In this document: one piece after another, positions 1-64,000 of the stretch
How the letters are laid out: every line of letters starts with the position of its first letter
Numbering within the stretch: the stretch's first letter is position 1
The notes under the pieces: model-generated
Databases searched by the model: none
Seen by the model: the letters and a program-made list of their open reading frames with translations, nothing else
What the model was told of the DNA's origin: nothing
Position numbers and translations under genes: made by a program
Sequence record: MK373794.1
Length of the DNA stretch: 64,000 nt
From: Escherichia phage vB_EcoS_HdK1
Strand: one strand, 5' to 3'

Positions 1-105
1 TTTATATAAATACACACATATACACATTTTTACCTTATTTTTCATGCACTTACCTCCTTTCATTTCGTATATTAAGCGACAATATACGAGCAATATAAGA
101 AATAT

Positions 106-119
106 TTGTTGCGCAACAA
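106..119. repeat. Perfect 14-bp palindrome TTGTTGCGCAACAA in the non-coding control region (second copy at 60798..60811)
   Basis: Read directly from the sequence; lies in the ~1.07-kb non-coding region spanning 60336..60692 and 1..678. Confidence 0.6.
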
Positions 120-617
120 CGAGGCGCTCACAAGCTCGCGCACGCGCATAATGCGGGCACGCGGTCTAACACAAAAGAAAATTGAATTGCAAGCGATTTT
201 TGCTGAGGTAACTCTCGAAGCGAAAGCGATTTGCGAGTTTGAAATTTTGTAGCCCGAAAACGATTCTATTTTATGGTATAAATGTCGGATTTTTCGGTGA
301 AAGGTGGCTTTTCGGTGAGGTTGGGTGGCTGGGATCGGTGTAACTGGTAGCCCATAAAGCGAAAATAGCCGCGAAAACGGGGCACGCAGCGCGATTAAAT
401 GGTTGGATCAGTGTAAGGGTGGCGGTGAGGGGGCGAAAATGCCGCAAAATCGCTTACAGGGATGCAGGGAGTGGGCCGCTGTAAGGGCGTATAAGGCGAT
501 TAAATTGGAGTCTATGGTAATGTATGGAAGATGGATTTAGGCTCTTAGAGCGCGAATGGTGGAGCTATGGGTGAGGAATATGTGGTCAGCAGGGTAGCGC
601 GGGAGGTTATGCAGGTA

Positions 618-660
618 CAAAAACGAAAGCGCCCCGTTGGACTTCAACAGGGCGCGGATT
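618..660 (-). terminator. Rho-independent terminator ending the leftward early operon
   Basis: GC-rich inverted repeat GCGCCC..GGGCGC directly downstream of the stop of the 679..927 gene; on the minus strand it is followed by a T-rich tract. Confidence 0.55.
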
Positions 661-678
661 GTATAATGCTTTTAGAAG

Positions 679-927
679 TTATTTACTAGTTAATAATACC
701 GCCCAGGTATTATCTGGAAGCGTACCAACTCCGAGTATCTTAAACTGAAGCGACTTGTTCTGCATGTTGTAGTTGTCGAGTAACTCCTGGGCAGCCGCAG
801 CAGCGTTCGCTTCACCGTTCAGGTTGTAGTCGTTTGCAGTTATTGCACACATACCGAGACCGACCGCTTTGAAGCGCATACCTTTGGATTGAGTCGGTGC
901 AAGTGCTTTAACATGGATAGCGTTCAT
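679..927 (-). CDS. Hypothetical early protein, 82 aa (paralog family A)
   Basis: ORF track; shares an AAAA(Q/E)EL..F(K/E)ILG/SGG..P(D)..(W/Y)A pattern with the 1458..1703 product. Confidence 0.5.
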   Translation of the reverse strand: MNAIHVKALAPTQSKGMRFKAVGLGMCAITANDYNLNGEANAAAAAQELLDNYNMQNKSLQFKILGVGTLPDNTWAVLLTSK

Positions 928-956
928 ATTATTTATCTCCGTTACAATTTGAAAGG

Positions 957-1220
957 TTAGCAGTTTTTTAACAGGTTGATGAAGCCCACCAGCGTGGACG
1001 CTGTTGCAACCAGGCGGCCCATAGTATGCAGTTCCGCGTAAACTTTACCGTCGTCAAACACAGTTAAATAAACGTTAAGACCATTGCAACGGACGCGATA
1101 TTTGCGCGAGTTATTACCAAAAGTTTCCAGCTCTGCGGTGATAGTCGCAAGATTAGCTATACGTTTGCCGATAATGCGGCGAGTGATAGTGGACTGGTTT
1201 AATACTGTAGACATAATCAT
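957..1220 (-). CDS. Hypothetical early protein, 87 aa (paralog family B)
   Basis: ORF track; N-terminal motif STITRRIIGKRI matches SQITKRIIGKRL of the 2529..2835 product; AGAGG ribosome-binding site upstream. Confidence 0.5.
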   Translation of the reverse strand: MIMSTVLNQSTITRRIIGKRIANLATITAELETFGNNSRKYRVRCNGLNVYLTVFDDGKVYAELHTMGRLVATASTLVGFINLLKNC

Positions 1221-1245
1221 TTCCTCTGTTAACTATGCGAAGTGC

Positions 1246-1274
1246 ATATTATTGCCCACTGTTACTATGGGCAA
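1246..1274 (-). promoter_or_regulatory. Sigma70-like promoter (minus strand: -35 TTGCCC, 17-bp spacer, -10 TAATAT) overlapped by an inverted repeat (candidate operator)
   Basis: Hexamers and spacing read from the reverse complement; inverted repeat TTGCCCA-N9-TGGGCAA at 1252..1274 covers the -35 box and spacer; lies 26 bp upstream of the 957..1220 start. Confidence 0.45.
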
Positions 1275-1282
1275 TGTATATG

Positions 1283-1447
1283 TCACTCAGCGGACACATA
1301 TTCTAACGCTTCTGATAGTGTAGCGAAGTAACCATCGCTCACCAGATTAATAGCGTACTCAAGTTGATCGCGGGTCAGGTTGCGAAACTTGTTACGGATG
1401 TGATAGCAACGACCGCGATAAATAACCTGGAAATAGTTGCGTTCCAT
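1283..1447 (-). CDS. Hypothetical small protein, 54 aa
   Basis: Internal ATG of the 1283..1603 track ORF preceded by AAGGGG; the longer track ORF would overlap the neighbouring gene. Confidence 0.4.
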   Translation of the reverse strand: MERNYFQVIYRGRCYHIRNKFRNLTRDQLEYAINLVSDGYFATLSEALEYVSAE

Positions 1448-1457
1448 AATTATCCCC

Positions 1458-1703
1458 TTATGCAACGATGAACGCGTAACCGCTTTGATCCGGGAGTTCA
1501 CCACCGGAAAGAATTTCAAACTCAACGCCCGCTTTATCGCTGAACTTTTTGATAAGCTCTTCCGCTGCGGCGCGGTGGTTGCCGTAAACACCAAGATCGT
1601 CACGCCACGTGATAGTCAAGGAGCCGTTCCAACCTGTTGCTTTTACGCGCGGGTTACGGGTGGCAGTCGGGTTCATGAATTTTGTGATGATAGCTTGAGC
1701 CAT
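1458..1703 (-). CDS. Hypothetical early protein, 81 aa (paralog family A)
   Basis: ORF track; paralogous to the 679..927 product. Confidence 0.5.
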   Translation of the reverse strand: MAQAIITKFMNPTATRNPRVKATGWNGSLTITWRDDLGVYGNHRAAAEELIKKFSDKAGVEFEILSGGELPDQSGYAFIVA

Positions 1704-1708
1704 GATAA

Positions 1709-1894
1709 TTACTCCGGTAAAATTACAGTGACGTTAATATTTGCAAGGCGAGCGCACTCGCGGAAACCTTTTACATAAGCATCCATTTCGTCATAGGATG
1801 CGAAAGTTGCGTCCGGGACTGGTCCGTTGTTAATATTCACGCAATATTCGTGTTCGTCCAGGTCAACCCAACAAGTCAGAACGATAGTTTCCAT
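1709..1894 (-). CDS. Hypothetical small protein, about 61 aa
   Basis: Internal ATG (METIVL..) preceded by GGAGGG; acidic, Cys-containing. Confidence 0.4.
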   Translation of the reverse strand: METIVLTCWVDLDEHEYCVNINNGPVPDATFASYDEMDAYVKGFRECARLANINVTVILPE

Positions 1895-1972
1895 ATTATT
1901 TGCCCTCCGTATAATACAGACCCGCAACTATTGGAGCTCCGAAAACTAAGAAAGCTAATAAATAGAACATAA

Positions 1973-2452
1973 TTAGTTACCCCCTTTATTGTTGAGCCCG
2001 TTGAATTTACGCCATGCGTAGAATTCAATCGTTGCATTATTAATATTCCAACCATTAGCTTTCGCAAGGTCACGGACGTTACCAATAGTTGGCACACCAT
2101 CAGGCAACATATTATCCAGGGCATTCCAAACGTCTGCGCATTTACCTTTAATCGGGCGACGAACCCCGTTGCGCGTTTCGCTGCGCGTTTTGCTCTTGGC
2201 TGGAGCGACCGGAGCTTGTTGTGTGGTCACTTCCACGACAGTCGCTTTATCAGCTTCCACCAGATCGCTAGCTGCCTTATTAACCGCGCTTTCGCTGTAC
2301 CAGTAGCGACCACCGTCTTCGTGCGGTTCCTGGTGAATAAAGCTATTTGCTGTCGCAGTGTCCACATCCAGAACCTTTTTTAAGGCACGGCGAGCGTTAG
2401 ACATAGTGGCGAAGAAGCGAGCGTCTTTTGCTACGCGAGTGATAGTAACCAT
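1973..2452 (-). CDS. Hypothetical early protein, about 159 aa
   Basis: ORF track; start placed at the ATG preceded by GGAGAT; no recognisable catalytic motif. Confidence 0.45.
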   Translation of the reverse strand: MVTITRVAKDARFFATMSNARRALKKVLDVDTATANSFIHQEPHEDGGRYWYSESAVNKAASDLVEADKATVVEVTTQQAPVAPAKSKTRSETRNGVRRPIKGKCADVWNALDNMLPDGVPTIGNVRDLAKANGWNINNATIEFYAWRKFNGLNNKGGN

Positions 2453-2492
2453 TGTGAATATCTCCATGTTGTTCTAGCGGATTGCTAGTGGG

Positions 2493-2513
2493 AGCCCACT
2501 GTTACAATGGGCA
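2493..2513. repeat. Second copy of the conserved inverted-repeat element GCCCACTGTTAC(A/T)ATGGGCAA
   Basis: Near-identical to 1252..1274; both sit in intergenic gaps between leftward early genes. Confidence 0.55.
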
Positions 2514-2528
2514 ACCATTAGCACGCTA

Positions 2529-2835
2529 TTATTGTTGAATAGCTTTATCTATCATTGCGATGAAGCAGAACACAGACCAAAGGCTATTCGCTTGGCATAC
2601 TGCGCGACCATACATTACGCTATAAGAGCTGACAGTACCGTCCTCGTTAATGCGAATATATAACGCGGTGCTGGAATACTTTTCGTTGCCCGGGAGCATT
2701 ACTAAATACTCGTCGAAACCCCAATCCCCGTCGACTTTTTCCGCAGTAAGGCCCAGTTGGTGCAGTCGCTTGCCAATAATGCGCTTAGTAATCTGAGATT
2801 GGGACATGGAACGCGGTAAGTAGATAATGGACATA
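2529..2835 (-). CDS. Hypothetical early protein, about 102 aa (paralog family B)
   Basis: ORF track; start placed at the ATG preceded by AAGGGAG; paralogous to the 957..1220 product. Confidence 0.5.
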
Positions 2836-2909
2836 ATGCAATCTCCCTTCGGGTGAGGCGGGCGCGGAACCCGTGTCCCGCTTAACAACCCCCTTAACCC
2901 TACACAGTT

Positions 2910-2938
2910 ATAGTATGACAACGGGGTATCAGATGCAA
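2910..2938 (-). promoter_or_regulatory. Sigma70-like early promoter for the leftward operon (minus strand: -35 TTGCAT, 17 bp, -10 TACTAT)
   Basis: Hexamers and spacing read from the reverse complement, about 75 bp upstream of the first leftward gene. Confidence 0.4.
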
Positions 2939-3014
2939 CTATTATCTGCAATATTTTAGAACTTTTTTAGTTGTGTTTCATAATAATAACATCCGGGACT
3001 ATGCGGTAGATGGT

Positions 3015-3088
3015 GTGCCGGAAATACCAGGTAGCGCGAGCGTGCCGAAAATACCAGGTAACAGCACGCGCCGAACATACCAGGTAGC
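3015..3088. repeat. Three tandem ~27-bp iteron-like repeats (core ATACCAGGTA) followed by an AT-rich tract; candidate origin or protein-binding array (second copy 63707..63780)
   Basis: GTGCCGGAAATACCAGGTAGC / GTGCCGAAAATACCAGGTAAC / CGCCGAACATACCAGGTAGC read directly; AT-rich stretch at about 3130..3230. Confidence 0.55.
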
Positions 3089-3476
3089 ACATACATAGAC
3101 AGCACATAGTGGGCAGGTGGATAGTAACAGATGCAATTATACTGGACGGTACAGTATAGTCATGTAATAGATAGCATACTAATTAAATAAAAAATAATAA
3201 CGCGTGTAACAATAAACAACGTTACAGTAGAGCGCGCAACAGTCACATGACGTAACAATCACCTCACTGACGATCACGGGACGTTATAGTAACGCCGCGG
3301 GGCGGCTCTTAGATCTCTGCCAAGGATTCTAGACGTAAACATTGAATCGCCACTAGACTATTTACATCACAACCTCACTCCTCACACAATAATACATAGA
3401 ATTTAAATCCGTATATAAATACTCGAGATAGTATCTACATATTCGAGGATGAGTGCTCAATCATTGTAGGTTATAA

Positions 3477-3956
3477 ATGCGTATCAATTGGTGTGATTAT
3501 TTCTCTTACGAAGATGGTAGACTTTACTGGAAGGCCAGTAGAGGAAGAATACGAGTAGGTTCAGAAGCCGGAAGCGAGGACCAACAAGGTTACATTGTGG
3601 TCAGGTTAAACGGGAAAGATTATAAAGCCCACCGCATCATTTGGGAAATGCACTATGGGCCGATACCAGAAGGAATGGAAGTTGACCACATTTGGCATAA
3701 CCGAAAAGATAACCGGATTGAGAATCTGCGGTTAGTGACGCGTACAGGTAATGGGCGTAATCAGTCTAAATTTGCGACAAATACATCAGGTGTAACTGGT
3801 GTGAATTGGAATAGCCGGGCTGGTAAATGGAGAGCGGAAATTTATGTTGATGGAAAGCATATATCTCTTGGTTTATTCACAATCTTTAATGATGCTGTCT
3901 TAGCGCGTAAATCGGCCGAGGCTAAGTATGGTTTCCATAAAAATCATGGCGAGTGA
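3477..3956 (+). CDS. HNH endonuclease with a C-terminal AP2-like DNA-binding domain (homing-endonuclease type)
   Basis: HNH motif region AHRIIWEMHYGPIPEGMEVDHIWHNRKDNRIENLRLV, then a GVTGV..W.A.I pattern typical of AP2 domains. Confidence 0.8.
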   Translation: MRINWCDYFSYEDGRLYWKASRGRIRVGSEAGSEDQQGYIVVRLNGKDYKAHRIIWEMHYGPIPEGMEVDHIWHNRKDNRIENLRLVTRTGNGRNQSKFATNTSGVTGVNWNSRAGKWRAEIYVDGKHISLGLFTIFNDAVLARKSAEAKYGFHKNHGE

Positions 3957-4016
3957 GCATGTTAATCAACTTGCGTATCCTGTTATAGTTATTCCGTTAA
4001 CGTTAAAGGGGTTTAT

Positions 4017-4382
4017 ATGAACGAGAATATAGTTAAAGCCTGGTCTATCTTACGACCACAGCTGAAAGACGATCATGTCGCTTTTGTTTTATGTCCTGCT
4101 AACGAATATCGCCGGAAGCTCGAAGAAGTGTTGCGCGAAGATCCTGAGTTCGTTCGCTGTGTGCAACTGTCGCGCGAGTCATCTGTGGTACAGTTTGATC
4201 GTTTCCATCTTCGTTTGGTTTCTCATCACAGAGCATCGTATGAAGACACTGTTATTCGTACGAGTGGCTTTCATTGCGATATTGCAATTCTTGACTGCAA
4301 ACTGGACATTGGGCAGAAACAGGATTTATATAATCTCGCTCGTGAACGTCATGGTGAATTGTTAATTGTGGAAGTGCAATAA
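4017..4382 (+). CDS. Hypothetical protein, 121 aa
   Basis: ORF track; AAAGGGG ribosome-binding site; stop/start coupled to the next gene. Confidence 0.45.
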   Translation: MNENIVKAWSILRPQLKDDHVAFVLCPANEYRRKLEEVLREDPEFVRCVQLSRESSVVQFDRFHLRLVSHHRASYEDTVIRTSGFHCDIAILDCKLDIGQKQDLYNLARERHGELLIVEVQ

Positions 4383-4720
4383 TGGCCAAAGATATCGTTA
4401 TTCCGAAAATGTATTGTCAGCTCCGTGATACTTTATTACAGAGCGGCTGGATTATTAGTCACAGCGATGTAAATGACACTTATATCGTTCTTATACCACC
4501 TGAAGGAACGATATCTTGCATTTTGCACTATATGCCCGAAGCAAAGACGGTTTATCCGAACGGGTCGTTCTTGCTTCGTCTGCGCTCCGACACATGGAAG
4601 ATCCAGACTGATACCTGTGCAATTGACGAGAATACCAGTAAAGAGTTTATTCGCAAGCTAACTCAGCTGAATAAAATCTACGAGCATGTTAAATTTGATT
4701 TGTTTAAGGAAGTGTTCTAA
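4382..4720 (+). CDS. Hypothetical protein, 112 aa
   Basis: ORF track; start/stop overlap coupling. Confidence 0.45.
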   Translation: MAKDIVIPKMYCQLRDTLLQSGWIISHSDVNDTYIVLIPPEGTISCILHYMPEAKTVYPNGSFLLRLRSDTWKIQTDTCAIDENTSKEFIRKLTQLNKIYEHVKFDLFKEVF

Positions 4721-5160
4721 TGGTTACTATTAACGATCGCATCACACATAAAACTCAGCCGACAATGATGTCTTGCATGGCAGCCTGTTTGGCTATGCTT
4801 CTTGACAGGGATGTTGAAGAGGTTGACAACGAATTCAGCCTAGACTACGTTCGTGGGTATATTGATGTTGCTACTTATCTATATCGACAAGGTATCTTTG
4901 CACAGCCACATATCACTGCCGGTATGCACCAAATATATCCAGGGCGCTTGTATCTTGCGACTGTACCTTCTTTGCAGTTACCTGGGCTTTTCCATCAGAT
5001 CATTATTGACGCTCGTTTTGACGGTGTAACCGTATACGATCCAGCTAAAGGTCTGGAAGGGAAACAATATTATTCCTATGACCACATTGCAGAAGAAAAC
5101 GAGCTGGCGTATCCTTTGCGGTCTTTCTTGATTGATTACGAAATTATATTACCGGAGTGA
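4720..5160 (+). CDS. Putative papain-like cysteine peptidase (C39-like)
   Basis: N-terminal Q-x5-C-x-A-A-C-L-A-M-L pattern (QPTMMSCMAACLAMLL) resembles the catalytic Gln/Cys signature of C39 peptidases; downstream His in a hydrophobic context (GLFHQIIID). Confidence 0.45.
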   Translation: MVTINDRITHKTQPTMMSCMAACLAMLLDRDVEEVDNEFSLDYVRGYIDVATYLYRQGIFAQPHITAGMHQIYPGRLYLATVPSLQLPGLFHQIIIDARFDGVTVYDPAKGLEGKQYYSYDHIAEENELAYPLRSFLIDYEIILPE

Positions 5161-5163
5161 TTC

Positions 5164-5517
5164 ATGAGCTTGCAACGTTTTGACAATGCAGAACTCGCGT
5201 GTGAATTTGCAAAGCGCAAGTTCGCTAAAACAGGTACGCCGCGATGCGTGCACGCGGCTATTGGGCAAAATGGGGCAAAGTATTGGTACGTTGGTACAGT
5301 AGCTCAGATCAAGCGAAGATTCGCGACTACGCTCGAAATGCGCCGGCTTGGGTCCCCTACACTTGTACGAAACAGGCACTTGGATAAAGAGGAAATTTAT
5401 CAATTTCTCAGAAATTACACTGGTAAAGAGAATAGATTTCAGGTTGCAGCGAAAGAGTTTAATATTGGTCTTTCCACTGCTTATAAAATTTATCACATAT
5501 ATGGGCGTTTAATATGA
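5164..5517 (+). CDS. Hypothetical protein with a C-terminal helix-turn-helix-like segment
   Basis: Segment AAKEFNIGLSTAYKIY fits an HTH pattern. Confidence 0.35.
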   Translation: MSLQRFDNAELACEFAKRKFAKTGTPRCVHAAIGQNGAKYWYVGTVAQIKRRFATTLEMRRLGSPTLVRNRHLDKEEIYQFLRNYTGKENRFQVAAKEFNIGLSTAYKIYHIYGRLI

Positions 5518-6017
5518 CCGCAATTGCTTATCGTAATGGGATATTAGCTGTAGATCGACAGGTTACATGGGGTAATATTGCAACGACTACGAATAAAGTT
5601 CATACTATCAGTATTCCAGGGATTGGTCTGTGTCTTGTTGCCATGTCTGGTAAACTACGTGCTGTAGATGACATTGTAGAACATTTACAAACTACGTCAC
5701 GTGGACGCAAAGAACCTTTCTCAGATTTAAACCCAGATTCGCGTTATGGTATTGCTGTGACGCAGGAACTTGTCGTATATCCTATCTACGGGGATGGTAA
5801 ATTAGGTCTACCGGACACTAACGAATTTATTGCGGAAGGTAGTGCGTTTGAGTTCTTGATGGGTGCAATGGCGGGAGGTTGCACCGCCGAAGAGGCTGTA
5901 CGACTGGCGTGCGTATACTGCGACAGTTGTGGTCAAGGGGTTAAGTTCTATGACGTAGCTTATACTCTAAAGTGGCGCAGTGTAAAATCGAGGAGAAACC
6001 ATTTTGAAGAAGCCTAA
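5514..6017 (+). CDS. Putative Ntn-hydrolase peptidase (HslV/proteasome-like)
   Basis: N-terminus MTAIAYRNGILAVDRQVTWGN parallels the HslV N-terminus with Thr directly after the initiator Met; G-rich hydrophobic cores follow. Confidence 0.4.
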   Translation: MTAIAYRNGILAVDRQVTWGNIATTTNKVHTISIPGIGLCLVAMSGKLRAVDDIVEHLQTTSRGRKEPFSDLNPDSRYGIAVTQELVVYPIYGDGKLGLPDTNEFIAEGSAFEFLMGAMAGGCTAEEAVRLACVYCDSCGQGVKFYDVAYTLKWRSVKSRRNHFEEA

Positions 6018-6195
6018 GACTGGTCTGTTCCTTTGTGTTGGTGGACCTTTTGACGGTAAGCGTATACGCTTAACAACATCAGATTTGTATCCAAGTTCTT
6101 CCGTTTTCTCTGTTCCATCCTATAAAAACGGTGAGAAGGGGAAATACGTCTGGAATGATGAAATTCGAAACAGTGTAATCTGGAGAACATCGTGA
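6004..6195 (+). CDS. Hypothetical small protein, 63 aa
   Basis: ORF track (TTG start). Confidence 0.3.
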   Translation: MKKPKTGLFLCVGGPFDGKRIRLTTSDLYPSSSVFSVPSYKNGEKGKYVWNDEIRNSVIWRTS

Positions 6196-6419
6196 GTGAT
6201 TCTACAAATGCGCAATTAGCCGCTGCAAGAGTGTATATGCGCGGAGCTGCCGCTGAGATTGATGCTTTGCCACAATTTGAAAAGCATGTACAGCAACTCG
6301 AAGATAAATTTAAGACTCTTAAAGATCTAGGGGATACGAAAGATGCTATAGCCTTTCTTCTTGCTATCCAATACTTGTCTATGGGGGTTGGTGACAAAGT
6401 ATGTTCCTTAGAAGAATAA
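6192..6419 (+). CDS. Hypothetical small protein, 75 aa
   Basis: ORF track (GTG start). Confidence 0.3.
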   Translation: MSDSTNAQLAAARVYMRGAAAEIDALPQFEKHVQQLEDKFKTLKDLGDTKDAIAFLLAIQYLSMGVGDKVCSLEE

Positions 6420-6931
6420 TTGGTATTGTTGCACCTTGGATACCACTTGTCATAATTGTTATTCTAGCCAACTGGGCTTATGACAATGCCATAGAATCAG
6501 CTAGAAAGGAGGGTTTCGATGCCGGTGTGTCGTACCAAAAAGAAACTCAGAAAGCGGTTGATTTCGAGGAGGAGAAACGAAGAGCGTATGAGAAAGACAC
6601 TATCGAACGTCAGTACAGATCTCGTATTGAATCTTTGGTTGCGATCTTAATAATTATCGCGCTACTAATGACAGGTTGCACAACGAAATCGCAACCGTCC
6701 GTAAGTACCTCGGTGACGCTACCGGCCCTCAGCCCGACAGCAAGACAACCGCCCAGATCGCCCGTGTGCTCACCGAGCTGTATTCAGAAAGCGTCACAGA
6801 ATACAGACAAGTGGCAGAAGAGGCTGAAAAGTATCGTATTGCCGGCGAGCAGTGCGAACTACAGTATGATGCAATGCGAAATCCGCGTAAAGAAAAGTGA
6901 TAAACTGCAAAGTCCTTGCCGGGTTGCGTAA
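6401..6931 (+). CDS. Candidate spanin locus: N-terminal transmembrane protein (i-spanin-like) whose frame also carries an internal lipobox and Pro-rich segment (o-spanin-like)
   Basis: N-terminal TMD IIGIVAPWIPLVIIVILA, charged helical region, then LLMTGC lipobox followed by a Pro/Cys-rich tail; sits directly upstream of the endolysin-like and holin genes. Confidence 0.4.
   Translation: MFLRRIIGIVAPWIPLVIIVILANWAYDNAIESARKEGFDAGVSYQKETQKAVDFEEEKRRAYEKDTIERQYRSRIESLVAILIIIALLMTGCTTKSQPSVSTSVTLPALSPTARQPPRSPVCSPSCIQKASQNTDKWQKRLKSIVLPASSANYSMMQCEIRVKKSDKLQSPCRVA
6676..6900 (+). CDS. Embedded alternate-frame ORF with coiled-coil character (possible C-terminal part of the i-spanin)
   Basis: Charged helical sequence lying wholly inside 6401..6931 in another frame; this frame is open from 6631. 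Confidence 0.3.
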   Translation: MHNEIATVRKYLGDATGPQPDSKTTAQIARVLTELYSESVTEYRQVAEEAEKYRIAGEQCELQYDAMRNPRKEK

Positions 6932-7022
6932 CTAAACGTTCAATCTTAATTGCACATAATTGATTGTGTACATGTGATAATTCAACTATGCTCTATTCGG
7001 TTTAACTGAATGGAGCTTTTTT

Positions 7023-7457
7023 ATGACTGTGCAACCACGAGGTATCCGGAATAACAATCCGGGAAATATTCGTTGGGGTGATAATTGGAAAGGTCTTGTT
7101 CCTGAAAACAAACGGACTGACCGTTCCTTCTGTCAATTTATCGATGTAAAATACGGTATTCGCGCCATTGCGCGTATTCTACTAAACTACCGCAACCGCG
7201 AAGGAATGAAACGTGTCGGAAACAAAGGGATTGACACTGTACGGGAGATTATTTCGCGCTGGGCTCCGCCGAATGAAAATAACACTGAAGCCTATATTCA
7301 ATCTGTGGCTAAGGCTTGTGGTGTTGGTGCAGAACAGCCGATTTCAGTGACCGATGATAAAATCATGCTTGCAATCGTGAAAGCGATTATCAAACATGAG
7401 AACGGTGTGCAACCTTATTCTGATGAAGTTTTGCTCGCGGGTATTCACATGGCATAG
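7023..7457 (+). CDS. Putative endolysin (peptidoglycan hydrolase), 144 aa
   Basis: Conserved N-terminal GIRNNNPGNIRWGDNWKG motif; position between the spanin candidate and the holin; GGAG ribosome-binding site. Confidence 0.5.
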   Translation: MTVQPRGIRNNNPGNIRWGDNWKGLVPENKRTDRSFCQFIDVKYGIRAIARILLNYRNREGMKRVGNKGIDTVREIISRWAPPNENNTEAYIQSVAKACGVGAEQPISVTDDKIMLAIVKAIIKHENGVQPYSDEVLLAGIHMA

Positions 7458-7470
7458 TAAGAGGTTATAA

Positions 7471-7779
7471 GTGTCGCCGAACTGGGATTGGAATATAGTT
7501 TTTATTCTCACTGCCATTGCGATGGTAGGGGGTTCCCTTGGCTACGCTGCAAGAACCCATGATGCTAAAGAAAGGTTCAGACTTAGTGTCTTCATTCAAG
7601 AGGGTGCTTTTTCTGCATTCTTTGGTTTCTTGATAGGTGTAATTAACGTGGAACATGGTGTCTCACTGGGGCTCAGTGGGGCGTTCATAGGCGTGTTATC
7701 TTGGTCCGGTTCAAGAACCATGCTAAAGTTTCTACGGAGAAAGACAGAAGCATGTGACCGAGAAAAGGAAAGAGGTTGA
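7471..7779 (+). CDS. Putative holin, 102 aa
   Basis: Small protein with at least two hydrophobic helices and a charged C-terminus, adjacent to the endolysin-like gene. Confidence 0.55.
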   Translation: MSPNWDWNIVFILTAIAMVGGSLGYAARTHDAKERFRLSVFIQEGAFSAFFGFLIGVINVEHGVSLGLSGAFIGVLSWSGSRTMLKFLRRKTEACDREKERG

Positions 7780-8018
7780 TTATGCGTCACTTCATCAATG
7801 ATCTTCTTATATTGTGTAAGAAACCGCGATTGCTTTTCATCTATATGATGATTGGACTTGCACAAATTGGAGTCAGTGCTATCGCCATTGATCAGATGCA
7901 CAAGAAACACAGGGCAAACCTGCAACCTTCAACACCACCTGTTTATGTGGTCAATAAGGTTGAACAAATCAAACAAGACATCCGGGAGATAACGTACATT
8001 CCTAAAGTTGAAATGTAG
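7776..8018 (+). CDS. Small membrane protein, 80 aa (possible antiholin or lysis regulator)
   Basis: Single hydrophobic helix; translationally coupled to the holin. Confidence 0.4.
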   Translation: MIMRHFINDLLILCKKPRLLFIYMMIGLAQIGVSAIAIDQMHKKHRANLQPSTPPVYVVNKVEQIKQDIREITYIPKVEM

Positions 8019-8033
8019 ATTGGTTTATAAGTA

Positions 8034-8071
8034 AAGCCCGCTCCTTGAATTTATATCGAGCGGGCTTTTTA
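8034..8071 (+). terminator. Rho-independent terminator after the lysis cassette
   Basis: AGCCCGCTC..GAGCGGGCT stem followed by TTTTT. Confidence 0.65.
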
Positions 8072-8101
8072 TTGACATTTGCTATAACCCTTGCAATTAA
8101 T
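8072..8101 (+). promoter_or_regulatory. Possible sigma70-like promoter upstream of the terminase genes (TTGACA, 18 bp, ATTAAT)
   Basis: Consensus -35 hexamer directly after the terminator; weak -10. Confidence 0.3.
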
Positions 8102-8147
8102 TAATCCACCGCTTATATTCGTGTCAAGAATCGACAGGAGTAACGTT

Positions 8148-8699
8148 ATGGTAAAGCCTATTCTACCTTGGACACGTAGCATTGAATACGAAGCCGATCT
8201 CACTAAAGAAGAGATGGCTATACGTGACTCTGTCGTTGAAGAATATCTGTTCGATTATGATTGGGTTAATGCGTGTAAACGTGTAGGCATGAGCTCCGCA
8301 ATGGCGTTTGATTATGCTAAACGTTTTCAGGATGATAGCTATTGCCAAAGACGAATTAAAGAACTTCAACAGCAGAAAGCAAGAAGTGCTCAACGTGACA
8401 GCAAATATGAAATAGAACAAGAGCGCCAGCGCATCATTGAAGGTCTTAGATTTGAATCCACTTATCGTGGTCCTGGATCTTCTCAAGCTGCTCGTGTTGC
8501 TGCATATAAACAATTATGTAGCATCTTTGGATTTGAAGCTCCTAAGCAACAGAAGATGGATGTTGGTGTATCTACTGGTGTTATGCTGGTTCCTATGGTT
8601 GGTTCTATGGATGATTGGGAAAGAGTTGCTGGGGAGTCTCAGACTAAGCTGCAAGAGGATACTTTAAATGGACTCAATGATTCAGACACCGTCCACTAA
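8148..8699 (+). CDS. terS: Terminase small subunit (putative)
   Basis: About 183-aa gene immediately upstream of and overlapping the large terminase; CAGGAG ribosome-binding site. Confidence 0.55.
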   Translation: MVKPILPWTRSIEYEADLTKEEMAIRDSVVEEYLFDYDWVNACKRVGMSSAMAFDYAKRFQDDSYCQRRIKELQQQKARSAQRDSKYEIEQERQRIIEGLRFESTYRGPGSSQAARVAAYKQLCSIFGFEAPKQQKMDVGVSTGVMLVPMVGSMDDWERVAGESQTKLQEDTLNGLNDSDTVH

Positions 8700-10266
8700 G
8701 GTAGTATGGAAACCACATCCAGGATCTCAGGTACTGGCACTGAGTTGTCCAGCGGATGAGATTTTATATCATGGTACTCGTGGCCCTGGAAAGACCGATG
8801 CCCAGTTGATGCGTTTTCGTCGTTATGTTGGCATGGGGTATGGTAAACACTGGCGCGGTATCATTTTTGACCGAGAATACAAAAACTTAGATGACTTAGT
8901 TGCAAAGTCACAGCGTTGGTTTCCTGAATTTAATGATGGTTGTAAATTCTTATCTTCCAAGTCAGATTATAAATGGGTATGGCCTAGCGGCGAAGAACTA
9001 ATGTTCCGTGTTGCTAAAAAGCCTAAGGATTACTGGCTGTACCACGGTCAGGAATTTCCATTTATTGGATGGAACGAATTAACTAAATATCCCGATAGTG
9101 GGCTTTATGAAGCAATGAAGTCTTGTAACCGTACATCCTTTGTTGCAGAAGAAAACCCGATAATTATTGACGGTGACGTGTATCAGAGAACTGGGCGTCT
9201 TGTGCTTGTTCAACCGGACCATGAATACGCAATGCAGTTCATACTACCACCTTTGCCGTTGCAGATCTTTTCTACGACTAACCCATTTGGGGTTGGACAT
9301 AACTGGGTCAAGAAATATTTTATTAACTCCTGTCCTCTTGGGTCCATGAAGAAGGAAGTAACAAACGTCTTCAACCCGCGTACACAGAAACGGGAAGACG
9401 TAGTTCGAACTCGCTGCCATATATTTGGTTCGTATCGAGAGAACCGCAACTTGACACCCGAGTATGTTGCGCAGCTTGTAAACATTGACGATCCTAACCT
9501 CCGTATGGCATGGCTCGGTGGTAGCTGGGATATTACGTCAGGTGGAATGTTCGACGACCTGTGGCGCCAGAATATACATGTGGTCAAACCATTTCCAATA
9601 CCTCACTCCTGGAGAATTGATAGATCATTTGACTGGGGCTCAAGTAAACCGTTTTCTGTCGGTTGGTGGGCAAGAAGTGATGGTAGCGATATCGTGTATC
9701 CAAATGGGCGTCGTGTACGAACAGTACGAGGTGACTTATTTAGGATCATGGAGTGGTATGGTACTAACGGGAAACCGAACGAAGGTTTAAGATTATTGGA
9801 TTCTGAAATTGCTCGTGGTATCATCGTCAGGGAAATTGAAGCTGGTTTATACGGTCGCGTAGTTCCAGGCCCTGCTGATAACAGCATTTGGGACGTTAAG
9901 GATGGTAACAGTACCGCAGCAACAATGTCTAAACCAATAACCATCAATGGTCGGTCTTATCCAGGTGTACAGTGGATTCGAAGTGATAAATCTCCTGGAT
10001 CTCGTAAAGCAGGTTGGAAACGAATGCGGGAATATTTAGCTGCTTCAATTCCGGATCCTAAGGTTGCCGCTTTACGTGAAAGACCTTCTATGTTTATTTT
10101 TGACAACTGTCATCACTTTATAGATCTTGTTCCAACTCTTGCCAGAGACGAAGATGATCTTGATGATGTCGATACTGATTCTGAAGACCACATTGCTGAC
10201 GAAGCTCGTTATCGCGTAGCCAACGAAGCACGTGGCGGTAGTATCGGTAAGACTGTGGGGACATAA
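8668..10266 (+). CDS. terL: Terminase large subunit
   Basis: 532 aa; N-terminal ATPase region with HGTRGPGKTD Walker A-like motif; C-terminal nuclease-type acidic residues; synteny with portal. Confidence 0.85.
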   Translation: MDSMIQTPSTKVVWKPHPGSQVLALSCPADEILYHGTRGPGKTDAQLMRFRRYVGMGYGKHWRGIIFDREYKNLDDLVAKSQRWFPEFNDGCKFLSSKSDYKWVWPSGEELMFRVAKKPKDYWLYHGQEFPFIGWNELTKYPDSGLYEAMKSCNRTSFVAEENPIIIDGDVYQRTGRLVLVQPDHEYAMQFILPPLPLQIFSTTNPFGVGHNWVKKYFINSCPLGSMKKEVTNVFNPRTQKREDVVRTRCHIFGSYRENRNLTPEYVAQLVNIDDPNLRMAWLGGSWDITSGGMFDDLWRQNIHVVKPFPIPHSWRIDRSFDWGSSKPFSVGWWARSDGSDIVYPNGRRVRTVRGDLFRIMEWYGTNGKPNEGLRLLDSEIARGIIVREIEAGLYGRVVPGPADNSIWDVKDGNSTAATMSKPITINGRSYPGVQWIRSDKSPGSRKAGWKRMREYLAASIPDPKVAALRERPSMFIFDNCHHFIDLVPTLARDEDDLDDVDTDSEDHIADEARYRVANEARGGSIGKTVGT

Positions 10267-10278
10267 GGAGTTCAACAG

Positions 10279-11805
10279 ATGGCCATTTCTTCGGTTCATC
10301 CTAAATATTTACAGTTTAGTGCATTATGGTTGAAGATGCGGGACTGTTTCCTTGGAGCTGACCACGTTAAGGCTCAAGGTACTTTGTATCTTCCACCGAC
10401 ACCTGCTATGCGTTATGACGGTATGAAACCAGGCGAAGATGGCTATATCCGTTACAACGATTATAAAGACCGTGCAGTGTTCCCGGAGTATGTCGCTGAT
10501 GCAGTAGTTAATCACAGTGGTATGCTTCATAGTAAGTCAGCTATTATTCAGTTGCCTGCTGCAATGGAACCCCTTCGTCAATCTGCTACCAGCAAGCGCG
10601 AAGGTTTAGATCAGCTATTACGCCGCATAAACGAGCTACAGCTACGCGATGGTCGTCTTGGCCTTCTGTTGGAGCTGCCAGCGGGAAGTACCCGTGACAC
10701 GCTCCCGTACATTGCGGTATACGAGGCGTTAAGTATACGAAACTGGGACGACGGTGAGGATGATCTTGGTTCACTTAACCTTAACCTAGTTGTTCTGGAT
10801 GAGTCCAAAGAAGTAATGGACAAGACTTCATTTGATTGGACTTATAAAGTTCAATACCGAGTTCTTGTTCTTGGAAGCGCCAATGTAGATGAACCATCAG
10901 ATAGCGGTTACGTGTATGGGCAGTACATGACAGAACTGCTTCCTGGTGAAGATGACGAACCAGAAGAGGTGAGCTCTGACGTTGTAGTTCCTCAATATAA
11001 AGGTACTCCGCTTGAGCAGATACCTTTCGTATTTTGTAACGCTATGGACTTAGTCCCAGAACCAGATAAACCACCGCTACTCGCATTAGCAAACAGATGT
11101 ATTTCCATTTATCAGGGTGAAGCTGATTATCGACAGGCTTTGTTTATGCAGAGCCAGGATACGCTGGTTGTTCGTGGTGGTATTACGAACAGTGACGCAG
11201 TTGATGATAAAGCTCCTGTTCGTGTCGGTGCTGGTGCTCGTATTGATGTATCTCCGGACGGTGATGCCAAATACATTGGTACTAACTCGCAAGGTCTACC
11301 GGAGCAACGTAAAGCACTTGAAGCTGACCATAAAGACGCTCAGACCCGTTCCGGGCATTTAACCAGTGCAGAAAGTGCTTCTCAAGAGTCCGGCGACGCA
11401 CTGGAAACACGTCTTATCACTAAGACTGCTTCATTAGTTGGTATTGCTAAGACTGGTGCTGCTGCGTTAGAAAAAATCCTTCGTATTTGCGCTATATGGA
11501 TGGGATTAAATCCAGACGAAGTTAAAGTTACACCTAACCTTGACTTCAGCAAAGCTAATATTGAAGGCCAGGAATTGGTGCAGGTGCAGACTGCCAAGAA
11601 TCTTGGTGCTCCGTTATGTGCTGAGTCTATGCACAACTGGTTGCAGGATAAGGGGATGACCTCTTTGACGTTTGAAGAGGAGATGAAACGGCTTGAGGAA
11701 GAGCGCAAAGAATACCCGTTCCTTTTACCTCAAGTTAAAAACGATCAGAACCAGATCCAGCAAACAACTGGAGAACAGACGGGGAATGAAAACGCCGCTA
11801 AGTAA
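10279..11805 (+). CDS. Portal protein
   Basis: 508 aa, directly downstream of the large terminase; AAGGAG ribosome-binding site. Confidence 0.75.
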   Translation: MAISSVHPKYLQFSALWLKMRDCFLGADHVKAQGTLYLPPTPAMRYDGMKPGEDGYIRYNDYKDRAVFPEYVADAVVNHSGMLHSKSAIIQLPAAMEPLRQSATSKREGLDQLLRRINELQLRDGRLGLLLELPAGSTRDTLPYIAVYEALSIRNWDDGEDDLGSLNLNLVVLDESKEVMDKTSFDWTYKVQYRVLVLGSANVDEPSDSGYVYGQYMTELLPGEDDEPEEVSSDVVVPQYKGTPLEQIPFVFCNAMDLVPEPDKPPLLALANRCISIYQGEADYRQALFMQSQDTLVVRGGITNSDAVDDKAPVRVGAGARIDVSPDGDAKYIGTNSQGLPEQRKALEADHKDAQTRSGHLTSAESASQESGDALETRLITKTASLVGIAKTGAAALEKILRICAIWMGLNPDEVKVTPNLDFSKANIEGQELVQVQTAKNLGAPLCAESMHNWLQDKGMTSLTFEEEMKRLEEERKEYPFLLPQVKNDQNQIQQTTGEQTGNENAAK

Positions 11806-11877
11806 AGGCGTGCAACGTAAAGCAAAAGCCAAGAGTAAAAAATAGTTGCTTCATTCTTAATGATGTATTAGTCTTTA

Positions 11878-11909
11878 TAGCGCGGTAGAACGGTCTATCG
11901 CGCTTTTTA
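11878..11909 (+). terminator. Hairpin plus T-run after the portal gene (terminator or attenuator)
   Basis: AGCGCG..CGCGCT stem followed by TTTTT. Confidence 0.5.
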
Positions 11910-11936
11910 GTGGAACGGTCCACAATGGAGAATTTT

Positions 11937-12815
11937 ATGAACAAATATCACATTCATCTAGCGGTAGCTTATTCCGCTGGCTTCTTCCAGTCCATGCCTC
12001 GTTTTGGTGCATTGGAACTTGAATATACTTCTGAGGATGAAATCCCGGAAAACGCTCGTGAGTATTATTCCCAAGAAGGTGATAAGTGGATCCTCACTGG
12101 TGTAAAGGGTGGCGGCAAACAGAATATTGACAGGTTGCAATCCGCACTTGAAAAAGAACGCAACGATCATAAAGCGGTTAAGAGTAAGCTAAGTAAGCTG
12201 AACGGACGTGATATTGACGAACTCTTGCAGCGCGACGCTGAATATGAAGAGCTTAAACTGCGTGCGGATAAAGTTGATGATGAAAAGTTGGAGCAGATCA
12301 TTAACGTGCGAATCCGTAACAAGTTGACTCCGCTTGAGCGTGAACGTGACGAGCTGAAAAACAAACTTTCCACCTATGAGAAGCAAGTGGAAGAGCTGAC
12401 CACAAAAGAGAAGAACCGCATCGTTAAGACCGCTCTGAGCAAGGCTGCAATGTCTGCTAAAGTGATCACGGAAGCTATCGACGATGTGGAACTGATTGGT
12501 TCTCGTTTGTTTGAGCTCACCGAAGACGGTCAGGTTGTAACACGCGACGGTGTGGGTGTAACTCCGGGCATCACTCCAGAAATGTGGTTACAGGACATTC
12601 AGGATAAGAAACCTCACTGGTTCCCTGGAAACGTTGGCGGTGGTGCTGGTGGCTCCCGTACTCCTGGCGCGGCTGGTAAGAACCCGTGGAGTGCTGACGG
12701 TTGGAACCTTACTGAACAGGGTAAAATTCTTCGTGAAAATCCTGAAAAAGCAGGCCGTCTGGCAGCCATGGTTGGCGTGGACTTGAAGCGTCCAGTACGT
12801 CCAGTTAAAAAATAA
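11937..12815 (+). CDS. Putative scaffolding protein
   Basis: Charged, coiled-coil-like, Gly/Pro-rich C-terminus; between portal and major capsid; start placed at the ATG preceded by GGAG. Confidence 0.5.
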   Translation: MNKYHIHLAVAYSAGFFQSMPRFGALELEYTSEDEIPENAREYYSQEGDKWILTGVKGGGKQNIDRLQSALEKERNDHKAVKSKLSKLNGRDIDELLQRDAEYEELKLRADKVDDEKLEQIINVRIRNKLTPLERERDELKNKLSTYEKQVEELTTKEKNRIVKTALSKAAMSAKVITEAIDDVELIGSRLFELTEDGQVVTRDGVGVTPGITPEMWLQDIQDKKPHWFPGNVGGGAGGSRTPGAAGKNPWSADGWNLTEQGKILRENPEKAGRLAAMVGVDLKRPVRPVKK

Positions 12816-12822
12816 TAAAATT

Positions 12823-12871
12823 TGTTGACACTCCCTCCGGTTGGTGCTAGTTTTACATCAACCGGAGCACG
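12823..12871 (+). promoter_or_regulatory. TTGACA hexamer plus 9-bp stem-loop upstream of the major capsid gene
   Basis: Inverted repeat CTCCGGTTG..CAACCGGAG at 12833..12871. Confidence 0.35.
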
Positions 12872-12953
12872 GGCTCCGATCAATCAAGGATTATTGGAGC
12901 CTCCCACGGCGGTAGAGTTCCAAAGTAAATCGATTAACTTTGCGGAGACTACC

Positions 12954-14071
12954 ATGTCTAAAATTCTGTCAGCTCCGATGCTTAATTTGCGAGCTACCAA
13001 TTCAATTCTTCTGTCTGCTGTTCGTCGTGGTGCAATCACTGAACTTGCAGATGTTATCGTTCCAGAGATCTTCGTACCGTATGTGCAGAACCGCACAACT
13101 GAAAAGTCCCGACTGATCCAGTCTGGTGCTATTGAGATTTCTGAGCGTCTTAACGCTGCATTGATGGGTGAAGGTACTACCTTTAACCAGCGTTTCTTCA
13201 AAGATCTGGATCGTGACGAAGAAAACGTTTCAAGCGCAAGCGATTCAACCGATTCTACTCCTGGTGGTATCAAATCTGGGCGTGAAATTCAGATCCGTCT
13301 GTCCCGTAACCATTCCTGGGGTTCTGCGGACCTGCTGGACAGCCTGATCTCCCCGGACCCGCTGGATGCTATCATTAACTTAGTGGCAAGCTACCGTCAG
13401 AGCCGTCTGCAACGTGCATTCGTTGCAACTGTCAGTGGTGTGTTTGCTATGAACGCCGCTGCTCTCCGGTTGGTTCCGGTGATAAGAAGTCTACCCATGT
13501 TCAGAACGATATGACCCATGATATCTCTGGTTCATCCTTCACTGATGGTGTGACTAACTTCAACCCGGCCGGTGTTATCCTGGCGGCTGGTACTATGGGT
13601 GACTCCCTGAACGACCTGTCCATGATGATGGTTCACAGTGTGGTTTACCAGCGTATGCAGCTGATGAACCTGATCGACTTCATCCCGGATGCCCGTGCTG
13701 AAGTAATGATCCCAACTTACATGGGCCGTGAAGTTATCGTTGATGATATGATGCCTCACGATAGCGGTAAGTACGAAACCTGGCTGGTCGGTCGTCGTGG
13801 TGCATTCCAGTTAGGTGTTGGTTCACCGAAAGTTCCTGTTGAAACTGAACGTAAACCTGCGTCCTACAAAGGTGGCGGTTCTGAAATCCTGTTCCACCGC
13901 TGGGAAAACATCATTCACCCTGTCGGTCACGCATGGGTTGGTACTGCTGCTGAAGGTGGCCCGGATAACGCCGCTCTGAAGACTGCTGCCAACTGGGCTC
14001 GTGTATTCCCTGAGCGTAAACAGATTAAGATTGCTCGCCCTGATCACTCGCGAACACGCTTAATGCTTTAG
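12954..14071 (+). CDS. Major capsid protein, split into two frames by an apparent frameshift near 13455..13510
   Basis: Track ORFs 12822..13514 and 13511..14071 are contiguous in different frames; alternate frame reads VGSGDKKSTHVQNDMTHD across the junction; position after scaffold; flanked by terminators. Confidence 0.7.
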
Positions 14072-14083
14072 CCATGTAATTAA

Positions 14084-14107
14084 AGGGGCCTATATGGTCC
14101 CTTTTTT
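14084..14107 (+). terminator. Terminator-like hairpin after the capsid gene
   Basis: GGGGCC..GGTCCC stem followed by TTTTTT. Confidence 0.5.
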
Positions 14108-14120
14108 GTTAGGAGGAAAC

Positions 14121-14555
14121 ATGCGTTATCAACGTCATTCAAGACATCGTCGTTATGTACGTCATGAACGTCACGGTTCAGATGCAACACCTAAAGCGAA
14201 GATTAAGACTGTAGGTAAAGTTCAGTATTCAGCTGATGGTGAAAGTGGTTGGCAAGATACAATCCCTGAAGGTCTTATGAAAGTAAGTACACCACTGACT
14301 TTCTACATTCGTGCTAAAGAAGTAGATCCAGAGGATGATGGTTCTTATATCTACAAGTTTGAAATTGCTGCTGGAACTGGTGATGCGTTGTCCCTTCAAA
14401 ATACGGACGTCAACAAAGCAAAAATCTCTGGTACGGCTCCAGAAGGTATGCTGAGTAAAACGTTCAGTGTGAACTGTACTGTTGAAGACAGTTATGGGAC
14501 AGAAGTTACGGGAACTGCATTAACGCAAGCCTGGTCTGCAGCTTCCGAAGTATAA
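14121..14555 (+). CDS. Putative virion protein with Arg/His-rich N-terminus and beta-rich (Ig-like) C-terminal region; possible head decoration protein
   Basis: AGGAGG ribosome-binding site; followed by a strong terminator; composition typical of Ig-like decoration domains. Confidence 0.4.
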   Translation: MRYQRHSRHRRYVRHERHGSDATPKAKIKTVGKVQYSADGESGWQDTIPEGLMKVSTPLTFYIRAKEVDPEDDGSYIYKFEIAAGTGDALSLQNTDVNKAKISGTAPEGMLSKTFSVNCTVEDSYGTEVTGTALTQAWSAASEV

Positions 14556-14579
14556 ACGTTAAATTGCTAGATGTTTTAA

Positions 14580-14615
14580 AGGGTGTTACACTTCGCTTGT
14601 AACACCTTTTATTTT
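14580..14615 (+). terminator. Rho-independent terminator
   Basis: GGTGTTACA..TGTAACACC stem followed by TTTTATTTT. Confidence 0.7.
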
Positions 14616-14625
14616 GAGGAATGAA

Positions 14626-15298
14626 TGATGAAAGACAAGATCATTGAAGGGCTTCGTAAACTCAACGTTGAGAATGACAATCATTGGACTGCCGATGGCC
14701 TGCCTAAAATTGAAGCATTGAAGTTTACAGTTGGCCCGTCCGTCACGCGAGAAGATGTCAATTCTGTTGCGCCTGGGTTCACTCGTTTCAAATCCTGTAA
14801 TTGAGGACGTCGAACATGAAGAAAAGCATGACACTTCCTCATTGCAGGAAACCGAACAGACGGAAGTTGTTGCAGATACCGACAATGCACAATATGAGTC
14901 CTTATCTAAGGCTGAAGCAGATAAGGAAACTGTTAACGGTAAATCGATTGTCACTACGCGAGTAGCTTTAGAAGTCAACGTGAGCGATGCAGTTAAAGCA
15001 ATGCTCAAAGATATTCCAGATATTGACTTTGACACTGTTTCTGTGGAAGAGCTTAAAGAATATGAAAAAGTTCTTTTCGGAACAAGTCAACGCAGACAAC
15101 CAGATGTTATCTGCAATGCACGAACTTGTTGAATCTCGTGCTAAACTGTACGCAAAAGTCAACACTGAAATTGAACGTCGTAAGCCTAAGACCGAGCTGG
15201 CTCACACGTTAGCATCTTTCCGCGATCAGATGGCACAAATCCCACATGTAGTCAATCAGCCTCGTATGGTTGTTCGTAACGGTATTCGCACTCGTTAA
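14626..15298 (+). CDS. Hypothetical structural protein, fragmented by two apparent frameshifts (near 14790 and 15075)
   Basis: Three consecutive frames each read as plausible protein (MMKDKIIEGL.., ..NPVIEDVEHE.., ..EQVNADNQML..); the second junction lies in a GAAAAAGTTCTTTTC homopolymer context. Confidence 0.4.
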
Positions 15299-15306
15299 GG
15301 TGACAT

Positions 15307-15636
15307 ATGGCATTTCGAACAGACAAAAAGTTCTTGTTTCATATGATGCAACGTAACAGACGTCGTCGAGATGCCACGTTGAACCCTGTAAGCGGTGTCC
15401 TGGGGTGGGTAACGCCGCCCCCGTCGACAGGTGTGGTAGATACCGATTACGTTACAACGTGGCAGAATGGACAAACACCTTACGTTGTACAGGTCTTTAA
15501 AGATAAAGAATTGGTCTCACAGAATCAGTCTGATCTGCAGACCTTCACAATTAACGAATCGTCTGCTGCAAGGTATGACATTAAAATTATAAGTGCAGAC
15601 GGTCAGATTCTTAATGGTACAATAGATATTGCCTGA
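15307..15636 (+). CDS. Hypothetical structural protein, 109 aa
   Basis: ORF track; within the head-tail joining region. Confidence 0.4.
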   Translation: MAFRTDKKFLFHMMQRNRRRRDATLNPVSGVLGWVTPPPSTGVVDTDYVTTWQNGQTPYVVQVFKDKELVSQNQSDLQTFTINESSAARYDIKIISADGQILNGTIDIA

Positions 15637-15642
15637 GGTGCA

Positions 15643-16148
15643 TATGACTGTAACTATCATTGTTGAAGATGGGTCTTGTGTACCTAACGCAAATAGCTAT
15701 ATTGATGTCGAATATGCTACGCAATATTTAGAAGACCGTGGATTTACTGTTCCGGGCGGAAGATAAGTTGAAACCTATGCTTATCAACGCAATGGATTTT
15801 ATGGAAAGTCTTAATCGCTATAAGGGTAAGCGCACCAACCAGGATCAGGAACTACAGTTCCCGCGCAGCGGCTTATACAGCGACGGTGTAGAGATTCCAG
15901 GTAATACCATACCCGTAGCAATTAAGCGAGCACAGGCCCAACTGGTCGCGGATACGGTGCAGAGCGGTAAGCCATTATTAAGTAACAGTACCAATTATGC
16001 ACTGAAAAAACGTATTCTTGGACCGCTGACGCTTGAATATGCAGTTGGTCAGAGTGCTGTATTAGAAAGTGCGACACCACACCCGCGTTTCTGGGCTTTG
16101 ATTAATGACTACCTGCGAAGCTCTAGCTCACAAGGAGTAATGCGATGA
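15643..16148 (+). CDS. Putative head-tail adaptor/connector protein, with an apparent frameshift near 15765
   Basis: Short N-terminal frame (MTVTIIVEDGS..) continues in the frame of track ORF 15738..16148; junction at the CCGGGCGG run. Confidence 0.4.
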
Positions 16149-16519
16149 CAATTGCTTCAGAATTTATTGCAATGGCACATGAGATGTTGAACGACCAAGA
16201 AATTGGTTTTGATGGAACACTCATTGTTAAAGTAAAAGAAGATGGAAGTGAATCAAAGCCTTGGGCTCCCACTTTTAAAGAACAAGAAATACCACTGCGT
16301 TTGTTCTATGACGAGCAGTCAAAGACTAGCGTAAACGGTAGTATAGTTCTTCAAGGTGAAAAGGTCTTTATCACTTACGAACCGGACGGTATTAGTCTGG
16401 AAGATTGCATTGGTTTTAAATTTATTGACCACAAAGGGCGCTCGTTCGTTGTTAATGCAGTTGAGCCTATCGGTGCGGGTGGAACTACAATCATTAGTTA
16501 CGTTAAAGTTGGTTCCTAA
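16145..16519 (+). CDS. Head-tail joining protein (putative)
   Basis: ORF track; overlapping-coupled small genes between capsid and tail modules. Confidence 0.4.
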   Translation: MTIASEFIAMAHEMLNDQEIGFDGTLIVKVKEDGSESKPWAPTFKEQEIPLRLFYDEQSKTSVNGSIVLQGEKVFITYEPDGISLEDCIGFKFIDHKGRSFVVNAVEPIGAGGTTIISYVKVGS

Positions 16520-16938
16520 TGGCTAAGAAGAGCTTCCGTGATCAGTTTACCAGTGCTCGATTAAGAGCTATGCAAAAAGCCGCAGGTGAGGTAAAACAAA
16601 GACTTTATGGCTTCGTTAGTGCTGTTGTTGATGACACTCCTGTTAAGGACGGTGAATTACGCGGAAGTTGGCAGATACAGAAATCACCCGACCTTATTGA
16701 GGACAATCTGCCGGAAGACCCGTCCGGAGCTGCTACGAAACAAAGATTGTTTACTATAATAAGATATCTCCCAATCCATCAAGATTGGGATATTTATTTT
16801 GGTAACGGTAAGCCTTATGCTCAGAAGATCGAATATGAAGGTTACAGTAAGCAGGCGCCTAACGGGATGTTGCGTAAGAACATCGCAAGAGGTGGACAAG
16901 CATTCAGTGGATTTAAACTTGGGAGCTTTGATAAATGA
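16519..16938 (+). CDS. Head-tail joining or tail completion protein (putative)
   Basis: ORF track; synteny. Confidence 0.4.
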   Translation: MAKKSFRDQFTSARLRAMQKAAGEVKQRLYGFVSAVVDDTPVKDGELRGSWQIQKSPDLIEDNLPEDPSGAATKQRLFTIIRYLPIHQDWDIYFGNGKPYAQKIEYEGYSKQAPNGMLRKNIARGGQAFSGFKLGSFDK

Positions 16939-17402
16939 TCCCGTATCCGTTTCATTGGGTAGAAGATACCCTGAAATCACACTTAGTGAATAACTATGCT
17001 GAAATGTCACACGCTATGGCGTGGAAGAACTTGACATTTGATGCCAGCGGCTTTAAAGTGTGGTTAAAGATTATCAATACCCCATCCAGTGAAGATCCTG
17101 TAACGTTAGGCCCTTATGGCGATAATGAAATGCGTGGGTTTTTACAGATTGGTATATATTCACAGTTGAATATCGGTATTGAAGAATCTAACGCTGTTCT
17201 TGGGCATGTGAGTAAAATCTTTAGTGTGCCAAGACAGCTCCAGGCACCGGACGGCTGCATGTTAAGACTGACAAGAAAGACGTTTTCCCAGGGCGGGCAG
17301 ACGTCAATTGCAGACTTCACTCGCGGTGGTGTTGAAGGTGTTTGGGATGCTCAATATGTAACAATCTACTGGCTCGCACGTGAGCCTAAACAGAGGATAT
17401 AA
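16935..17402 (+). CDS. Tail completion/terminator protein (putative)
   Basis: ORF track; immediately upstream of the major tail protein. Confidence 0.4.
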   Translation: MIPYPFHWVEDTLKSHLVNNYAEMSHAMAWKNLTFDASGFKVWLKIINTPSSEDPVTLGPYGDNEMRGFLQIGIYSQLNIGIEESNAVLGHVSKIFSVPRQLQAPDGCMLRLTRKTFSQGGQTSIADFTRGGVEGVWDAQYVTIYWLAREPKQRI

Positions 17403-17404
17403 CG

Positions 17405-18586
17405 ATGGCTGAAGGTTCACGTTATAGTAGCTATTACATCAAAGAACAGACCTCCGGTGTCACTCCGTCTAGCGGAACTCTGAAGGTCTTTCGTGCTACT
17501 AAATCGGGTCTTGATATTAAAGTCGCTACTCTGCAATCTGAAGAAATTCGAGATGACGCGGAAGTGGCGGATTTCCGTCTTGGTGCTCGTCACGTAGAAG
17601 GTACAGCAACGGGTGAATTGTCTTATGAGACATTTGACGACCTGTTGGGTGGTGCATTACGTGGTACGTTTGCGGGAGAAGCGTTGACCGCAAGTATCGA
17701 GCGCCAATCTTTTACCTTTATTGACTATAACGCAGATATTCCGGATTTCCCGTATACCATCTATCGTGGTTGTGAAGTTAACAGTCTTGCAATTACTGTA
17801 AGTGCTGAAGCTATCACCAGCGTGGAATTCGGTATCGTTGGTCGTACAATGGAACAGGCTGCTACCCTGCCGTCTGGTCTAAGTAAAGGTACTCGTACGA
17901 CTACGTCACCTATGGATGGCTTCTCTGGTAAGCTAACTATGGGCGATGTGTCTGTTGATGTTATCACTGAGATGGCTATTAACATTGAGAACGGCATCGA
18001 GCCTCGTTTCGTTGTTGGTTCCAAGTTCTCTATCAAGCCAAGCTCTAAACGTCGTCAGATCAGTGGTACACTGACCGCCTACTACGAAGATAACAAACTG
18101 CGTAGTAAATTCCTGAACGAACAGGAAAGCGACCTAACTATCGACATCCTGGACGGAACTACTGGTGCTGGTTATCGTTTCAGTATGCCTCGTATCAAGA
18201 TTACGGAAGCTCCGCGTCCGATCGATGGTGAAGGCGATATCATGCTGAACATGAGTTATACTGGTCTGTTGGACCAAGACGAAGGTTACAGCATTCGTAT
18301 TACTAAACTTCCTCCGATGTCTTTCACGACCGATCTTACAGGAAACAAGACTATCACTAAAGGACAAACACTAACCCTTTCAGTTGTGGTCAAAGGTGGC
18401 GAAGAACCTTATACCTATGTATGGAAGAAAGGTGGTGTTGTTATTCCGGAAGCTAAACAAGCGACATACACTAAATCTAACGCACAAGAGGTGGATGCCG
18501 GTCAGTATGTATGTGAAGTAACAGATTCACATGGTCGTACTATACCGAGCACACCTTGCCTTGTTGCTGTTAATCCTGGTGAGTGA
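17405..18586 (+). CDS. Major tail protein with C-terminal Ig-like domain
   Basis: 393 aa; position upstream of the chaperone pair and tape measure; C-terminal Ig-like pattern (..YTYVWKKGGVVIPEAKQATY..GQYVCEVTDSHG..); followed by a terminator. Confidence 0.7.
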   Translation: MAEGSRYSSYYIKEQTSGVTPSSGTLKVFRATKSGLDIKVATLQSEEIRDDAEVADFRLGARHVEGTATGELSYETFDDLLGGALRGTFAGEALTASIERQSFTFIDYNADIPDFPYTIYRGCEVNSLAITVSAEAITSVEFGIVGRTMEQAATLPSGLSKGTRTTTSPMDGFSGKLTMGDVSVDVITEMAINIENGIEPRFVVGSKFSIKPSSKRRQISGTLTAYYEDNKLRSKFLNEQESDLTIDILDGTTGAGYRFSMPRIKITEAPRPIDGEGDIMLNMSYTGLLDQDEGYSIRITKLPPMSFTTDLTGNKTITKGQTLTLSVVVKGGEEPYTYVWKKGGVVIPEAKQATYTKSNAQEVDAGQYVCEVTDSHGRTIPSTPCLVAVNPGE

Positions 18587-18591
18587 TTGGA

Positions 18592-18613
18592 ACGGGGTGC
18601 AAACCCCGTTTTA
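18592..18613 (+). terminator. Terminator-like hairpin after the major tail gene
   Basis: CGGGG..CCCCG stem followed by TTTT. Confidence 0.55.
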
Positions 18614-18626
18614 TTAAGGAACGATT

Positions 18627-19055
18627 ATGTCTTCAGAAAACAAACAAGTATCCACTGAAGTTGCAAAGAAAGCTGTTGGTACATCTTTCCGTGACTTTAA
18701 CTTGAAAAAGAAATTAGAGAACGCTCCGCTGCTGCATTACCCGCTTGTTTTTCCAGGACAGGGCGATACAGGTCACTGGTTGAAAATTCGCAACCGCCAC
18801 AGCGAAGAATTTCGTCAAGCAGATTTAAAAGCACAACGTCAGATCAGTGCGCTTGTCGTTGCCAACGGATCTTTTGAAAAGATTGATAAGGACATGCTCG
18901 ACGATATCAATATGCGAGCGTTCTGTAAGTTGGTTGCTTCGTGGAGCTTCGAAGAAGAATGCAACGAAGACAATCTTCTTGAATTCTTTGATAATAACCC
19001 GTTTGCGTATGACGACATCAACCGTCTGGCAGCGCAAGATTCCCTTTTTTTCTAA
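18627..19055 (+). CDS. Tail assembly chaperone (G-like)
   Basis: 142-aa acidic protein between major tail and tape measure genes; ends at a slippery T TTT TTC heptamer. Confidence 0.65.
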   Translation: MSSENKQVSTEVAKKAVGTSFRDFNLKKKLENAPLLHYPLVFPGQGDTGHWLKIRNRHSEEFRQADLKAQRQISALVVANGSFEKIDKDMLDDINMRAFCKLVASWSFEEECNEDNLLEFFDNNPFAYDDINRLAAQDSLFF

Positions 19056-19447
19056 GATCCCGCGAAAAGCTAATTGATCACTTACTGCTCGAATGGCAAT
19101 TGCACAGTTGCCCGCCGGGCAGTAAGACTCCAACAATTAAACATCTCCAGCACGTTAAAAAAGTCACTGGTAAGACTCCCTCCTTACTAGCAAAGTACGA
19201 ATCCAGCTCCGTACCACACGAACTCAGATACATTTACAAGTTATTTCTTGACTTTTATAATGGTGATAAATTCAGTTACAGCGAATTTAACGCCTGGCAA
19301 GATTATATAGGTGTAGAACTTGATTTCAGAGAGCGTGAACTAATTCGGGCCAGATTTGTCTTGAACGGCAAGCATTTGATATTAGGCGTCAACAAGAACT
19401 TATGCAACACGCTCAGACCAATAATAAAGGAGGTAAATAATGGCTGA
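19046..19447 (+). CDS. -1 frameshift extension of the tail assembly chaperone (GT-like fusion product)
   Basis: The -1 frame is open from 19013 through the chaperone stop to 19447; slippery heptamer T TTT TTC at 19046..19052; the extension overlaps the tape measure start. Confidence 0.5.
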   Translation, partial: FFLRSREKLIDHLLLEWQLHSCPPGSKTPTIKHLQHVKKVTGKTPSLLAKYESSSVPHELRYIYKLFLDFYNGDKFSYSEFNAWQDYIGVELDFRERELIRARFVLNGKHLILGVNKNLCNTLRPIIKEVNNG

Positions 19448-22400
19448 TGCAGCTGACATCGTCATTAGAGTCCGTGCTGAAGGTATTCAGAATGCTGAAA
19501 CAGCACTGCGACGCTTGCAAGCGGCAGGTGTAAGAGTTGAGACTGTCAGCTCGCGTATGGAGAATGGTTTTCACCGTGCGGCTACAAGTGCTGACGCGTT
19601 CCATCATGCCATTAGTGCAATCTATACGGTAATGACTGTAACCACACTGACATCCTACGTCGGTGGGCTTGCTAAGTTATCGGATGCGTGGCTGGACGTT
19701 ACTAACAAACTGGCTAACGCCAACTCTGCAAACGAGCAGATGGTTGATATTCAAGAGCGAGTATTTGGTATCGCTCAAAGAACTCGTACGAGCCTGGAAG
19801 CTACGTCAACTCTTTATGCTCGTATGGAACGTTCACTGAACCAGTACGGTGTGACTGGTAAACAGGTCGCTCAGATCACTGAAACAATTAACAAGGCAAT
19901 GATTGTTTCTGGTGCAACCACTGCGGAATCCACTGCTGCTATTATCCAGTTCTCACAGGGTCTGCAATCTGGTGTGTTACGTGGGGACGAATTCCGTTCT
20001 GTAATGGAACAAGCTCCTCGTCTTGGTAAGATGATTGCAGATGGTCTTGGTGTTGGTACTGCTGGTCTACGCCAGATGGCTAACACTGGACAATTAACCG
20101 CTGATGTTGTTATTAACTCCATCTCTAAAGCTGCATCAACTATTGACGATGAGTTTAATCGTACAATACCAACGTTCTCTCAGCGAATGGAGATTGCGAA
20201 TAACAACTTAATTAAATTCGCGGGGAACGTCAACCTCGGTACAAACTGTGGTCAATTCAATGGGTGCTGTCATTGAAACTGCTACAGACCACCTCACCTT
20301 GCTGTCTAATGTCGCAATCGGTGTTGCTGCTATTGTTGGCGGTCGAATGATTACTGCACTGGCTGCACAGATTGCGGCATTCATAAAGCTCAACGCGATA
20401 CAAGCAAGTAGCTCGGCCATAAACATTAAGACTATTGATGGTATCACAAGATCCGCAGTAGCTCGATATAATGAAGCACAAGCAACGTTAGCACAGGTTG
20501 CAGCCGAGCGCACCAAGATTCAGGCAGCATTGCAAGCCAACCAAACGTATTATAAAGGTATAGCGACACTCAACGCATACATGCAGAATACGCGGCAGGT
20601 GCGCGAAGCTACGGAAGCGGTTGCTATTGCCCAGACTACCATGCAGGCGCGTATGTCTGCCGCGACCGTAGCGTCCCGTGTGCTTACTGTCACCATGACA
20701 GGACTGCGGACGGTAATGGGCTTGATGGGTGGACCTGTAGGTGTGGTCACATTGGCTGCTGCCGCATGGTTCATGTGGAGTCAAAATAGCAAACAAGCTG
20801 TCCAGGATGCACAGAACCTTGCTTCCTCCCAAGAAGATTTAAAGAACAAGTTAAAAGAAACAACTCTTGAACAGCAACGAGCTCTTAGTGTTCAGTTGCA
20901 ACGTGCCGCTATTACGTTGGACGAACAGATTGCCTCTGAAAACAGGGAGTTGGCTGAATTAAAGAACCGTCTTAGCACAGTAACGCGCTATCAAGCTGAA
21001 GCAACTGAAGGAACAAGCGAGTATAACCGACTCACTAAAGACCGTAAGGAATTAGAAGGTGATGTCGCTATTAAGATTGGTGAAATATCCACTCTTGAGC
21101 AAAAAGCACAACAGATTAAATCTAATTTAACGACTGTACTGAACAATTTAACTGCTGCTGTAATGGGTCACACCGATGCACTCAAAGCAGAAAACGAGCA
21201 GTTATCTATTAATATCAGTTCTGCTGCCGGTCGTTCGAAGGAGCTAGTTAGTGCAATCCAAGCTCAGAATAATGAGCTCGATGTTGCTCAATTGAAGATG
21301 TCTGGTCATGCACGACAAGCAAGCATCTTAAAAGATGCTCAGACAGCTCTTGGTAAGAAGTATAAAGAAAACGAATCGTTCATCCAAGAATTATATTAGC
21401 GGTCACGCTGACGCAACTGCTGTATTAACGGATGAGCAACGAGGACTGGTTGAATTTATCAACTTGTCTGGAAAGAACTATGACGCTCAGAAGAAGATCC
21501 ATGAACAGCAAGAAAAAGAACGTCAGAGTAAGAAAGACAATAAAGCTGCCATACGCTATGCTGAACAATGGGATAAAGCATATGAACGCGTAGAAGCGCG
21601 TGGTGCTACTGGTTTACAGCGTCTTAACTTACAGCAAGAAGCTGAAGTTCGTGCTATTCGTGATAAAGCTGAACGAGCTAAAGCATCTGAAGAAGAATTA
21701 CAGAATGCCTTACTGGCTATTCAACGTAAGTACGATCTGAAACGTGCAGAACTGGCAGAGCAGTACAAGCCAGGCGTTGCAATGGTGCGTGCGTACAAAG
21801 AAGCCCAGCAAGAAATAAATCAGTTGCTTGAAGCTGGTTTATTGACAGAGCAACAGGCATATACGGCTAGATTGAATTTGCAGGCGGATTATTATACAAA
21901 ACGTGCGCAAATGCAATCTGAATTGAACCCCGCTGGACAAGCTGCTGATCAAGAAGCTGCTGAACTTGCAACACTTAAATCCCAGTATGAAACAGCGATT
22001 GAATTAGCTACTGGTAAGGAAGAGCAACTAACCGCTATCAAAGAGAACTATGAGCGCATACGACACGACATTCAGTTGAAGTACGCTCAGAAGCAGATGC
22101 TCGCACAGAACCAGACGGCAATGGCTTACATTGAAAGTCTGAGCTCTATGGCTGGATCAATGACCACAATTATGGCGGCTGCTGGCGATGATGCTAGTGG
22201 TGCTTACAGGGTTATGTTCGCACTGTCTAAATCGTTCAGTATTGCTCAGTCGATGTTAAGTATTACTACCGCACTGTCGCAGGTGTTAGCAGATCCGACA
22301 GCATTGACACCGATGCAAAAGATGGCCAACTACGCGACTATTGCAGCCGCTGGTGCTAACATTATTTCGACATTATCCAGTGTCGCCCTTACTGGTATGG

Positions 22401-22702
22401 CTCACGATGGTATAGCCAACGTTCCAGAAGAGGGTACGTGGCTTCTGAATAAAGGTGAACGAGTTCTTAGTCCCCAACAGAACGCGGACTTTACTAACTT
22501 TATGAAGGGTCAATCAAATACTGGCAATAATTCGGGTGGGGGTGTTATCATTAACCAGAACTTTAACATCCAGGGTAATGGTGATGCAGCTTTGAAAAGC
22601 GCAGTTCAACAAGCTGCGAGAGATGGCGCCCAGCAAGGTTATAACATGGTACTCCAAGACTTTGCTAACCGTGGATCAATTAGAAAATTAGCGTTGGGGT
22701 AA
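19440..22702 (+). CDS. Tape measure protein, fragmented into three frames by apparent frameshifts near 20240 and 21390
   Basis: Three contiguous track ORFs (19440..20276, 20248..21399, 21335..22702), all Ala/Gln-rich and helical; about 1087 aa combined, located between chaperone and distal tail genes. Confidence 0.75.
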
Positions 22703-22704
22703 AG

Positions 22705-23295
22705 ATGGCGATATTAACCTGGCCTGAAGCCTTAAGACCTTCTACGATGGACTGGGATCTCGTATCTAACTCTGTAAAATTTACAAGCCCCTTCAACGGG
22801 GCTTCACAGGTTGTAGGATATCCAGGATCACGTTGGAAGGCGAGTCTTAAATTTAATAACTTGGACGATTGGGAATCCAGAAAGCTGGAAGTCCTTATCG
22901 CTAAGTTGGACGGCATGGTTGGCATGATAAAGTTACACGACTTCGGTAGATGGGGACGTCCACCAGTTGGGACACCTGTGGTCAAAGGAGCAAATAATAC
23001 CGGGACACAGATACAGTCAAGAGGTTGGCTCGCTAAACGCCTTGTTCTACAAGAAGGTGATTACATTACTGTCAACAACGAACTCAAACTTGTTACGGAA
23101 GATGTATGGAGCGACGCGAGTGGCCTTGCTACGGTGTACTTTGCACCTATGTTAAGAAATGTCCCACCTGACGGAGCTAAGATAGAGACTGAAAACCCAT
23201 TTGGATTGTTTCGTTTATCCGATAACACAAATGGCGTGTCCCGTCAACCTGCATTCAATAACTCGTTCACGTTAGAGTTTGAGGAGACTTTTTAA
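22705..23295 (+). CDS. Minor/distal tail protein (putative)
   Basis: ORF track; synteny directly after the tape measure. Confidence 0.5.
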   Translation: MAILTWPEALRPSTMDWDLVSNSVKFTSPFNGASQVVGYPGSRWKASLKFNNLDDWESRKLEVLIAKLDGMVGMIKLHDFGRWGRPPVGTPVVKGANNTGTQIQSRGWLAKRLVLQEGDYITVNNELKLVTEDVWSDASGLATVYFAPMLRNVPPDGAKIETENPFGLFRLSDNTNGVSRQPAFNNSFTLEFEETF

Positions 23296-23880
23296 ATGAT
23301 ATTTAGTCCGTTCAGTGACTCTTTATTGGACTCTATGGAACAACCTAGCGTCACGATGATAATTGCAGTTGCAATTTATTTTGATTCAGGAACAACGAGA
23401 GTCCATTCTGGTACTGGAGTATTATCCATTGATGGCCAGACATTCGTTGGTGTCGGTAATCTTGGTGATGTAGGTGGTGTCACGGAAGAGAATACTACCA
23501 GTGCAAGTACGATGTCTCTTACATTAAGTGGACTTGATATGACACTTGTTGGGCAGACACTCAATGAAAACTGCGTAGGACGCGATGTGAAATGTTATAT
23601 CGCTACTATGGATGAAAGAGGGCAAGTGACTAACGCTAACGTCCTTTTTGAAGGTTTTATTAGTGATACTGCAATGCAAGCTGGCACAACAAACGCTATC
23701 ACATATACGGTGTCAAATATATTTGAAAAGTGGTCTTCCGGTATACCGGATCGTTATACGGATGAAAGCCAACAGCGATTACATCCAGGAGACCGCTTCT
23801 TTAGATATGTTGCACAGATGGCGGAGCGTTCAATTTATTGGGGAAGTAAAAAAGATGCACCAGGATTCAACTACAATTAA
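23296..23880 (+). CDS. Minor tail protein (putative)
   Basis: ORF track; synteny. Confidence 0.5.
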   Translation: MIFSPFSDSLLDSMEQPSVTMIIAVAIYFDSGTTRVHSGTGVLSIDGQTFVGVGNLGDVGGVTEENTTSASTMSLTLSGLDMTLVGQTLNENCVGRDVKCYIATMDERGQVTNANVLFEGFISDTAMQAGTTNAITYTVSNIFEKWSSGIPDRYTDESQQRLHPGDRFFRYVAQMAERSIYWGSKKDAPGFNYN

Positions 23881-24289
23881 GATTCCAGGTTGGCAGACAC
23901 GCTTGCTAACCACAGTTAACTCCCTCAAAGAAGTTCCTTTCCAATGGGGTCAAAATGATTGCTGCATCTTTGCTGCTAAGTGTATTGATGCTCAATATGG
24001 TACAAAGATTGCGGATGAAGTTATCGGTCAATATGACTCCGAGATTAGCTGTAAACGCTTTATGCTAAAACGAGTCAAAGACACATCCTTAGCAATGGTT
24101 CTGGACTCATTCTTACCAGTTCGTGTAGACAGAAAGTTTGCTCAACGCGGTGACGTAGTGACATTTAACGGGGATCTTGGCTTAACTGCTGGGGTACTGT
24201 GGACAGGTTGCATCTGGGCGATGGGCCCGAATGGTGTTGTTACCTTTAAACTGGCGGACGTCGAAATCACAGACGCGTGGAGGGTGTAA
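23855..24289 (+). CDS. Tail assembly protein (lambda K-like, possible NlpC/P60-type Cys peptidase fold)
   Basis: In-frame ATG at 23855 within track ORF 23648..24289; contains WGQNDCCIFAAKCI; directly upstream of the J-like gene. Confidence 0.4.
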   Translation: MHQDSTTIKIPGWQTRLLTTVNSLKEVPFQWGQNDCCIFAAKCIDAQYGTKIADEVIGQYDSEISCKRFMLKRVKDTSLAMVLDSFLPVRVDRKFAQRGDVVTFNGDLGLTAGVLWTGCIWAMGPNGVVTFKLADVEITDAWRV

Positions 24290-27200
24290 ATGCCACCAGC
24301 AATAATTGGAGCTGTAGTTGCTATCGGGGCAGCGGCTGGCGCAGCGGCAGGTATTATCACAGCCACTACCGCGCTTGTGATTGGTATTGCTGCCAGTGCT
24401 GCTGGAGCTCTACTTACAAAAACTCAGAGCTATAACTTTGACTCCTATACACCTCAGAGCGAGCGTAAACAGGTTATTCGTGCCGCCGCTGCATCTAGAA
24501 CTGTGATTTATGGGACAACTGTGTCTAGTGGTGTTCTTGTATTTGCAGAAGAAGAACCAGGAGTACAAGATCCAGATAAACACGGTGAGAACTACGAGAA
24601 GTTGACTCTTGTATTGGCGTTAGCCGGACACGAACTGACAGAAGTAGGACAAGTGTGGTTAGGGGACGATCCAATAGGTACTTATGCTGGAAACGCATCC
24701 TATAAGGTATACAACAACCCTACTACGGTCAGTCAAGACATGTTAAATCGTTGCCCATCATGGAAAAGGGACATGATTGGTAAAGGTATCTGCTGGATGC
24801 AATTGAATCTAGTATATGATTCACAGAAGTTTCCAGCTGGGCTTCCTAATGTCAAATGTGTTAAGAAGGGGAGAAAAGTTCTAGACCCTAGAACTGGTCA
24901 GATGGTGTTTAGCAATAATGCCGCCCTTGTGATTTTGGACTATCTTCGAGTGTATCTTAAACGCGGAGACGATTCAATTCTTTGGGACCAGTTCAAAGAG
25001 GCCGCTAACATATGTGATGAAAGAGTTAAGAACGCGGATGACACGTTTGAATCCCGGTATACTATCAACGGGGAATTTGACATGGATGAAGCACCTTCCA
25101 AGATCCTGGAAGACATGCTTGACGCTTGCGGTGGGGAGTTGACTTATATCGGCGGTAAGCATGGTATCCTAGTAGGTGCATATTACGGGCCTCCTGAATT
25201 AACTCTGGATACGAGTTGCATTGCTGGTGACATTAAAATCACACCAGAGACAGCTTTTAAAGATCGAACTAATACAATCACAGGTACTTACATCGATCCT
25301 CTGCAAAACTATCAAGAAGCAGACTTCCCGTCTGTAAGTGTTTCTGAATGGGTACAACAAGACGGTCAAGAGATTACACAAGACGTCGATTATCGTTTTG
25401 TCACAAGCCCATATCAGGCTCAACGTCTAGCTAACTTGACGTTGAAACGCAAACGTATTGGTCGTTCCATCGAGATACCATGTAACATGCGTGGGTATCG
25501 TTTCCGTCCAGGTATGTATGTCTACGTTGACATTCCTAATATTGGAATGAACAAAGTAGAGATGCGTGTTATTAAGTGGCAGTTTGATCCGAAAGGTGGT
25601 GTCACTGTAACTGTACGTCAAGACTTCCCGGACTTATGGGACGATGCAATTGGCAAACCTGTAGAGCGACCAGATCTAGTGGATTTGCCTACTGGTGGCG
25701 CTATGCAACCTCAGAACCTACAATATGAAGTCTTACAAATTAGCGACGTTGTACAGGGTGTTCTGTCGTGGCAAAATATAATGGCTGTAGCCTACAACAA
25801 CGTAGTAATTAAGAAAGATGGTACTACCGTATTGACGGTGCAAGTACCGGGCCAGAGCACGCGGATTACGGGGCTTATTCGCGGCGCTTATACAGCACAT
25901 GTGAAAGCTGTGGCGTATACCGGCGCAACAAGTCCAGAAGCGTATCTTGAATTCAATATTCAAGCACCTTCCGCTCCTACGTCTGTTGAAGTGACGCAAG
26001 GCTACTTCGCAGTAACATTGAAACCAAAATCTGCAGATCTAGCTAACGTTAGTACACAATATGATTTCTGGACGTCCGGTGAAACAAGATTACCATCCGC
26101 CGCTGTAGACGTTGTAGAACGACAGGCCACCCGTGCTGGTATGGGCACAACGTGGACTTCAGAGGGGTTGCTTAATGACCACACTTATTACTGGTACGTG
26201 CGGGCAATTAATGCTTTTGGTTCTTCTTCATTTGTAGAGGTGGCTGCAAGATGCTTCACAGATGCTGCTGGCCTTATTCCGCAAATTGACACAGAGTTCA
26301 AAGGTACTAACACCTATAAAGAACTTATGGCTGAGATTGGAAGCGTCAGCGATGGTGTCAAGAGTTATGTGGACGACCAAATTGAAACCTCTGAAGGGCG
26401 CTTAACTCAAACAATAGATACAGTGCAACAATCTGTAGTTCTTGTTGACGGTAAAGTGCAGCAACAAGGCGTCACAATCAATGAACAGGGGCAGTTAATA
26501 GATGCTCAAGGTAAGTTAATTGAGACAAACGGCCAACAGATTAATGTGGTCAAAGCTACCGTACAGGAAGTCAGTAAGTCCGTTGTGGATCTTGAAGGTA
26601 ACGTCAACGCTCAGTGGGGTGCCAAGATCCAGGTGGATAGTAAAGGTCAAAAATACGTTGCCGGTATTCAGTTAGGTATGGAAGGTTCCGGTGGAGCTAT
26701 CCAATCTTACTTTATGGTCAACGCCAACAACTTTGCTATCTATAACCCAACTAACAGCACAGCGGATTTAGCATTTGCAGTTAAAAACGGTCAAGTGTTC
26801 ATGAAGGCAGCGTTCATTGAGAACGGTTCTATTGATAATGCTAAGATCGGTAACTATATTCAATCTAACAACTATGTAGCTGGTTCTGCAGGCTGGAAGT
26901 TGAATAAAGCTGGGGATGCTGAACTGAATAATGTTGTCGTGAGGGGTACGGTATATGCCACAAACGGTAGATTCACAGGCGAGATACAAGCAACTAGTGG
27001 GACATTTAAAGGTACAGTTGAAGCAAGTAGATTTATCGGGGATGTAGTCGCAATCTATACTTTCCCAGATATATTAAGTATAGGTACGGATATTTCCGGT
27101 GAGCAATATAAAGTATACACTTATAATGACTCGTCATCCTCCCCACAAGCAAGATCTGTTGTATTTGATTGTATAGTGAGAACTACAAATACTACAAATG

Positions 27201-27418
27201 GATATAAATTAAAACTAACATTAGCAGGTCAATATAGGGAATATGTATTCTATCAAACTAATACTATGATTCCTATAAAATTCGGAGTAAGTGGAGTTAC
27301 AACACGTAGTATACAACTGATTCTGGATACAGATAGGGGTAGTGGTACACATATAGATATAATAGCACCGACATTAACAATAGGGAGAGCTAGTGGTACT
27401 TTCACTGTAAGTGGATAA
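24290..27418 (+). CDS. Tail tip / central fibre protein (lambda J-like) with hydrophobic N-terminal segment and FN3-like repeats
   Basis: 1042 aa; hydrophobic Gly/Ala-rich N-terminus; FN3-like segment (..YYWYVRAINAFGSS..); synteny. Confidence 0.75.
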   Translation: MPPAIIGAVVAIGAAAGAAAGIITATTALVIGIAASAAGALLTKTQSYNFDSYTPQSERKQVIRAAAASRTVIYGTTVSSGVLVFAEEEPGVQDPDKHGENYEKLTLVLALAGHELTEVGQVWLGDDPIGTYAGNASYKVYNNPTTVSQDMLNRCPSWKRDMIGKGICWMQLNLVYDSQKFPAGLPNVKCVKKGRKVLDPRTGQMVFSNNAALVILDYLRVYLKRGDDSILWDQFKEAANICDERVKNADDTFESRYTINGEFDMDEAPSKILEDMLDACGGELTYIGGKHGILVGAYYGPPELTLDTSCIAGDIKITPETAFKDRTNTITGTYIDPLQNYQEADFPSVSVSEWVQQDGQEITQDVDYRFVTSPYQAQRLANLTLKRKRIGRSIEIPCNMRGYRFRPGMYVYVDIPNIGMNKVEMRVIKWQFDPKGGVTVTVRQDFPDLWDDAIGKPVERPDLVDLPTGGAMQPQNLQYEVLQISDVVQGVLSWQNIMAVAYNNVVIKKDGTTVLTVQVPGQSTRITGLIRGAYTAHVKAVAYTGATSPEAYLEFNIQAPSAPTSVEVTQGYFAVTLKPKSADLANVSTQYDFWTSGETRLPSAAVDVVERQATRAGMGTTWTSEGLLNDHTYYWYVRAINAFGSSSFVEVAARCFTDAAGLIPQIDTEFKGTNTYKELMAEIGSVSDGVKSYVDDQIETSEGRLTQTIDTVQQSVVLVDGKVQQQGVTINEQGQLIDAQGKLIETNGQQINVVKATVQEVSKSVVDLEGNVNAQWGAKIQVDSKGQKYVAGIQLGMEGSGGAIQSYFMVNANNFAIYNPTNSTADLAFAVKNGQVFMKAAFIENGSIDNAKIGNYIQSNNYVAGSAGWKLNKAGDAELNNVVVRGTVYATNGRFTGEIQATSGTFKGTVEASRFIGDVVAIYTFPDILSIGTDISGEQYKVYTYNDSSSSPQARSVVFDCIVRTTNTTNGYKLKLTLAGQYREYVFYQTNTMIPIKFGVSGVTTRSIQLILDTDRGSGTHIDIIAPTLTIGRASGTFTVSG

Positions 27419-27423
27419 AAAAT

Positions 27424-27447
27424 AGGCGCTCTATCGAGCGCCTATAA
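27424..27447. terminator. Bidirectional terminator between the convergent J-like gene and the minus-strand secreted-protein gene
   Basis: Perfect 8-bp inverted repeat AGGCGCTC..GAGCGCCT with A/T-rich flanks on both sides. Confidence 0.6.
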
Positions 27448-27448
27448 T

Positions 27449-27739
27449 TTATTTACAACCTTCAGACCAACCAATACGGTTCATAGCCGGTGAGCAATCA
27501 GGTTTGACTTTTTTACCTTTCATCCACTCAGCTTTAGCTTTACCAGCGGTAGTACCTTCGTAGATGGAAGTCTGGTGCTCAATGTTACTTACTCCACCAG
27601 TATGCCCGCCTAATGATGAACCACTACCAGGACCACCAGCTCCACCATTACCTGGACCACCAGTACCACCGGAAGGACCAGTCGCGTAAGCAAAAGTAGC
27701 AGTCATAGAAAGGATAATGGCGCAGATTAAAGTCTTCAT
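27449..27739 (-). CDS. Secreted Gly-rich small protein with signal peptide; opposite-strand insert in the tail module (candidate superinfection-exclusion or moron protein)
   Basis: N-terminus MKTLICAIILSMTATFAYA with AYA cleavage context; Gly-rich segment; two C-terminal Cys; AAGGAG ribosome-binding site. Confidence 0.5.
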   Translation of the reverse strand: MKTLICAIILSMTATFAYATGPSGGTGGPGNGGAGGPGSGSSLGGHTGGVSNIEHQTSIYEGTTAGKAKAEWMKGKKVKPDCSPAMNRIGWSEGCK

Positions 27740-27767
27740 TTCGAACTCCTTTATGTTTGTGTGTAAC

Positions 27768-27796
27768 AACTATATAGGGATATAATTTAAGATGTA
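27768..27796 (-). promoter_or_regulatory. Sigma70-like promoter for the secreted-protein gene (minus strand: -35 TTACAT, 17 bp, -10 TATAGT)
   Basis: Hexamers and spacing read from the reverse complement. Confidence 0.4.
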
Positions 27797-27825
27797 AACC
27801 CCGATCTTATATAAGGGCACAACTC

Positions 27826-30800
27826 ATGGCAATTCGTTTACAAGGTATTTTAGTTGATGGATTGAATAAACCAATCGTCAACGCAAACGTGTTCTTACTT
27901 GCACGAAGCAATACTATTGTAGTTCTAGGTGGAAGTAAAGCGGTATTTAAGACTGATTCGCAAGGTGCTTACGACGTCACAGTGAACACCGGCCACTATG
28001 TGGTTATCATTGGGCCAGAAGGTAAGGAACCGTATAAAGCGGGTGACATTGTAATCTATGCGGATAGCCAGAACGGTTCACTTAACGCATATCTTACTAA
28101 ATGGGCTCCAGAAGAAACCACACCTGAAATACTTCAGGGAAATAAAGCAACTGGTGTCTAACTCTGAGCAATTTGCATTGCAGGCGTCTGAATCCGCTGC
28201 TAATGCTAAGAAGAGTGAGCTTAACGCAGAGACAAGTAAAAACTCTGCTGCAACGGATGCAGCGTCAGCTCTGCTGTCAAAACAGGAATCTGCTGCTAGT
28301 GCGTCTTCCGCATTGCAATCCAAGAACGCTGCGGCTGGTTCTGCTACATCAGCTCAACAAGCTCTTACTGCTGTGCAAGGACTCAAGGCTGAAGTCCAGC
28401 AATTAAAAACCGACACGCAGCATATTAAAGAAGAGGGTGTCGCTGAAGTAACAGCTCTCAAGAATGCTGCAACTACTTCGGCCAACAATGCTAAAGCATC
28501 AGAAACTGCATCTGCTAATAATGCGACTTTGGCTGATACTAAAGCAAAGGAAGCGTCTGTAAGTGCAACCACCGCTAATCAAGCGAAAGTAGCTGCTGAG
28601 GCAGCAAAGGCCGCATCCGAAGCAAGTGCAGTTGAGTCCGCTACTTCTGCCGGTAAATCGCAGACCGCAGCTAATGCAGCTAAGGCAAGTGAGACGGTTG
28701 CAACACAGAAGGCAGCTTCGGCGTCTACGTCTGAAACTAATGCGGCAGCTTCCGCTCAGACTGCGACTAACAAAGCTGGTGAGTCCGCCGCTAGTGCTAC
28801 CGCAGCTAAGGCAAGCGAAACTAATGCTAAAACTTCAGAAACTAATGCTGGTACATCAGCTGGAAGATCTGAGTCTGCTGCTTTACGCTCAGAAGCTGCT
28901 GCCCAACGTGCGGAAGACATTGCTGATGCAATTGGTCTTGAAGATGCAACTTTAACTGTTAAAGGTATCGTTCGTCTTAGCAATGATACTAACAGCACTG
29001 CTGAAAACCTGGCAGCTACGCCAAAGGCTGTTAAAACAGTCATGGACGTTGCTAATACTAAAGCTCCGTCAAATAGTCCTGTTCTAACTGGCGTACCAAC
29101 GGCACCAACTCCAGCACCTGAAGTTAATAACAATCAGATTGCCACAACTCAGTTTGTACACCAAATTATAAGCGCACTGATTGGTGATGCACCAGACGCG
29201 TTAAACACTCTGAAAGAGTTAGCTGACGCTCTTGGTGATGATCCGAATTTTGCAACGACGATAACCACACTTATTAACAGTAAGTTGGCTAAAGATCAAA
29301 ATGGTGCTGACATTCCTAATAAGCAACTGTTCATTGATAACGTTGGTCTACGTGAGACTGTCAACTTAGCTCTCGGTGCATTGAAGAAGAACCAAAACGG
29401 TGCAGATATACCGGATAAAGGTGTCTTCCTTAATAACATCAATGCTGCCAGCAAGACGGATATGGCCGCCAAGAAAGGTATGAGATATACTGTGGTCAAT
29501 GCCCCAGCGGGAGTTGAAGCAGGTAAGTTTTATCCTGTTGCGATTCGTCGTTCTTCTGGATTCAGCAGTGAATTAGCATCCAGGGTGACAATAAGTACAG
29601 GTTCAAGAACGGGAAACCATAGGTTGAACAACTGCGAGTTCAATGGTTTTGTTATGACTGGTGGTTGGACTGACAGGGGACGTTATGCTTATGGAATGTT
29701 CCACGCATATACTGCAAATGAACGTGCTATTCATTCCATTCTGATGAGTAATAAAGATGATGATCTGTGCTCTGTGTTCTATGTCGAAGGTGAAGCGTTC
29801 CCTATCTCTGTATATGTAGAAGAAGGTTTATCTGTTGTTGCACCATCTGCCGACTATGTTGTCGGACAAACGACTTACAAATGGGGTGCTACAGACCCTG
29901 GAACAGAATGCGTGGCCGCTGAAACTGTACTTAATTTCTCCAATGGTAGAGGATTCTATAGTTCGCACGCACTCCTCACAAATGCGGATATTAGTGGCAA
30001 TAAAATTTACGCCAACGGTGAAATCGTAGCTCGCGGTGAGAATCAAGTTCGCATGATTGGTGGGGACTACGGTGCGTTATGGCGTAACGACGGTGCCAAG
30101 ACCTATCTCTTATTTACCGCTAAAGGCGATCAATACGGTGGTTGGAACGATTTAAGACCATTTATGATTGATAACGCTACTGGTGAGTTTACCATCGGTA
30201 CTAAATTGAACGCCGGTCAAGGTGTGAATGGTAACGCATCCAGTGCTACTAAGTTACAAACAGCGCGTAAAATTGGTGGCGCCTCATTTGATGGTACTGC
30301 TGACGTCAATCTTCCAGGCGTTAACATTCAGGGTAATCAGAACACAACTGGTAATGCGGCAACTGCCACCAAACTACAGACAGCACGTAGGATTGCCAAT
30401 GTGCCTTTTGATGGTAGTGGCGATATATCGATTCCAGCTAGAAACGTGAATGCGTTTGCGTTAGGTTTGACTCAAATAGTACAAGATCCAGAAGATGGAA
30501 ATCTATCTAATGGTGTACCTTGGAATGCTATAACCGGTGTTTACAGACAACAAGGTATAGGAGCCTCTAATATTGTTGCTCATTTTTGTGATGGTGGTGG
30601 TTCAACACCTTCTTTGCAGATAAGAGCTATGTATAGGAATGGTGGTCTTTGGTATCGTACATCACGTGATGGTTATGGTTTTGAAGAAAACTGGGATCAA
30701 ATTTACACTAAAAAGAACCCGCCTCCGGCTGGCGAAACCTTACCTGTAGGTGTTCCATTACCGTGGCCCACGGATACACCTCCGTCCGGTTATATTGTAA

Positions 30801-31492
30801 TGCAGGGTCAACCCTTCGATAAAGCTGCATACCCGAAACTTGCTGCTGCATACCCGTCGGGTGTACTTCCAGACATGCGTGGTCAAACTATCAAAGGTAA
30901 ACCAGCAAGCGGTCGTGACGTACTTTCTACAGAAGCTGATGGTGTGAAATCACATACTCACACTGCGTCTACTGCATCTGTCGATCTTGGAAGCAAGACA
31001 ACTTCTAGCTTTGATTATGGTACTAAAGGGACAAGTAGTTTCGACTACGGTACTAAGACGAGTAATAATACTGGTGCGCATACACATGGTATTAGCGGAA
31101 CAGCAAATAGTGCAGGTGGGCACCAACACCATAGTTCTGGACCATATGCGAATTCTAGTGATAGTGATCTCTTTCCTAACGGTTATACCCAGGTTTCAGT
31201 CACAAACAAACCAGTTGTACCACGGCAAGGTGGCGCAGGTATGACCCGTGTATCAGGGAAGACATCATCAGATGGAGCACATACCCACTCGTTATCCGGT
31301 AGTGCCGCAAGCGCAGGTGCTCACGCACACACTGTTGGTATTGGTGCTCACACACACTCAGTCGGTATTGGTGCTCATAGTCATACAGTCGCTTTAGGTT
31401 CACACAGCCACGGTGTTACAGTTAACGCAACTGGTAACACGGAAAACACCGTTAAGAACGTTGCATTCAACTATATTGTGAGGGCTGCTTAA
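27826..31492 (+). CDS. Side tail fibre protein, with an apparent frameshift near 28150..28160
   Basis: Track ORFs 27826..28161 and 28058..31492 are contiguous in different frames; Ala/Ser-rich N-terminal region; C-terminus with repeated His-x-His segments ([16 protein letters not shown]..). Confidence 0.75.
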
Positions 31493-32071
31493 TGTCTTTT
31501 GAAATGAGTAATGAAGACCAGACTGTAACTGTGTACGACTACTCCAATGATACGGGGCGAATATGTGGGAACCCGTGAAGCGTATGTGGTGGCCAACACA
31601 GGTCTTCCAGCATGTTGTACTGATATGGAGCCTCCAGTGGCTCCAGAAAATCATGTGGCAGTATTTAGACCGGAAAGTCAGGTATGGATTCTGCGTGAAG
31701 ACCATCGAGGGAAAGTTGTATATGATAAAGATACAGGACTTCCTTTAGTGATAACCACAATAGGATCTCTTCCGGATAATGTAACCTATATTGCTCCCGA
31801 TGGTGAACACATGAAGTGGAACGGCGATATGTGGGTAAACGATCCGGACGCACAACATGCTAAGTCGGTTGCGGATGCAGCACAACATAAAACGGATCTT
31901 CTTAATTTAGCAGATTATAAAATCAGTATTCTGCAGGATGCTGTGACTTATAATCTAGCTACTGACGAAGAAAGTTCGATGCTTGACTCCTGGAGAAAGT
32001 TTCGCGTACTTGTCAACCGTATAAACGAAAACAATCCACAGAATATTATCTGGCCTGAGTCTCCAGAATAA
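31492..32071 (+). CDS. Tail fibre assembly protein (Tfa-like chaperone), with an apparent frameshift near 31555
   Basis: ATG overlapping the fibre stop (TAATG); N-terminal frame [22 protein letters not shown] continues in the frame of track ORF 31547..32071. Confidence 0.65.
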
Positions 32072-32110
32072 TACCTGTCGTAGTGACCTCCATTAGCTTG
32101 ATATAAATAA

Positions 32111-32154
32111 TTATCCGCTGTAAGTCCAACGACCAGCGGATAATTTTTATTTTC
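32111..32154 (+). terminator. Rho-independent terminator after the fibre/Tfa operon
   Basis: Perfect 10-bp stem TTATCCGCTG..CAGCGGATAA followed by an 11-nt T-rich run. Confidence 0.75.
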
Positions 32155-32265
32155 AATATTTACAAATCATTTTTACGCTTTACCTTGTGATTCCCCACTT
32201 TTGCTATATGCTTGCTCTGTAACGTAAGAGTTACATCAATTTAACAATCTAAATGGGGAATCCAT

Positions 32266-32979
32266 ATGTCTGACATGACTCTTATTCCGGGCGGTTTGGG
32301 TGGCGGTTTCGGTGGTGAAGCTGGCGCAGCGGCCGTTGGCGGTGGTATCGGTGGCTTAATCGGTTCGTGGATCGGAAATGGTTGGGGTGGCAATGTCGGT
32401 TGGGGTGGTCGCGGCGGTTGGGGTGGTGGTGTCGGTGAAGTCCAGGCTTCCGTAGATACTAACGCAATTCTGCAAGCCATCAATAACGGCAACCTGCAAA
32501 ACATCCAGGGCCAGAACGGTACTAACCTGACTGTCGAACGTTCTGCGGCGTCCACCTTCAACGGTATTACTCAACAGAACACTCAGAACATGCTGGCTTC
32601 CGTTCAGGGCTTTGCTGGTCTGAACACTGAAATTCGCACTGGTACAGCGTCTGTCGTAGCTGCTGTCAATGCTGCGGATGTAAACGCGTTGAACCGTTCC
32701 TTCCAAGCTCAGTTAGCTGCTCAGGAATGTTGCTGCGAGACCAACCTGAACATCGAACGTCAAGCGAACGAAACCCGTGGCCTGATCCGCGATCAGTTTG
32801 CTCAGTCTCAGGCTGTTCTGATCTGTGATCTGAAATCTCAGTTGCAGGAAGCTCGCTTTGCGAACTCCCAGCTTCATCAGACCGCTCAGATCGATTGTAA
32901 GATCAATCAGGTTGCACAGCTCGTTAACTTCAAACTGCCAACTCCTCCGACTCCGCCGACTGGTTGTTGTGGTTGCTAA
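32266..32979 (+). CDS. Gly-rich, Gln/Asn-rich protein with C-terminal Cys cluster (..PTGCCGC); unknown function
   Basis: 237 aa; N-terminal 60 aa dominated by GG/GW repeats; ECCCE and CCGC motifs; own upstream region and terminators on both sides. Confidence 0.5.
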   Translation: MSDMTLIPGGLGGGFGGEAGAAAVGGGIGGLIGSWIGNGWGGNVGWGGRGGWGGGVGEVQASVDTNAILQAINNGNLQNIQGQNGTNLTVERSAASTFNGITQQNTQNMLASVQGFAGLNTEIRTGTASVVAAVNAADVNALNRSFQAQLAAQECCCETNLNIERQANETRGLIRDQFAQSQAVLICDLKSQLQEARFANSQLHQTAQIDCKINQVAQLVNFKLPTPPTPPTGCCGC

Positions 32980-33001
32980 GATCCTAAAGTGTGGTCAACT
33001 A

Positions 33002-33025
33002 AACGCCTCTCACGGGGCGTTTTTA
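33002..33025 (+). terminator. Terminator-like hairpin after the Gly-rich gene
   Basis: AACGCC..GGCGTT stem followed by TTTTT. Confidence 0.5.
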
Positions 33026-33041
33026 AAAAGAGGTCAGACAT

Positions 33042-33407
33042 ATGGGTCACATTAAATTAGCAACATTTGCGTTACCACATATCCGTCTTCCAATGATTGC
33101 TTTACCGCATCTGGTTTACAAGACGGGTGAGCACCATACAGAGGAGCATCACGAACATGATAAACTTCATGCTAGAGATCATGAATCTATGGCAGTTATG
33201 GAAGATGTGCATGAGCGGATGGAACAACCTCCGTCAACTTGGGCGGCGTACAGTAGCAAGTCCGGCGGTATGATGTCAATTGTCGAAATGGAGTATCGTG
33301 AACTGATGGAAAAGAAAGCTGAAGGTTCACATACTGGTGTAGAAAAAGAACTAACTGATCTTGCTGCCGCTTGTATTTGTGCGCTCAAGAAAATGAAAGC
33401 GAAGTAA
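33042..33407 (+). CDS. Hypothetical protein, His/Glu-rich; possible all-alpha NTP-pyrophosphohydrolase-like (MazG-like) fold
   Basis: Clustered acidic residues (EMEYRELMEKKAEG..EKELTDLAAA) resemble MazG-type metal-binding helices; weak. Confidence 0.3.
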   Translation: MGHIKLATFALPHIRLPMIALPHLVYKTGEHHTEEHHEHDKLHARDHESMAVMEDVHERMEQPPSTWAAYSSKSGGMMSIVEMEYRELMEKKAEGSHTGVEKELTDLAAACICALKKMKAK

Positions 33408-33423
33408 AAGATAGGAAGCCGAC

Positions 33424-33972
33424 ATGCAGAACATAAACAATGGTATGGGCGTTACTCAATTCAACGGTATGAAACCGAAAAGCTCCATCAGCGTTGGCGG
33501 CGTTGAATGGGCGTTACGTCGGGACGCTACCGATTCAACGACTGCATTTCCGCACCAAAAGGTCAGCTGGCTAAATGCTGGTTGCGAACCTATGGCAGAT
33601 GGTCGGGTTCATTATTGTTGGATAATGGGTGTGATACCACCAACGCCAGGTACTATCGAACGTCCAGTGAATGTGATGTATGTTGGCTTCCACCAGTTTA
33701 AGATCACAATAGCTCCGAACTCCATTAGCCAATCCGATCTTGATCGTATGCACGTATATGTGAGCGATAATTCTGACTTTGCAGGTGAATTCGTAAGTAA
33801 GTTCTTAGGTCTGGAACCCGCGCAGCCTGTAGAATCCCGTGAGAGCATTAGCCCATGGCCACCAACGATAGATCAGAGCGTGTTACACGCGAATCCGCAG
33901 ACTCCAGAACCTCAGGCACAACCTCAACCGCAAACTGTGGTTAAGCCAGAGCAGAAAGGTGAAGTTAAATGA
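33424..33972 (+). CDS. Hypothetical protein, 182 aa, Pro/Gln-rich C-terminus
   Basis: ORF track. Confidence 0.4.
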   Translation: MQNINNGMGVTQFNGMKPKSSISVGGVEWALRRDATDSTTAFPHQKVSWLNAGCEPMADGRVHYCWIMGVIPPTPGTIERPVNVMYVGFHQFKITIAPNSISQSDLDRMHVYVSDNSDFAGEFVSKFLGLEPAQPVESRESISPWPPTIDQSVLHANPQTPEPQAQPQPQTVVKPEQKGEVK

Positions 33973-34238
33973 CGAAGAACGAAGGTATTGATAAAGTAGT
34001 TCAGCAACTGGCAATACGTGCCCACGTTGTAGTAGACGAAGGTCATTCCGAATTAGACATCCTAAAGTCCGCTTTCAATGACTTCAAATCCATGGGCTCT
34101 TTAACTGGTATTATGTCAGTGATGAGCTCAGGTAAATTAACTCAGCAACAAGTTGATGTTGCGCAACGTATTGCTGTAAAGGTCTTGGCTGTGCTAGGCA
34201 TCCAAGAATCAAATAAAAAACAAGAAAAAGAAGAATAA
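33969..34238 (+). CDS. Hypothetical protein, 89 aa
   Basis: ORF track; last gene of the rightward block. Confidence 0.4.
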   Translation: MTKNEGIDKVVQQLAIRAHVVVDEGHSELDILKSAFNDFKSMGSLTGIMSVMSSGKLTQQQVDVAQRIAVKVLAVLGIQESNKKQEKEE

Positions 34239-34274
34239 GCAGAGGCAACGTGCGGCATTTTGGGGCATTTTATT

Positions 34275-34307
34275 GTGGGCCAGTATAAACGTATTGGCCC
34301 ACTTTTT
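34275..34307. terminator. Terminator between the convergent rightward block and leftward replication block
   Basis: GTGGGCCA..TGGCCCAC stem followed by TTTTT, between two convergent gene ends. Confidence 0.6.
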
Positions 34308-34308
34308 A

Positions 34309-36282
34309 TTAAGCGGCGTATGCGAGTTTTTCCAGCAATTTTTCCGCTTTAGCTATGTACACTTCGTGGTTGAGATCTGGCGGTAACTGGTCAGTGAGTT
34401 CCATCATAGGTTTACCCCCTGCTGTTTTACCGACACGACCGCCACTCTTGACTATCAATATCTCAGGTACTTCCTCTTTCGTATAGTACCAACGAACGAC
34501 TTTACCTAATGGTTCATTATTCCATGCAGCACCACCATTAGCAGTCTTGATACAAACAAACTTACGAATGTCCTGACACTCTGTGATGGTTTTGGCAATT
34601 GGTGTACCGTCACGAAGAAGGTTAACCACAGCATCCATAATGATCTCGCCTTCCGCGTTCTTAGCTAGACCAGTCTCGGCAAACCAACCTTTACGCTTGG
34701 CTTTACCATCTGCTTTGATTGCAACGTAGTTGTTAACGTTTGCAGAGTTAAGGCGCAGGTACTGGTTCAACTCCATTTCAAAGCCAGTTGTTTCTTCCCA
34801 CCACTTGATGATATCAGTCATTAATTGCTTCTTAGCTTTGCAAGGTTTAATAACAATACCATCCGTGTTAGCACTGACGACCTGAATACCATTAAGCTCC
34901 AGTGTCTCAATGAGCATAAGCAGAGCTAACTGTCCTGTCAGCGTAGTCTGAATAATAAGATGCGGTGCATACAGAATAGAGAACGGTGAACCGAACTTAC
35001 CATAAGAGCCGTTGATAACGATCTTAAGAGTTTGTGCAGTCTTATCGTCATGAGCCATCTTGGCTGCAATACGTCGTTCTACGATCTTAACGAAGATATC
35101 GATAAAGCGCGGGCCCAGGTGTTCAGGATACAGTTGCTGGTTAATGATACAGATCGGGTAGTATGACGTTACGTCAGCATCCCACATCTCTTCATCTTCA
35201 GATGGTACAATCTCCATTAACTCTTCGCAGGAGTGCAGACCACCGATACCCATGTTGTAAGTTGTCTGGTTGATTGTAAACTTCAAAGAGTTCATTGTAG
35301 ATGGTTGCTTAATTTTACCATCTTCTGCGACTCGGAAGTAACTATCAAGCACAACCTGAAATACGGACTTCATTAGTGGCGTTTGGAAACCTAACCACAC
35401 TGGAGGATTGTACCTAAAGGTTCTGCCGACTTCCACCATACCCTTCTGAGGTACGAAGCCCAACATTTCCTTCATTTCGTGACGGATTACAGCTTCTGCA
35501 ATCTGTGCATCTGATTTAGAGCGAAGGTCCACTTTGTACTCTTCACTCATAATCTCACGTAGATGGATCTGCTCTTCCAGTGAGTTAAACAGAGCCATTG
35601 TTGTATCAAGGTCGTTAATACAGTAGAAGCGCACAATAGCAATCTGTTCTACGGATAACGCCCAATGTGGTGGGAATGGTAAGTCCTGGAGCTTCTGCAT
35701 GTGCATACGGCCACCATACAGCTTCAACGAACCGAAGCCAGGAGCTACCTCTTGAACGTCAATGTGGTCAATCCAAAACTGTTTTACACCAAAACTGTTA
35801 AGAATGTCCCACGGAGCCCACTCTTCCTGGATCATCCTGTCACTTGCTTCTTTCAGCTTGTCAACAGTCAGACCAGCAATGGCAAGGAATGTCATCGTAT
35901 TATCGTAGTTTCTTGAGTTGAAACCAACAGTACGAAAGTTCTTCATTATCCATTCATATTTTTCCGTGTCAAGTGTCTGACCGGCAGTCATTTCTAGATA
36001 ATAGACCTTACCAAACTTAACCCCTTTAAACGCCACAAGAAAATAGTTCTTATAACATTCGATATCGTATACGAACGTTTCTTGTGCAAAATACATCTCC
36101 ACTAATTCACCGTCTGTCATACGCGGATCATTAGCTGCAAAACGCATTGCTGCATCAAGACCTGGAAGGTAGTCCGGACGCTCCCATACTCTTTCAACTG
36201 GTTGACGTTTTACTTTCTGTTTCTTCTCTTTCTTAGCGGGAGGTAAATCCTCCCAAAAGAAACCAATAGCATCTTTTCTCAT
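34309..36282 (-). CDS. DNA polymerase (family B-like polymerase motifs, no obvious exonuclease domain)
   Basis: 657 aa; motif-like segments DADVTSYYP, K..INGSYGKFG and VSANTDGI. Confidence 0.7.
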   Translation of the reverse strand: MRKDAIGFFWEDLPPAKKEKKQKVKRQPVERVWERPDYLPGLDAAMRFAANDPRMTDGELVEMYFAQETFVYDIECYKNYFLVAFKGVKFGKVYYLEMTAGQTLDTEKYEWIMKNFRTVGFNSRNYDNTMTFLAIAGLTVDKLKEASDRMIQEEWAPWDILNSFGVKQFWIDHIDVQEVAPGFGSLKLYGGRMHMQKLQDLPFPPHWALSVEQIAIVRFYCINDLDTTMALFNSLEEQIHLREIMSEEYKVDLRSKSDAQIAEAVIRHEMKEMLGFVPQKGMVEVGRTFRYNPPVWLGFQTPLMKSVFQVVLDSYFRVAEDGKIKQPSTMNSLKFTINQTTYNMGIGGLHSCEELMEIVPSEDEEMWDADVTSYYPICIINQQLYPEHLGPRFIDIFVKIVERRIAAKMAHDDKTAQTLKIVINGSYGKFGSPFSILYAPHLIIQTTLTGQLALLMLIETLELNGIQVVSANTDGIVIKPCKAKKQLMTDIIKWWEETTGFEMELNQYLRLNSANVNNYVAIKADGKAKRKGWFAETGLAKNAEGEIIMDAVVNLLRDGTPIAKTITECQDIRKFVCIKTANGGAAWNNEPLGKVVRWYYTKEEVPEILIVKSGGRVGKTAGGKPMMELTDQLPPDLNHEVYIAKAEKLLEKLAYAA

Positions 36283-37271
36283 AGACGAAATCCTACAATT
36301 ACCCCACGTAGATTTTCACCATAAAAAATAATAGGAGTTGAAAGACCCCTTTCGTCCTTGTCATTGAAACGAGAAGCATCCCAATCCGTTGCAAGTCCTT
36401 TCAACTGCATAATAAGATCTATATTATACACGCCAATTGACTTAGATTCACGGAACATTGCACTAGCACCATCCAACTCGTTGTAATGTGTGCGTACAAC
36501 ACCATTTTCCATGTAAATACGCCCATCCCGCTCACAGAACGGTTTTATCTTTTCTAAGCAATTAAAAAGCTCAGTATCAAGCGTATAAACGTTGGACCCC
36601 TTTTCTGTACGTTCAATTATCTTATCAATATTAGGCCACTTTAATTCCAGCAATTGTGTACGCAACCAGCAACCGTCTTCGTAGTGGAATGTCATGCTGG
36701 TATCTGTACACTGAATTCTTACTGGTGGCTTTTTAATACGCAATAATTCTTTGATGGCCATACGTGGCACAACACAATCCACAGGGAATACAGCACCGAA
36801 CCAATATTGTATAATACTAGCGTTGTTGGTCGCGTACATGCTGCCCTGTTTTACCAGCACGCCGCAAGACCACGGGCGGGAAGCATCGTCGCTTATAAAT
36901 GGCGTTACGCGGCTTAAACCGTTGAGAAAAAGCTGACCGTCTATTTCGTGAATTGTTCCTTCTGGCTCTACGTGTGCAGTTGGTTTCTGAAGAGTATCCA
37001 CACTGACCTTAAAGCCACCAGACTTAATGCTCAACTTACCGTTCGCTAACATTGTCATTTGTACAGCTTCGTCACATGCTGCAATAGCCTTCAACATTGG
37101 TTCAGCTTTAGGAGTACAGTCAATATTCAGCGGCACTGGACTACACAATGAAATAGTTCCGTTAAACCCGCGCACAGTACCGTCAACAATACGGAAGTGA
37201 GTTAAACCTTCCTGAAGTTCTTTCTTAGCTACAGAACCCTGAACAAACTTTAAAGCATCAAGTAAATCCAT
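36279..37271 (-). CDS. Possible sliding-clamp-like processivity factor
   Basis: 330 aa, translationally coupled to the polymerase; residue spacing loosely parallels beta-clamp N-terminal conservation. Confidence 0.35.
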   Translation of the reverse strand: MDLLDALKFVQGSVAKKELQEGLTHFRIVDGTVRGFNGTISLCSPVPLNIDCTPKAEPMLKAIAACDEAVQMTMLANGKLSIKSGGFKVSVDTLQKPTAHVEPEGTIHEIDGQLFLNGLSRVTPFISDDASRPWSCGVLVKQGSMYATNNASIIQYWFGAVFPVDCVVPRMAIKELLRIKKPPVRIQCTDTSMTFHYEDGCWLRTQLLELKWPNIDKIIERTEKGSNVYTLDTELFNCLEKIKPFCERDGRIYMENGVVRTHYNELDGASAMFRESKSIGVYNIDLIMQLKGLATDWDASRFNDKDERGLSTPIIFYGENLRGVIVGFRL

Positions 37272-38234
37272 AAGTAACCTTATTCGTCAAATAAATCCTG
37301 GAGGCGTTCGTTGAACTTCCCATTGTGGTTAGCAAGAATCATAGCGTTGACCACACCATACGCCCATAAATTATATGCAGCGCGTGATTCGTATATCGTT
37401 GAAAGTCGTTCGTATGTGAAACCTGACTCCTCTAAGTAGCGGTAGAACGTTATTTTGTTCTATTTCTGAAAGATTACAGATATGTTGTCCTTGATAGTGG
37501 CGTGACGGTGATTTTTCGGATACCTGCATTGGGCCCCACTTTGGAGTTTCAATAGCACCAAACGCCGCAGATTGAATCCAGGAGGATGAGTCACAGGAGT
37601 ACCACGGGTAACGCTCCATAAGCGGACGGGACGTAATACCAAAACCATGTACTTTAATCTTAGCGCGTCCACTACCGTCTACAAGGTGTTTATCCCATAC
37701 CCTGTCCAACCATACCTGGAGTTGTTGTGTACTCGCTCCAACAAGACCACCAAGAGTGATGTATTCATAATTTCGCACATAATGGTCCAGGTATTCAAAA
37801 GGTTCGCCGGCGTGGAAGCATGGTAAAGGTCTTACACCCCTGGCTTCCATCTCTTCCTGGTTGCGCCACGTTTGAAGTGGATCCCCGATACCATCGAGTA
37901 CAGAAGCCATAAGCGAACCATCTTCTACACGAATAATATCTATGTTTCGTTGGATGTAATCACAGTATTCTTTAACCGATAACGTAACTCCCAAAGTGTA
38001 AGCTGAGAACGCCCCGGAGTCGAGGAATATCTTGGCCCCATCGGCACGCATGGCATCAACATAGGATTGTTTTCCAACGTAGTGCCAGGATTCAAGAATG
38101 TTTGGAATATTCTCGACAACACGTTTTTCTTGTTCGTTGAGTTTAACATAGCGGTTCATTCCTGGTTTATAGCTGTTCGTATATACGGCAGCCATATAAA
38201 TCTGAAAGGTATAGTTGATATCTTGTCTGTGCAT
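37265..38234 (-). CDS. dpdA: DpdA-like 7-deazaguanine DNA transglycosylase (TGT-like fold), with an apparent frameshift near 37440
   Basis: TGT-like fold assigned from overall pattern (KIFLDSGAFS, VHGFG); the C-terminus of track ORF 37371..38234 reads as junk, while the alternate frame continues as KITFYRYLEESGFTYERLSTIYESRAAYNLWAYGVVNAMILANHNGKFNERLQDLFDE to a stop at 37265; junction at an AAAA run. Confidence 0.6.
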
Positions 38235-38303
38235 TGTTCACCTAACAAATAAGCGCCCGTAGGCGCTTATTATATTAAAGATAATGTATGATTCGCAAAT
38301 CAG

Positions 38304-38954
38304 TTACTTTTTACACGCTTCAAGAAATTCCCGACGCCATGTGTCACCAGTTACGTCCGGTAATACACCATCACCCAATGCAGTACGTCCGCGGAATGCT
38401 TTAGTGATGGTTGAGCTTCCGCATACCTGTTTAATACCGCGCGACTCCATGCACATATGTTTTGCATCGATGTAGACACACACAGCTTTCGGCTCTAAAT
38501 GGTCACGGATAGCGTCCGCAATTTGATTAGTCAGACGTTCTTGGACTTGCAAACGTCGAGCAAAAGCATCAACCACACGAGATAACTTACTAAGGCCAAC
38601 AATTTTTCCATTCGGGACATACCCGACCACCGCATGACCAATAATAGGAGCCATATGATGCTCACAATGACTGTAGACAGGGATATCACGGACGATGACC
38701 ATTTCATCACAGTTTTCCCCACCATCCTCAAACGTTTTGAACAGGGATGCAATATCGACAGAATAACCCCCGAACCACGTTTCAAATGCTTTAGCGACGC
38801 GCAATGGAGTTTCAACTAGACCTTCACGCAAGTCATCGCCACCTTCAATCAACTTTAAAATCTTTTCGATACTGTGCGAAATTTCTGCTCGGTTTGTCAT
38901 CTTTGTAAATTCATTCATGGTTTGCAGTTTCCTTGTGTGGTCAATTATTTGCAA
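38304..38954 (-). CDS. folE: GTP cyclohydrolase I (FolE)
   Basis: Signature CEHH (..YSHCEHHMAPI..) and flanking conserved segments. Confidence 0.85.
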   Translation of the reverse strand: MQIIDHTRKLQTMNEFTKMTNRAEISHSIEKILKLIEGGDDLREGLVETPLRVAKAFETWFGGYSVDIASLFKTFEDGGENCDEMVIVRDIPVYSHCEHHMAPIIGHAVVGYVPNGKIVGLSKLSRVVDAFARRLQVQERLTNQIADAIRDHLEPKAVCVYIDAKHMCMESRGIKQVCGSSTITKAFRGRTALGDGVLPDVTGDTWRREFLEACKK

Positions 38955-39481
38955 TAGTTAACATGGCATTTAGATGTTTCTTCAATGGTACATTCTACCA
39001 GTTCAACACCATATTGGTCAAGCAGTTGAGGACCAATTACGTCAACCATATATGCAGCTAAGTTTTCCGCAGTTGGGTTGAATGGTAAAGCTACCAAAGA
39101 ATTAAAGAAAGGATCATAATCTTCATCCGTCACTAAATTGTTCTCGCGCGCAAACTTAGTCGATGCAACAACAATGAGCGAATTAATCAGGCTGTCTTGT
39201 TCCCAATGCAGGAACTTATGATCCCAATTATCTTCCAGCCACTGGCAGAGCGTAGTTTTAACCACACTAAAGTCGATAACGCGGCCTACATCGTCCAGGG
39301 ATCCTTCTAAAGCAAATCCACTTACAGACTTAACGTAACCTTCCGACAATGTTTTCTTTGGTGCGACTTTAAAATGGAACTTATAGTTGTGACCATGAAG
39401 ATGGCGACATTTGCTTTCGTGACCTACAACACGATGACCAGCGCAAATCTCGTGTGTGAAACGAATAACAGTGTAACCCAT
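38945..39481 (-). CDS. queD: 6-carboxy-5,6,7,8-tetrahydropterin synthase (QueD)
   Basis: C-x3-H-G-H motif (CRHLHGHNY) characteristic of the QueD family. Confidence 0.7.
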   Translation of the reverse strand: MGYTVIRFTHEICAGHRVVGHESKCRHLHGHNYKFHFKVAPKKTLSEGYVKSVSGFALEGSLDDVGRVIDFSVVKTTLCQWLEDNWDHKFLHWEQDSLINSLIVVASTKFARENNLVTDEDYDPFFNSLVALPFNPTAENLAAYMVDVIGPQLLDQYGVELVECTIEETSKCHVNYCK

Positions 39482-39483
39482 TT

Positions 39484-40900
39484 TTATTCCTCGTTTTCGT
39501 ATTTAATAACTTCTTGTGCGTTATTAATATTAAACGCAGTCCGGCGCATCATGCAAGGGCCACAAGTACCGCAATGCAAATCCCCGTTACGGTAACAGCT
39601 CCAGGTGTGCTCCAACGGGGCCCCTAAACGCAGACCTGTAGCGACAATCTCGTGCTTCATTAAGTTACCTACAGGCATGAGCACTTCAACGCGCTTACCG
39701 TCCCCTACAGCGAACGGTAACACCTGATTAAAGCGATTAATAAACTCAGGTTCGTTGTCCGGATAGGCTCCAGCTTCTTCTAGGTTGTTACCAAGAACAA
39801 TATAGTCGAAACCGTTAGCTTCTGCGTATGCAGTAGCAACAGAAAGCATCACAAGGTTACGAGCTGGAACCCATTCATGCGCGAACTCAGCGCCTTCTTC
39901 ACCGCCCGCAATTGCAGCATCTTGGTCAAATAACGGGCTATCTTTTTTATCGTAAATTGGGATTGGGAATTCAACTAATGGAACTTCCATCACTTCCGCA
40001 ATTTTACGAATAGCCTTCAACTCGTTAGTTTCTGCACGACAACCATACTGGAAGTTAATTAGAGTGACATCTAAACCATTGGACTTACACATTTGAGCTG
40101 CTACTGTGCTGTCCATACCACCACTGGCGACAACTAACGCACGTTGAGTTTGCTTATTTGGAATAAGATCAACTTCATTACATACATCAGTGGATGTGAC
40201 CACATTACATGAATAAGGCTTCAGCATTTGCTTAATAGCGCGTGTTGGTAGCATGTCTTCCTGGCTGGCGAAATACATACCAGTATCAGTCTTACCAATC
40301 CAGATTGGACGATAATTACATGCTGTAAACACACATCCCGGAAAGGAATCATGTGTCGCAAGGATTGCGAAGCTACCTTTTAATTTGCGAACAACTTCAT
40401 GAAACACACTGTACAGGTAATTAAAGTCAGACAAACACATTTCATCTGCTGAAAGTGTACATTCCGCTAACTGTTCAACAATCGCAGCACTATCAATCTT
40501 AGTCTGTAGGGCATAGGTACGAAGGTCTTTATCGTTCGCAATAGTACCGTTATGAACAATAGTCCAACCATCCATATGATACGGTTGCTGGTCCCACTCA
40601 TTCTTGTCAACGACCCACTCTGTAGTCGGTTCAGCGCGAGCGTTACCAATCATTGTGAAGCTACCAATAGCTCCAGCATGAGATACAATGCGCCCAACTT
40701 TAACAAGACGTTCCAGCGATGTTTTCTTACCGACACTAACAATACGTTGCGGGTGCATACTGTGGTCACCATGCGTAAAGCGTACACCAAGACCATCACG
40801 ACCACGGTTGATACTAGCTTTAATAAGATCCTCAATGTCGTTACGGATAATAAGACTTTCAGGTTGACCGTTAGTAATAACACCAAAGATAGAGCACATA
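39484..40900 (-). CDS. queC: Glutamine amidotransferase (class II, N-terminal Cys) fused to 7-cyano-7-deazaguanine synthase (Gat-QueC)
   Basis: MCSIFG N-terminus typical of Ntn amidotransferases (start placed at the Met-Cys preceded by AAGGAAGG); QueC PP-loop SGGMDS and C-terminal Zn cluster C..CGTCGPC. Confidence 0.8.
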
Positions 40901-41647
40901 TTATTTACCTTCCTTAACCATTTCAATTTCACGCTCAACGGATGCAATAATATCGTTGAGGTCTTCCAGTAAGTCTTTATGACCGCGCTCACCCGCACAC
41001 AGCACTTTCTTCAGTGCATGTTGCATGGGCCCACTGGTTACATTGAATGCTTTAATTACGTCGTACACGTCAACCCATACATCAATTTCAATTGGGCTAC
41101 CATTAATGTCATGGGATTCAAAAGTTTTAATTTTGCGCATATATTTATTCGGACGTGGAGCTTTAATCTCCTGGATACAACCCTTGTCGATAAACGTTTC
41201 TTTAATAAATACTTCAGGATTACCTTCTTTGTCACGATCAACGTTAAAGACATTCGTAAGTAGATCGTCCATGATACTGGTTAATTTCTGAGTAGACGTC
41301 GTATGCTTCACGGTATTCACTTCCTCTTCTGCTTTCTGACTTCTTCTGGCAGAAGTATTGATACGCCATTTGTAAAGTGCATTACGTGGAGGCGTTACAT
41401 GCGTGTTGTAGACCGTCTTTAAGTTCATAAGATCGTGTCCATCCATACCTTCAACAAAGACAGTGAGTGCAGGGCAACTATCGTTCAGAACATCCACCAT
41501 ATACCCTTCTCGAATCACAGATGCAAGAGCTGCATGGGACGCAGCCTGAGAAACTGTGGTTACATAATGTTTTACAAATCCGTCTTCATCAAACAGACAC
41601 TGGTTCAACACATTTTCTGGAACGATTTCACCGAGTAAACTGAACAT
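40901..41647 (-). CDS. Hypothetical protein embedded in the 7-deazaguanine cluster
   Basis: 248 aa, tightly packed between the Gat-QueC and QueE genes on the same strand; no motif assigned. Confidence 0.45.
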   Translation of the reverse strand: MFSLLGEIVPENVLNQCLFDEDGFVKHYVTTVSQAASHAALASVIREGYMVDVLNDSCPALTVFVEGMDGHDLMNLKTVYNTHVTPPRNALYKWRINTSARRSQKAEEEVNTVKHTTSTQKLTSIMDDLLTNVFNVDRDKEGNPEVFIKETFIDKGCIQEIKAPRPNKYMRKIKTFESHDINGSPIEIDVWVDVYDVIKAFNVTSGPMQHALKKVLCAGERGHKDLLEDLNDIIASVEREIEMVKEGK

Positions 41648-41720
41648 ACTTATTCATAATAACCTACCTTATTAGTTGAACATACCATGTCTTCTAGCGT
41701 GTGCGTGAGTATGTATAGCT

Positions 41721-42509
41721 TCACTCTACACCTAAATATTTGTGGATCTGCAATTGCACGATGTAATTGTGCTTCATTGCATATTTAACGACAGCTTGAG
41801 CGTTTGCTTTATTAGCATCGTCGTCCTGTTCATCCATAGGTTGAAGATAAATCTTACCTTTAAAGTGTACAGGCGGACGTGCGATAAATGGTGTCGCACG
41901 GTGATCCAGTGCCTGCAACGGTAAACCATCTTCCTCGTTGACGTTTCCGCTTTTCATTACATATTTGAAAGCATCCGCTCGAGCGGAAACGCTAGGGTGA
42001 ACCTTTGCTGCCTTAGGACTACATACTACCACACAGTTATAGTTGAGTTCACGCGGGATAGGCATAGTTCCGTTAGTTTCAACCTGTACGCGATAACCTT
42101 TCATATCAATAAGGTAATTGATAAAATTAGCAACTTCAGGTTGACGGAAAGGTTCTCCGCCAGTAATGACAACTAAGTTAGTCTTGGCTTCACCAGTAAC
42201 ACGGACAATCTCTTGCCAGATGTCACCGTGATTCATCTTCTTACGATTGGACGTGTAGTTTGTATCACATCCTGGGCATTGCAAATTACAACCAGCTAAT
42301 CGAACAAACACGGCAGGTTGACCACAAAACGGGCCTTCGCCTTGAATGGTATGAAAAATGGAATGCACGTCAAGAATACCACGTTCACGAACTAACTTCT
42401 CAGGTTCCTGAGTATTAATAATTTTCATATGATTTCCAAATTTGGCTTGAGCCCAGTGGTGGGCGATAATGGCTTGTGCAAACATTTGAACCTCGGGGTA
42501 AGATAACAA
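41721..42509 (-). CDS. queE: 7-carboxy-7-deazaguanine synthase (QueE, radical SAM)
   Basis: Motif RLAGCNLQCPGCDTNYT matches the QueE Cys-x3-Cys-x2-Cys-type iron-sulfur cluster signature. Confidence 0.8.
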   Translation of the reverse strand: MLSYPEVQMFAQAIIAHHWAQAKFGNHMKIINTQEPEKLVRERGILDVHSIFHTIQGEGPFCGQPAVFVRLAGCNLQCPGCDTNYTSNRKKMNHGDIWQEIVRVTGEAKTNLVVITGGEPFRQPEVANFINYLIDMKGYRVQVETNGTMPIPRELNYNCVVVCSPKAAKVHPSVSARADAFKYVMKSGNVNEEDGLPLQALDHRATPFIARPPVHFKGKIYLQPMDEQDDDANKANAQAVVKYAMKHNYIVQLQIHKYLGVE

Positions 42510-42548
42510 AGGGGCAGTAAATGCCCCTTCTGAGTTTCCGAAGTATCT

Positions 42549-43379
42549 ACAGATTACTCTGCAGTTTTCTGAGACGGAATTTCTACGTTAGCGGCCGCTT
42601 GTGCAATATTAGCAGGTACTGGAACGGATACGCGACCAGTAATGCCCATGTATTTCTTCCAGCGAGCGTATTCCGCTTTAACGTTGGCTTCGTTCAGGCC
42701 TTTGTCCAGTGCAACAGGCCAGAACGTAGCTGATCGGTGCAGTCTGCCCCAGCTCCAGGGTCACAGCGTCAAAGATATCCCATGCAGCACGGCACAGAGT
42801 ACCAACACCAGGCTTGCGAATACCGTTCTGTTCAGGCTCTTTCTTAGCTTCGCGTTCTGCTGCTTTACGAGCACGCTCTTCGTCCTGCAGACGTTTCTTC
42901 TCAGCGCGTTGTGCGTCACGTTTCGCTTTTTCAGCGGCCTTAGTGGCTTCGCGGGCAGCGGATACACGACCTTTAACATCTTTCAGAGTGGATTCAATGG
43001 AGGAAACCAGATCTTCAGATGCTGCAACGGCAGTTTTCAGCTGATCGTTGTCTTTAACTTTACGTGCTGCCGCTTTAACAGCTTTCAGACCTTCTTTAGC
43101 GGTCTTCAGCTGAGCGGTAACTACGCCTTCAACTGCTTTAACTTCGTCCAGCAATGAACCTTCGTTCAGGGTCGCGAACTGTTCTTTAACAGCGGACGTA
43201 GCACCTTCGATCACATTGTAACCGGCAGTGGCTTCGTTCATTGCGGCGTCAACTTTAGCCTGCAATTCACGTGCTGCTTTTTCTTCAGCTTCACGTTTTT
43301 TCTTTGCTTCAGCTTCTTTTGCTGCTTTCTTTGCTGCTTCTTCTGCTTCCAGTTGTTCTGGAGTTTTCTCTTTAGCCAT
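42549..43379 (-). CDS. Lys/Ala/Glu-rich protein (histone-like N-terminus), with an apparent frameshift near 42725
   Basis: Track ORF 42678..43379; an alternate frame continues plausibly (..ALDKGLNEANVKAEYARWKKYMGITGRV..) to a stop near 42549. Confidence 0.4.
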
Positions 43380-43475
43380 GATTTAAATCCTCACAGTGTG
43401 GTTATTGGTTGTGAACTACGTTCTAAGTGGTTGCACTATAACCCCTCTAAAAGAACTATGCAATATTTTAGTTAA

Positions 43476-44199
43476 TTAATTTAAGCCACGTTCTTTTACC
43501 CAGACCCCTAATGTATTACTTGATGTATTACGCTTCACACCTTGTGCCTCTAAACGATCCATCATTTGTTTTCTAAGCTGAAGGATTTCCTTCTTGTCAC
43601 GAGGTTCACCAGCTTCTTTCCACATTTCGTCAGCAACAGCGAAAATAATATCGCGAGTGCCGGCTGTACGCGACGTTGCGGCACGTTTTTCGTTTGCCGG
43701 TGTGCTAGTACCTTGCCGCTCTCTTGTCGGTGTCCATGCCCCTTGTATGCCCATATTTGTTTGTACGGTTGGGCCGTCAATGATGGCGGATTCCAATGAA
43801 CTATCATTCCGTACTTGAATATTAGGCTCCTCCCCCAAATCTGGAACAGAGCTGCCTTCGCGGTACATGCACTCACCCTCTTTATTACTAGCAATTGCCC
43901 AGTCCGCTTGTTCAGCCACATCCGCATCTATTACTGTCTCCGGTATTTCATTTAAAAAGTAATGGATGATCTTACTGATCATTTTCTTTGGATATAAAGC
44001 ACCTTGCTTATTACCCGTTAAGTTGATGTACAAAAGCTGCATTTGCACATCATCAAACTCTTTATACAGTTCTTCAACTTCTAACGGGAAAGAACTACAG
44101 AACTTTCGCTACAGCATAGAATTCCATACTCATGAAGACGTTGAAAGTTTGGATGTTTGGCTAATACCTGCATCCGATCGTAATCAATTAAGACGTACA
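43476..44199 (-). CDS. Hypothetical protein, with an apparent frameshift near 44090
   Basis: Track ORFs 44081..44278 (MYVLIDYDRMQV..) and 43476..44048 join across a frame change. Confidence 0.35.
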
Positions 44200-44201
44200 T
44201 A

Positions 44202-44441
44202 TTAATCCTTCCACCATTCGGGCCCACAATACATTCCACGTAGTTCTTCACGCATGTAATTTTCAAACTCGTCTTCAATATTGATTACTTGACTTTCGTG
44301 AAAAACTGCTACACCATGAATAAATCGTTTAGCTCTTTCTCCTTTAATTACACCGTAACCTAACGCCTCCCACTCTTTAAAAGTCTTCCATTCACCATCT
44401 TCCGGTGAATAGTCGTCACTTCTAAACGTCATCTTTGCCAT
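44202..44441 (-). CDS. Hypothetical protein, about 80 aa
   Basis: Internal start MAKMTF of track ORF 44202..44609, avoiding overlap with the helicase. Confidence 0.4.
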   Translation of the reverse strand: MAKMTFRSDDYSPEDGEWKTFKEWEALGYGVIKGERAKRFIHGVAVFHESQVINIEDEFENYMREELRGMYCGPEWWKD

Positions 44442-44448
44442 ATAAGCC

Positions 44449-46452
44449 TCAAAACGGAATGTCGTCATCAAAGTCTGGTGGTAGTTCTTTACCGTTACCA
44501 GTAAGAATAGGTTGATTAGACGTAGAATGCAATACTGTCGTACGGGAATCAGTCTGCTCATCTTCATCAAACTTATTCGTATAACTTCCACCAAACTGGG
44601 ACAGACCATTCATTGCTGCAATTTGTACAACCGGACGTTCGTTTGTTGCTTCTTTCTTACCGAATTCACTACCATCATAGCAACTATTCAACACTTCGGG
44701 GAACTTACCCTTCAAGTTGACATATATGTGCGTCGGTACACGAAGCTGGCTGACCACATTGAGTGCTTCGTCAATGTTAGCTGGGATTGCCAAGCTGCAA
44801 TGCTCGCGCCACCAGTTACGCGCTTTCTTACCTGCAAAGCCGGTATGGAACAGGCAAATATATTGTTGAATAGTTTGTGAGCCACAAAGATAGTCCACGC
44901 GAAGTGTCGGTGGCTTAGAACGGTCACCCCTGTTCTCGTGGCGGTAGTAACTCACCATATCAACTTTCAATACCTCAGTGACTGGTAAATCATTCTTGAT
45001 AATAGCTTTCGTACTAGCACTCGCCATTAGTTTCTTCTCAAAAGTAAACTCATGACCGCAATAACCAGCACGGCACGCTTTATTATTCGTAATGGTATAA
45101 CCTAATCCTTGCAGATAGAGTATTTCTTCATGTGACATGCTACTTGTGTCGAATGGTTTTAACCCACCACAGAAGCGAACTGACGCATGGTTCCATGTTT
45201 TACATATTGGGCATTCCTTAACAGGTGCAGCGGATTTTCCTTTCTGCCCTGGACGCTTAGGAATAACAGGGTCATTAATAGGCCCAAGGCGCCTTGTGTT
45301 ACCTGCATAATCCAATACAAGACAGTTCTGTTTATGCGAAGCGGAGATAGCTTGCAAACGACCCTCTGTTGTGGTCAAATCAAAACCATCTGCATAATCA
45401 GGTCGTGTACCACGTCCAAGCATCTGAACCCACAAACGGGAAGATTGAGATGGTCGCATACCAATTATCAAGTCAAGTCCTGGATGGTCAAAGCCTGTCG
45501 TTAATACGTTGTTGTTTGCTATTGCCTGTAAACGACCAGCTTTAAAATCAATAAGATACTGGTCACGCAAGGCTTTCGGTGTATCACCAGTTACAACTTC
45601 ACAACTAATACCGCGCTCGTTGAGGTAGTCCTTGACATCTTTTGCATGGTCTACACCAGCACAAAAGACAAGCCAACTCATTCTATTCTCTTCTTCCGCA
45701 ATACTAATCGCATCATCTAATAAATGGCGAGTTACATCAGGATCGTTTACAACCTTTTGAAGCTCACTTTCAATGAACTCACCGCCTCGAGTATGAACAC
45801 CACTTACATCATACTCTTTCTTTGTTTTACGTGGTACTAACGGAACAAGATAACCCTCATCAATGAACCAGTTGAAGCACTCTACGGTACATGCGTTAAA
45901 TACGATTTCATCAAATAAAGCATTAGGCGCATAATCATCTTTGATAATAGAACCAAAACCAAGACGCCAACTCGTAGCAGTAAGACCGATAATCTTTAGA
46001 TATGGATTCTTTTCACGAATGTGCGCAAAGAACTTCTGGTAACTTGTTTGTTGATTTGGGCTAATAAGGTCACATTCGTCAACTATAATAATATCAACGT
46101 CCTCAAAGTATTTAGCTTGTTTTGCAACAGACTGAATACCCGCGAACGTTATCATTGCGTTCTTATCTTTGCGGCCCATACCAGCACTATAAATACCAGT
46201 CGGTGCTTCAGGCCACAACTTCTTAAATTTATCGTGGTTCTGGTCTATCAATTCTTTTACGTGAGTAATTACCATCATGCGGGTACTACCCCAATTATCG
46301 TGAATTGTCTTTAATAGACCAGCAATTACAAGGGACTTACCAGTCCCTGTAGGCAACAAGATAACAGGATTTCCTGACTTTTCACCATGCTTGATGAAAT
46401 AGCGCAATGTACTGTTTACAGCTTCTTGCTGATAATCACGTAGTTTGAACAT
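44449..46452 (-). CDS. Superfamily-2 DNA helicase (DEAD/DEAH-type) with C-terminal Cys-rich region
   Basis: Walker A LLPTGTGKS, motif II IIVDECD, SAT-like TATSWR; C-terminal zinc-finger-like Cys pairs. Confidence 0.8.
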   Translation of the reverse strand: MFKLRDYQQEAVNSTLRYFIKHGEKSGNPVILLPTGTGKSLVIAGLLKTIHDNWGSTRMMVITHVKELIDQNHDKFKKLWPEAPTGIYSAGMGRKDKNAMITFAGIQSVAKQAKYFEDVDIIIVDECDLISPNQQTSYQKFFAHIREKNPYLKIIGLTATSWRLGFGSIIKDDYAPNALFDEIVFNACTVECFNWFIDEGYLVPLVPRKTKKEYDVSGVHTRGGEFIESELQKVVNDPDVTRHLLDDAISIAEEENRMSWLVFCAGVDHAKDVKDYLNERGISCEVVTGDTPKALRDQYLIDFKAGRLQAIANNNVLTTGFDHPGLDLIIGMRPSQSSRLWVQMLGRGTRPDYADGFDLTTTEGRLQAISASHKQNCLVLDYAGNTRRLGPINDPVIPKRPGQKGKSAAPVKECPICKTWNHASVRFCGGLKPFDTSSMSHEEILYLQGLGYTITNNKACRAGYCGHEFTFEKKLMASASTKAIIKNDLPVTEVLKVDMVSYYRHENRGDRSKPPTLRVDYLCGSQTIQQYICLFHTGFAGKKARNWWREHCSLAIPANIDEALNVVSQLRVPTHIYVNLKGKFPEVLNSCYDGSEFGKKEATNERPVVQIAAMNGLSQFGGSYTNKFDEDEQTDSRTTVLHSTSNQPILTGNGKELPPDFDDDIPF

Positions 46453-47403
46453 TTACTCACCGTAATAATCTGCTGCTTCGTATTGACCACATGCTGCCAT
46501 TTGATCTTCCTTCGTTAACACACCTTCGGTTCCATCGGTGATGTATGCAGTAGCAGAAGCTACTTTGATTGCGCATCTCCAGGTTCCATCTTCAAGCGGA
46601 TAAGAGTGCTTACAGGTGCGGCAGTTAACTTCAGGCATTTTGTTGTTATGGCACACCGCTTTGTGGTCACACCATTTGCATTTATAGTAAGATTTACTTT
46701 CATTGATCTTAGGTGGTGGGCATTCCGCCAGTGCAATTACAAATCCACGGTCTTTGTAGCGTTCTGCTGTTTCTTTATCAAACGGTACAAGCTCTGCCCA
46801 AATCTCGTCCGTGTTCTTATTAACTGCAATATAAAGAGCGGCTGGGAGTCCATAATACAACATGTATTCCTGCATCTGAACATAGTGCTCCCATTTGGAT
46901 TCCATCACACCATTAACGACAAGTTTCTTGAACGAATCGTTATTGTGCGTTTTCATCTCCGTTAAGATTGGTGTAGAAGGTTGTGGCATGTCAGGACAAC
47001 CAATGACAATACCATCTATCGCGGAACCAAAGTGCCCGTTGAGATAGCTGACTCTATACTGGCTGCCATTTTCGTCTTGTTGGATGACTTGCATACCGGC
47101 GGTAAGTAATAAGGCCACGAAGCGACCTTCTTCAAGATGCCCGCGATTGAATAGACGTAAGGTCTTACCGTTAAAGTGTGGTTTTGTTGCCCATCGCCAT
47201 CCGTAGAAGATTGCTCTGCTACACTCCTGCCCGATAAGACTAATCCCAAGATGCGAACGGAATCCGCCATCCCCCTCTCGATATGCGTCTTCAATATGCG
47301 GTAATACTTTTCCGAGCCATACTCTGTAAGCGGATCCTTGATCTCGTTCAATACAGTCATTGAATAACTCCATTGTCTTAGTAGCAGGATAAAAATGTGG
47401 CAT
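46453..47403 (-). CDS. PD-(D/E)XK exonuclease (Cas4/RecB-like) with C-terminal Cys cluster
   Basis: Acidic/Lys nuclease-core pattern and a C-terminal CKWC..C..C..C cluster typical of Cas4-like Fe-S nucleases. Confidence 0.5.
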   Translation of the reverse strand: MPHFYPATKTMELFNDCIERDQGSAYRVWLGKVLPHIEDAYREGDGGFRSHLGISLIGQECSRAIFYGWRWATKPHFNGKTLRLFNRGHLEEGRFVALLLTAGMQVIQQDENGSQYRVSYLNGHFGSAIDGIVIGCPDMPQPSTPILTEMKTHNNDSFKKLVVNGVMESKWEHYVQMQEYMLYYGLPAALYIAVNKNTDEIWAELVPFDKETAERYKDRGFVIALAECPPPKINESKSYYKCKWCDHKAVCHNNKMPEVNCRTCKHSYPLEDGTWRCAIKVASATAYITDGTEGVLTKEDQMAACGQYEAADYYGE

Positions 47404-47465
47404 ATCATAATCCTATATAGAAAAATAAAGCTCCCGGAGGAGCTTTATTATAACATGATTTTTAA

Positions 47466-48386
47466 TTACTGTGCAGCGTCATCGCCTTCGGTGGAACGTT
47501 TCCACGGTGGAGTCTTGGTCTGAGCTGCTTTAGCGATATCGTCCTGGACTTCAGGTTCTGCATGGTTAGCAGTACCAGTGTTCTGAGCTTGAGTTTGCGG
47601 TTGCTCCGCTCCAGGCTGTACCTGCTGAGTTGCCCAGTTAGGCTGCTGTGTGGCTTGTTGCTGCGGCTGCTGCGCACCAGTAGCCCACGGTTGAGATTGT
47701 GCCGCGCTGTTAAAATCAACTGTTCCAGACTGCTGCTGTTGCTGTACCGGCTGCTGCGGCTGTTGTTGCTGCTGCGGCTGCTGGAACCCCTGAGTCTGAG
47801 GTTGTTGCTGCTGTTGCTGCGGCTGCTGCCCAAATGCGCCCGGGAAACCCTGCTGCGGTTGCTGCTGTTGTTGCTGAGCACCACCGAACGCACCGCCACC
47901 AAATGCTGGGGATTGTGCTGCCGCTGCCGGAGTTGATTTAGGCAGGTTAGCCATATCCGCCTTAGTTGCGTATACAACACCTTCCATATTATCAATTGCT
48001 TGATAAATCTGAGGTTCGTTGTTTGGCTCATAGCCGGGTTGCTGACGAACTTTCACTTTCAGGTTAAACGGGATACCGTGCAGTTGTTCAGTATCGTTCC
48101 AGACTGGAACTTTAACAGCACGAGACAGCTCTGCCAGTTCTTCCATTGCAATCTGTACAGCGACAGGGTTCGCGTTCTTGACGTTGTAACCGCCAAACAT
48201 TACACGACCAGCAAAATCACCCTGCATAATCTTAAACTGAAGATTCAGACGCGCACCGCCTGGAGTTTTAGTCGGTTTGATTTCAGAGTTTACAATCTGA
48301 ACAACATACCAACCAGCGGGCATCAAGCTGTTGTGTTGACGCTCTGCGTGTTGTCCAGCGTTAAATTGCATTCCTAAACCGGCCAT
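47466..48386 (-). CDS. Putative ssDNA-binding / recombination-associated protein with long Gln/Pro-rich low-complexity C-terminal region
   Basis: Structured N-terminal ~130 aa; then repeated Q and P with an acidic tail; adjacent to the Sak4-like ATPase. Confidence 0.45.
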   Translation of the reverse strand: MAGLGMQFNAGQHAERQHNSLMPAGWYVVQIVNSEIKPTKTPGGARLNLQFKIMQGDFAGRVMFGGYNVKNANPVAVQIAMEELAELSRAVKVPVWNDTEQLHGIPFNLKVKVRQQPGYEPNNEPQIYQAIDNMEGVVYATKADMANLPKSTPAAAAQSPAFGGGAFGGAQQQQQQPQQGFPGAFGQQPQQQQQQPQTQGFQQPQQQQQPQQPVQQQQQSGTVDFNSAAQSQPWATGAQQPQQQATQQPNWATQQVQPGAEQPQTQAQNTGTANHAEPEVQDDIAKAAQTKTPPWKRSTEGDDAAQ

Positions 48387-48407
48387 TATTGTACCCCTTT
48401 GATTTTG

Positions 48408-49136
48408 TTAATGATTGCACCGAGATGTGGATATTCCATCTGTTCTAACGAACGAACCAGAACGATCTTTACATACATTTGACAGATCTGGTCTTGTCAG
48501 CAGATAACGAAAATCTGCTTGAGTATTTTGGTCTTTACCAACACTAATCTTGAACACTTCGTCAAAAAAGTATGGTAATTCTGGACCTAATTTTGCACCA
48601 GGCATAGAAGGACCATAAGACGTAATACCTGTTAACTCGTCCTTATTACGGGACATTTTAGCTGCCATGTATACGTTAAGTCCAGGGATATCTCGAAAAG
48701 CACGAACCAACGTTTGCATCTTCTCAATGAGATCCCCATAAGCCTGACGCGGATCCTTTACAGTACGCTTCGCATTGTTAAGGCACTTTTCAGCAATCTC
48801 AGTAAGTGAATCCAGCGCAAGAGATTGAAAGCGCGGTAAACCATCTTCACCTACAGGATTGTTTGCAGGATTAGTTGCCCAAACATAAGCCTGCTCCACA
48901 TCCTGGATATTTTCAACCGTGATGGTTGGAATATCGTAACAGATATCTGGTCTGTTTTCACCAAACACACGAGCAATGTTATTCGGTGTTAAAGACAGAA
49001 GCCCAGACTCTGCAGAAATCAGCAACGGTCTTGGAAGAGTTGCTGTAAGCATGGTCTTACCCATACCGGATTCACCATACACAAGCATCTTGACACCAGT
49101 GTCCAAAACTGCCTGCGCGGTAGTTGTAAATTGCAT
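48408..49136 (-). CDS. RecA-like / AAA ATPase (Sak4-like recombination protein)
   Basis: N-terminal Walker A VYGESGMGKT; size of about 240 aa. Confidence 0.55.
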   Translation of the reverse strand: MQFTTTAQAVLDTGVKMLVYGESGMGKTMLTATLPRPLLISAESGLLSLTPNNIARVFGENRPDICYDIPTITVENIQDVEQAYVWATNPANNPVGEDGLPRFQSLALDSLTEIAEKCLNNAKRTVKDPRQAYGDLIEKMQTLVRAFRDIPGLNVYMAAKMSRNKDELTGITSYGPSMPGAKLGPELPYFFDEVFKISVGKDQNTQADFRYLLTRPDLSNVCKDRSGSFVRTDGISTSRCNH

Positions 49137-49200
49137 AAGTTGTTCCTTGTGTGGTTACGGTTGCAATACTAGGACCTAATTAACCTGAATGCAAACGTGA

Positions 49201-50145
49201 TTATTCACTAATATCTGTTGGATCACGGAAACTTTGATGCGTAGGAATACGCAATTTGTCTTTCATACCGTGAGCAAAGAATTTCCATTTAGAAATCTTC
49301 CCAATGAATTCATCAGGATGCTCAAAATAATATTTACGTTCTTCGTGCGTAAGACGACCAGCACCTACACGCATCTCTTGCCCGACTTCAATAAGATCTT
49401 CAAGGCCTTCTGGTACTGTAAGCACACGTACATCAAATGAGCCGACCATACCATTTGGAACCATATTAGCTTGATGGCTTGAACGATAAGTCTGCCCTAA
49501 CTCATTAATCTGGGCTTCATTCCCATTGGTGCAACCTTCGATAATACGAATGATCTCACCTTCACCATCAGTGAAACGCTTAATGCGGAGATAACCGCCT
49601 TCACGCTGCGTACTACGACCCCATTTATATTTCGCTTCAAGGTCACGAATAATAACACCTTCGTATCCCATATCGAGCCAAATATTTTCCCACTCCAAGA
49701 GTTCTTGTTCGTTGTTGACCACATACAGTGGCACAAGTTTCACGTCCATTAACTCACCGTTAGCGTGGCATTCGTCCACGTACTTCTTGAGCATGTCATA
49801 ACGCTCTTTGTACGGTAGATGTGCAACATTCGGTTCGCATAAATCGAACACATGCCACGTCCAAACGTATTCAGCTTCGATTTTAGATGTTGCACTACTT
49901 GTCTTGCGACATAAATCAAAGTCTGTTTCGTCCCCAACGGCAAGCTCACCGTCCATACCATCATAGATGGGAGATCCAAATACCTTTGCGACCTGCTTAT
50001 TTGCAAAAGATTTAAGACTTCGTCCAACAAGCTCCCCAAACGGTTTCATCCCACGAACGCCGTCAATTTTAGGCATGATACCTACAGGGTATTTCTGTTT
50101 AGCTGAATCCCAATCTGTTGCTAGATAAGGTTTAAATCGAGCCAT
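49201..50145 (-). CDS. ATP-dependent DNA ligase
   Basis: Motif I KIDGVRG (K-x-D-G-x-R), motif IV-like EGVIIRD, motif V-like YLRIKR. Confidence 0.8.
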   Translation of the reverse strand: MARFKPYLATDWDSAKQKYPVGIMPKIDGVRGMKPFGELVGRSLKSFANKQVAKVFGSPIYDGMDGELAVGDETDFDLCRKTSSATSKIEAEYVWTWHVFDLCEPNVAHLPYKERYDMLKKYVDECHANGELMDVKLVPLYVVNNEQELLEWENIWLDMGYEGVIIRDLEAKYKWGRSTQREGGYLRIKRFTDGEGEIIRIIEGCTNGNEAQINELGQTYRSSHQANMVPNGMVGSFDVRVLTVPEGLEDLIEVGQEMRVGAGRLTHEERKYYFEHPDEFIGKISKWKFFAHGMKDKLRIPTHQSFRDPTDISE

Positions 50146-50722
50146 TGAAATTTACCTTTGTGTGTTCCCGAACAAGAAGTTTTAACTTCCTAACCCAAGA
50201 TTGCTGTTTCTCAATGTTAACTTTCTTCGGTTTAGGAATAACGGATTTTGCTGTATCTACTTTTAATTTATCGTAGTCCATGCGTCGTCTACCTGTTCGC
50301 ATGTGCATACCCGCAATTTCATCGCACTTGTCTTGTGCAAGACTACGGGGATCCATCCTACCCGAATGACCTTTAACATGACGGAATTGGAAACTAAGCC
50401 TATTCTCGACAATAGTATCCATGAACCATTTATATACTTGCTGTTCTTCTCCTCTCGGTGGACGTTTACCTTCGAACATATGGATTGCTGCTTTGCAATC
50501 CGTCTGGAATAATATAACGTCGTTTGTGTAGATAAGTCCAGCTTCTATGCCGTGATATAAACCGTTAGCTACTGCAATACATTCAACTACGGTATTATCT
50601 GTGTGACCATGTGCAGGGCCACCAAAAGCCTTCTTACCCCGTTTGGAGGCTACCCAAATCCCATAGCCTCCACATTTAGTACGGTGACAAAACGACGCAT
50701 CCGATATTATCGTGATGAGCAT
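50132..50722 (-). CDS. Ribonuclease H
   Basis: Pattern ..TDNTVVECIAVANGL.. and HVKGHSG resembling RNase HI conserved segments. Confidence 0.7.
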   Translation of the reverse strand: MLITIISDASFCHRTKCGGYGIWVASKRGKKAFGGPAHGHTDNTVVECIAVANGLYHGIEAGLIYTNDVILFQTDCKAAIHMFEGKRPPRGEEQQVYKWFMDTIVENRLSFQFRHVKGHSGRMDPRSLAQDKCDEIAGMHMRTGRRRMDYDKLKVDTAKSVIPKPKKVNIEKQQSWVRKLKLLVREHTKVNFNGSI

Positions 50723-51148
50723 TTAACCCTTCTTAACAGCGATCTTAACCTGTGGAGAACCTGGAGTTGTGGTCACACATTCATCAAAGATTGCCAACTG
50801 TTCCGGTGTTAACTGACGGTATTTAGCAACTCGAAGTTCTACTTTAGTTTCAGTAACTTCGTTGACGTCAACTCCAGCTTTTACAAGATCTGGAAGGATT
50901 TGACTAAAGATAGCCTTATCAACTTTACGAGTATAAGGTTGAGTAACAACAAGATCGTCACCTGTATCAAGTTTGATCTTGTTAGTATTTTCATTGAGAC
51001 CATCTGGAAAGAAGACGCTAACCACACTCTGGCGCAGTGCGCGTTCTTGCGCTTGCACTTTGGTTAATTCTTCTTTCTTAGAATACCAGTTGTAAAGGAG
51101 TTCGTACTTCTGCTCTTCAGTTAAGTTCATTTCTGGTAACTGGACCAT
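50723..51148 (-). CDS. Hypothetical protein, 141 aa
   Basis: ORF track. Confidence 0.4.
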   Translation of the reverse strand: MVQLPEMNLTEEQKYELLYNWYSKKEELTKVQAQERALRQSVVSVFFPDGLNENTNKIKLDTGDDLVVTQPYTRKVDKAIFSQILPDLVKAGVDVNEVTETKVELRVAKYRQLTPEQLAIFDECVTTTPGSPQVKIAVKKG

Positions 51149-51223
51149 GTTATTGCCCTCGTTGTTTGCTAATAGGGGTATAATACTTAGAATTAAATTC
51201 CTTGTAAATACCCCTAAATATGA

Positions 51224-51742
51224 TTACAACTTACCAGTAGAACCAAAACCCCCGCGGCCTGTTTCTTCTACAATACCAGAAACAATGCGCGTACGAACCA
51301 ACTCCACAAGACGTGCCTGTGCAATACGTTCGCCAACCTGGACTGTGTAAGGTTCACAAGAGTCGTTATGTAGACGTATTTTCAACTCATCACGGTAATC
51401 ATGATCGATGATACCAGTACAGTTACCTAAACGAATCCCGTGTTTAAACCCGTGACCGCTACGTGAATAAACTTCCAGGCCATAACCATGAGGGATCTGT
51501 AGCTTAATACCCGTGCTGAACGTATACGCACGACCTGCATAGATAGTTACGGGCTCTGGTTCATCCGCATAGATATCAAAGCACATAGAACCTGGAGTGG
51601 CAAATCGTGGCATTTGAGCAGTGTCCGTAAGGAGCTCCACGATTAGCTGTTGCACAGCGCCATCTTGAACCGCAATAGTACCTTTGACAGTTACATCTTT
51701 GATAATATTAGACATATCGCCTTTGTTAGTCATGTTTTTCAC
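51224..51742 (-). CDS. dut: dUTP diphosphatase (dUTPase)
   Basis: Motifs RSGHGFKHG, GIIDHDYRDE, GERIAQ and C-terminal RGGFGSTG. Confidence 0.85.
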   Translation of the reverse strand: MKNMTNKGDMSNIIKDVTVKGTIAVQDGAVQQLIVELLTDTAQMPRFATPGSMCFDIYADEPEPVTIYAGRAYTFSTGIKLQIPHGYGLEVYSRSGHGFKHGIRLGNCTGIIDHDYRDELKIRLHNDSCEPYTVQVGERIAQARLVELVRTRIVSGIVEETGRGGFGSTGKL

Positions 51743-51881
51743 TCTCTTTATCGGACAGACGTTGTTCCCACTGTTGCTTTAACTGATAATAACGATAAGC
51801 GTCCTCACCAGTTTCAGCTTCCCGTTGCATACGTTCACACCATTGAACGGGACTTTCCTCACTACTCACTTCTTACACCTC

Positions 51882-52343
51882 CTAAGCGTGGCCGTTTCTC
51901 TTAATGTATTCGTAAGCATGTGATTTAAAGATCATTCGAAAATCTTCCAGGGATATTTCACATCTTGGGGGATCTTCTTTGTGATGTTTCGCTTCATCAG
52001 CGAAAAGCATGATAGGGTTCATATACAGGACTACGCGCCAGGACTTTTTATTTTGACGGTACATAAGAACTGGAAACTTGTCTGCTTCCAATGCACTCTT
52101 AACACACTGCGCCCACCATGTGTTAATTGATAGCTGCTCCTGTCGTTTAACTTCTACCGCATAGAAACAGGTATTTGTGATATCACAACCACCTACAGCA
52201 CTCTGATTCTGGTTACGTTGTGCTATGGGCTTTTCTGGATAAGTCATTCCAAGAGCGGCGTAAACTTCTTCGTAGATATCATTAAAGAATTTACAAATTT
52301 CACGCTCACCTGTTTGACCTTTAGTACGAGGATTAGCTCCCAT
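51882..52343 (-). CDS. Putative PD-(D/E)XK-type nuclease (possible Holliday-junction resolvase)
   Basis: Pattern KGQTGERE ... DITNTCFYAVEVKR; start placed at the ATG preceded by GGAG. Confidence 0.4.
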   Translation of the reverse strand: MGANPRTKGQTGEREICKFFNDIYEEVYAALGMTYPEKPIAQRNQNQSAVGGCDITNTCFYAVEVKRQEQLSINTWWAQCVKSALEADKFPVLMYRQNKKSWRVVLYMNPIMLFADEAKHHKEDPPRCEISLEDFRMIFKSHAYEYIKRNGHA

Positions 52344-52528
52344 GTTATAAATCTCCATCCAAAAAATAGGGGTACACAAGTACCCCCGAAAGCGAAGCAT
52401 ATAATAGATAATAACATGTCAGCGAGAGGCAGCCTTCGAAAAGGGGTAATCTACCAACCACTCTCGCAAATAATGTTAACCTGTTTACGTGTTTGATTAC
52501 AATACACGAATTCGTCAGAATTCACAGG

Positions 52529-52804
52529 TCATACCGTACATTTTTGCCAATGGCCCATAGAAAATGACAGCGAAGTGCAGACAACTTCCAACCCGTCATC
52601 ATCACGTACCACGGGCAAAGCTAGGCCGCTGCGGGCGTTATGTACAGTGCGGTGTACTCTATACACAGAGTTATGCGTAAAGCGCCGCGTGTTCGCGTTT
52701 GTGCAGCGTAATAACGATCCGATATGCACAAGTGGAGCAGGCATAGTAAAACCAATCATTAGATCCTTCTCTTTCTTATTAGGCTGGCGTACAGTTACAT
52801 TCAT
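52529..52804 (-). CDS. Hypothetical protein, 91 aa
   Basis: ORF track. Confidence 0.35.
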   Translation of the reverse strand: MNVTVRQPNKKEKDLMIGFTMPAPLVHIGSLLRCTNANTRRFTHNSVYRVHRTVHNARSGLALPVVRDDDGLEVVCTSLSFSMGHWQKCTV

Positions 52805-52979
52805 TGTGTCGTCCCCTCATTTAAAGATTCCAGGCGCCCACCTAACAAAATGAGCGATTTAATTTGATGCGGTTTCTTACCAAGATGTTCAGCAATGTGG
52901 TTATAAGTAAAACCTTTCTCCCGCATACGATAAGCAGTAATGGCGGCATTGCGATTGCGGATATCGGTTTTCTTACTCA
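52800..52979 (-). CDS. Small HTH DNA-binding protein (Ner/Nlp-like), 59 aa; below the ORF-track size cutoff
   Basis: Manual translation MSKKTDIRNRNAAITAYRMREKGFTYNHIAEHLGKKPHQIKSLILLGGRLESLNEGTTQ; HTH-like core. Confidence 0.3.
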
Positions 52980-53285
52980 TGGTAAACTAGCTCCCCTTAA
53001 TTTAGCTTCAATACGATTAATTAGCATCGACATACTACGATCTGCAACCATATGATGCGGTTCGTAGTAACCATATGCCCAATAGTTTACCTCTTGCCCA
53101 CAATGATTACAATTAATCTTTGACTCGCATACAGGCGAATAGTAGCCATCCACTTGATCTACGACAATCTCTGTAAACTCAGTGTGACCACACTTTGGGC
53201 ATCGTATGCACTTCATTTTCTTGTCGTAGTTTGAGCGAAAAGTATAAGGCTTCCACCCTAACACCTTGTATATTTTGCTAGGCAT
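52977..53285 (-). CDS. Zinc-ribbon protein, 102 aa
   Basis: Two C-x2-C pairs (CIRCPKCGH ... CNHCGQ). Confidence 0.4.
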   Translation of the reverse strand: MPSKIYKVLGWKPYTFRSNYDKKMKCIRCPKCGHTEFTEIVVDQVDGYYSPVCESKINCNHCGQEVNYWAYGYYEPHHMVADRSMSMLINRIEAKLRGASLP

Positions 53286-53509
53286 TAGTGTAGATTCTCT
53301 TTAGGTTGTTCTTCGCTCGTCATAAGGTGAGCTAATACGCTACATGTGTTTGATTTCTGCCAGGCTTTCTCAATTTCATCTAGCGAGGATTCTGGTTTAC
53401 ATAAGCGATAGGCTTCCATGAAGGAATTCTGGGCTGCTTCAATGATTGCCAAAGACACCAACACTCTTTCGTCTATCATTGTCATCATTTCTTCACATTT
53501 ATCACACAT
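53285..53509 (-). CDS. Hypothetical protein, 74 aa
   Basis: ORF track. Confidence 0.35.
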   Translation of the reverse strand: MCDKCEEMMTMIDERVLVSLAIIEAAQNSFMEAYRLCKPESSLDEIEKAWQKSNTCSVLAHLMTSEEQPKENLH

Positions 53510-53526
53510 ATTATTTCTCCAGTGTC

Positions 53527-53748
53527 CTAATCATCAATTAATGTGATATCATCCACAAAAAATAAGCTATCGTTCTGGATACATTTACGTCGATTGATAA
53601 TATCGTCGACATTGTAGTCCATCAAGGAAGGGTACTCGACCTCATCCTTCATACAAGGCCCATACACACTCAGACCCAACTCAGCCAAATGTTGCATGAA
53701 TCCTTCAAGAGATTTTTTAGTATAAATTGTCGTTTTTAATTTACCCAT
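53527..53748 (-). CDS. Hypothetical protein, about 73 aa
   Basis: Internal ATG (MGKLKTT..) preceded by AAGGAG. Confidence 0.4.
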   Translation of the reverse strand: MGKLKTTIYTKKSLEGFMQHLAELGLSVYGPCMKDEVEYPSLMDYNVDDIINRRKCIQNDSLFFVDDITLIDD

Positions 53749-53783
53749 CGCCCACTCCTTAAATCTTAATGGTAAACTGGAAG

Positions 53784-53981
53784 TTAAAAGAACGTACCAG
53801 TTAACACATACAGCACAGCGTCGCGCAGTGTTGGTAACAAAGGTGAACAATTAGGAACGCTGTAGAATTTACGTGATCCCACTTTAACACTCACTATTGT
53901 AATAGAACGTTTATTGCGCTCTACTGCGTAGAGACCACCACCGAGACGACGGACTTTATATAGAGGTTGATGCTTTTGCAT
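53784..53981 (-). CDS. Hypothetical small protein, 65 aa
   Basis: ORF track. Confidence 0.3.
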   Translation of the reverse strand: MQKHQPLYKVRRLGGGLYAVERNKRSITIVSVKVGSRKFYSVPNCSPLLPTLRDAVLYVLTGTFF

Positions 53982-53998
53982 GTTTTAACTCCTTTCTT

Positions 53999-54277
53999 TT
54001 ATTTGCTGACACGTATGGCTCTACCTGTTAAGAAGGTGTATCCACAGTGCCGCATTAAGTCACGTTCTTCTATTACACTTCGTAACTGGCGTGACAGCGT
54101 TTCATAGTAAGGACGGACTTCGTTCTTACTTATAGCTAAAGCATAGGCGAACAGTTGTTCCGAGTCAATACGATTAGACTTGATTCTTTTGATCGCCTGC
54201 TCAATTCCTGGGAACTCCTCATCCTGGTATAGAGCACCGTACACAATTTTAATAGCTGCTAGATTGTAACTGGACAT
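53999..54277 (-). CDS. Hypothetical protein, 92 aa
   Basis: ORF track. Confidence 0.4.
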   Translation of the reverse strand: MSSYNLAAIKIVYGALYQDEEFPGIEQAIKRIKSNRIDSEQLFAYALAISKNEVRPYYETLSRQLRSVIEERDLMRHCGYTFLTGRAIRVSK

Positions 54278-54312
54278 TTGACCCTCGGACGTAAAATAAT
54301 TCTTGATACCTA

Positions 54313-54340
54313 TTGCATTCCTAAGGAAATGCTCTATAGT
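54313..54340 (+). promoter_or_regulatory. Sigma70-like promoter (TTGCAT, 16 bp, TATAGT) for the plus-strand moron
   Basis: Near-consensus hexamers about 35 bp upstream of the 54376 start codon. Confidence 0.45.
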
Positions 54341-54375
54341 ATGTATTATACAGTTTGTAAGCGGAGGAACACAAA

Positions 54376-54606
54376 ATGACTCACCAAGATCTTATAAAAA
54401 GAAACATCAGAACTGCAATGAACAAGTCAGAGGAATTCTCACATAACTGTACTGATGGTACTCATAAAATTAGATACGAATATATGGGATCCTCAACTGT
54501 GGTTAAGTTTGAGAAAGATGAGTATCACGTTGGAGATTTTTCAACACCAGATTACGACGAGATGTTTGAATACGTTGTATGTGGGTTCTTAAAATTGCAC
54601 GAATAA
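54376..54606 (+). CDS. Hypothetical small protein, 76 aa; lone plus-strand gene inside the leftward replication block (moron-like)
   Basis: GGAGG ribosome-binding site, own promoter and own terminator; opposite orientation to all neighbours. Confidence 0.45.
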   Translation: MTHQDLIKRNIRTAMNKSEEFSHNCTDGTHKIRYEYMGSSTVVKFEKDEYHVGDFSTPDYDEMFEYVVCGFLKLHE

Positions 54607-54610
54607 TATA

Positions 54611-54636
54611 ATGGGCGCATATAGCGCCCATTTTTT
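54611..54636. terminator. Terminator after the plus-strand moron (also downstream of the primase-like gene end)
   Basis: ATGGGCGC..GCGCCCAT stem followed by TTTTTT. Confidence 0.6.
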
Positions 54637-57201
54637 ATAACTTAATAACTTCGTTCATTCTCTCAATATCTACCAAATAACACTTCATTCTCGGTGGTGT
54701 AAACTCTGCGCCGAAGAAATTTGAAAAGTCCATTGGCCTCATCTCGGTAAGAACTTCCATAGACATCAAACCATAGATTGTATTGTCTATGACCTGTAGG
54801 ATGTTGTCATTTCTTGTCTGTTTAAAAGCCTTGAACTGGCGACATACTGTGCATAGATCACTCCTTGTGACAATAAATGCGTCCTTAAACATGGGAAACC
54901 GTTTATATACACCAGCTTTAACTTCACCATCCAAGAACTTCTTAATGGAGTTCAGCATTATCTTCTCACGACTTGTACTGTCCGTAGAACCAATCTGCCC
55001 ACTGTTACGCTTCTCTAAGAAACGCTCGTTACCCTGATCGATAAATGACTCAGCCCAACGATAATGTTCCATAGTGACAACAGGACGCTCACTGTTATCT
55101 GCAACAGCAAGAAGAGAAGCTATACGCAATACCTTCAACGCCTTCCTTGTGTACATCTGACGAATTACTTCGTCTTGCACCTGCTCACCATCATTGCCGC
55201 TGTTCAGGAACTTCGCAACAATATTATCAAGATTATCAAACGCTTCGTGTACCTCTGCTTCCATTTCAACATAACACGGAGCAGTCCCTGACATAATACG
55301 CACAGCTTGTTTATAGATAGCTCCAATAGTGCGCAGTATTGCTTCTGGATATTCCAGGAGCATACTCTTATTCATCAATGGGCGGTTAGCTGTACATTCC
55401 CATGCGATAATACGGGACATGAAACCACTCGACATCATGCGGTCATCTACGTTCCCGTAAAATTCATCTGGTGTTGTTTCACCTGCAAAACTATACGCCT
55501 TAACCTTACCGCCAGCAGTCGTATTATCTTTACTAGAGTGCTTTGAACCACCAGAGAAAGCATAGAAATGCCCCTTGTCATAAAGGGAAAGCATTTCATC
55601 CATAATGTCTTTAGCTTTACCGACTTCCATCTTACCGTTACGGAAAAAATGCACCGACTTCAGTCTTATAGTTAATGGATGAGCCACAAGACATAACGGA
55701 CGTATCCATTATGACATCCTTGCGCAATGCAGCATCAGACGCATAGGTACTTGTATCCAAGACACGTTCGATACCAAATATCTGCTGACCGTCTTGACCG
55801 CCATAATTGGATACTTGAGAAAAAAAAGAATAGTTTCAATGTTGGAGCGAAACGCTTCTTTACCAATACCAGAACGTGCAATTAGTACAAAGTAGTTATT
55901 CAAACCACTTCGTGTGACTGTGTTCCACGCCTTACCGCACATACCACTAAATAAAGCAAGCGCAGACAGAATACTAATGTCTTTAATAGGCAACAAGCTC
56001 GCTTTATACATATTACGCGCAACCTCGCCCATAAAGCCCGGAGGCCAAGCCAAACCGTCTGCCTGCTCTTCAGTGTAATTACCATCTGTAGTCAACACTT
56101 CTTCAGGTGGGCGTTCTGGTGTAGTTGCTTGACGTAGTTTTTCCGTGCGCTCTATAGCTGCATTAACGTTATTCTGAACTATCTGCATAAGTCCCATAGA
56201 TTTAACATGGGCATCGTAGCGATAGTTGCGAATCATTCTATCCAGGTGGTACGGACGTTTAATTTTTTCACCAGGCATACGACGGGGAATCATCGTAACG
56301 GCTACTCATTGGTGAATACATGAATAGACGTCTTACCTGGAAATTGTACTTACTCTTAAAGCAAAGAAAGTCAATTAATGCAAATTCTGCTTCAGACTGA
56401 GAAGGGAAACAACGTTCACCGATTAGAAGTATCAACTTCTTCAGCTCTCCAACGACCCTCCCATAGCTGCTTAAACAATGTTCCGTTTTCTTGTTCGCAC
56501 AACTGAATATAGACATCCTGGTCTTCCATTGCATATGGGTCGTTACTAAAATCTTCTTCAGTAAGTTCCAGCATTTGGAAGCCATCAGACTCATTAATCT
56601 CACTCATCTCAGACATAAGTTGGATGAATGAGATTAGCGATATACCCTTCGCTTTCACTGCCTGGAGCACCAGACACAGTGCGCGGGAGTAAAGTAACAT
56701 CCCAGTGATCCCCTGTACAGATAATAAAACGATACTGGGAATACACTTCCACACCGTCACGGCGCTTACCAGCCTGAGGGGATGGAATAAATCCATGTGT
56801 GCAACCCATCACCGCTTCTGGAAATTTCCGTATAGCTATGGAAACGATTCAACAATCTTCTTATATCGCTCACCAGCAACTTTCTTTTCCATTTCAGACA
56901 TGGTATCTTTAATGTCCATGTCGATACAACAGAACGGGTCACTTGGAAGTAGATAGAAACCTAAACGCAAGTTATGACCAATCTCGTTATAATAACGAAC
57001 GCAGCGTTCAGCATCTTCAAAAGACATAAGTAAATGCAGGTTAGACGGTTTCTTATCATTACCGTCTTTACGAAGTGGGACCATATCCCCTAAATCATCG
57101 TCCCATACATAAGGTTGTTTTTCTGATGATGTACCCGGATGGAAACCGCAGACAGCCCACTGTTCGTATTGTTTAATTTCTTGAGGAAAAAGTTCCAGCA
57201 T
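54635..57201 (-). CDS. Putative bifunctional DNA primase-polymerase (AEP-type N-terminal domain plus C-terminal domain), fragmented into at least five ORFs by apparent frameshifts
   Basis: Track ORFs 54635..55687, 55709..56293, 56416..56796 and 56836..57201 plus alternate-frame readings form one continuous coding region; AEP-like motifs CIDMD and RSGDGLH; frame changes at plus-strand A6 (55645..55650) and A8 (55821..55828) runs. Confidence 0.45.
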
Positions 57202-57210
57202 GTTATTACC

Positions 57211-57447
57211 TTAAAACGTAGCGGGATTAATTTCAAATAACGAACGTGATGGTACAACATCAAAGTTGACATCTACCAGCTTAAAAGAATTCGTGTAAAC
57301 ACACCATGTACCGACTTTTTCATTAAAGACGGGCTTGTCATTATTAAATGCGTACACGCAACCATCAGAATCTGTTGCAATATATCTTGTGTCTTTTGGT
57401 ACTTCTACATCTGAACCATAATAGTGAACGATAATTAAATCTGACAT
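57211..57447 (-). CDS. Hypothetical protein, 78 aa
   Basis: ORF track. Confidence 0.4.
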   Translation of the reverse strand: MSDLIIVHYYGSDVEVPKDTRYIATDSDGCVYAFNNDKPVFNEKVGTWCVYTNSFKLVDVNFDVVPSRSLFEINPATF

Positions 57448-57520
57448 GTTATTCTCCTACGATCCATTAGGACACACATAGTATATACTGATGGATCGCA
57501 GGGGGCTAACCCCCTGCAAA

Positions 57521-57919
57521 TTATGGTACTAAGACCCAACGACAGGTGATAGGTTTACACGTTACTTGTTCTTTAGAGATAGTAATTCTGTCCCTGAACA
57601 TTATTCTCGGATAAAAGTATTGCATGTAATTATCCGAATCCGTTTTACATTGTGCATTCAATATGCGGGAGCTAACAATAAACTTTAAATCCGCCCAATC
57701 CTCCATAGAATCAGAAAAAGATAGGATACGCCCATTTCCACGAACTTTAGCCGTTGACTCAGCTGGTAGTCTGTGGTTAATATCACACGGTAAATCTAAA
57801 GCAGGTAGCTTCCCTTTGATTAATTTATCGGTATTAAAAGAGCCAATTTCTAAAGTATGAATATTCTGACCTTTAATTGGTTCTTCAAACTTAACATCAA
57901 CAACAAGTTTGACTAGCAT
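57521..57919 (-). CDS. Hypothetical protein, 132 aa
   Basis: ORF track. Confidence 0.4.
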   Translation of the reverse strand: MLVKLVVDVKFEEPIKGQNIHTLEIGSFNTDKLIKGKLPALDLPCDINHRLPAESTAKVRGNGRILSFSDSMEDWADLKFIVSSRILNAQCKTDSDNYMQYFYPRIMFRDRITISKEQVTCKPITCRWVLVP

Positions 57920-57933
57920 AGCTTACCCTATAA

Positions 57934-58203
57934 TCACCATAAAATTTCTACACTTTCAGTATCCAGCTGACTTAATGGTTGCTTATATGAGATTGTATAT
58001 CCAAATGATACCAGTTGTTCAGTTACCTTTCTCATTACAGGACGTGCATTAGGACTACCGATTTCACTATATGGCTTTTTAAATAATTTAATATGATCCC
58101 TGCCATCTAGAGATGCTTTAGTAATCCATTTATCCAAATCATCAAGATATGCACTGGTATCCAGACTTTCACTATTTGTACGGGCTTCTTGTGCTGTAAT
58201 CAC
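57934..58203 (-). CDS. Hypothetical protein, 89 aa
   Basis: ORF track. Confidence 0.4.
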   Translation of the reverse strand: MITAQEARTNSESLDTSAYLDDLDKWITKASLDGRDHIKLFKKPYSEIGSPNARPVMRKVTEQLVSFGYTISYKQPLSQLDTESVEILW

Positions 58204-58205
58204 GA

Positions 58206-58514
58206 TTATTGCTCCATAGCTTGTTTCATCAATGCGTCATAGATACGTTTCGTGCTAGACGCGTTCCACAGTTGTTCGTCTGTCTGAACTTCCTGGTTCC
58301 ATTGCTTGTCCAATAAACCTTCTTCATACGCATCTTTAATACGCTTGCACAAAGTAAGGATGTCTGTTTGAAGAATATCAATTTCTTCTTGAGTTAACGG
58401 AGCATTCTTAAATGGCTCTTTAACTACTGCAATAATTGCTTCATAAATGCTGTATGCAATGCCGCCGCAACAATGTGCCTCCCGCGCAATAGCTTCACCA
58501 ATGTCGTCTGTCAT
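58206..58514 (-). CDS. Hypothetical protein, 102 aa
   Basis: ORF track. Confidence 0.4.
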   Translation of the reverse strand: MTDDIGEAIAREAHCCGGIAYSIYEAIIAVVKEPFKNAPLTQEEIDILQTDILTLCKRIKDAYEEGLLDKQWNQEVQTDEQLWNASSTKRIYDALMKQAMEQ

Positions 58515-58546
58515 TTCACGCGGGATAATAACAGGATCTGCAAGGA

Positions 58547-58756
58547 TTAGATAGAGCGAAGAGCCTGCAACTCTTTCTCCAATTGGTCGATTCGCATATC
58601 ACGATGTCCCAACTCCGCAGCAATAGCACTTTTACTATGCAGTTGTTCGGACGTCATTGCCATAACGTGACGAGAATAAAAACCACCAGCTTTATCTAAT
58701 TCAAAAGCGTCACGCTCTTGATATAAACGCACACATTCTTTACTCATCTTTGCCAC
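58547..58756 (-). CDS. Hypothetical small protein, 69 aa
   Basis: ORF track. Confidence 0.35.
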   Translation of the reverse strand: MAKMSKECVRLYQERDAFELDKAGGFYSRHVMAMTSEQLHSKSAIAAELGHRDMRIDQLEKELQALRSI

Positions 58757-59099
58757 CTTCTTTATTCAGTTGACTACATGCTGGAGTCCATTGTCCGTTC
58801 AATGTCCGCTTAAGATCATCTTTGCGCATACGTTCGAACCATTCAGTGTGGTCATGAGGATTGTCGCTTACTTTATAGTCAATATTAACACACGTTTCTT
58901 TGAAATCCATACCTTCCAGGTCCACGTTATAACAGATATCTATTTCAATACCTGGCTCAGTTAATACCCAAAAACCATCGCCATCGATACATTCGCACCA
59001 CTGAGGCTCATTCTCGAACGCAGTTAAAGTACCGTCCTCGTCGACCGCAAGGTATTTCGCCCACACTGGAACAAACAACACTTCACCGAAGTATCGCAC
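58740..59099 (-). CDS. Hypothetical protein, 119 aa
   Basis: ORF track. Confidence 0.4.
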   Translation of the reverse strand: MRYFGEVLFVPVWAKYLAVDEDGTLTAFENEPQWCECIDGDGFWVLTEPGIEIDICYNVDLEGMDFKETCVNIDYKVSDNPHDHTEWFERMRKDDLKRTLNGQWTPACSQLNKEGGKDE

Positions 59100-59116
59100 A
59101 GCCTTCTGGAGTAAGA

Positions 59117-59446
59117 TTAATTTGCATGTTCACCTCGAAGCAGACGCTCGAGCTTCGATTTATTTTTGATAAGCTGATATTGCCGATCCACCACAAGCGC
59201 CTTCTGACGGTTACGCATAAGGTATTCGAACGCACTTTGAAAATCTTCGACTTTACCTTCATAACCTAAAGCCTTGGCGACGTGCGACACGCGATGGAAC
59301 AGAAAGTCCGCAAAGTCCATAATTTCCATCGCATTGACAATAGCGTCAAGTAAATCAGGATTTATATTCGGGTCCACCTTTTTAGCTTGTTCAAGAAGTC
59401 GCACCTTTGCTTTATATAAAGGTGAATTGCTTACTGTTTGCATCAC
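59117..59446 (-). CDS. Hypothetical protein, 109 aa
   Basis: ORF track. Confidence 0.4.
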   Translation of the reverse strand: MMQTVSNSPLYKAKVRLLEQAKKVDPNINPDLLDAIVNAMEIMDFADFLFHRVSHVAKALGYEGKVEDFQSAFEYLMRNRQKALVVDRQYQLIKNKSKLERLLRGEHAN

Positions 59447-60335
59447 TTCCTCCAGATATCACGCGATTCTTTAATACGGATGTTATACCGTATAAGTTGC
59501 TGCATAACTTTATGCAGGTCATCGAGATGCTTCCTTAAACGAAGACGTTTCTTGATAGCCCACAAGTTCTTCATATCCGTTCGTTGGAGATCCTCCCTTA
59601 AATACAATGAAAAGTCAGTCTGGTGATCTAAGATAAATTGGATACGCATCAAAGTATCCGACTTACGATAATCAGGATACCACTTAGGAAGCACATCTTG
59701 TTCGCCAATCATCTTACGCTCCAAACTGATCAATGTATTCAATGAGCTCTTGCAATTCTTGCTGTAACTGCACATTACCACTATTATTCGTCTGAAGTCT
59801 AACGAGGCGTTCCTTGATATGTGCAATGTGGTTAGTGCCCATCCGACGCTTCTGTACATCACACCAGCGAACAACACCATCTTCAATATATGCACGACGG
59901 GCTTTACCACGCGGGTATCGCAGCGGCGCCGAATTTCACACTTATCGCCCACCCACTTAAAGCCCAGGATCATAACAGCGTTACCTTCCGTATCAGGACA
60001 CACGTCAAAACAACTGTTGAACCCTTTACTGCGCATATACTCGTCGAGCGGAATCACCTTATCAGGCGACAACCATTGATACCCGAAGTAAATATCGACA
60101 GTGAACACCGTACCCAACATCGGAGCCGACCAGCACATATACATCCGCCCGTCATCCAACTTCTTGACCGCATTCGGCCCGCAACACGAGGCCAGCCGCC
60201 TTCCACGCTTTGACCACATTAATCGTGTTGTCCTGCTCCTGAAAGATTGCGTCTGCCTGCATATATGTAGGCGCGTCCCAGCCCGAACATTTCCTTTACA
60301 TGAGCATTAGTGATTTTAACCTTTTGATTGCGCAT
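59443..60335 (-). CDS. First gene of the leftward replication-block operon; hypothetical, with apparent internal frameshifts
   Basis: ATG at 60335 preceded by AGGTGAGG; protein-like reading switches frame at least twice before joining track ORF 59443..60219. Confidence 0.3.
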
Positions 60336-60414
60336 AACCTCACCTTTGATGATAATAAATCGATTAATTTTGAAATTCAGTTGCCGGTTTTATGTTTATT
60401 TTACGCAATGTGTT

Positions 60415-60545
60415 TTGCAATACAATATTGATATATTTTGTTTTTGCATTGCAATGTTTTTGTATTGCAAAAATTACAACAGTCTGAAGGTGAGAAATTG
60501 CAAATTTATAAAGATTGGTGAAAAAATGCACAATTTATAAAGATT
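60415..60545. promoter_or_regulatory. Early control region with four ATTGCAA/TTGCAAT half-site motifs (one perfect palindrome ATTGCAAT at 60448..60455) and a 14-bp direct repeat AATTTATAAAGATT (60503..60516 and 60532..60545)
   Basis: Motifs read directly from the sequence in the AT-rich region upstream of the leftward replication operon. Confidence 0.45.
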
Positions 60546-61309
60546 CAGCAATATACGAAACGGCGAAGCGAAGTGTATGAAAAATAAGGGAAAATTTCGA
60601 GAGTTGGGAGGTTTGTAGTGATTTATATTATTTATAAAGGGGTCTCGTGGGGTCGTCAGTAGACAACTCAAAAATAAAAAATCTTTATAAAATTTATATA
60701 AATACACACATATACACATTTTTACCTTATTTTTCATGCACTTACCTCCTTTCATTTCGTATATTAAGCGACAATATACGAGCAATATAAGAAATATTTG
60801 TTGCGCAACAACGAGGCGCTCACAAGCTCGCGCACGCGCATAATGCGGGCACGCGGTCTAACACAAAAGAAAATTGAATTGCAAGCGATTTTTGCTGAGG
60901 TAACTCTCGAAGCGAAAGCGATTTGCGAGTTTGAAATTTTGTAGCCCGAAAACGATTCTATTTTATGGTATAAATGTCGGATTTTTCGGTGAAAGGTGGC
61001 TTTTCGGTGAGGTTGGGTGGCTGGGATCGGTGTAACTGGTAGCCCATAAAGCGAAAATAGCCGCGAAAACGGGGCACGCAGCGCGATTAAATGGTTGGAT
61101 CAGTGTAAGGGTGGCGGTGAGGGGGCGAAAATGCCGCAAAATCGCTTACAGGGATGCAGGGAGTGGGCCGCTGTAAGGGCGTATAAGGCGATTAAATTGG
61201 AGTCTATGGTAATGTATGGAAGATGGATTTAGGCTCTTAGAGCGCGAATGGTGGAGCTATGGGTGAGGAATATGTGGTCAGCAGGGTAGCGCGGGAGGTT
61301 ATGCAGGTA

Positions 61310-61352
61310 CAAAAACGAAAGCGCCCCGTTGGACTTCAACAGGGCGCGGATT
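61310..61352 (-). terminator. Second copy of the early-operon terminator (same as 618..660)
   Basis: Within the terminal duplication. Confidence 0.55.
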
Positions 61353-61370
61353 GTATAATGCTTTTAGAAG

Positions 61371-61619
61371 TTATTTACTAGTTAATAATACCGCCCAGGT
61401 ATTATCTGGAAGCGTACCAACTCCGAGTATCTTAAACTGAAGCGACTTGTTCTGCATGTTGTAGTTGTCGAGTAACTCCTGGGCAGCCGCAGCAGCGTTC
61501 GCTTCACCGTTCAGGTTGTAGTCGTTTGCAGTTATTGCACACATACCGAGACCGACCGCTTTGAAGCGCATACCTTTGGATTGAGTCGGTGCAAGTGCTT
61601 TAACATGGATAGCGTTCAT
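61371..61619 (-). CDS. Duplicate of the 679..927 gene (paralog family A)
   Basis: Identical translation in the ORF track. Confidence 0.5.
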   Translation of the reverse strand: MNAIHVKALAPTQSKGMRFKAVGLGMCAITANDYNLNGEANAAAAAQELLDNYNMQNKSLQFKILGVGTLPDNTWAVLLTSK

Positions 61620-61648
61620 ATTATTTATCTCCGTTACAATTTGAAAGG

Positions 61649-61912
61649 TTAGCAGTTTTTTAACAGGTTGATGAAGCCCACCAGCGTGGACGCTGTTGCA
61701 ACCAGGCGGCCCATAGTATGCAGTTCCGCGTAAACTTTACCGTCGTCAAACACAGTTAAATAAACGTTAAGACCATTGCAACGGACGCGATATTTGCGCG
61801 AGTTATTACCAAAAGTTTCCAGCTCTGCGGTGATAGTCGCAAGATTAGCTATACGTTTGCCGATAATGCGGCGAGTGATAGTGGACTGGTTTAATACTGT
61901 AGACATAATCAT
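61649..61912 (-). CDS. Duplicate of the 957..1220 gene (paralog family B)
   Basis: Identical translation in the ORF track. Confidence 0.5.
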   Translation of the reverse strand: MIMSTVLNQSTITRRIIGKRIANLATITAELETFGNNSRKYRVRCNGLNVYLTVFDDGKVYAELHTMGRLVATASTLVGFINLLKNC

Positions 61913-61974
61913 TTCCTCTGTTAACTATGCGAAGTGCATATTATTGCCCACTGTTACTATGGGCAATGTATATG

Positions 61975-62139
61975 TCACTCAGCGGACACATATTCTAACG
62001 CTTCTGATAGTGTAGCGAAGTAACCATCGCTCACCAGATTAATAGCGTACTCAAGTTGATCGCGGGTCAGGTTGCGAAACTTGTTACGGATGTGATAGCA
62101 ACGACCGCGATAAATAACCTGGAAATAGTTGCGTTCCAT
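61975..62139 (-). CDS. Duplicate of the 1283..1447 gene
   Basis: Within the terminal duplication. Confidence 0.4.
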   Translation of the reverse strand: MERNYFQVIYRGRCYHIRNKFRNLTRDQLEYAINLVSDGYFATLSEALEYVSAE

Positions 62140-62149
62140 AATTATCCCC

Positions 62150-62395
62150 TTATGCAACGATGAACGCGTAACCGCTTTGATCCGGGAGTTCACCACCGGA
62201 AAGAATTTCAAACTCAACGCCCGCTTTATCGCTGAACTTTTTGATAAGCTCTTCCGCTGCGGCGCGGTGGTTGCCGTAAACACCAAGATCGTCACGCCAC
62301 GTGATAGTCAAGGAGCCGTTCCAACCTGTTGCTTTTACGCGCGGGTTACGGGTGGCAGTCGGGTTCATGAATTTTGTGATGATAGCTTGAGCCAT
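62150..62395 (-). CDS. Duplicate of the 1458..1703 gene
   Basis: Identical translation in the ORF track. Confidence 0.5.
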   Translation of the reverse strand: MAQAIITKFMNPTATRNPRVKATGWNGSLTITWRDDLGVYGNHRAAAEELIKKFSDKAGVEFEILSGGELPDQSGYAFIVA

Positions 62396-62400
62396 GATAA

Positions 62401-62586
62401 TTACTCCGGTAAAATTACAGTGACGTTAATATTTGCAAGGCGAGCGCACTCGCGGAAACCTTTTACATAAGCATCCATTTCGTCATAGGATGCGAAAGTT
62501 GCGTCCGGGACTGGTCCGTTGTTAATATTCACGCAATATTCGTGTTCGTCCAGGTCAACCCAACAAGTCAGAACGATAGTTTCCAT
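62401..62586 (-). CDS. Duplicate of the 1709..1894 gene
   Basis: Within the terminal duplication. Confidence 0.4.
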   Translation of the reverse strand: METIVLTCWVDLDEHEYCVNINNGPVPDATFASYDEMDAYVKGFRECARLANINVTVILPE

Positions 62587-62664
62587 ATTATTTGCCCTCC
62601 GTATAATACAGACCCGCAACTATTGGAGCTCCGAAAACTAAGAAAGCTAATAAATAGAACATAA

Positions 62665-63144
62665 TTAGTTACCCCCTTTATTGTTGAGCCCGTTGAATTT
62701 ACGCCATGCGTAGAATTCAATCGTTGCATTATTAATATTCCAACCATTAGCTTTCGCAAGGTCACGGACGTTACCAATAGTTGGCACACCATCAGGCAAC
62801 ATATTATCCAGGGCATTCCAAACGTCTGCGCATTTACCTTTAATCGGGCGACGAACCCCGTTGCGCGTTTCGCTGCGCGTTTTGCTCTTGGCTGGAGCGA
62901 CCGGAGCTTGTTGTGTGGTCACTTCCACGACAGTCGCTTTATCAGCTTCCACCAGATCGCTAGCTGCCTTATTAACCGCGCTTTCGCTGTACCAGTAGCG
63001 ACCACCGTCTTCGTGCGGTTCCTGGTGAATAAAGCTATTTGCTGTCGCAGTGTCCACATCCAGAACCTTTTTTAAGGCACGGCGAGCGTTAGACATAGTG
63101 GCGAAGAAGCGAGCGTCTTTTGCTACGCGAGTGATAGTAACCAT
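62665..63144 (-). CDS. Duplicate of the 1973..2452 gene
   Basis: Identical translation in the ORF track. Confidence 0.45.
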   Translation of the reverse strand: MVTITRVAKDARFFATMSNARRALKKVLDVDTATANSFIHQEPHEDGGRYWYSESAVNKAASDLVEADKATVVEVTTQQAPVAPAKSKTRSETRNGVRRPIKGKCADVWNALDNMLPDGVPTIGNVRDLAKANGWNINNATIEFYAWRKFNGLNNKGGN

Positions 63145-63220
63145 TGTGAATATCTCCATGTTGTTCTAGCGGATTGCTAGTGGGAGCCCACTGTTACAAT
63201 GGGCAACCATTAGCACGCTA

Positions 63221-63527
63221 TTATTGTTGAATAGCTTTATCTATCATTGCGATGAAGCAGAACACAGACCAAAGGCTATTCGCTTGGCATACTGCGCGAC
63301 CATACATTACGCTATAAGAGCTGACAGTACCGTCCTCGTTAATGCGAATATATAACGCGGTGCTGGAATACTTTTCGTTGCCCGGGAGCATTACTAAATA
63401 CTCGTCGAAACCCCAATCCCCGTCGACTTTTTCCGCAGTAAGGCCCAGTTGGTGCAGTCGCTTGCCAATAATGCGCTTAGTAATCTGAGATTGGGACATG
63501 GAACGCGGTAAGTAGATAATGGACATA
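63221..63527 (-). CDS. Duplicate of the 2529..2835 gene
   Basis: Identical translation in the ORF track. Confidence 0.5.
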
Positions 63528-63706
63528 ATGCAATCTCCCTTCGGGTGAGGCGGGCGCGGAACCCGTGTCCCGCTTAACAACCCCCTTAACCCTACACAGT
63601 TATAGTATGACAACGGGGTATCAGATGCAACTATTATCTGCAATATTTTAGAACTTTTTTAGTTGTGTTTCATAATAATAACATCCGGGACTATGCGGTA
63701 GATGGT

Positions 63707-63780
63707 GTGCCGGAAATACCAGGTAGCGCGAGCGTGCCGAAAATACCAGGTAACAGCACGCGCCGAACATACCAGGTAGC
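63707..63780. repeat. Second copy of the three tandem iteron-like repeats (same as 3015..3088)
   Basis: Within the terminal duplication. Confidence 0.55.
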
Positions 63781-64000
63781 ACATACATAGACAGCACATA
63801 GTGGGCAGGTGGATAGTAACAGATGCAATTATACTGGACGGTACAGTATAGTCATGTAATAGATAGCATACTAATTAAATAAAAAATAATAACGCGTGTA
63901 ACAATAAACAACGTTACAGTAGAGCGCGCAACAGTCACATGACGTAACAATCACCTCACTGACGATCACGGGACGTTATAGTAACGCCGCGGGGCGGCTC

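Follow-up and report, generated by a model that had tools for sequence, protein, structure and literature searches.

Repeats upstream of the replication operon of Escherichia phage vB_EcoS_HdK1: a weak candidate promoter region and a possible recognition module for the left-end cut

In phage HdK1, short repeated motifs are crowded into the AT-rich DNA that separates the terminal repeat from the gene that opens the leftward replication operon. The first-pass annotation took them for an operator array or an early promoter cluster governing the replication genes. The question is thus whether these repeats control transcription, or whether at least some of them belong to the physical end of the chromosome that lies next to them.

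Layout of the locus and enrichment of its repeats

The window, i.e. the whole stretch of DNA analysed (64,000 bp), is the complete virion genome of HdK1, a Nonagvirus (9g-like) 94% identical to HdSG1. It is bounded by a 3,308-bp direct terminal repeat (DTR), as positions 1-3308 are identical to 60693-64000 with 0 mismatches over 3,308 bp; with the DTR counted once, the unique genome is 60,692 bp long. The repeat cluster is located 150-280 bp outside the left boundary of the DTR, upstream of the replication operon. The first gene of this operon has an annotated homologue in every relative, its start codon and Shine-Dalgarno sequence are invariant in the 13-genome alignment, and the helicase-primase is encoded about 3 kb downstream of it. 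The region had been described as running on into the terminal repeat, which is correct, and as flanked by the starts of two leftward blocks, which is not: its right flank is the 3' end of the leftward terminal-repeat genes together with their terminator. This terminator, which is strong and is also annotated in HdSG1 and SP8, precedes the replication operon by about 985 bp.

This is the most AT-rich non-coding stretch of the genome (29% GC versus about 44%). Every ORF that can be drawn in the cluster DNA contains 1-nt indels among close relatives, and on this ground a coding role of the 103-aa ORF 60474-60785 was ruled out as well. A search of the gap for RNA families (Rfam) and tRNAs found none; two chance Rfam matches below threshold, one to a microRNA model from eukaryotes and one to a long non-coding RNA model from fly, both stayed far under the gathering scores. 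Relatives of the gap and of the first-gene protein were found in Nonagvirus alone, by DNA and by protein searches, and conservation was assessed on 13 aligned genomes of isolates and five metagenome contigs. For footprinting, Seuratvirus proved too distant (primase 29% identical) and Pseudomonas phage Iggy, whose terminal repeat is known, has another end layout.

All four annotated copies of ATTGCAA/TTGCAAT are present, as TTGCAAT at 60415-60421, ATTGCAAT at 60448-60455 and ATTGCAA at 60464-60470 and 60497-60503, and so are both copies of AATTTATAAAGATT (60503-60516 and 60532-60545), spaced 29 bp from start to start. According to Tandem Repeats Finder, ATTGCAA copies 2 and 3 each fall into one unit of a 16-bp tandem duplication (60439-60470, TGTTTTTGCATTGCAA), and copy 4 and both AATTTATAAAGATT copies are part of a two-unit 29-bp tandem repeat (60489-60545, consensus GGTGAAAAAATGCACAATTTATAAAGATT, score 93). 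TTGCAA occurs 43 times in the unique genome versus 4 times in the 89 bp of the cluster. When the local AT-rich sequence (60335-60760, 29% GC) was shuffled 20,000 times with dinucleotides preserved, at least four TTGCAA arose with P=0.0005 (shuffle mean 0.44), and the 5 ATTGCAA/TTGCAAT matches observed on both strands were reached with P=0.0001. The density of TGCAA/TTGCA has its genome maximum here (9 in the 150-bp interval at 60411, next-best 5). The palindrome ATTGCAAT is also found elsewhere, at 4281, 16166, 28312 and 48145. The core of AATTTATAAAGATT, the 9-mer TTTATAAAG, is present in exactly four copies (M1 to M4) in 64,000 bp, both strands included; all of them fall into 187 bp (60505-60691), a number that no local shuffle reached (mean 0.02).

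Features of the locus and of the virion ends, with positions in the window
Feature	Position	Strand	Details or basis
Start codon and Shine-Dalgarno, first gene of leftward replication operon	ATG 60335-60333, GGTGAGG 60344-60338	-	ORF list and sequence
Candidate sigma-70 promoter of replication operon	60425->60398	-	-35 TTGTAT 60425-60420, 16-nt spacer, -10 TAAAAT 60403-60398
T-rich spacer	60415-60470	.	TTGCAAT, ATTGCAAT, ATTGCAA; 13-bp perfect inverted repeat 60413-60425 with 60460-60472
29-bp tandem repeat	units 60489-60516, 60517-60545	+	holds ATTGCAA copy 4, M1 60503-60516, M2 60532-60545
Imperfect palindrome, ~215 bp	60550-60765	.	inner arms centred ~60661
Palindrome arms	60550-60560 with 60755-60765 (100%); 60571-60594 with 60720-60743 (92%); 60621-60636 with 60688-60703	.	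repeat search
M3, third TTTATAAAG copy	60631-60639	+	first base = HdSG1 virion base 1
M4, fourth TTTATAAAG copy, inverted	60683-60691	-	stops 2 nt before HdK1 left end
DTR right copy	60693-64000	.	identity to 1-3308; 60693 = position 1 = 5'-TTTATATAAATAC, virion left end
Intrinsic terminator of leftward terminal-repeat genes	61347-61321	-	scan: 11-bp stem, 8 G-C pairs, then TTTCGTTTTT
Pac site, two repeats, cores GATCACGGGACG and CGCCGCGGGGCG	63964-64000	+	right end ...GGCTC at 64000; also at 3272-3308

The ATTGCAA stretch and a candidate promoter of the replication operon

Nowhere in the gap is conservation lower than here, at 60390-60450; the T-rich spacer (60415-60470) has 27-30% invariant columns. 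Four copies of ATTGCAA/TTGCAAT are present in the 90-bp spacer of HdK1, HdSG1 and ESCO3, while the other 10 isolates have 0-1 and the four metagenome contigs long enough for scoring have 0. What is kept in all genomes is the TGCA core (5-7 per 90 bp), and in the relatives such TGCA/TTGCA cores alone persist. A conserved hairpin or cruciform was rejected, as the 13-bp inverted repeat occurs only in the lineage of the window and the folds differ between lineages. As the 7-mer is confined to the HdK1/HdSG1/ESCO3 lineage, in the least conserved part of the gap and with an inverted repeat whose structure is not kept, the initial proposal of an operator array finds no support in this stretch.

Because a strong intrinsic terminator lies upstream, the operon needs a promoter of its own here. 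In the window, the best leftward candidate near the ATG has a position-weight-matrix score of 8.4; its -35 overlaps ATTGCAA copy 1 (TTGTAT abuts TTGCAA), and transcription from it would start near 60391. Despite sequence divergence, 13/13 genomes have a promoter-like pair whose -10 stops 56-62 nt short of the ATG: at the matching position, 10 relatives carry TTGCAA-17-TAAATT (score 9.8), and HdSG1 and ESCO3 carry TTGCAT-17-AAAAAT (score 6.5). For comparison, the genome-wide 99.99th percentile of sigma-70 matrix scores is 10.2. A slightly higher leftward match (9.0; TCGAAA-17-TACACT, 60600->60572) is located 236 nt upstream, in a palindrome arm, and is present in 6/13 genomes. No strong sigma-70 promoter was found in 60335-60800, and a simple consensus scan of the minus strand over 60200-61450 returned no promoter (hence none in 60340-60600); the matrix scan gave several much better consensus promoters inside the replication operon. 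Our literature search found no transcriptome for any Nonagvirus.

The candidate resembles a sigma-70 promoter with a UP-element-like A/T-rich upstream region, in that -35-like TTGCA(A/T)/TTGTAT and -10-like TAAAAT/TAAATT hexamers stand 16-17 bp apart, A-tracts precede them on the transcribed strand and the distance to the ATG is conserved. It differs from a typical one in that its match to the consensus, read here from sequence alone, is moderate. The idea of a promoter cluster for the replication genes thus survives in part: the region is upstream of the first gene, after the terminator, and holds one candidate of conserved position, but there is no strong promoter on the AATTTATAAAGATT repeats.

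We therefore consider the TTGCA(A)-rich spacer (60398-60470) a possible promoter region of the operon, in which one TTGCA-type hexamer would act as the -35 and the distance from the -10 to the ATG would be about 60 nt. The remaining TTGCAA copies would be a fast-evolving filler of A/T-tracts and TGCA, which may aid RNA polymerase or bind an activator, rather than a conserved operator array. A leader RNA masking the ribosome-binding site was also considered. CUCACCUU (60494-60487, minus strand) can pair with the Shine-Dalgarno sequence, and the pairing is invariant with no covariation; this element lies outside any transcript from the best promoter candidate, and the leader was rejected.

The TTTATAAAG copies, the palindrome and the left end

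The 29-bp repeat is nearly unchanged among the 13 genomes and five metagenome contigs (83-90% invariant columns), although its ATTGCAA copy reads TTGTAC in 6/13 genomes. No block of the gap is better conserved than this repeat and the palindrome (87-93% in 60630-60750), which equal or exceed the neighbouring genes in this respect. As single-stranded DNA, 60545-60770 folds to -30.6 kcal/mol (z = -5.06, 0/200 shuffles as stable). The inner arms of the conserved palindrome are M3 and M4, one direct and one inverted. TTTATAAAG, an asymmetric motif with its G kept in all four copies, is invariant in the 13 isolates and five metagenome contigs, except for an M4 variant in three isolates (HdSG1, FritzHoffmann and ChristophMerian, where it is changed to TGTATAAAG) and one metagenome contig. 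The recurrence of TTTATAAAG in the palindrome that holds the physical left end had been missed in the first-pass annotation, and it points to chromosome-end formation rather than transcription.

According to the depositors' methods, the left ends of HdK1 and HdSG1 were called where PacBio reads stop abruptly. Both ends (5'-TTTATATAAATAC at 60693 and 5'-TTTATAAAGGGG at what is 60631 in the window) begin with 5'-TTTATA inside the palindrome, where this hexamer begins at 4 of 226 positions. The two cut positions, 60630/60631 and 60692/60693, mirror each other about 60661.5, the centre of the inner arms. The elements that coincide with virion ends in this way are M3, M4 and the TTTATATAAAT element next to them. 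The right end, cut between ...GGCTC and TTAGATCT, is the same as that of HdSG1 and as the 9g terminase cut at nt 28243, which was mapped experimentally 2 bp from a BglII site (PMC5567051). Packaging was proposed to proceed leftward, the right end being the first to be packaged (PMC5567051, PMC4276943), and the left end of HdK1 would then be packaged last.

The 9g sequence allows this to be compared with a published digest. Its DraI sites at 19878 and 33395 delimit a 13,517-bp fragment, which the pac cut divides into 8,363 and 5,154 bp. If the left end is placed at the 9g copies of M3 or M5 (25160 or 25223), the left-end fragment should measure 8,238 or 8,175 bp. In the published digest there was an 8.4-kb doublet, a 5.2-kb fragment was missing and the redundancy was 3.0-3.2 kb. 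The predicted fragments match this digest exactly and fit a discrete end in the palindrome; the discrete 8.4-kb band implies a fixed left end.

The 9g pac site (Tsai et al. 2017, PMC5567051) comes from a phage of the same genus and marks the opposite boundary of the terminal repeat. It is similar in that two short direct repeats stand beside a precise cut; these are 21-bp repeats with the core SRYCRCGGGRCG, a motif different from TTTATAAAG, and the 9g cut has been mapped by experiment, while the left ends of HdK1 and HdSG1 are calls from abrupt read ends. With up to 1 mismatch, the pac core was found only at 3272-3304 and 63964-63996. TTTATAAAG showed no similarity to the mapped pac repeats, the best local alignment of the pac region with 60560-60760 being reached by 26% of shuffles, and one small-terminase specificity thus cannot explain both ends. 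An apparent pac-like match at the palindrome centre (ACTGACGA..CACGaGAC) was discarded on the same grounds, the shuffle result and the lack of a pac core.

The reading that we tentatively prefer, without regarding it as assured, is that the locus combines a weak promoter region with a module that is recognised when the left end of the DTR is cut; it is more likely that the TTTATAAAG repeats mark a cut site than that they are repressor-binding sites. In this scenario, the cluster would be part of an approximately 430-bp AT-rich non-coding cis-acting module (60335-60765) between the first operon gene and the DTR, in which the 29-bp AATTTATAAAGATT repeat and the two palindromic TTTATAAAG copies form the recognition module. 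Packaging would cover one unit genome, pass the pac site without a cut and go on for 3.3 kb more, until the terminase or an accessory nuclease cuts directly 5' of TTTATA within the palindrome, which would give an exact terminal repeat instead of a headful end. As flanking sites on the side left unpackaged, M1 and M2 would be used for docking. While the motifs with their uniqueness and conservation, the palindrome and its coincidence with the deposited ends are observed, it is inferred that proteins bind these elements, that cutting is directed by the motif, that the left end is the last one packaged and that the candidate promoter is active.

Several observations do not favor the cut module. 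M1 and M2 lie 90-190 bp outside the virion ends. HdK1 and HdSG1 hardly differ in sequence here, yet their deposited left ends are 62 bp apart, which would mean that the two sites are both in use, that the real end is staggered or that one of the calls is imprecise. In addition, the authors who mapped the 9g pac site assumed headful, non-specific termination (PMC5567051). TTTATAAAG also contains a -10-like hexamer, TATAAA, which is compatible with a transcriptional role.

According to a 2026 review, cos and headful packaging are better understood than the generation of exact direct terminal repeats. Nonagviruses are easily grown E. coli phages, included in the BASEL collection, with one pac end mapped. 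If the palindrome and TTTATAAAG define the left end, DTR formation becomes testable in them and the published headful reading of 9g is corrected; if the motifs are promoter or operator elements only, the finding is an ordinary one. On the practical side, the locus shows annotators where Nonagvirus genomes should be linearised, and that the gap of about 1 kb, which several deposited records fill with ORFs, should stay free of small ORFs.

Alternative readings and comparison with known systems

Control of the operon by an early phage regulator that binds the palindromic cores ATTGCAAT and TTTATAAA, with looping to the distal inverted copy, is an unlikely but serious alternative. The location upstream of the operon and after the terminator would suit it, and so would the palindromic nature of both cores, the combination of direct and distal inverted repeats, the invariance of the 29-bp repeat and the weakness of the predicted sigma-70 promoter, which would suit activator dependence; an outgroup phage has the same architecture, with a dyad-symmetric ATAGC-TG-GCTAT. 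On the other hand, the 7-mer is unconserved beyond one lineage, TTTATAAAG is asymmetric, the motifs are absent elsewhere in the genome, which would make a single-site regulon, and the copies exactly at the genome end are left unexplained. In addition, no above-threshold DNA-binding domain was detected in the suggested or neighbouring small proteins. Of the two small proteins initially suggested as helix-turn-helix regulators, the product of 52801-52980 has sub-threshold HTH-like matches alone (E 0.05-0.09) and that of 5164-5517 has no Pfam match at all; six small terminal-repeat proteins have none at E<=0.01. All PHROG matches of candidate regulators are of "unknown function", and a "potential sigma factor" annotated in 9g was dropped for lack of Pfam support.

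It is quite unlikely that the locus is a replication origin, with the repeats as iterons for the helicase-primase or another initiator, the AT-rich spacer unwinding and the palindrome as an auxiliary element. The low GC content, the adjoining replication genes, the direct and inverted repeats, a cumulative GC-skew minimum at 60-61 kb and an iteron-like array in the outgroup gap (GCTAAYnATTAG) are all in line with it. However, there are only two tandem units, whose 29-bp spacing has no helical phasing; a search of the region for DnaA, IHF and CRP/FNR-type consensus sites found none, the turn in GC skew is confounded by gene orientation, and such an origin would not account for the coincidence with the ends.

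A bolder variant of end formation, which we regard as a long shot, would make Nonagviruses exact-terminal-repeat phages, not headful ones, whose left end arises by two symmetric staggered nicks and hairpin-primed duplication of the DTR. The nicks would fall 5' of TTTATAAAG on opposite strands, about 61 nt apart, inside the 215-bp palindrome; the self-complementary overhang would fold back into a hairpin end and prime duplication of the 3.3-kb repeat, and the 29-bp tandem repeat with TTTATAAAG would be the docking site of the nicking complex. Such a mechanism would amount to the T7 "hairpin" route, long a matter of debate, in a form defined by sequence.

Tandem sigma-70 promoters are very unlikely. 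TATAAA within TTTATAAAG would serve as the -10, with M1, M2 and M3 directed leftward into the operon and M4 rightward, or else TTGCAA-18-TGaAAAAAT would act rightward. The surroundings are AT-rich, leftward pairs can be drawn at M1 (TTGTGC-17-TATAAA) and M3 (CTGACG-17-TATAAA), and the rightward pair at 60498-60527 has an extended -10. Yet the scores are low (5.6, 6.5 and 8.2, genome ranks 300-1500) because the hexamer is without the near-invariant final T, and M2 and M4 have no usable -35 (weak pairs overlapping M2 score 5.0-5.1, and there is nothing at M4). The consensus scan of the minus strand described above speaks against this reading too, and a -10 needs no 9-mer conserved past the hexamer. 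We give next to no credence to the view that this is low-complexity AT-rich DNA whose recent tandem duplications hitch-hike beside functional elements: two of the repeat sets are indeed simple tandem duplications and the ATTGCAA part evolves fast, but next to a diverging spacer both 29-bp units are invariant in the 13 isolates and five metagenome contigs, and the motif counts far exceed the expectation from local composition.

The preferred reading, a promoter region joined to a module for the left-end cut, can be compared with known systems. T7/T3 concatemer junctions consist of an exact terminal repeat (160 bp in T7) and flanking short-repeat arrays, and Chung, Nardone and Hinkle, as cited in PMC4925675, reportedly put forward a model of hairpin-end processing for them in 1990. 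HdK1 is similar in its exact direct terminal repeat with defined cuts on both sides (the left one inferred), in the short motifs beside the repeat boundary and in a boundary inverted repeat that could fold back. It is a siphovirus with no sequence homology to these phages, has a 3.3-kb repeat versus 160 bp in T7, and is without a phage RNA polymerase or pause site; its palindrome, as far as the sequence tells, contains the cut positions, whereas in T7/T3 the inverted repeat lies beside the cut.

In lambda cos (cosQ-cosN-cosB), nicking takes place at a symmetric site, with an IHF site and repeated binding sites for the small terminase on its flanks. The proposed likeness would be a site-specific termination cut gated by head filling; as in cos, repeated elements are found on the not-yet-packaged side and the cleavage positions are symmetric. 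Unlike lambda, HdK1 has neither cohesive ends nor an IHF consensus, and its two ends use unrelated sequences, pac repeats versus TTTATAAAG.

The same layout with other motifs is found in an outgroup, Klebsiella phage vB_Kpn2-P2 (primase 37% identical), whose 1.25-kb gap carries a pair of direct repeats near the operon, 43 bp apart, with inverted copies at the distal side and inverted arms over a long range.

Repeated motifs and their gene context

The gap upstream of the replication operon does hold the ATTGCAA/TTGCAAT sites and the two AATTTATAAAGATT copies that the first-pass annotation had described, all of them confirmed in position by a sequence check, and this observation is real and non-random. 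With the local stretch (29% GC) dinucleotide-shuffled 20,000 times as the null model, clustering was far above chance: at least four TTGCAA copies gave P=0.0005, the observed count of five for the ATTGCAA family gave P=0.0001, and four copies of the 9-mer TTTATAAAG were seen in 0/20,000 shuffles. The genome maximum of TGCAA density falls at 60411-60560, and TTTATAAAG has four copies genome-wide (M1-M4), every one within 60505-60691. Tandem Repeats Finder placed ATTGCAA copies 2 and 3 in a 16-bp tandem duplication (60439-60470), and found a 29-bp tandem repeat (60489-60545) whose two units contain ATTGCAA copy 4 and both AATTTATAAAGATT copies, in which M1 and M2 lie.

To the left begins the long leftward operon, which carries the helicase-primase and further replication genes. 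To the right, about 985 bp without a credible gene precede a strong intrinsic terminator closing a leftward block of small genes in the terminal repeat; the claim that the region is flanked by the starts of two leftward blocks was thus wrong for its right side. ORFs annotated in the gap by some records were rejected, being inconsistent among records and disrupted by 1-nt indels between close relatives.

Features of the gap and its flanks (window coordinates)
Feature	Position	Details
First gene of the leftward operon	60335 (ATG)	left of the finding; Shine-Dalgarno GGTGAGG
Intrinsic terminator	61347-61321	right of the finding; strong; minus strand
ATTGCAA copies 1-4	60415-60421, 60448-60455, 60464-60470, 60497-60503	
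M1	60503	AATTTATAAAGATT copy containing the TTTATAAAG 9-mer
M2	60532	AATTTATAAAGATT copy containing the TTTATAAAG 9-mer
M3	60631-60639	TTTATAAAG 9-mer; orientation as M1/M2
M4	60683-60691	TTTATAAAG 9-mer; inverted
Palindrome arm pair	60621-60636 with 60688-60703	
Palindrome arm pair	60571-60594 with 60720-60743	92%
Palindrome arm pair	60550-60560 with 60755-60765	100%
Candidate promoter, window	60425->60398	TTGTAT-16-TAAAAT; score 8.4
Candidate promoter, 10 genomes		TTGCAA-17-TAAATT; score 9.8
Candidate promoter, HdSG1 and ESCO3		TTGCAT-17-AAAAAT; score 6.5

Two operon genes are broken in the window. The helicase-primase (850 aa), intact in relatives, is split into at least four overlapping ORFs (54635-57201, minus strand), and the first operon gene, about 206 aa long in relatives, is represented by two ORFs of 38 and 258 aa (59443-60335, minus strand), the longer one joining parts of two PHROG families; both look like indel errors of the deposited long-read assembly, not biology. 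The small minus-strand genes of the terminal repeat include the paralogous pairs 61371-61619/62150-62395 and 61649-61912/63221-63643 (phrog_3199 twice and phrog_13865 twice, all of unknown function), and the label "TetR family" given to the 9g homologue found no Pfam support in the window.

Conservation and a candidate promoter

Conservation across the gap was uneven in an alignment of 13 Nonagvirus genomes, to which five metagenomic contigs were later added. Its least conserved part, 60390-60450 (27-30% invariant columns), holds ATTGCAA copies 1 and 2; the segments 60450-60540 (83-90%), 60570-60600 (87%) and 60630-60750 (87-93%) are conserved at least as well as neighbouring coding DNA. Every genome retains 5-7 TGCAA/TTGCA pentamers per 90-bp spacer, the TTGCA-rich part of the gap. 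The 7-mer ATTGCAA has four copies there in the window, HdSG1 and ESCO3 and 0-1 in the other genomes, copy 4 being TTGTAC in 6/13, and the window's perfect 13-bp inverted repeat (60413-60425 with 60460-60472) lacks structural conservation across relatives. A conserved ATTGCAA operator array is therefore unsupported.

Consensus and position-weight-matrix scans found good sigma-70 promoters inside the operon and no strong one in 60335-60800. One modest candidate keeps its position in 13/13 genomes, with 56-62 nt between the end of its -10 and the ATG. Its -35 is a TTGCA-type hexamer overlapping ATTGCAA copy 1, and many A-tracts lie upstream on the transcribed strand. The proposal of an operator array or early promoter cluster is only partly supported: what stands is this putative promoter, modest but fixed in position, which we infer from sequence.

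In the minus-strand RNA, CUCACCUU (60487-60494), which lies within the first unit of the 29-bp repeat, is complementary to AAGGUGAG (60340-60347), the Shine-Dalgarno region of the first operon gene. Both are invariant in the 13 genomes; the sole changes in the pairing are G-U/G-C wobble-compatible, and true covariation is absent.

A palindrome at the terminal repeat's left boundary

The surroundings of the finding are 88-94% identical to Nonagvirus phages of Escherichia and Salmonella (9g, JenK1, JenP1, JenP2, HdSG1 and others), and HdK1 was reported as a 64-kb Nonagvirus with ends placed at abrupt PacBio read stops (Korf et al. 2019). Positions 1-3308 equal 60693-64000 with 0 mismatches, and the final bases, ...GCGGGGCGGCTC, equal the last ones of the HdSG1 record and match the 9g sequence up to nt 28243, where the major terminase (pac) cut was mapped by run-off sequencing (Tsai et al. 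2017, PMC5567051). This cut lies 2 bp from a BglII site, directly after two repeats with core SRYCRCGGGRCG. From the terminal identity and the shared right end it follows that the window is a complete 64,000-bp virion genome, made of a 60,692-bp unit and a direct terminal repeat of 3,308 bp.

At its left end, 60693, the window reads 5'-TTTATATAAATAC; the HdSG1 left end, 5'-TTTATAAAGGGG, aligns to 60631, the first base of M3. Both ends fall within an imperfect palindrome (60550-60765) with M3 and M4 as its inner arms; as a single DNA strand, 60545-60770 is predicted to fold into one long hairpin (-30.6 kcal/mol, z = -5.06). TTTATA begins both ends and starts at just 4/226 palindrome positions, and the two cut positions mirror each other around 60661.5, where the inner arms have their centre (60661-62). 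The deposited ends lie 62 bp apart in nearly identical local sequence, a disagreement that could reflect the use of alternative cut sites, staggering of the end or imprecision in curation. M4 is mutated in HdSG1, which may be relevant to this difference.

Published restriction data bear on the same boundary. DraI sites around pac in the 9g sequence (19878 and 33395) give a 13,517-bp fragment, which the pac cut splits into 8,363 and 5,154 bp. If the left end lies at the 9g M3 copy (25160), the expected left-end fragment is 8,238 bp and the expected repeat 3,084 bp; if it lies at the TTTATATAAAT element (25223), they are 8,175 and 3,021 bp. In the published digest the 13.5-kb and 5.2-kb fragments were missing and a doublet ran at about 8.4 kb; redundancy was inferred as 3.0-3.2 kb, 33-50% of pac sites were estimated to be cut, and headful termination was proposed (Tsai et al., PMC5567051). 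This pattern matches exactly the prediction from either left end, and an exact terminal repeat, about 3.05 kb long and situated left of pac, explains it quantitatively. A doublet instead of a smear means that the second virion end is discrete, and an exact repeat, with one cut and one uncut pac copy per molecule, predicts 33-50% pac cutting. Exact-repeat packaging hence fits the 9g data better than headful termination, and contradicts the authors' reading of headful packaging with circular permutation. Both 9g papers proposed leftward packaging from pac (PMC5567051, PMC4276943), which would make the left end the one packaged last.

Possible functions of the region

Our leading reading, held tentatively and at somewhat less than an even chance, is a composite cis-acting module that combines a promoter region with the left-end cut signal of the terminal repeat. 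The TTGCA-rich spacer would be a weak promoter region of the replication operon, possibly activator-assisted. The invariant 29-bp tandem repeat would most likely function together with M3, M4 and the palindrome as the signal for a site-specific, head-filling-gated cut creating the repeat's left end; M1 and M2, 90-190 bp outside the virion ends, may serve as docking sites that flank the cut on its unpackaged side. This reading builds on the identity, uniqueness and conservation of the motif, on the palindrome, on the match to two deposited ends and on agreement with published restriction data; from these we infer motif-directed cutting, the involvement of proteins and any role of M1 and M2. Pattern search and alignment showed TTTATAAAG to be unrelated to the pac repeats, and Pfam and PHROG searches among candidate phage proteins yielded no binding protein for the motifs.

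By proposed mode of action the closest analogues are the T7/T3 concatemer junction, with its exact repeat, flanking short repeats and hairpin model, and lambda cos, with a symmetric cut and flanking binding sites; neither shares sequence homology with the module. The 9g pac site is the opposite boundary of the same terminal repeat, and its motif differs from the left-end TTTATAAAG. We found no prior description in the literature of these repeats, the palindrome or the left end in any Nonagvirus. The more interesting content of the finding is the link of TTTATAAAG repeats, conserved palindrome and physical genome end; promoter regions and terminal-repeat boundary signals are already known as kinds of element, and the finding would add a further example of them. 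The boundary reading is directly testable by end mapping.

A regulator-binding array is unlikely, though it deserves some weight: the outgroup Klebsiella phage vB_Kpn2-P2 has the same layout, but its motif shows clear dyad symmetry and occurs twice close to the operon as well as in distal inverted copies. We consider a replication origin improbable; the region is AT-rich, adjoins replication genes and coincides with the GC-skew minimum, but it has just two, unphased repeat units and no DnaA or IHF boxes. Tandem promoters built on the TATAAA within TTTATAAAG are still more doubtful, since such candidates score poorly (5.6-6.5) and M2 and M4 have no usable -35 on reading and scanning the sequence. 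That the region has no function at all is very improbable.

Several further features were recorded. In vB_Kpn2-P2, a distant relative, the equivalent gap (3412-3532) has at least five GCTAAYnATTAG-type units, spaced by 15 and 29 bp, in an iteron-like array, and inverted TACTACAG-type arms, 280 nt apart, flank an AT-rich centre. Within the otherwise conserved Nonagvirus gap, 60780-60870 is a variable cassette: two unrelated versions are spread over the genomes, one version being common to the window and JenP2, and a third occurs in PD328, SP8 and SE1. JenP1 carries an annotated homing endonuclease (1846-2271) inserted in the gap, equivalent to about window 61140, and an HNH_3 + AP2 endonuclease gene lies in the window at 3477-3956, just 169 bp past the pac cut. 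Just past the intrinsic terminator, reading leftward, the non-coding segment 60990-61300 (= 298-608) is well conserved in relatives. Its plus strand is strongly enriched in G (GC skew +0.18), so any leftward read-through RNA would be rich in C and poor in G, as Rho-utilisation sites are. A lone tRNA-Ala (anticodon TGC) lies at 34712-34785, at the junction between the rightward structural genes and the leftward replication genes.

Follow-up and report, generated by a model that had tools for sequence, protein, structure and literature searches.

The window analysed here, a stretch of 64,000 nucleotides from Escherichia phage vB_EcoS_HdK1 (MK373794.1), opens and closes with the same 3.3 kb, and we asked what this duplication is: a repeat at the ends of the packaged DNA, or a product of the way in which the record was assembled. 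Base-by-base comparison confirmed the original prediction of an exact 3.3-kb duplication. Positions 1-3308 equal 60693-64000 at 3308 of 3308 bases, with 0 mismatches and a constant offset of 60,692, giving a unit length of 60,692 bp. The self-alignment that had been proposed as a check, run as a BLAST of the window against itself (E≤1e-5), returned these two identical copies and no other repeat. Because the 3.3-kb match is exact, a chance origin is ruled out. The window is very probably a Nonagvirus genome record in virion form, minus its first ~59 nt, and the duplication a direct terminal repeat (DTR) of ~3,367-3,370 bp on a 60,692-bp unit. The second repeat copy, as deposited, is the depositor's reconstruction, and our conclusions are drawn from sequence records rather than reads. 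The parts of the repeat are as follows.

1..3308, no strand assigned: left DTR copy as visible in the window, with ~59-62 nt missing at its left end.
60693..64000, no strand assigned: right DTR copy, identical to 1-3308.
60631..60692, no strand assigned: predicted first 62 nt of the DTR, occurring once in the window.

The closest relatives of the window are Nonagvirus (9g-like, Queuovirinae) phages, at 90-96% identity. Among them, vB_EcoS_HdSG1 (MK373795) has the same gene order and is 95-98% identical to the window. Its record is linear and 63,595 bp long, with an exact 3,363-bp DTR (3363/3363 identical), and the feature that defines the DTR packaging class (T5, SPO1, and T7-like phages; "DTR" in PhageTerm), the same direct sequence at both linear ends, is found in HdSG1 as in the window (3308/3308). 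Window 1-3308 corresponds to HdSG1 64-3363, inside that repeat, at 94.9% identity, while window 60631-64000 aligns end to end with the whole repeat, HdSG1 1-3363. The HdSG1 repeat opens with 63 nt whose homologue here is the 62 nt preceding 60693 (60631-60692); with the left DTR copy clipped by the window start, this segment is single copy in the window. The full repeat would thus measure about 3,367-3,370 bp. The original prediction had called the observed repeat length a minimum, on the grounds that the window stops inside the repeat at its right end. The length is indeed a minimum, but the clipping lies at the window's first base; the repeat does not run on beyond base 64000, which corresponds by homology to the point where the repeat ends on the right in HdSG1 and 9g.

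Published data on these isolates agree with terminal repeats. Contigs were linearised where most reads ended abruptly, with distinct start and end points (Korf et al. 2019, Viruses 11:454), and Table S4 of that study lists terminal repeats for both Nonagvirus isolates. Repeats appear there in the supplementary table only, and their content and boundary sequences are not discussed. For HdK1 (MK373794), Table S4 gives 64,059 bp, a GC content of 44.07%, and a repeat of "3,48", whereas subtracting the unit from the record length (64,059 - 60,692) gives 3,367. The GC content of the window plus 59 nt is 44.07%, whether the 59 nt are added before or after. The complete MK373794 record is predicted to begin with ATAAAGGGGTCTCG (or TTTATAAAGGGG) and to end in CGCCGCGGGGCGGCTC, the end being predicted at greater length as GGGGCGGCTC.

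The right boundary is marked by a conserved block.

3279..3329, plus strand: 51-nt invariant block spanning the right DTR boundary, reading GGACGTTATAGTAACGCCGCGGGGCGGCTC up to the boundary and TTAGATCTCTGCCAAGGATTC beyond it.

At single-base resolution, the window's last base matches the right end of the HdSG1 3,363-bp repeat, which is also the end of the HdSG1 record; the last bases of that record, CGCCGCGGGGCGGCTC, are those of the window. A third phage places a terminus at the same point. In 9g (KJ419279), the type phage of Nonagvirus, a read-end hotspot was mapped at 28,243 and a DTR holding the promoter region was inferred by the authors (Kulikov et al. 2014, Viruses 6:5077; PMC4276943). 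Window position 3308 aligns gap-free with 28,243, so that the mapped 9g end corresponds exactly to window 3308/64000. All three termini, those of the window, the HdSG1 record, and 9g, therefore coincide to the base at a fixed, non-permuted right terminus of defined sequence. No invariant run in a 4.25-kb alignment of 13 Nonagvirus genomes is longer than the 51-nt block, which contains a GCCGC-GGG-GCGGC hairpin and an AGATCT palindrome. It occurs complete once in the window, at the internal junction; at 63971-64000 it is reduced to its left 30 nt, as a cut there would leave it. We infer a cut between 3308 and 3309, with base 64000 as the right physical end of the virion DNA, and consider the block a candidate terminase cleavage or recognition site.

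The left boundary has a different architecture.

60503..60743, no strand assigned: left-boundary palindromic cluster of four TTTATAAAG 9-mers and inverted repeats.

The 9-mers lie at 60505, 60534, and 60631 on the plus strand and at 60683-60691 on the minus strand. These four are the only copies in the 64 kb, where ~1 would be expected. A 24-nt inverted repeat (60571-60594 / 60720-60743) brackets the 9-mers, and the inverted repeats here comprise I1, I7, I15, and I23. The sequence of this boundary is conserved in the 13 Nonagvirus genomes. The HdSG1 record begins within this conserved cluster; its start corresponds to 60631, where the third 9-mer starts, and TTTATAAAGGGGTC at 60631 is identical to the record's first bases and present in 13/13 genomes. 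The same 14 nt are found at both boundaries in 13/13 genomes, enclosing lengths that vary from 2,963 to 3,972 bp. In 9g, no hotspot is reported at the left site; its single hotspot is one-sided, and coverage is raised 1.5x across half of the genome, not 2x over ~3 kb (PMC4276943). The HdSG1 and HdK1 deposits are consequently the sole sources for the left end. For 9g, whose record is single copy and whose published map gives one boundary without a repeat size, homology predicts a repeat of 3,084 bp.

The 9g pattern, including reads that cross 28,243, would fit headful packaging from a precise pac cut between 3308 and 3309, with ~5.5% terminal redundancy. In that case exactness would be confined to the right end: the left end and repeat length in the deposited records would approximate the first headful, and permutation would set in with later ones. 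Conservation is also lower immediately to the left of the left boundary than at the right boundary, as this explanation would allow. We nevertheless judge it very unlikely. A constant 63,595-bp headful would leave ~2,903 bp of redundancy here, less than the 3,308 bp observed, and the left limits of HdSG1 and the window are homologous, to within ~3 nt assuming a record length of 64,059 bp, despite a 460-bp difference in unit length. Since the two units differ by this much and the repeat is the same, the ends appear to be defined by sites rather than by headfuls. The left limit moreover coincides with the start of a motif belonging to a conserved palindromic cluster, and distinct start as well as end points were reported for the deposits (Korf et al. 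2019). Headful packaging with circular permutation should keep the packaged length constant, so that redundancy falls as the unit grows; it was rejected since the units measure 60,232 and 60,692 bp and yet the two repeats correspond over their whole length (3,363 versus 3,370 bp, at least 3,308 of the latter observed).

Least probable of all, and in our view hardly credible, is an artefact without a physical repeat, in which either a circular or collapsed record of 60,692 bp was continued past its origin to reach 64,000 bases, or overlapping ends were left by a long-read assembler on the contig of a circular or permuted genome: 11 relatives have been deposited with one copy per unit, at 56.7-60.8 kb and continuous through both boundaries, the BASEL phage assemblies are circular, PacBio HGAP (used in Korf et al. 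2019) can leave self-overlapping contig ends, and zero mismatches are also expected from copying and pasting, but such an origin should give an arbitrary repeat end, whereas the repeat stops exactly at the HdSG1 terminus and the 9g hotspot, a coincidence of about 1 in 60,000, and the 51-nt site, intact nowhere but at the internal junction, is severed precisely at the right end. A wrap-around or assembly overlap with arbitrary limits was rejected on the same observation, the right limit lying on a terminus known from two other Nonagvirus phages. Of the two explanations offered by the original prediction, the circular or concatemeric wrap-around is thus set aside, and the long terminal repeat carrying early genes on a unit of about 60.7 kb is retained.

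For such a site-defined repeat, we propose a packaging scheme by analogy with T7- and T5-type phages. Replication and recombination would yield concatemers or circles with one repeat copy per unit, which would explain why relatives assemble as 57-61-kb circles; this assembled form, with one copy per unit and a continuous junction, is found in the 11 relatives. Terminase would cut site-specifically at both boundary sites, with the termination cut reserved for the second left site and for a head that has almost filled. The repeat would be regenerated either by DNA synthesis across it, as in the T7 model, or by the sacrifice of neighbouring units. It would permit end-to-end recombination and complete replication of the linear genome. 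TerL itself does not reveal the packaging type: searches with it gave a weak Terminase_6N match and nothing in the PDB.

The repeat encloses a complete predicted transcription unit and its signals.

679..2834, minus strand: seven-gene leftward operon, with ORFs matching HdSG1 annotated genes.
679-927, 957-1214, 1283-1447, 1458-1703, 1709-1894, 1973-2452, and 2529-2834, minus strand: the operon genes.
629..655, minus strand: intrinsic terminator with an 11-bp stem (8 GC pairs) followed by a T tract; copy at 61321-61347.
2955..3163, no strand assigned: predicted regulatory region in the DTR (consensus scan and repeat family D2).
2955-2984: predicted rightward promoter (consensus scan).
3014-3036, 3041-3063, and 3067-3089: three 23-nt iterons (repeat family D2).
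3163-3136: predicted leftward promoter (consensus scan).

The claim that the whole early leftward operon is duplicated holds for the seven-gene unit at 679-2834, whose second copy lies at 61371-63526, together with the predicted promoter, terminator, and iterons. The ORFs correspond to HdSG1_00001-00007 and 00088-00094. The terminator stands 24 nt downstream of the operon's last gene, and HdSG1 is annotated with a terminator at the same place; BPROM promoters, themselves predictions, are annotated at the homologous 9g positions. For all seven proteins, the only matches are to PHROGs of unknown function; two pairs among them are paralogues (phrog_3199 and phrog_13865), and Pfam and PDB searches with them returned no meaningful relatives. 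The C-terminal domain of the 159-aa protein is common in related siphoviruses, and tblastn found one "transcriptional activator" label as its sole annotation. An Rfam search of 59800-64000 gave sub-threshold chance matches only. A ~630-nt stretch that lacks ORFs carries the TTTATAAAG palindrome. In the packaged form, an immediately transcribable seven-gene early operon and its promoter would be placed at both ends of the injected DNA.

The duplication is very probably a real, site-defined terminal repeat of a kind already known for this phage group, and in that sense ordinary. What is new here, a modest addition, is the location of the terminus sites to the base and, for 11 relatives, a prediction of repeat size. 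The main value lies in annotation: most Nonagvirus records (9g, JenK1, JenP1, JenP2, the BASEL phages, and others) are arbitrarily opened single units, for which the base-exact boundary sequences make it possible to predict where the true ends lie and how long the repeats are (2,963-3,972 bp). Because the records mostly hold single units, virion DNA would be ~5% longer than they suggest, with two copies of the seven early genes per particle. This is relevant to genome engineering and to estimates of packaging limits in these restriction-resistant phages with deoxyarchaeosine DNA.

A more speculative reading, suggested by analogy and in our estimate improbable as a whole, would make the DTR at once a T5-like pre-early module, a pause or termination signal, and a terminase initiation site. 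As parts of this joint proposal, whichever end came first into the cell might bring a self-contained unit of promoter, seven-gene operon, and terminator that serves host takeover or anti-defence; the palindrome-bearing ~630-nt stretch free of ORFs might act as an injection-pause signal, a packaging-termination signal, or both; and the 51-nt invariant block might be the site at which terminase initiates. If true, packaging would pair an exact end with a second end dependent on another recognition system, an arrangement undescribed for this phage group.

Among known systems outside Nonagvirus, a related one is Pseudomonas phage iggy (Queuovirinae-like), which has a DTR of 1,091 bp with termini mapped by nanopore reads (NAR 2023, PMC10484667). 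Its TerL groups with Nonagvirus and it shares 7-deazaguanine DNA, but its repeat is three times shorter and has no nucleotide similarity to the window at the boundaries. The boundary sequences match only Nonagvirus records. Phages T7 and T3 have terminal repeats of 160-230 bp. Under the packaging model adopted here, the window resembles them in its fixed, sequence-defined ends and in having one repeat copy per concatemer junction that would be duplicated at packaging; the T7 repeat, however, is ~20-fold shorter and non-coding, and the T7 terminase is unrelated at the sequence level. Phage T5, with its two-step injection, has long terminal repeats of ~10 kb that carry the pre-early "first-step-transfer" genes. 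Repeats of T5-like phages are given as 10-11 kb (Korf et al. 2019). The repeat here is three times shorter, and no homologues of T5 A1, A2, or dmp were found among the seven DTR proteins, which match PHROGs of unknown function only. As in T5, a multi-kilobase exact DTR in a siphovirus genome holds a complete early transcription unit; with that unit in both repeats, the early genes would be present whichever end enters first.

Positions 1 to 3308 of the window are identical at every base to positions 60693 to 64000 in a base-by-base comparison (0 differences), so the exact 3.3-kb duplication at both ends named in the original prediction is borne out. The offset between the copies gives a repeat unit of 60,692 bp, and self-BLAST of the 64,000 nt found no further repeats within the window. 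The duplication cannot be due to chance. The window ends match 17 records (13 distinct genomes) at 90 to 96% identity, none of these phage-collection matches reaching ≥99%. All are of the genus Nonagvirus, 9g-like siphoviruses of E. coli and Salmonella in the subfamily Queuovirinae, with deoxyarchaeosine DNA. The closest relative, vB_EcoS_HdSG1 (MK373795), is collinear with the window end to end. HdSG1 and HdK1 are the two Nonagvirus isolates of Korf et al. 2019 (PMC6563267), whose Table S4 lists HdK1 as MK373794, 64,059 bp, with a GC content of 44.07% and a "length TR" entry. The GC content of the window is 44.08%, or 44.07% with 59 more bases; the window is very probably HdK1. The feature is genuine and was observed correctly, and it is not new: the repeat is on record in GenBank for HdSG1 and HdK1 and in Table S4 (PMC6563267), and it was inferred in the paper on 9g, the type Nonagvirus (PMC4276943). 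The literature searched yielded no discussion of the repeat's boundaries or content and no further work on Nonagvirus with direct terminal repeats (DTRs), PhageTerm, or terminal repeats.

HdSG1 was deposited as a linear record of 63,595 bp that opens and closes with exactly the same 3,363 nt (3,362 in Table S4, PMC6563267). It shares its final 16 bases, ...CGCCGCGGGGCGGCTC, with the window. Its whole repeat (1 to 3363) aligns with window positions 60631 to 64000, and HdSG1 position 64 is the counterpart of window base 1. The 62 nt preceding 60693 are homologous to the initial 63 nt of the HdSG1 repeat and occur singly in the window because its start clips the left repeat copy. The repeat length is 3,370 bp by HdSG1 homology and 3,367 bp if the record is 64,059 bp long and the window is its last 64,000 bases. 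Placing the window at the first 64,000 bases is unlikely, as both repeat ends would shift by ~60 nt relative to HdSG1, just enough to put 64000 on the HdSG1 terminus, an unexplained coincidence. Table S4 (PMC6563267) prints the HdK1 repeat as "3,48," ~113 nt off the 3,367 obtained from 64,059 − 60,692.

Positions 28,135 to 28,264 of 9g align without gaps with window positions 3200 to 3329, so that 3308 corresponds to 9g 28,243. Kulikov et al. 2014 (PMC4276943) reported one clear read-end hotspot in 9g virion DNA, at position 28,243, and from the ~85 reads spanning it inferred a DTR, with no size given. The HdSG1 end, the window end, and the 9g hotspot coincide; thus, in three phages from two laboratories, a DNA end falls on one and the same base. 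The 9g sequence is said to have been relinearized at the mapped end (PMC4276943); GenBank record KJ419279 keeps the terminus internal, at 28,243. The same paper describes 1.5× coverage across the entire early half of the 9g genome, for which a 3-kb repeat does not account.

Headful packaging, with a precise pac cut at one end and an imprecise other end, would fit the single 9g hotspot and that odd coverage of a whole genome half (PMC4276943). We consider it improbable: the HdSG1 and window units differ by 460 bp, yet their repeats are homologous end to end, and a constant 63,595 bp would leave only ~2,903 bp of redundancy here, short of the 3,308 bp seen. An artifact, either a 60,692-bp record wrapped around or self-overlapping assembler ends, is scarcely credible, as the repeat would then stop at an arbitrary base, and an exact stop on a known terminus is expected by chance about once in 60,000. 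Of the two options first offered, a wrapped circular or concatemeric assembly and a long DTR with early genes, the HdSG1 DTR and the shared terminus favor the latter. The record very probably represents the virion form of the genome, with a real terminal repeat; it has identical ends, a base-exact conserved right terminus, and a motif-rich left boundary.

Features of the repeat and its boundaries (window coordinates)
1-628 (= 60693-61320): leftmost part, ~630 nt without a conserved ORF, with well-conserved blocks
245-282: 38-nt run invariant in 13 genomes, within the ORF-free part
629-655, minus strand: intrinsic terminator
679-2834, minus strand: seven small genes (= HdSG1_00001-00007 and 00088-00094)
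2955-2984: predicted rightward promoter, regulatory region
3014-3089 (= 63706-63781): three 23-nt iterons, CGTGCCGAAAATACCAGGTAACA-like, spacing 26-27 nt, between predicted face-to-face promoters
3163-3136: predicted leftward promoter, regulatory region, followed by the terminus at 3308
3279-3329: complete 51-nt site, once in the window
60571-60594 / 60720-60743: 24-nt inverted repeat bracketing the TTTATAAAG group

The boundaries were compared in 13 Nonagvirus genomes by aligning 59901 to 64000 plus 3309 to 3460 in single-copy junction form. The longest invariant run, 51 nt, spans the right boundary, with 30 nt within the repeat (GGACGTTATAGTAACGCCGCGGGGCGGCTC) and 21 nt beyond it (TTAGATCTCTGCCAAGGATTC); its flanks are far more variable, and a prespecified position would land in it with a probability of ~1%. 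The right end of the window carries only the left 30 nt of this site, matching the expectation for a cut site. At the left boundary, all four window copies of the 9-mer TTTATAAAG lie inside 187 nt (60505 to 60691); the left end of the HdSG1 type coincides with the start of the third copy, and the fourth is inverted. The same 14 nt occur at each boundary in 13 of 13 genomes, enclosing 2,963 to 3,972 bp, and the boundary sequences were matched in Nonagvirus only. The conserved stretches at both boundaries are candidate cis sites. A weak rightward promoter-like site (60604 to 60631) ends exactly on the inferred left terminus. Some 160 to 220 nt left of the repeat, at 60413 to 60473, two tandem 16-mers (TGTTTTTGCATTGCAA) accompany a perfect 13-nt inverted repeat; this element could be an operator or origin, and Rfam gave only a chance subthreshold hairpin match there.

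Within the repeat, the iteron stretch is the least conserved, most indel-rich part across the 13 genomes, and the iterons probably form an array of operators bound by a phage-specific regulator. Rfam found nothing in the repeat, including the ORF-free part (1 to 628). The seven encoded proteins have PHROG matches of unknown function only, and no Pfam or PDB relatives were found for them. They include two paralogue pairs, all on the minus strand (679 to 927 with 1458 to 1703, and 957 to 1214 with 2529 to 2834; phrog_3199 twice and phrog_13865 twice), so terminal duplication yields four copies of each family per virion DNA. In Seuratvirus, iggy-like, and NP1-like phages, early regions also encode the C-terminal domain of the 159-aa protein. 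Both predicted promoters lie within the repeat, which would therefore place an autonomous early operon on each end of the injected DNA, a point also made for 9g by Kulikov et al. (PMC4276943). An HNH_3 homing endonuclease ORF (3477 to 3956, plus strand; Pfam, 1e-22) lies 169 nt beyond the right boundary and is present at that position in 0 of 12 relatives; from 22 nt past the boundary, the window differs from all 12. JenP1 carries a different homing endonuclease (5634 to 6107) within its predicted repeat.

What is added here is the agreement of the right terminus to the base in three phages, candidate cis sites at both boundaries, and a prediction of repeat size for each of the 11 Nonagvirus records that were deposited with one unit only. 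For these, the shared boundary sequences predict terminal repeats of 2,963 to 3,972 bp and virion DNAs of 59.8 to 64.7 kb. We regard this as a useful annotation point rather than a discovery.

The assemblies of the relatives show single-copy junctions, and the BASEL assemblies are circular. Following the T7/T5 paradigm, the virion DNA would be linear and nonpermuted, repeat-unique-repeat, with a length of ~64.06 kb. Once inside the cell, it would give rise to concatemers that carry a single repeat copy in each unit, by way of recombination or replication through the repeats. The terminase would cleave at the conserved site, skipping the first boundary sites met and making the final cut only with the head nearly full, and DNA synthesis across the repeat would make the second copy. 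The large terminase subunit (TerL) of the window has only a weak Terminase_6N match, so the packaging type is not derivable from the protein. The TerL of the related phage iggy, whose DTR was mapped by nanopore sequencing at 1,091 bp, clusters with those of Nonagvirus.
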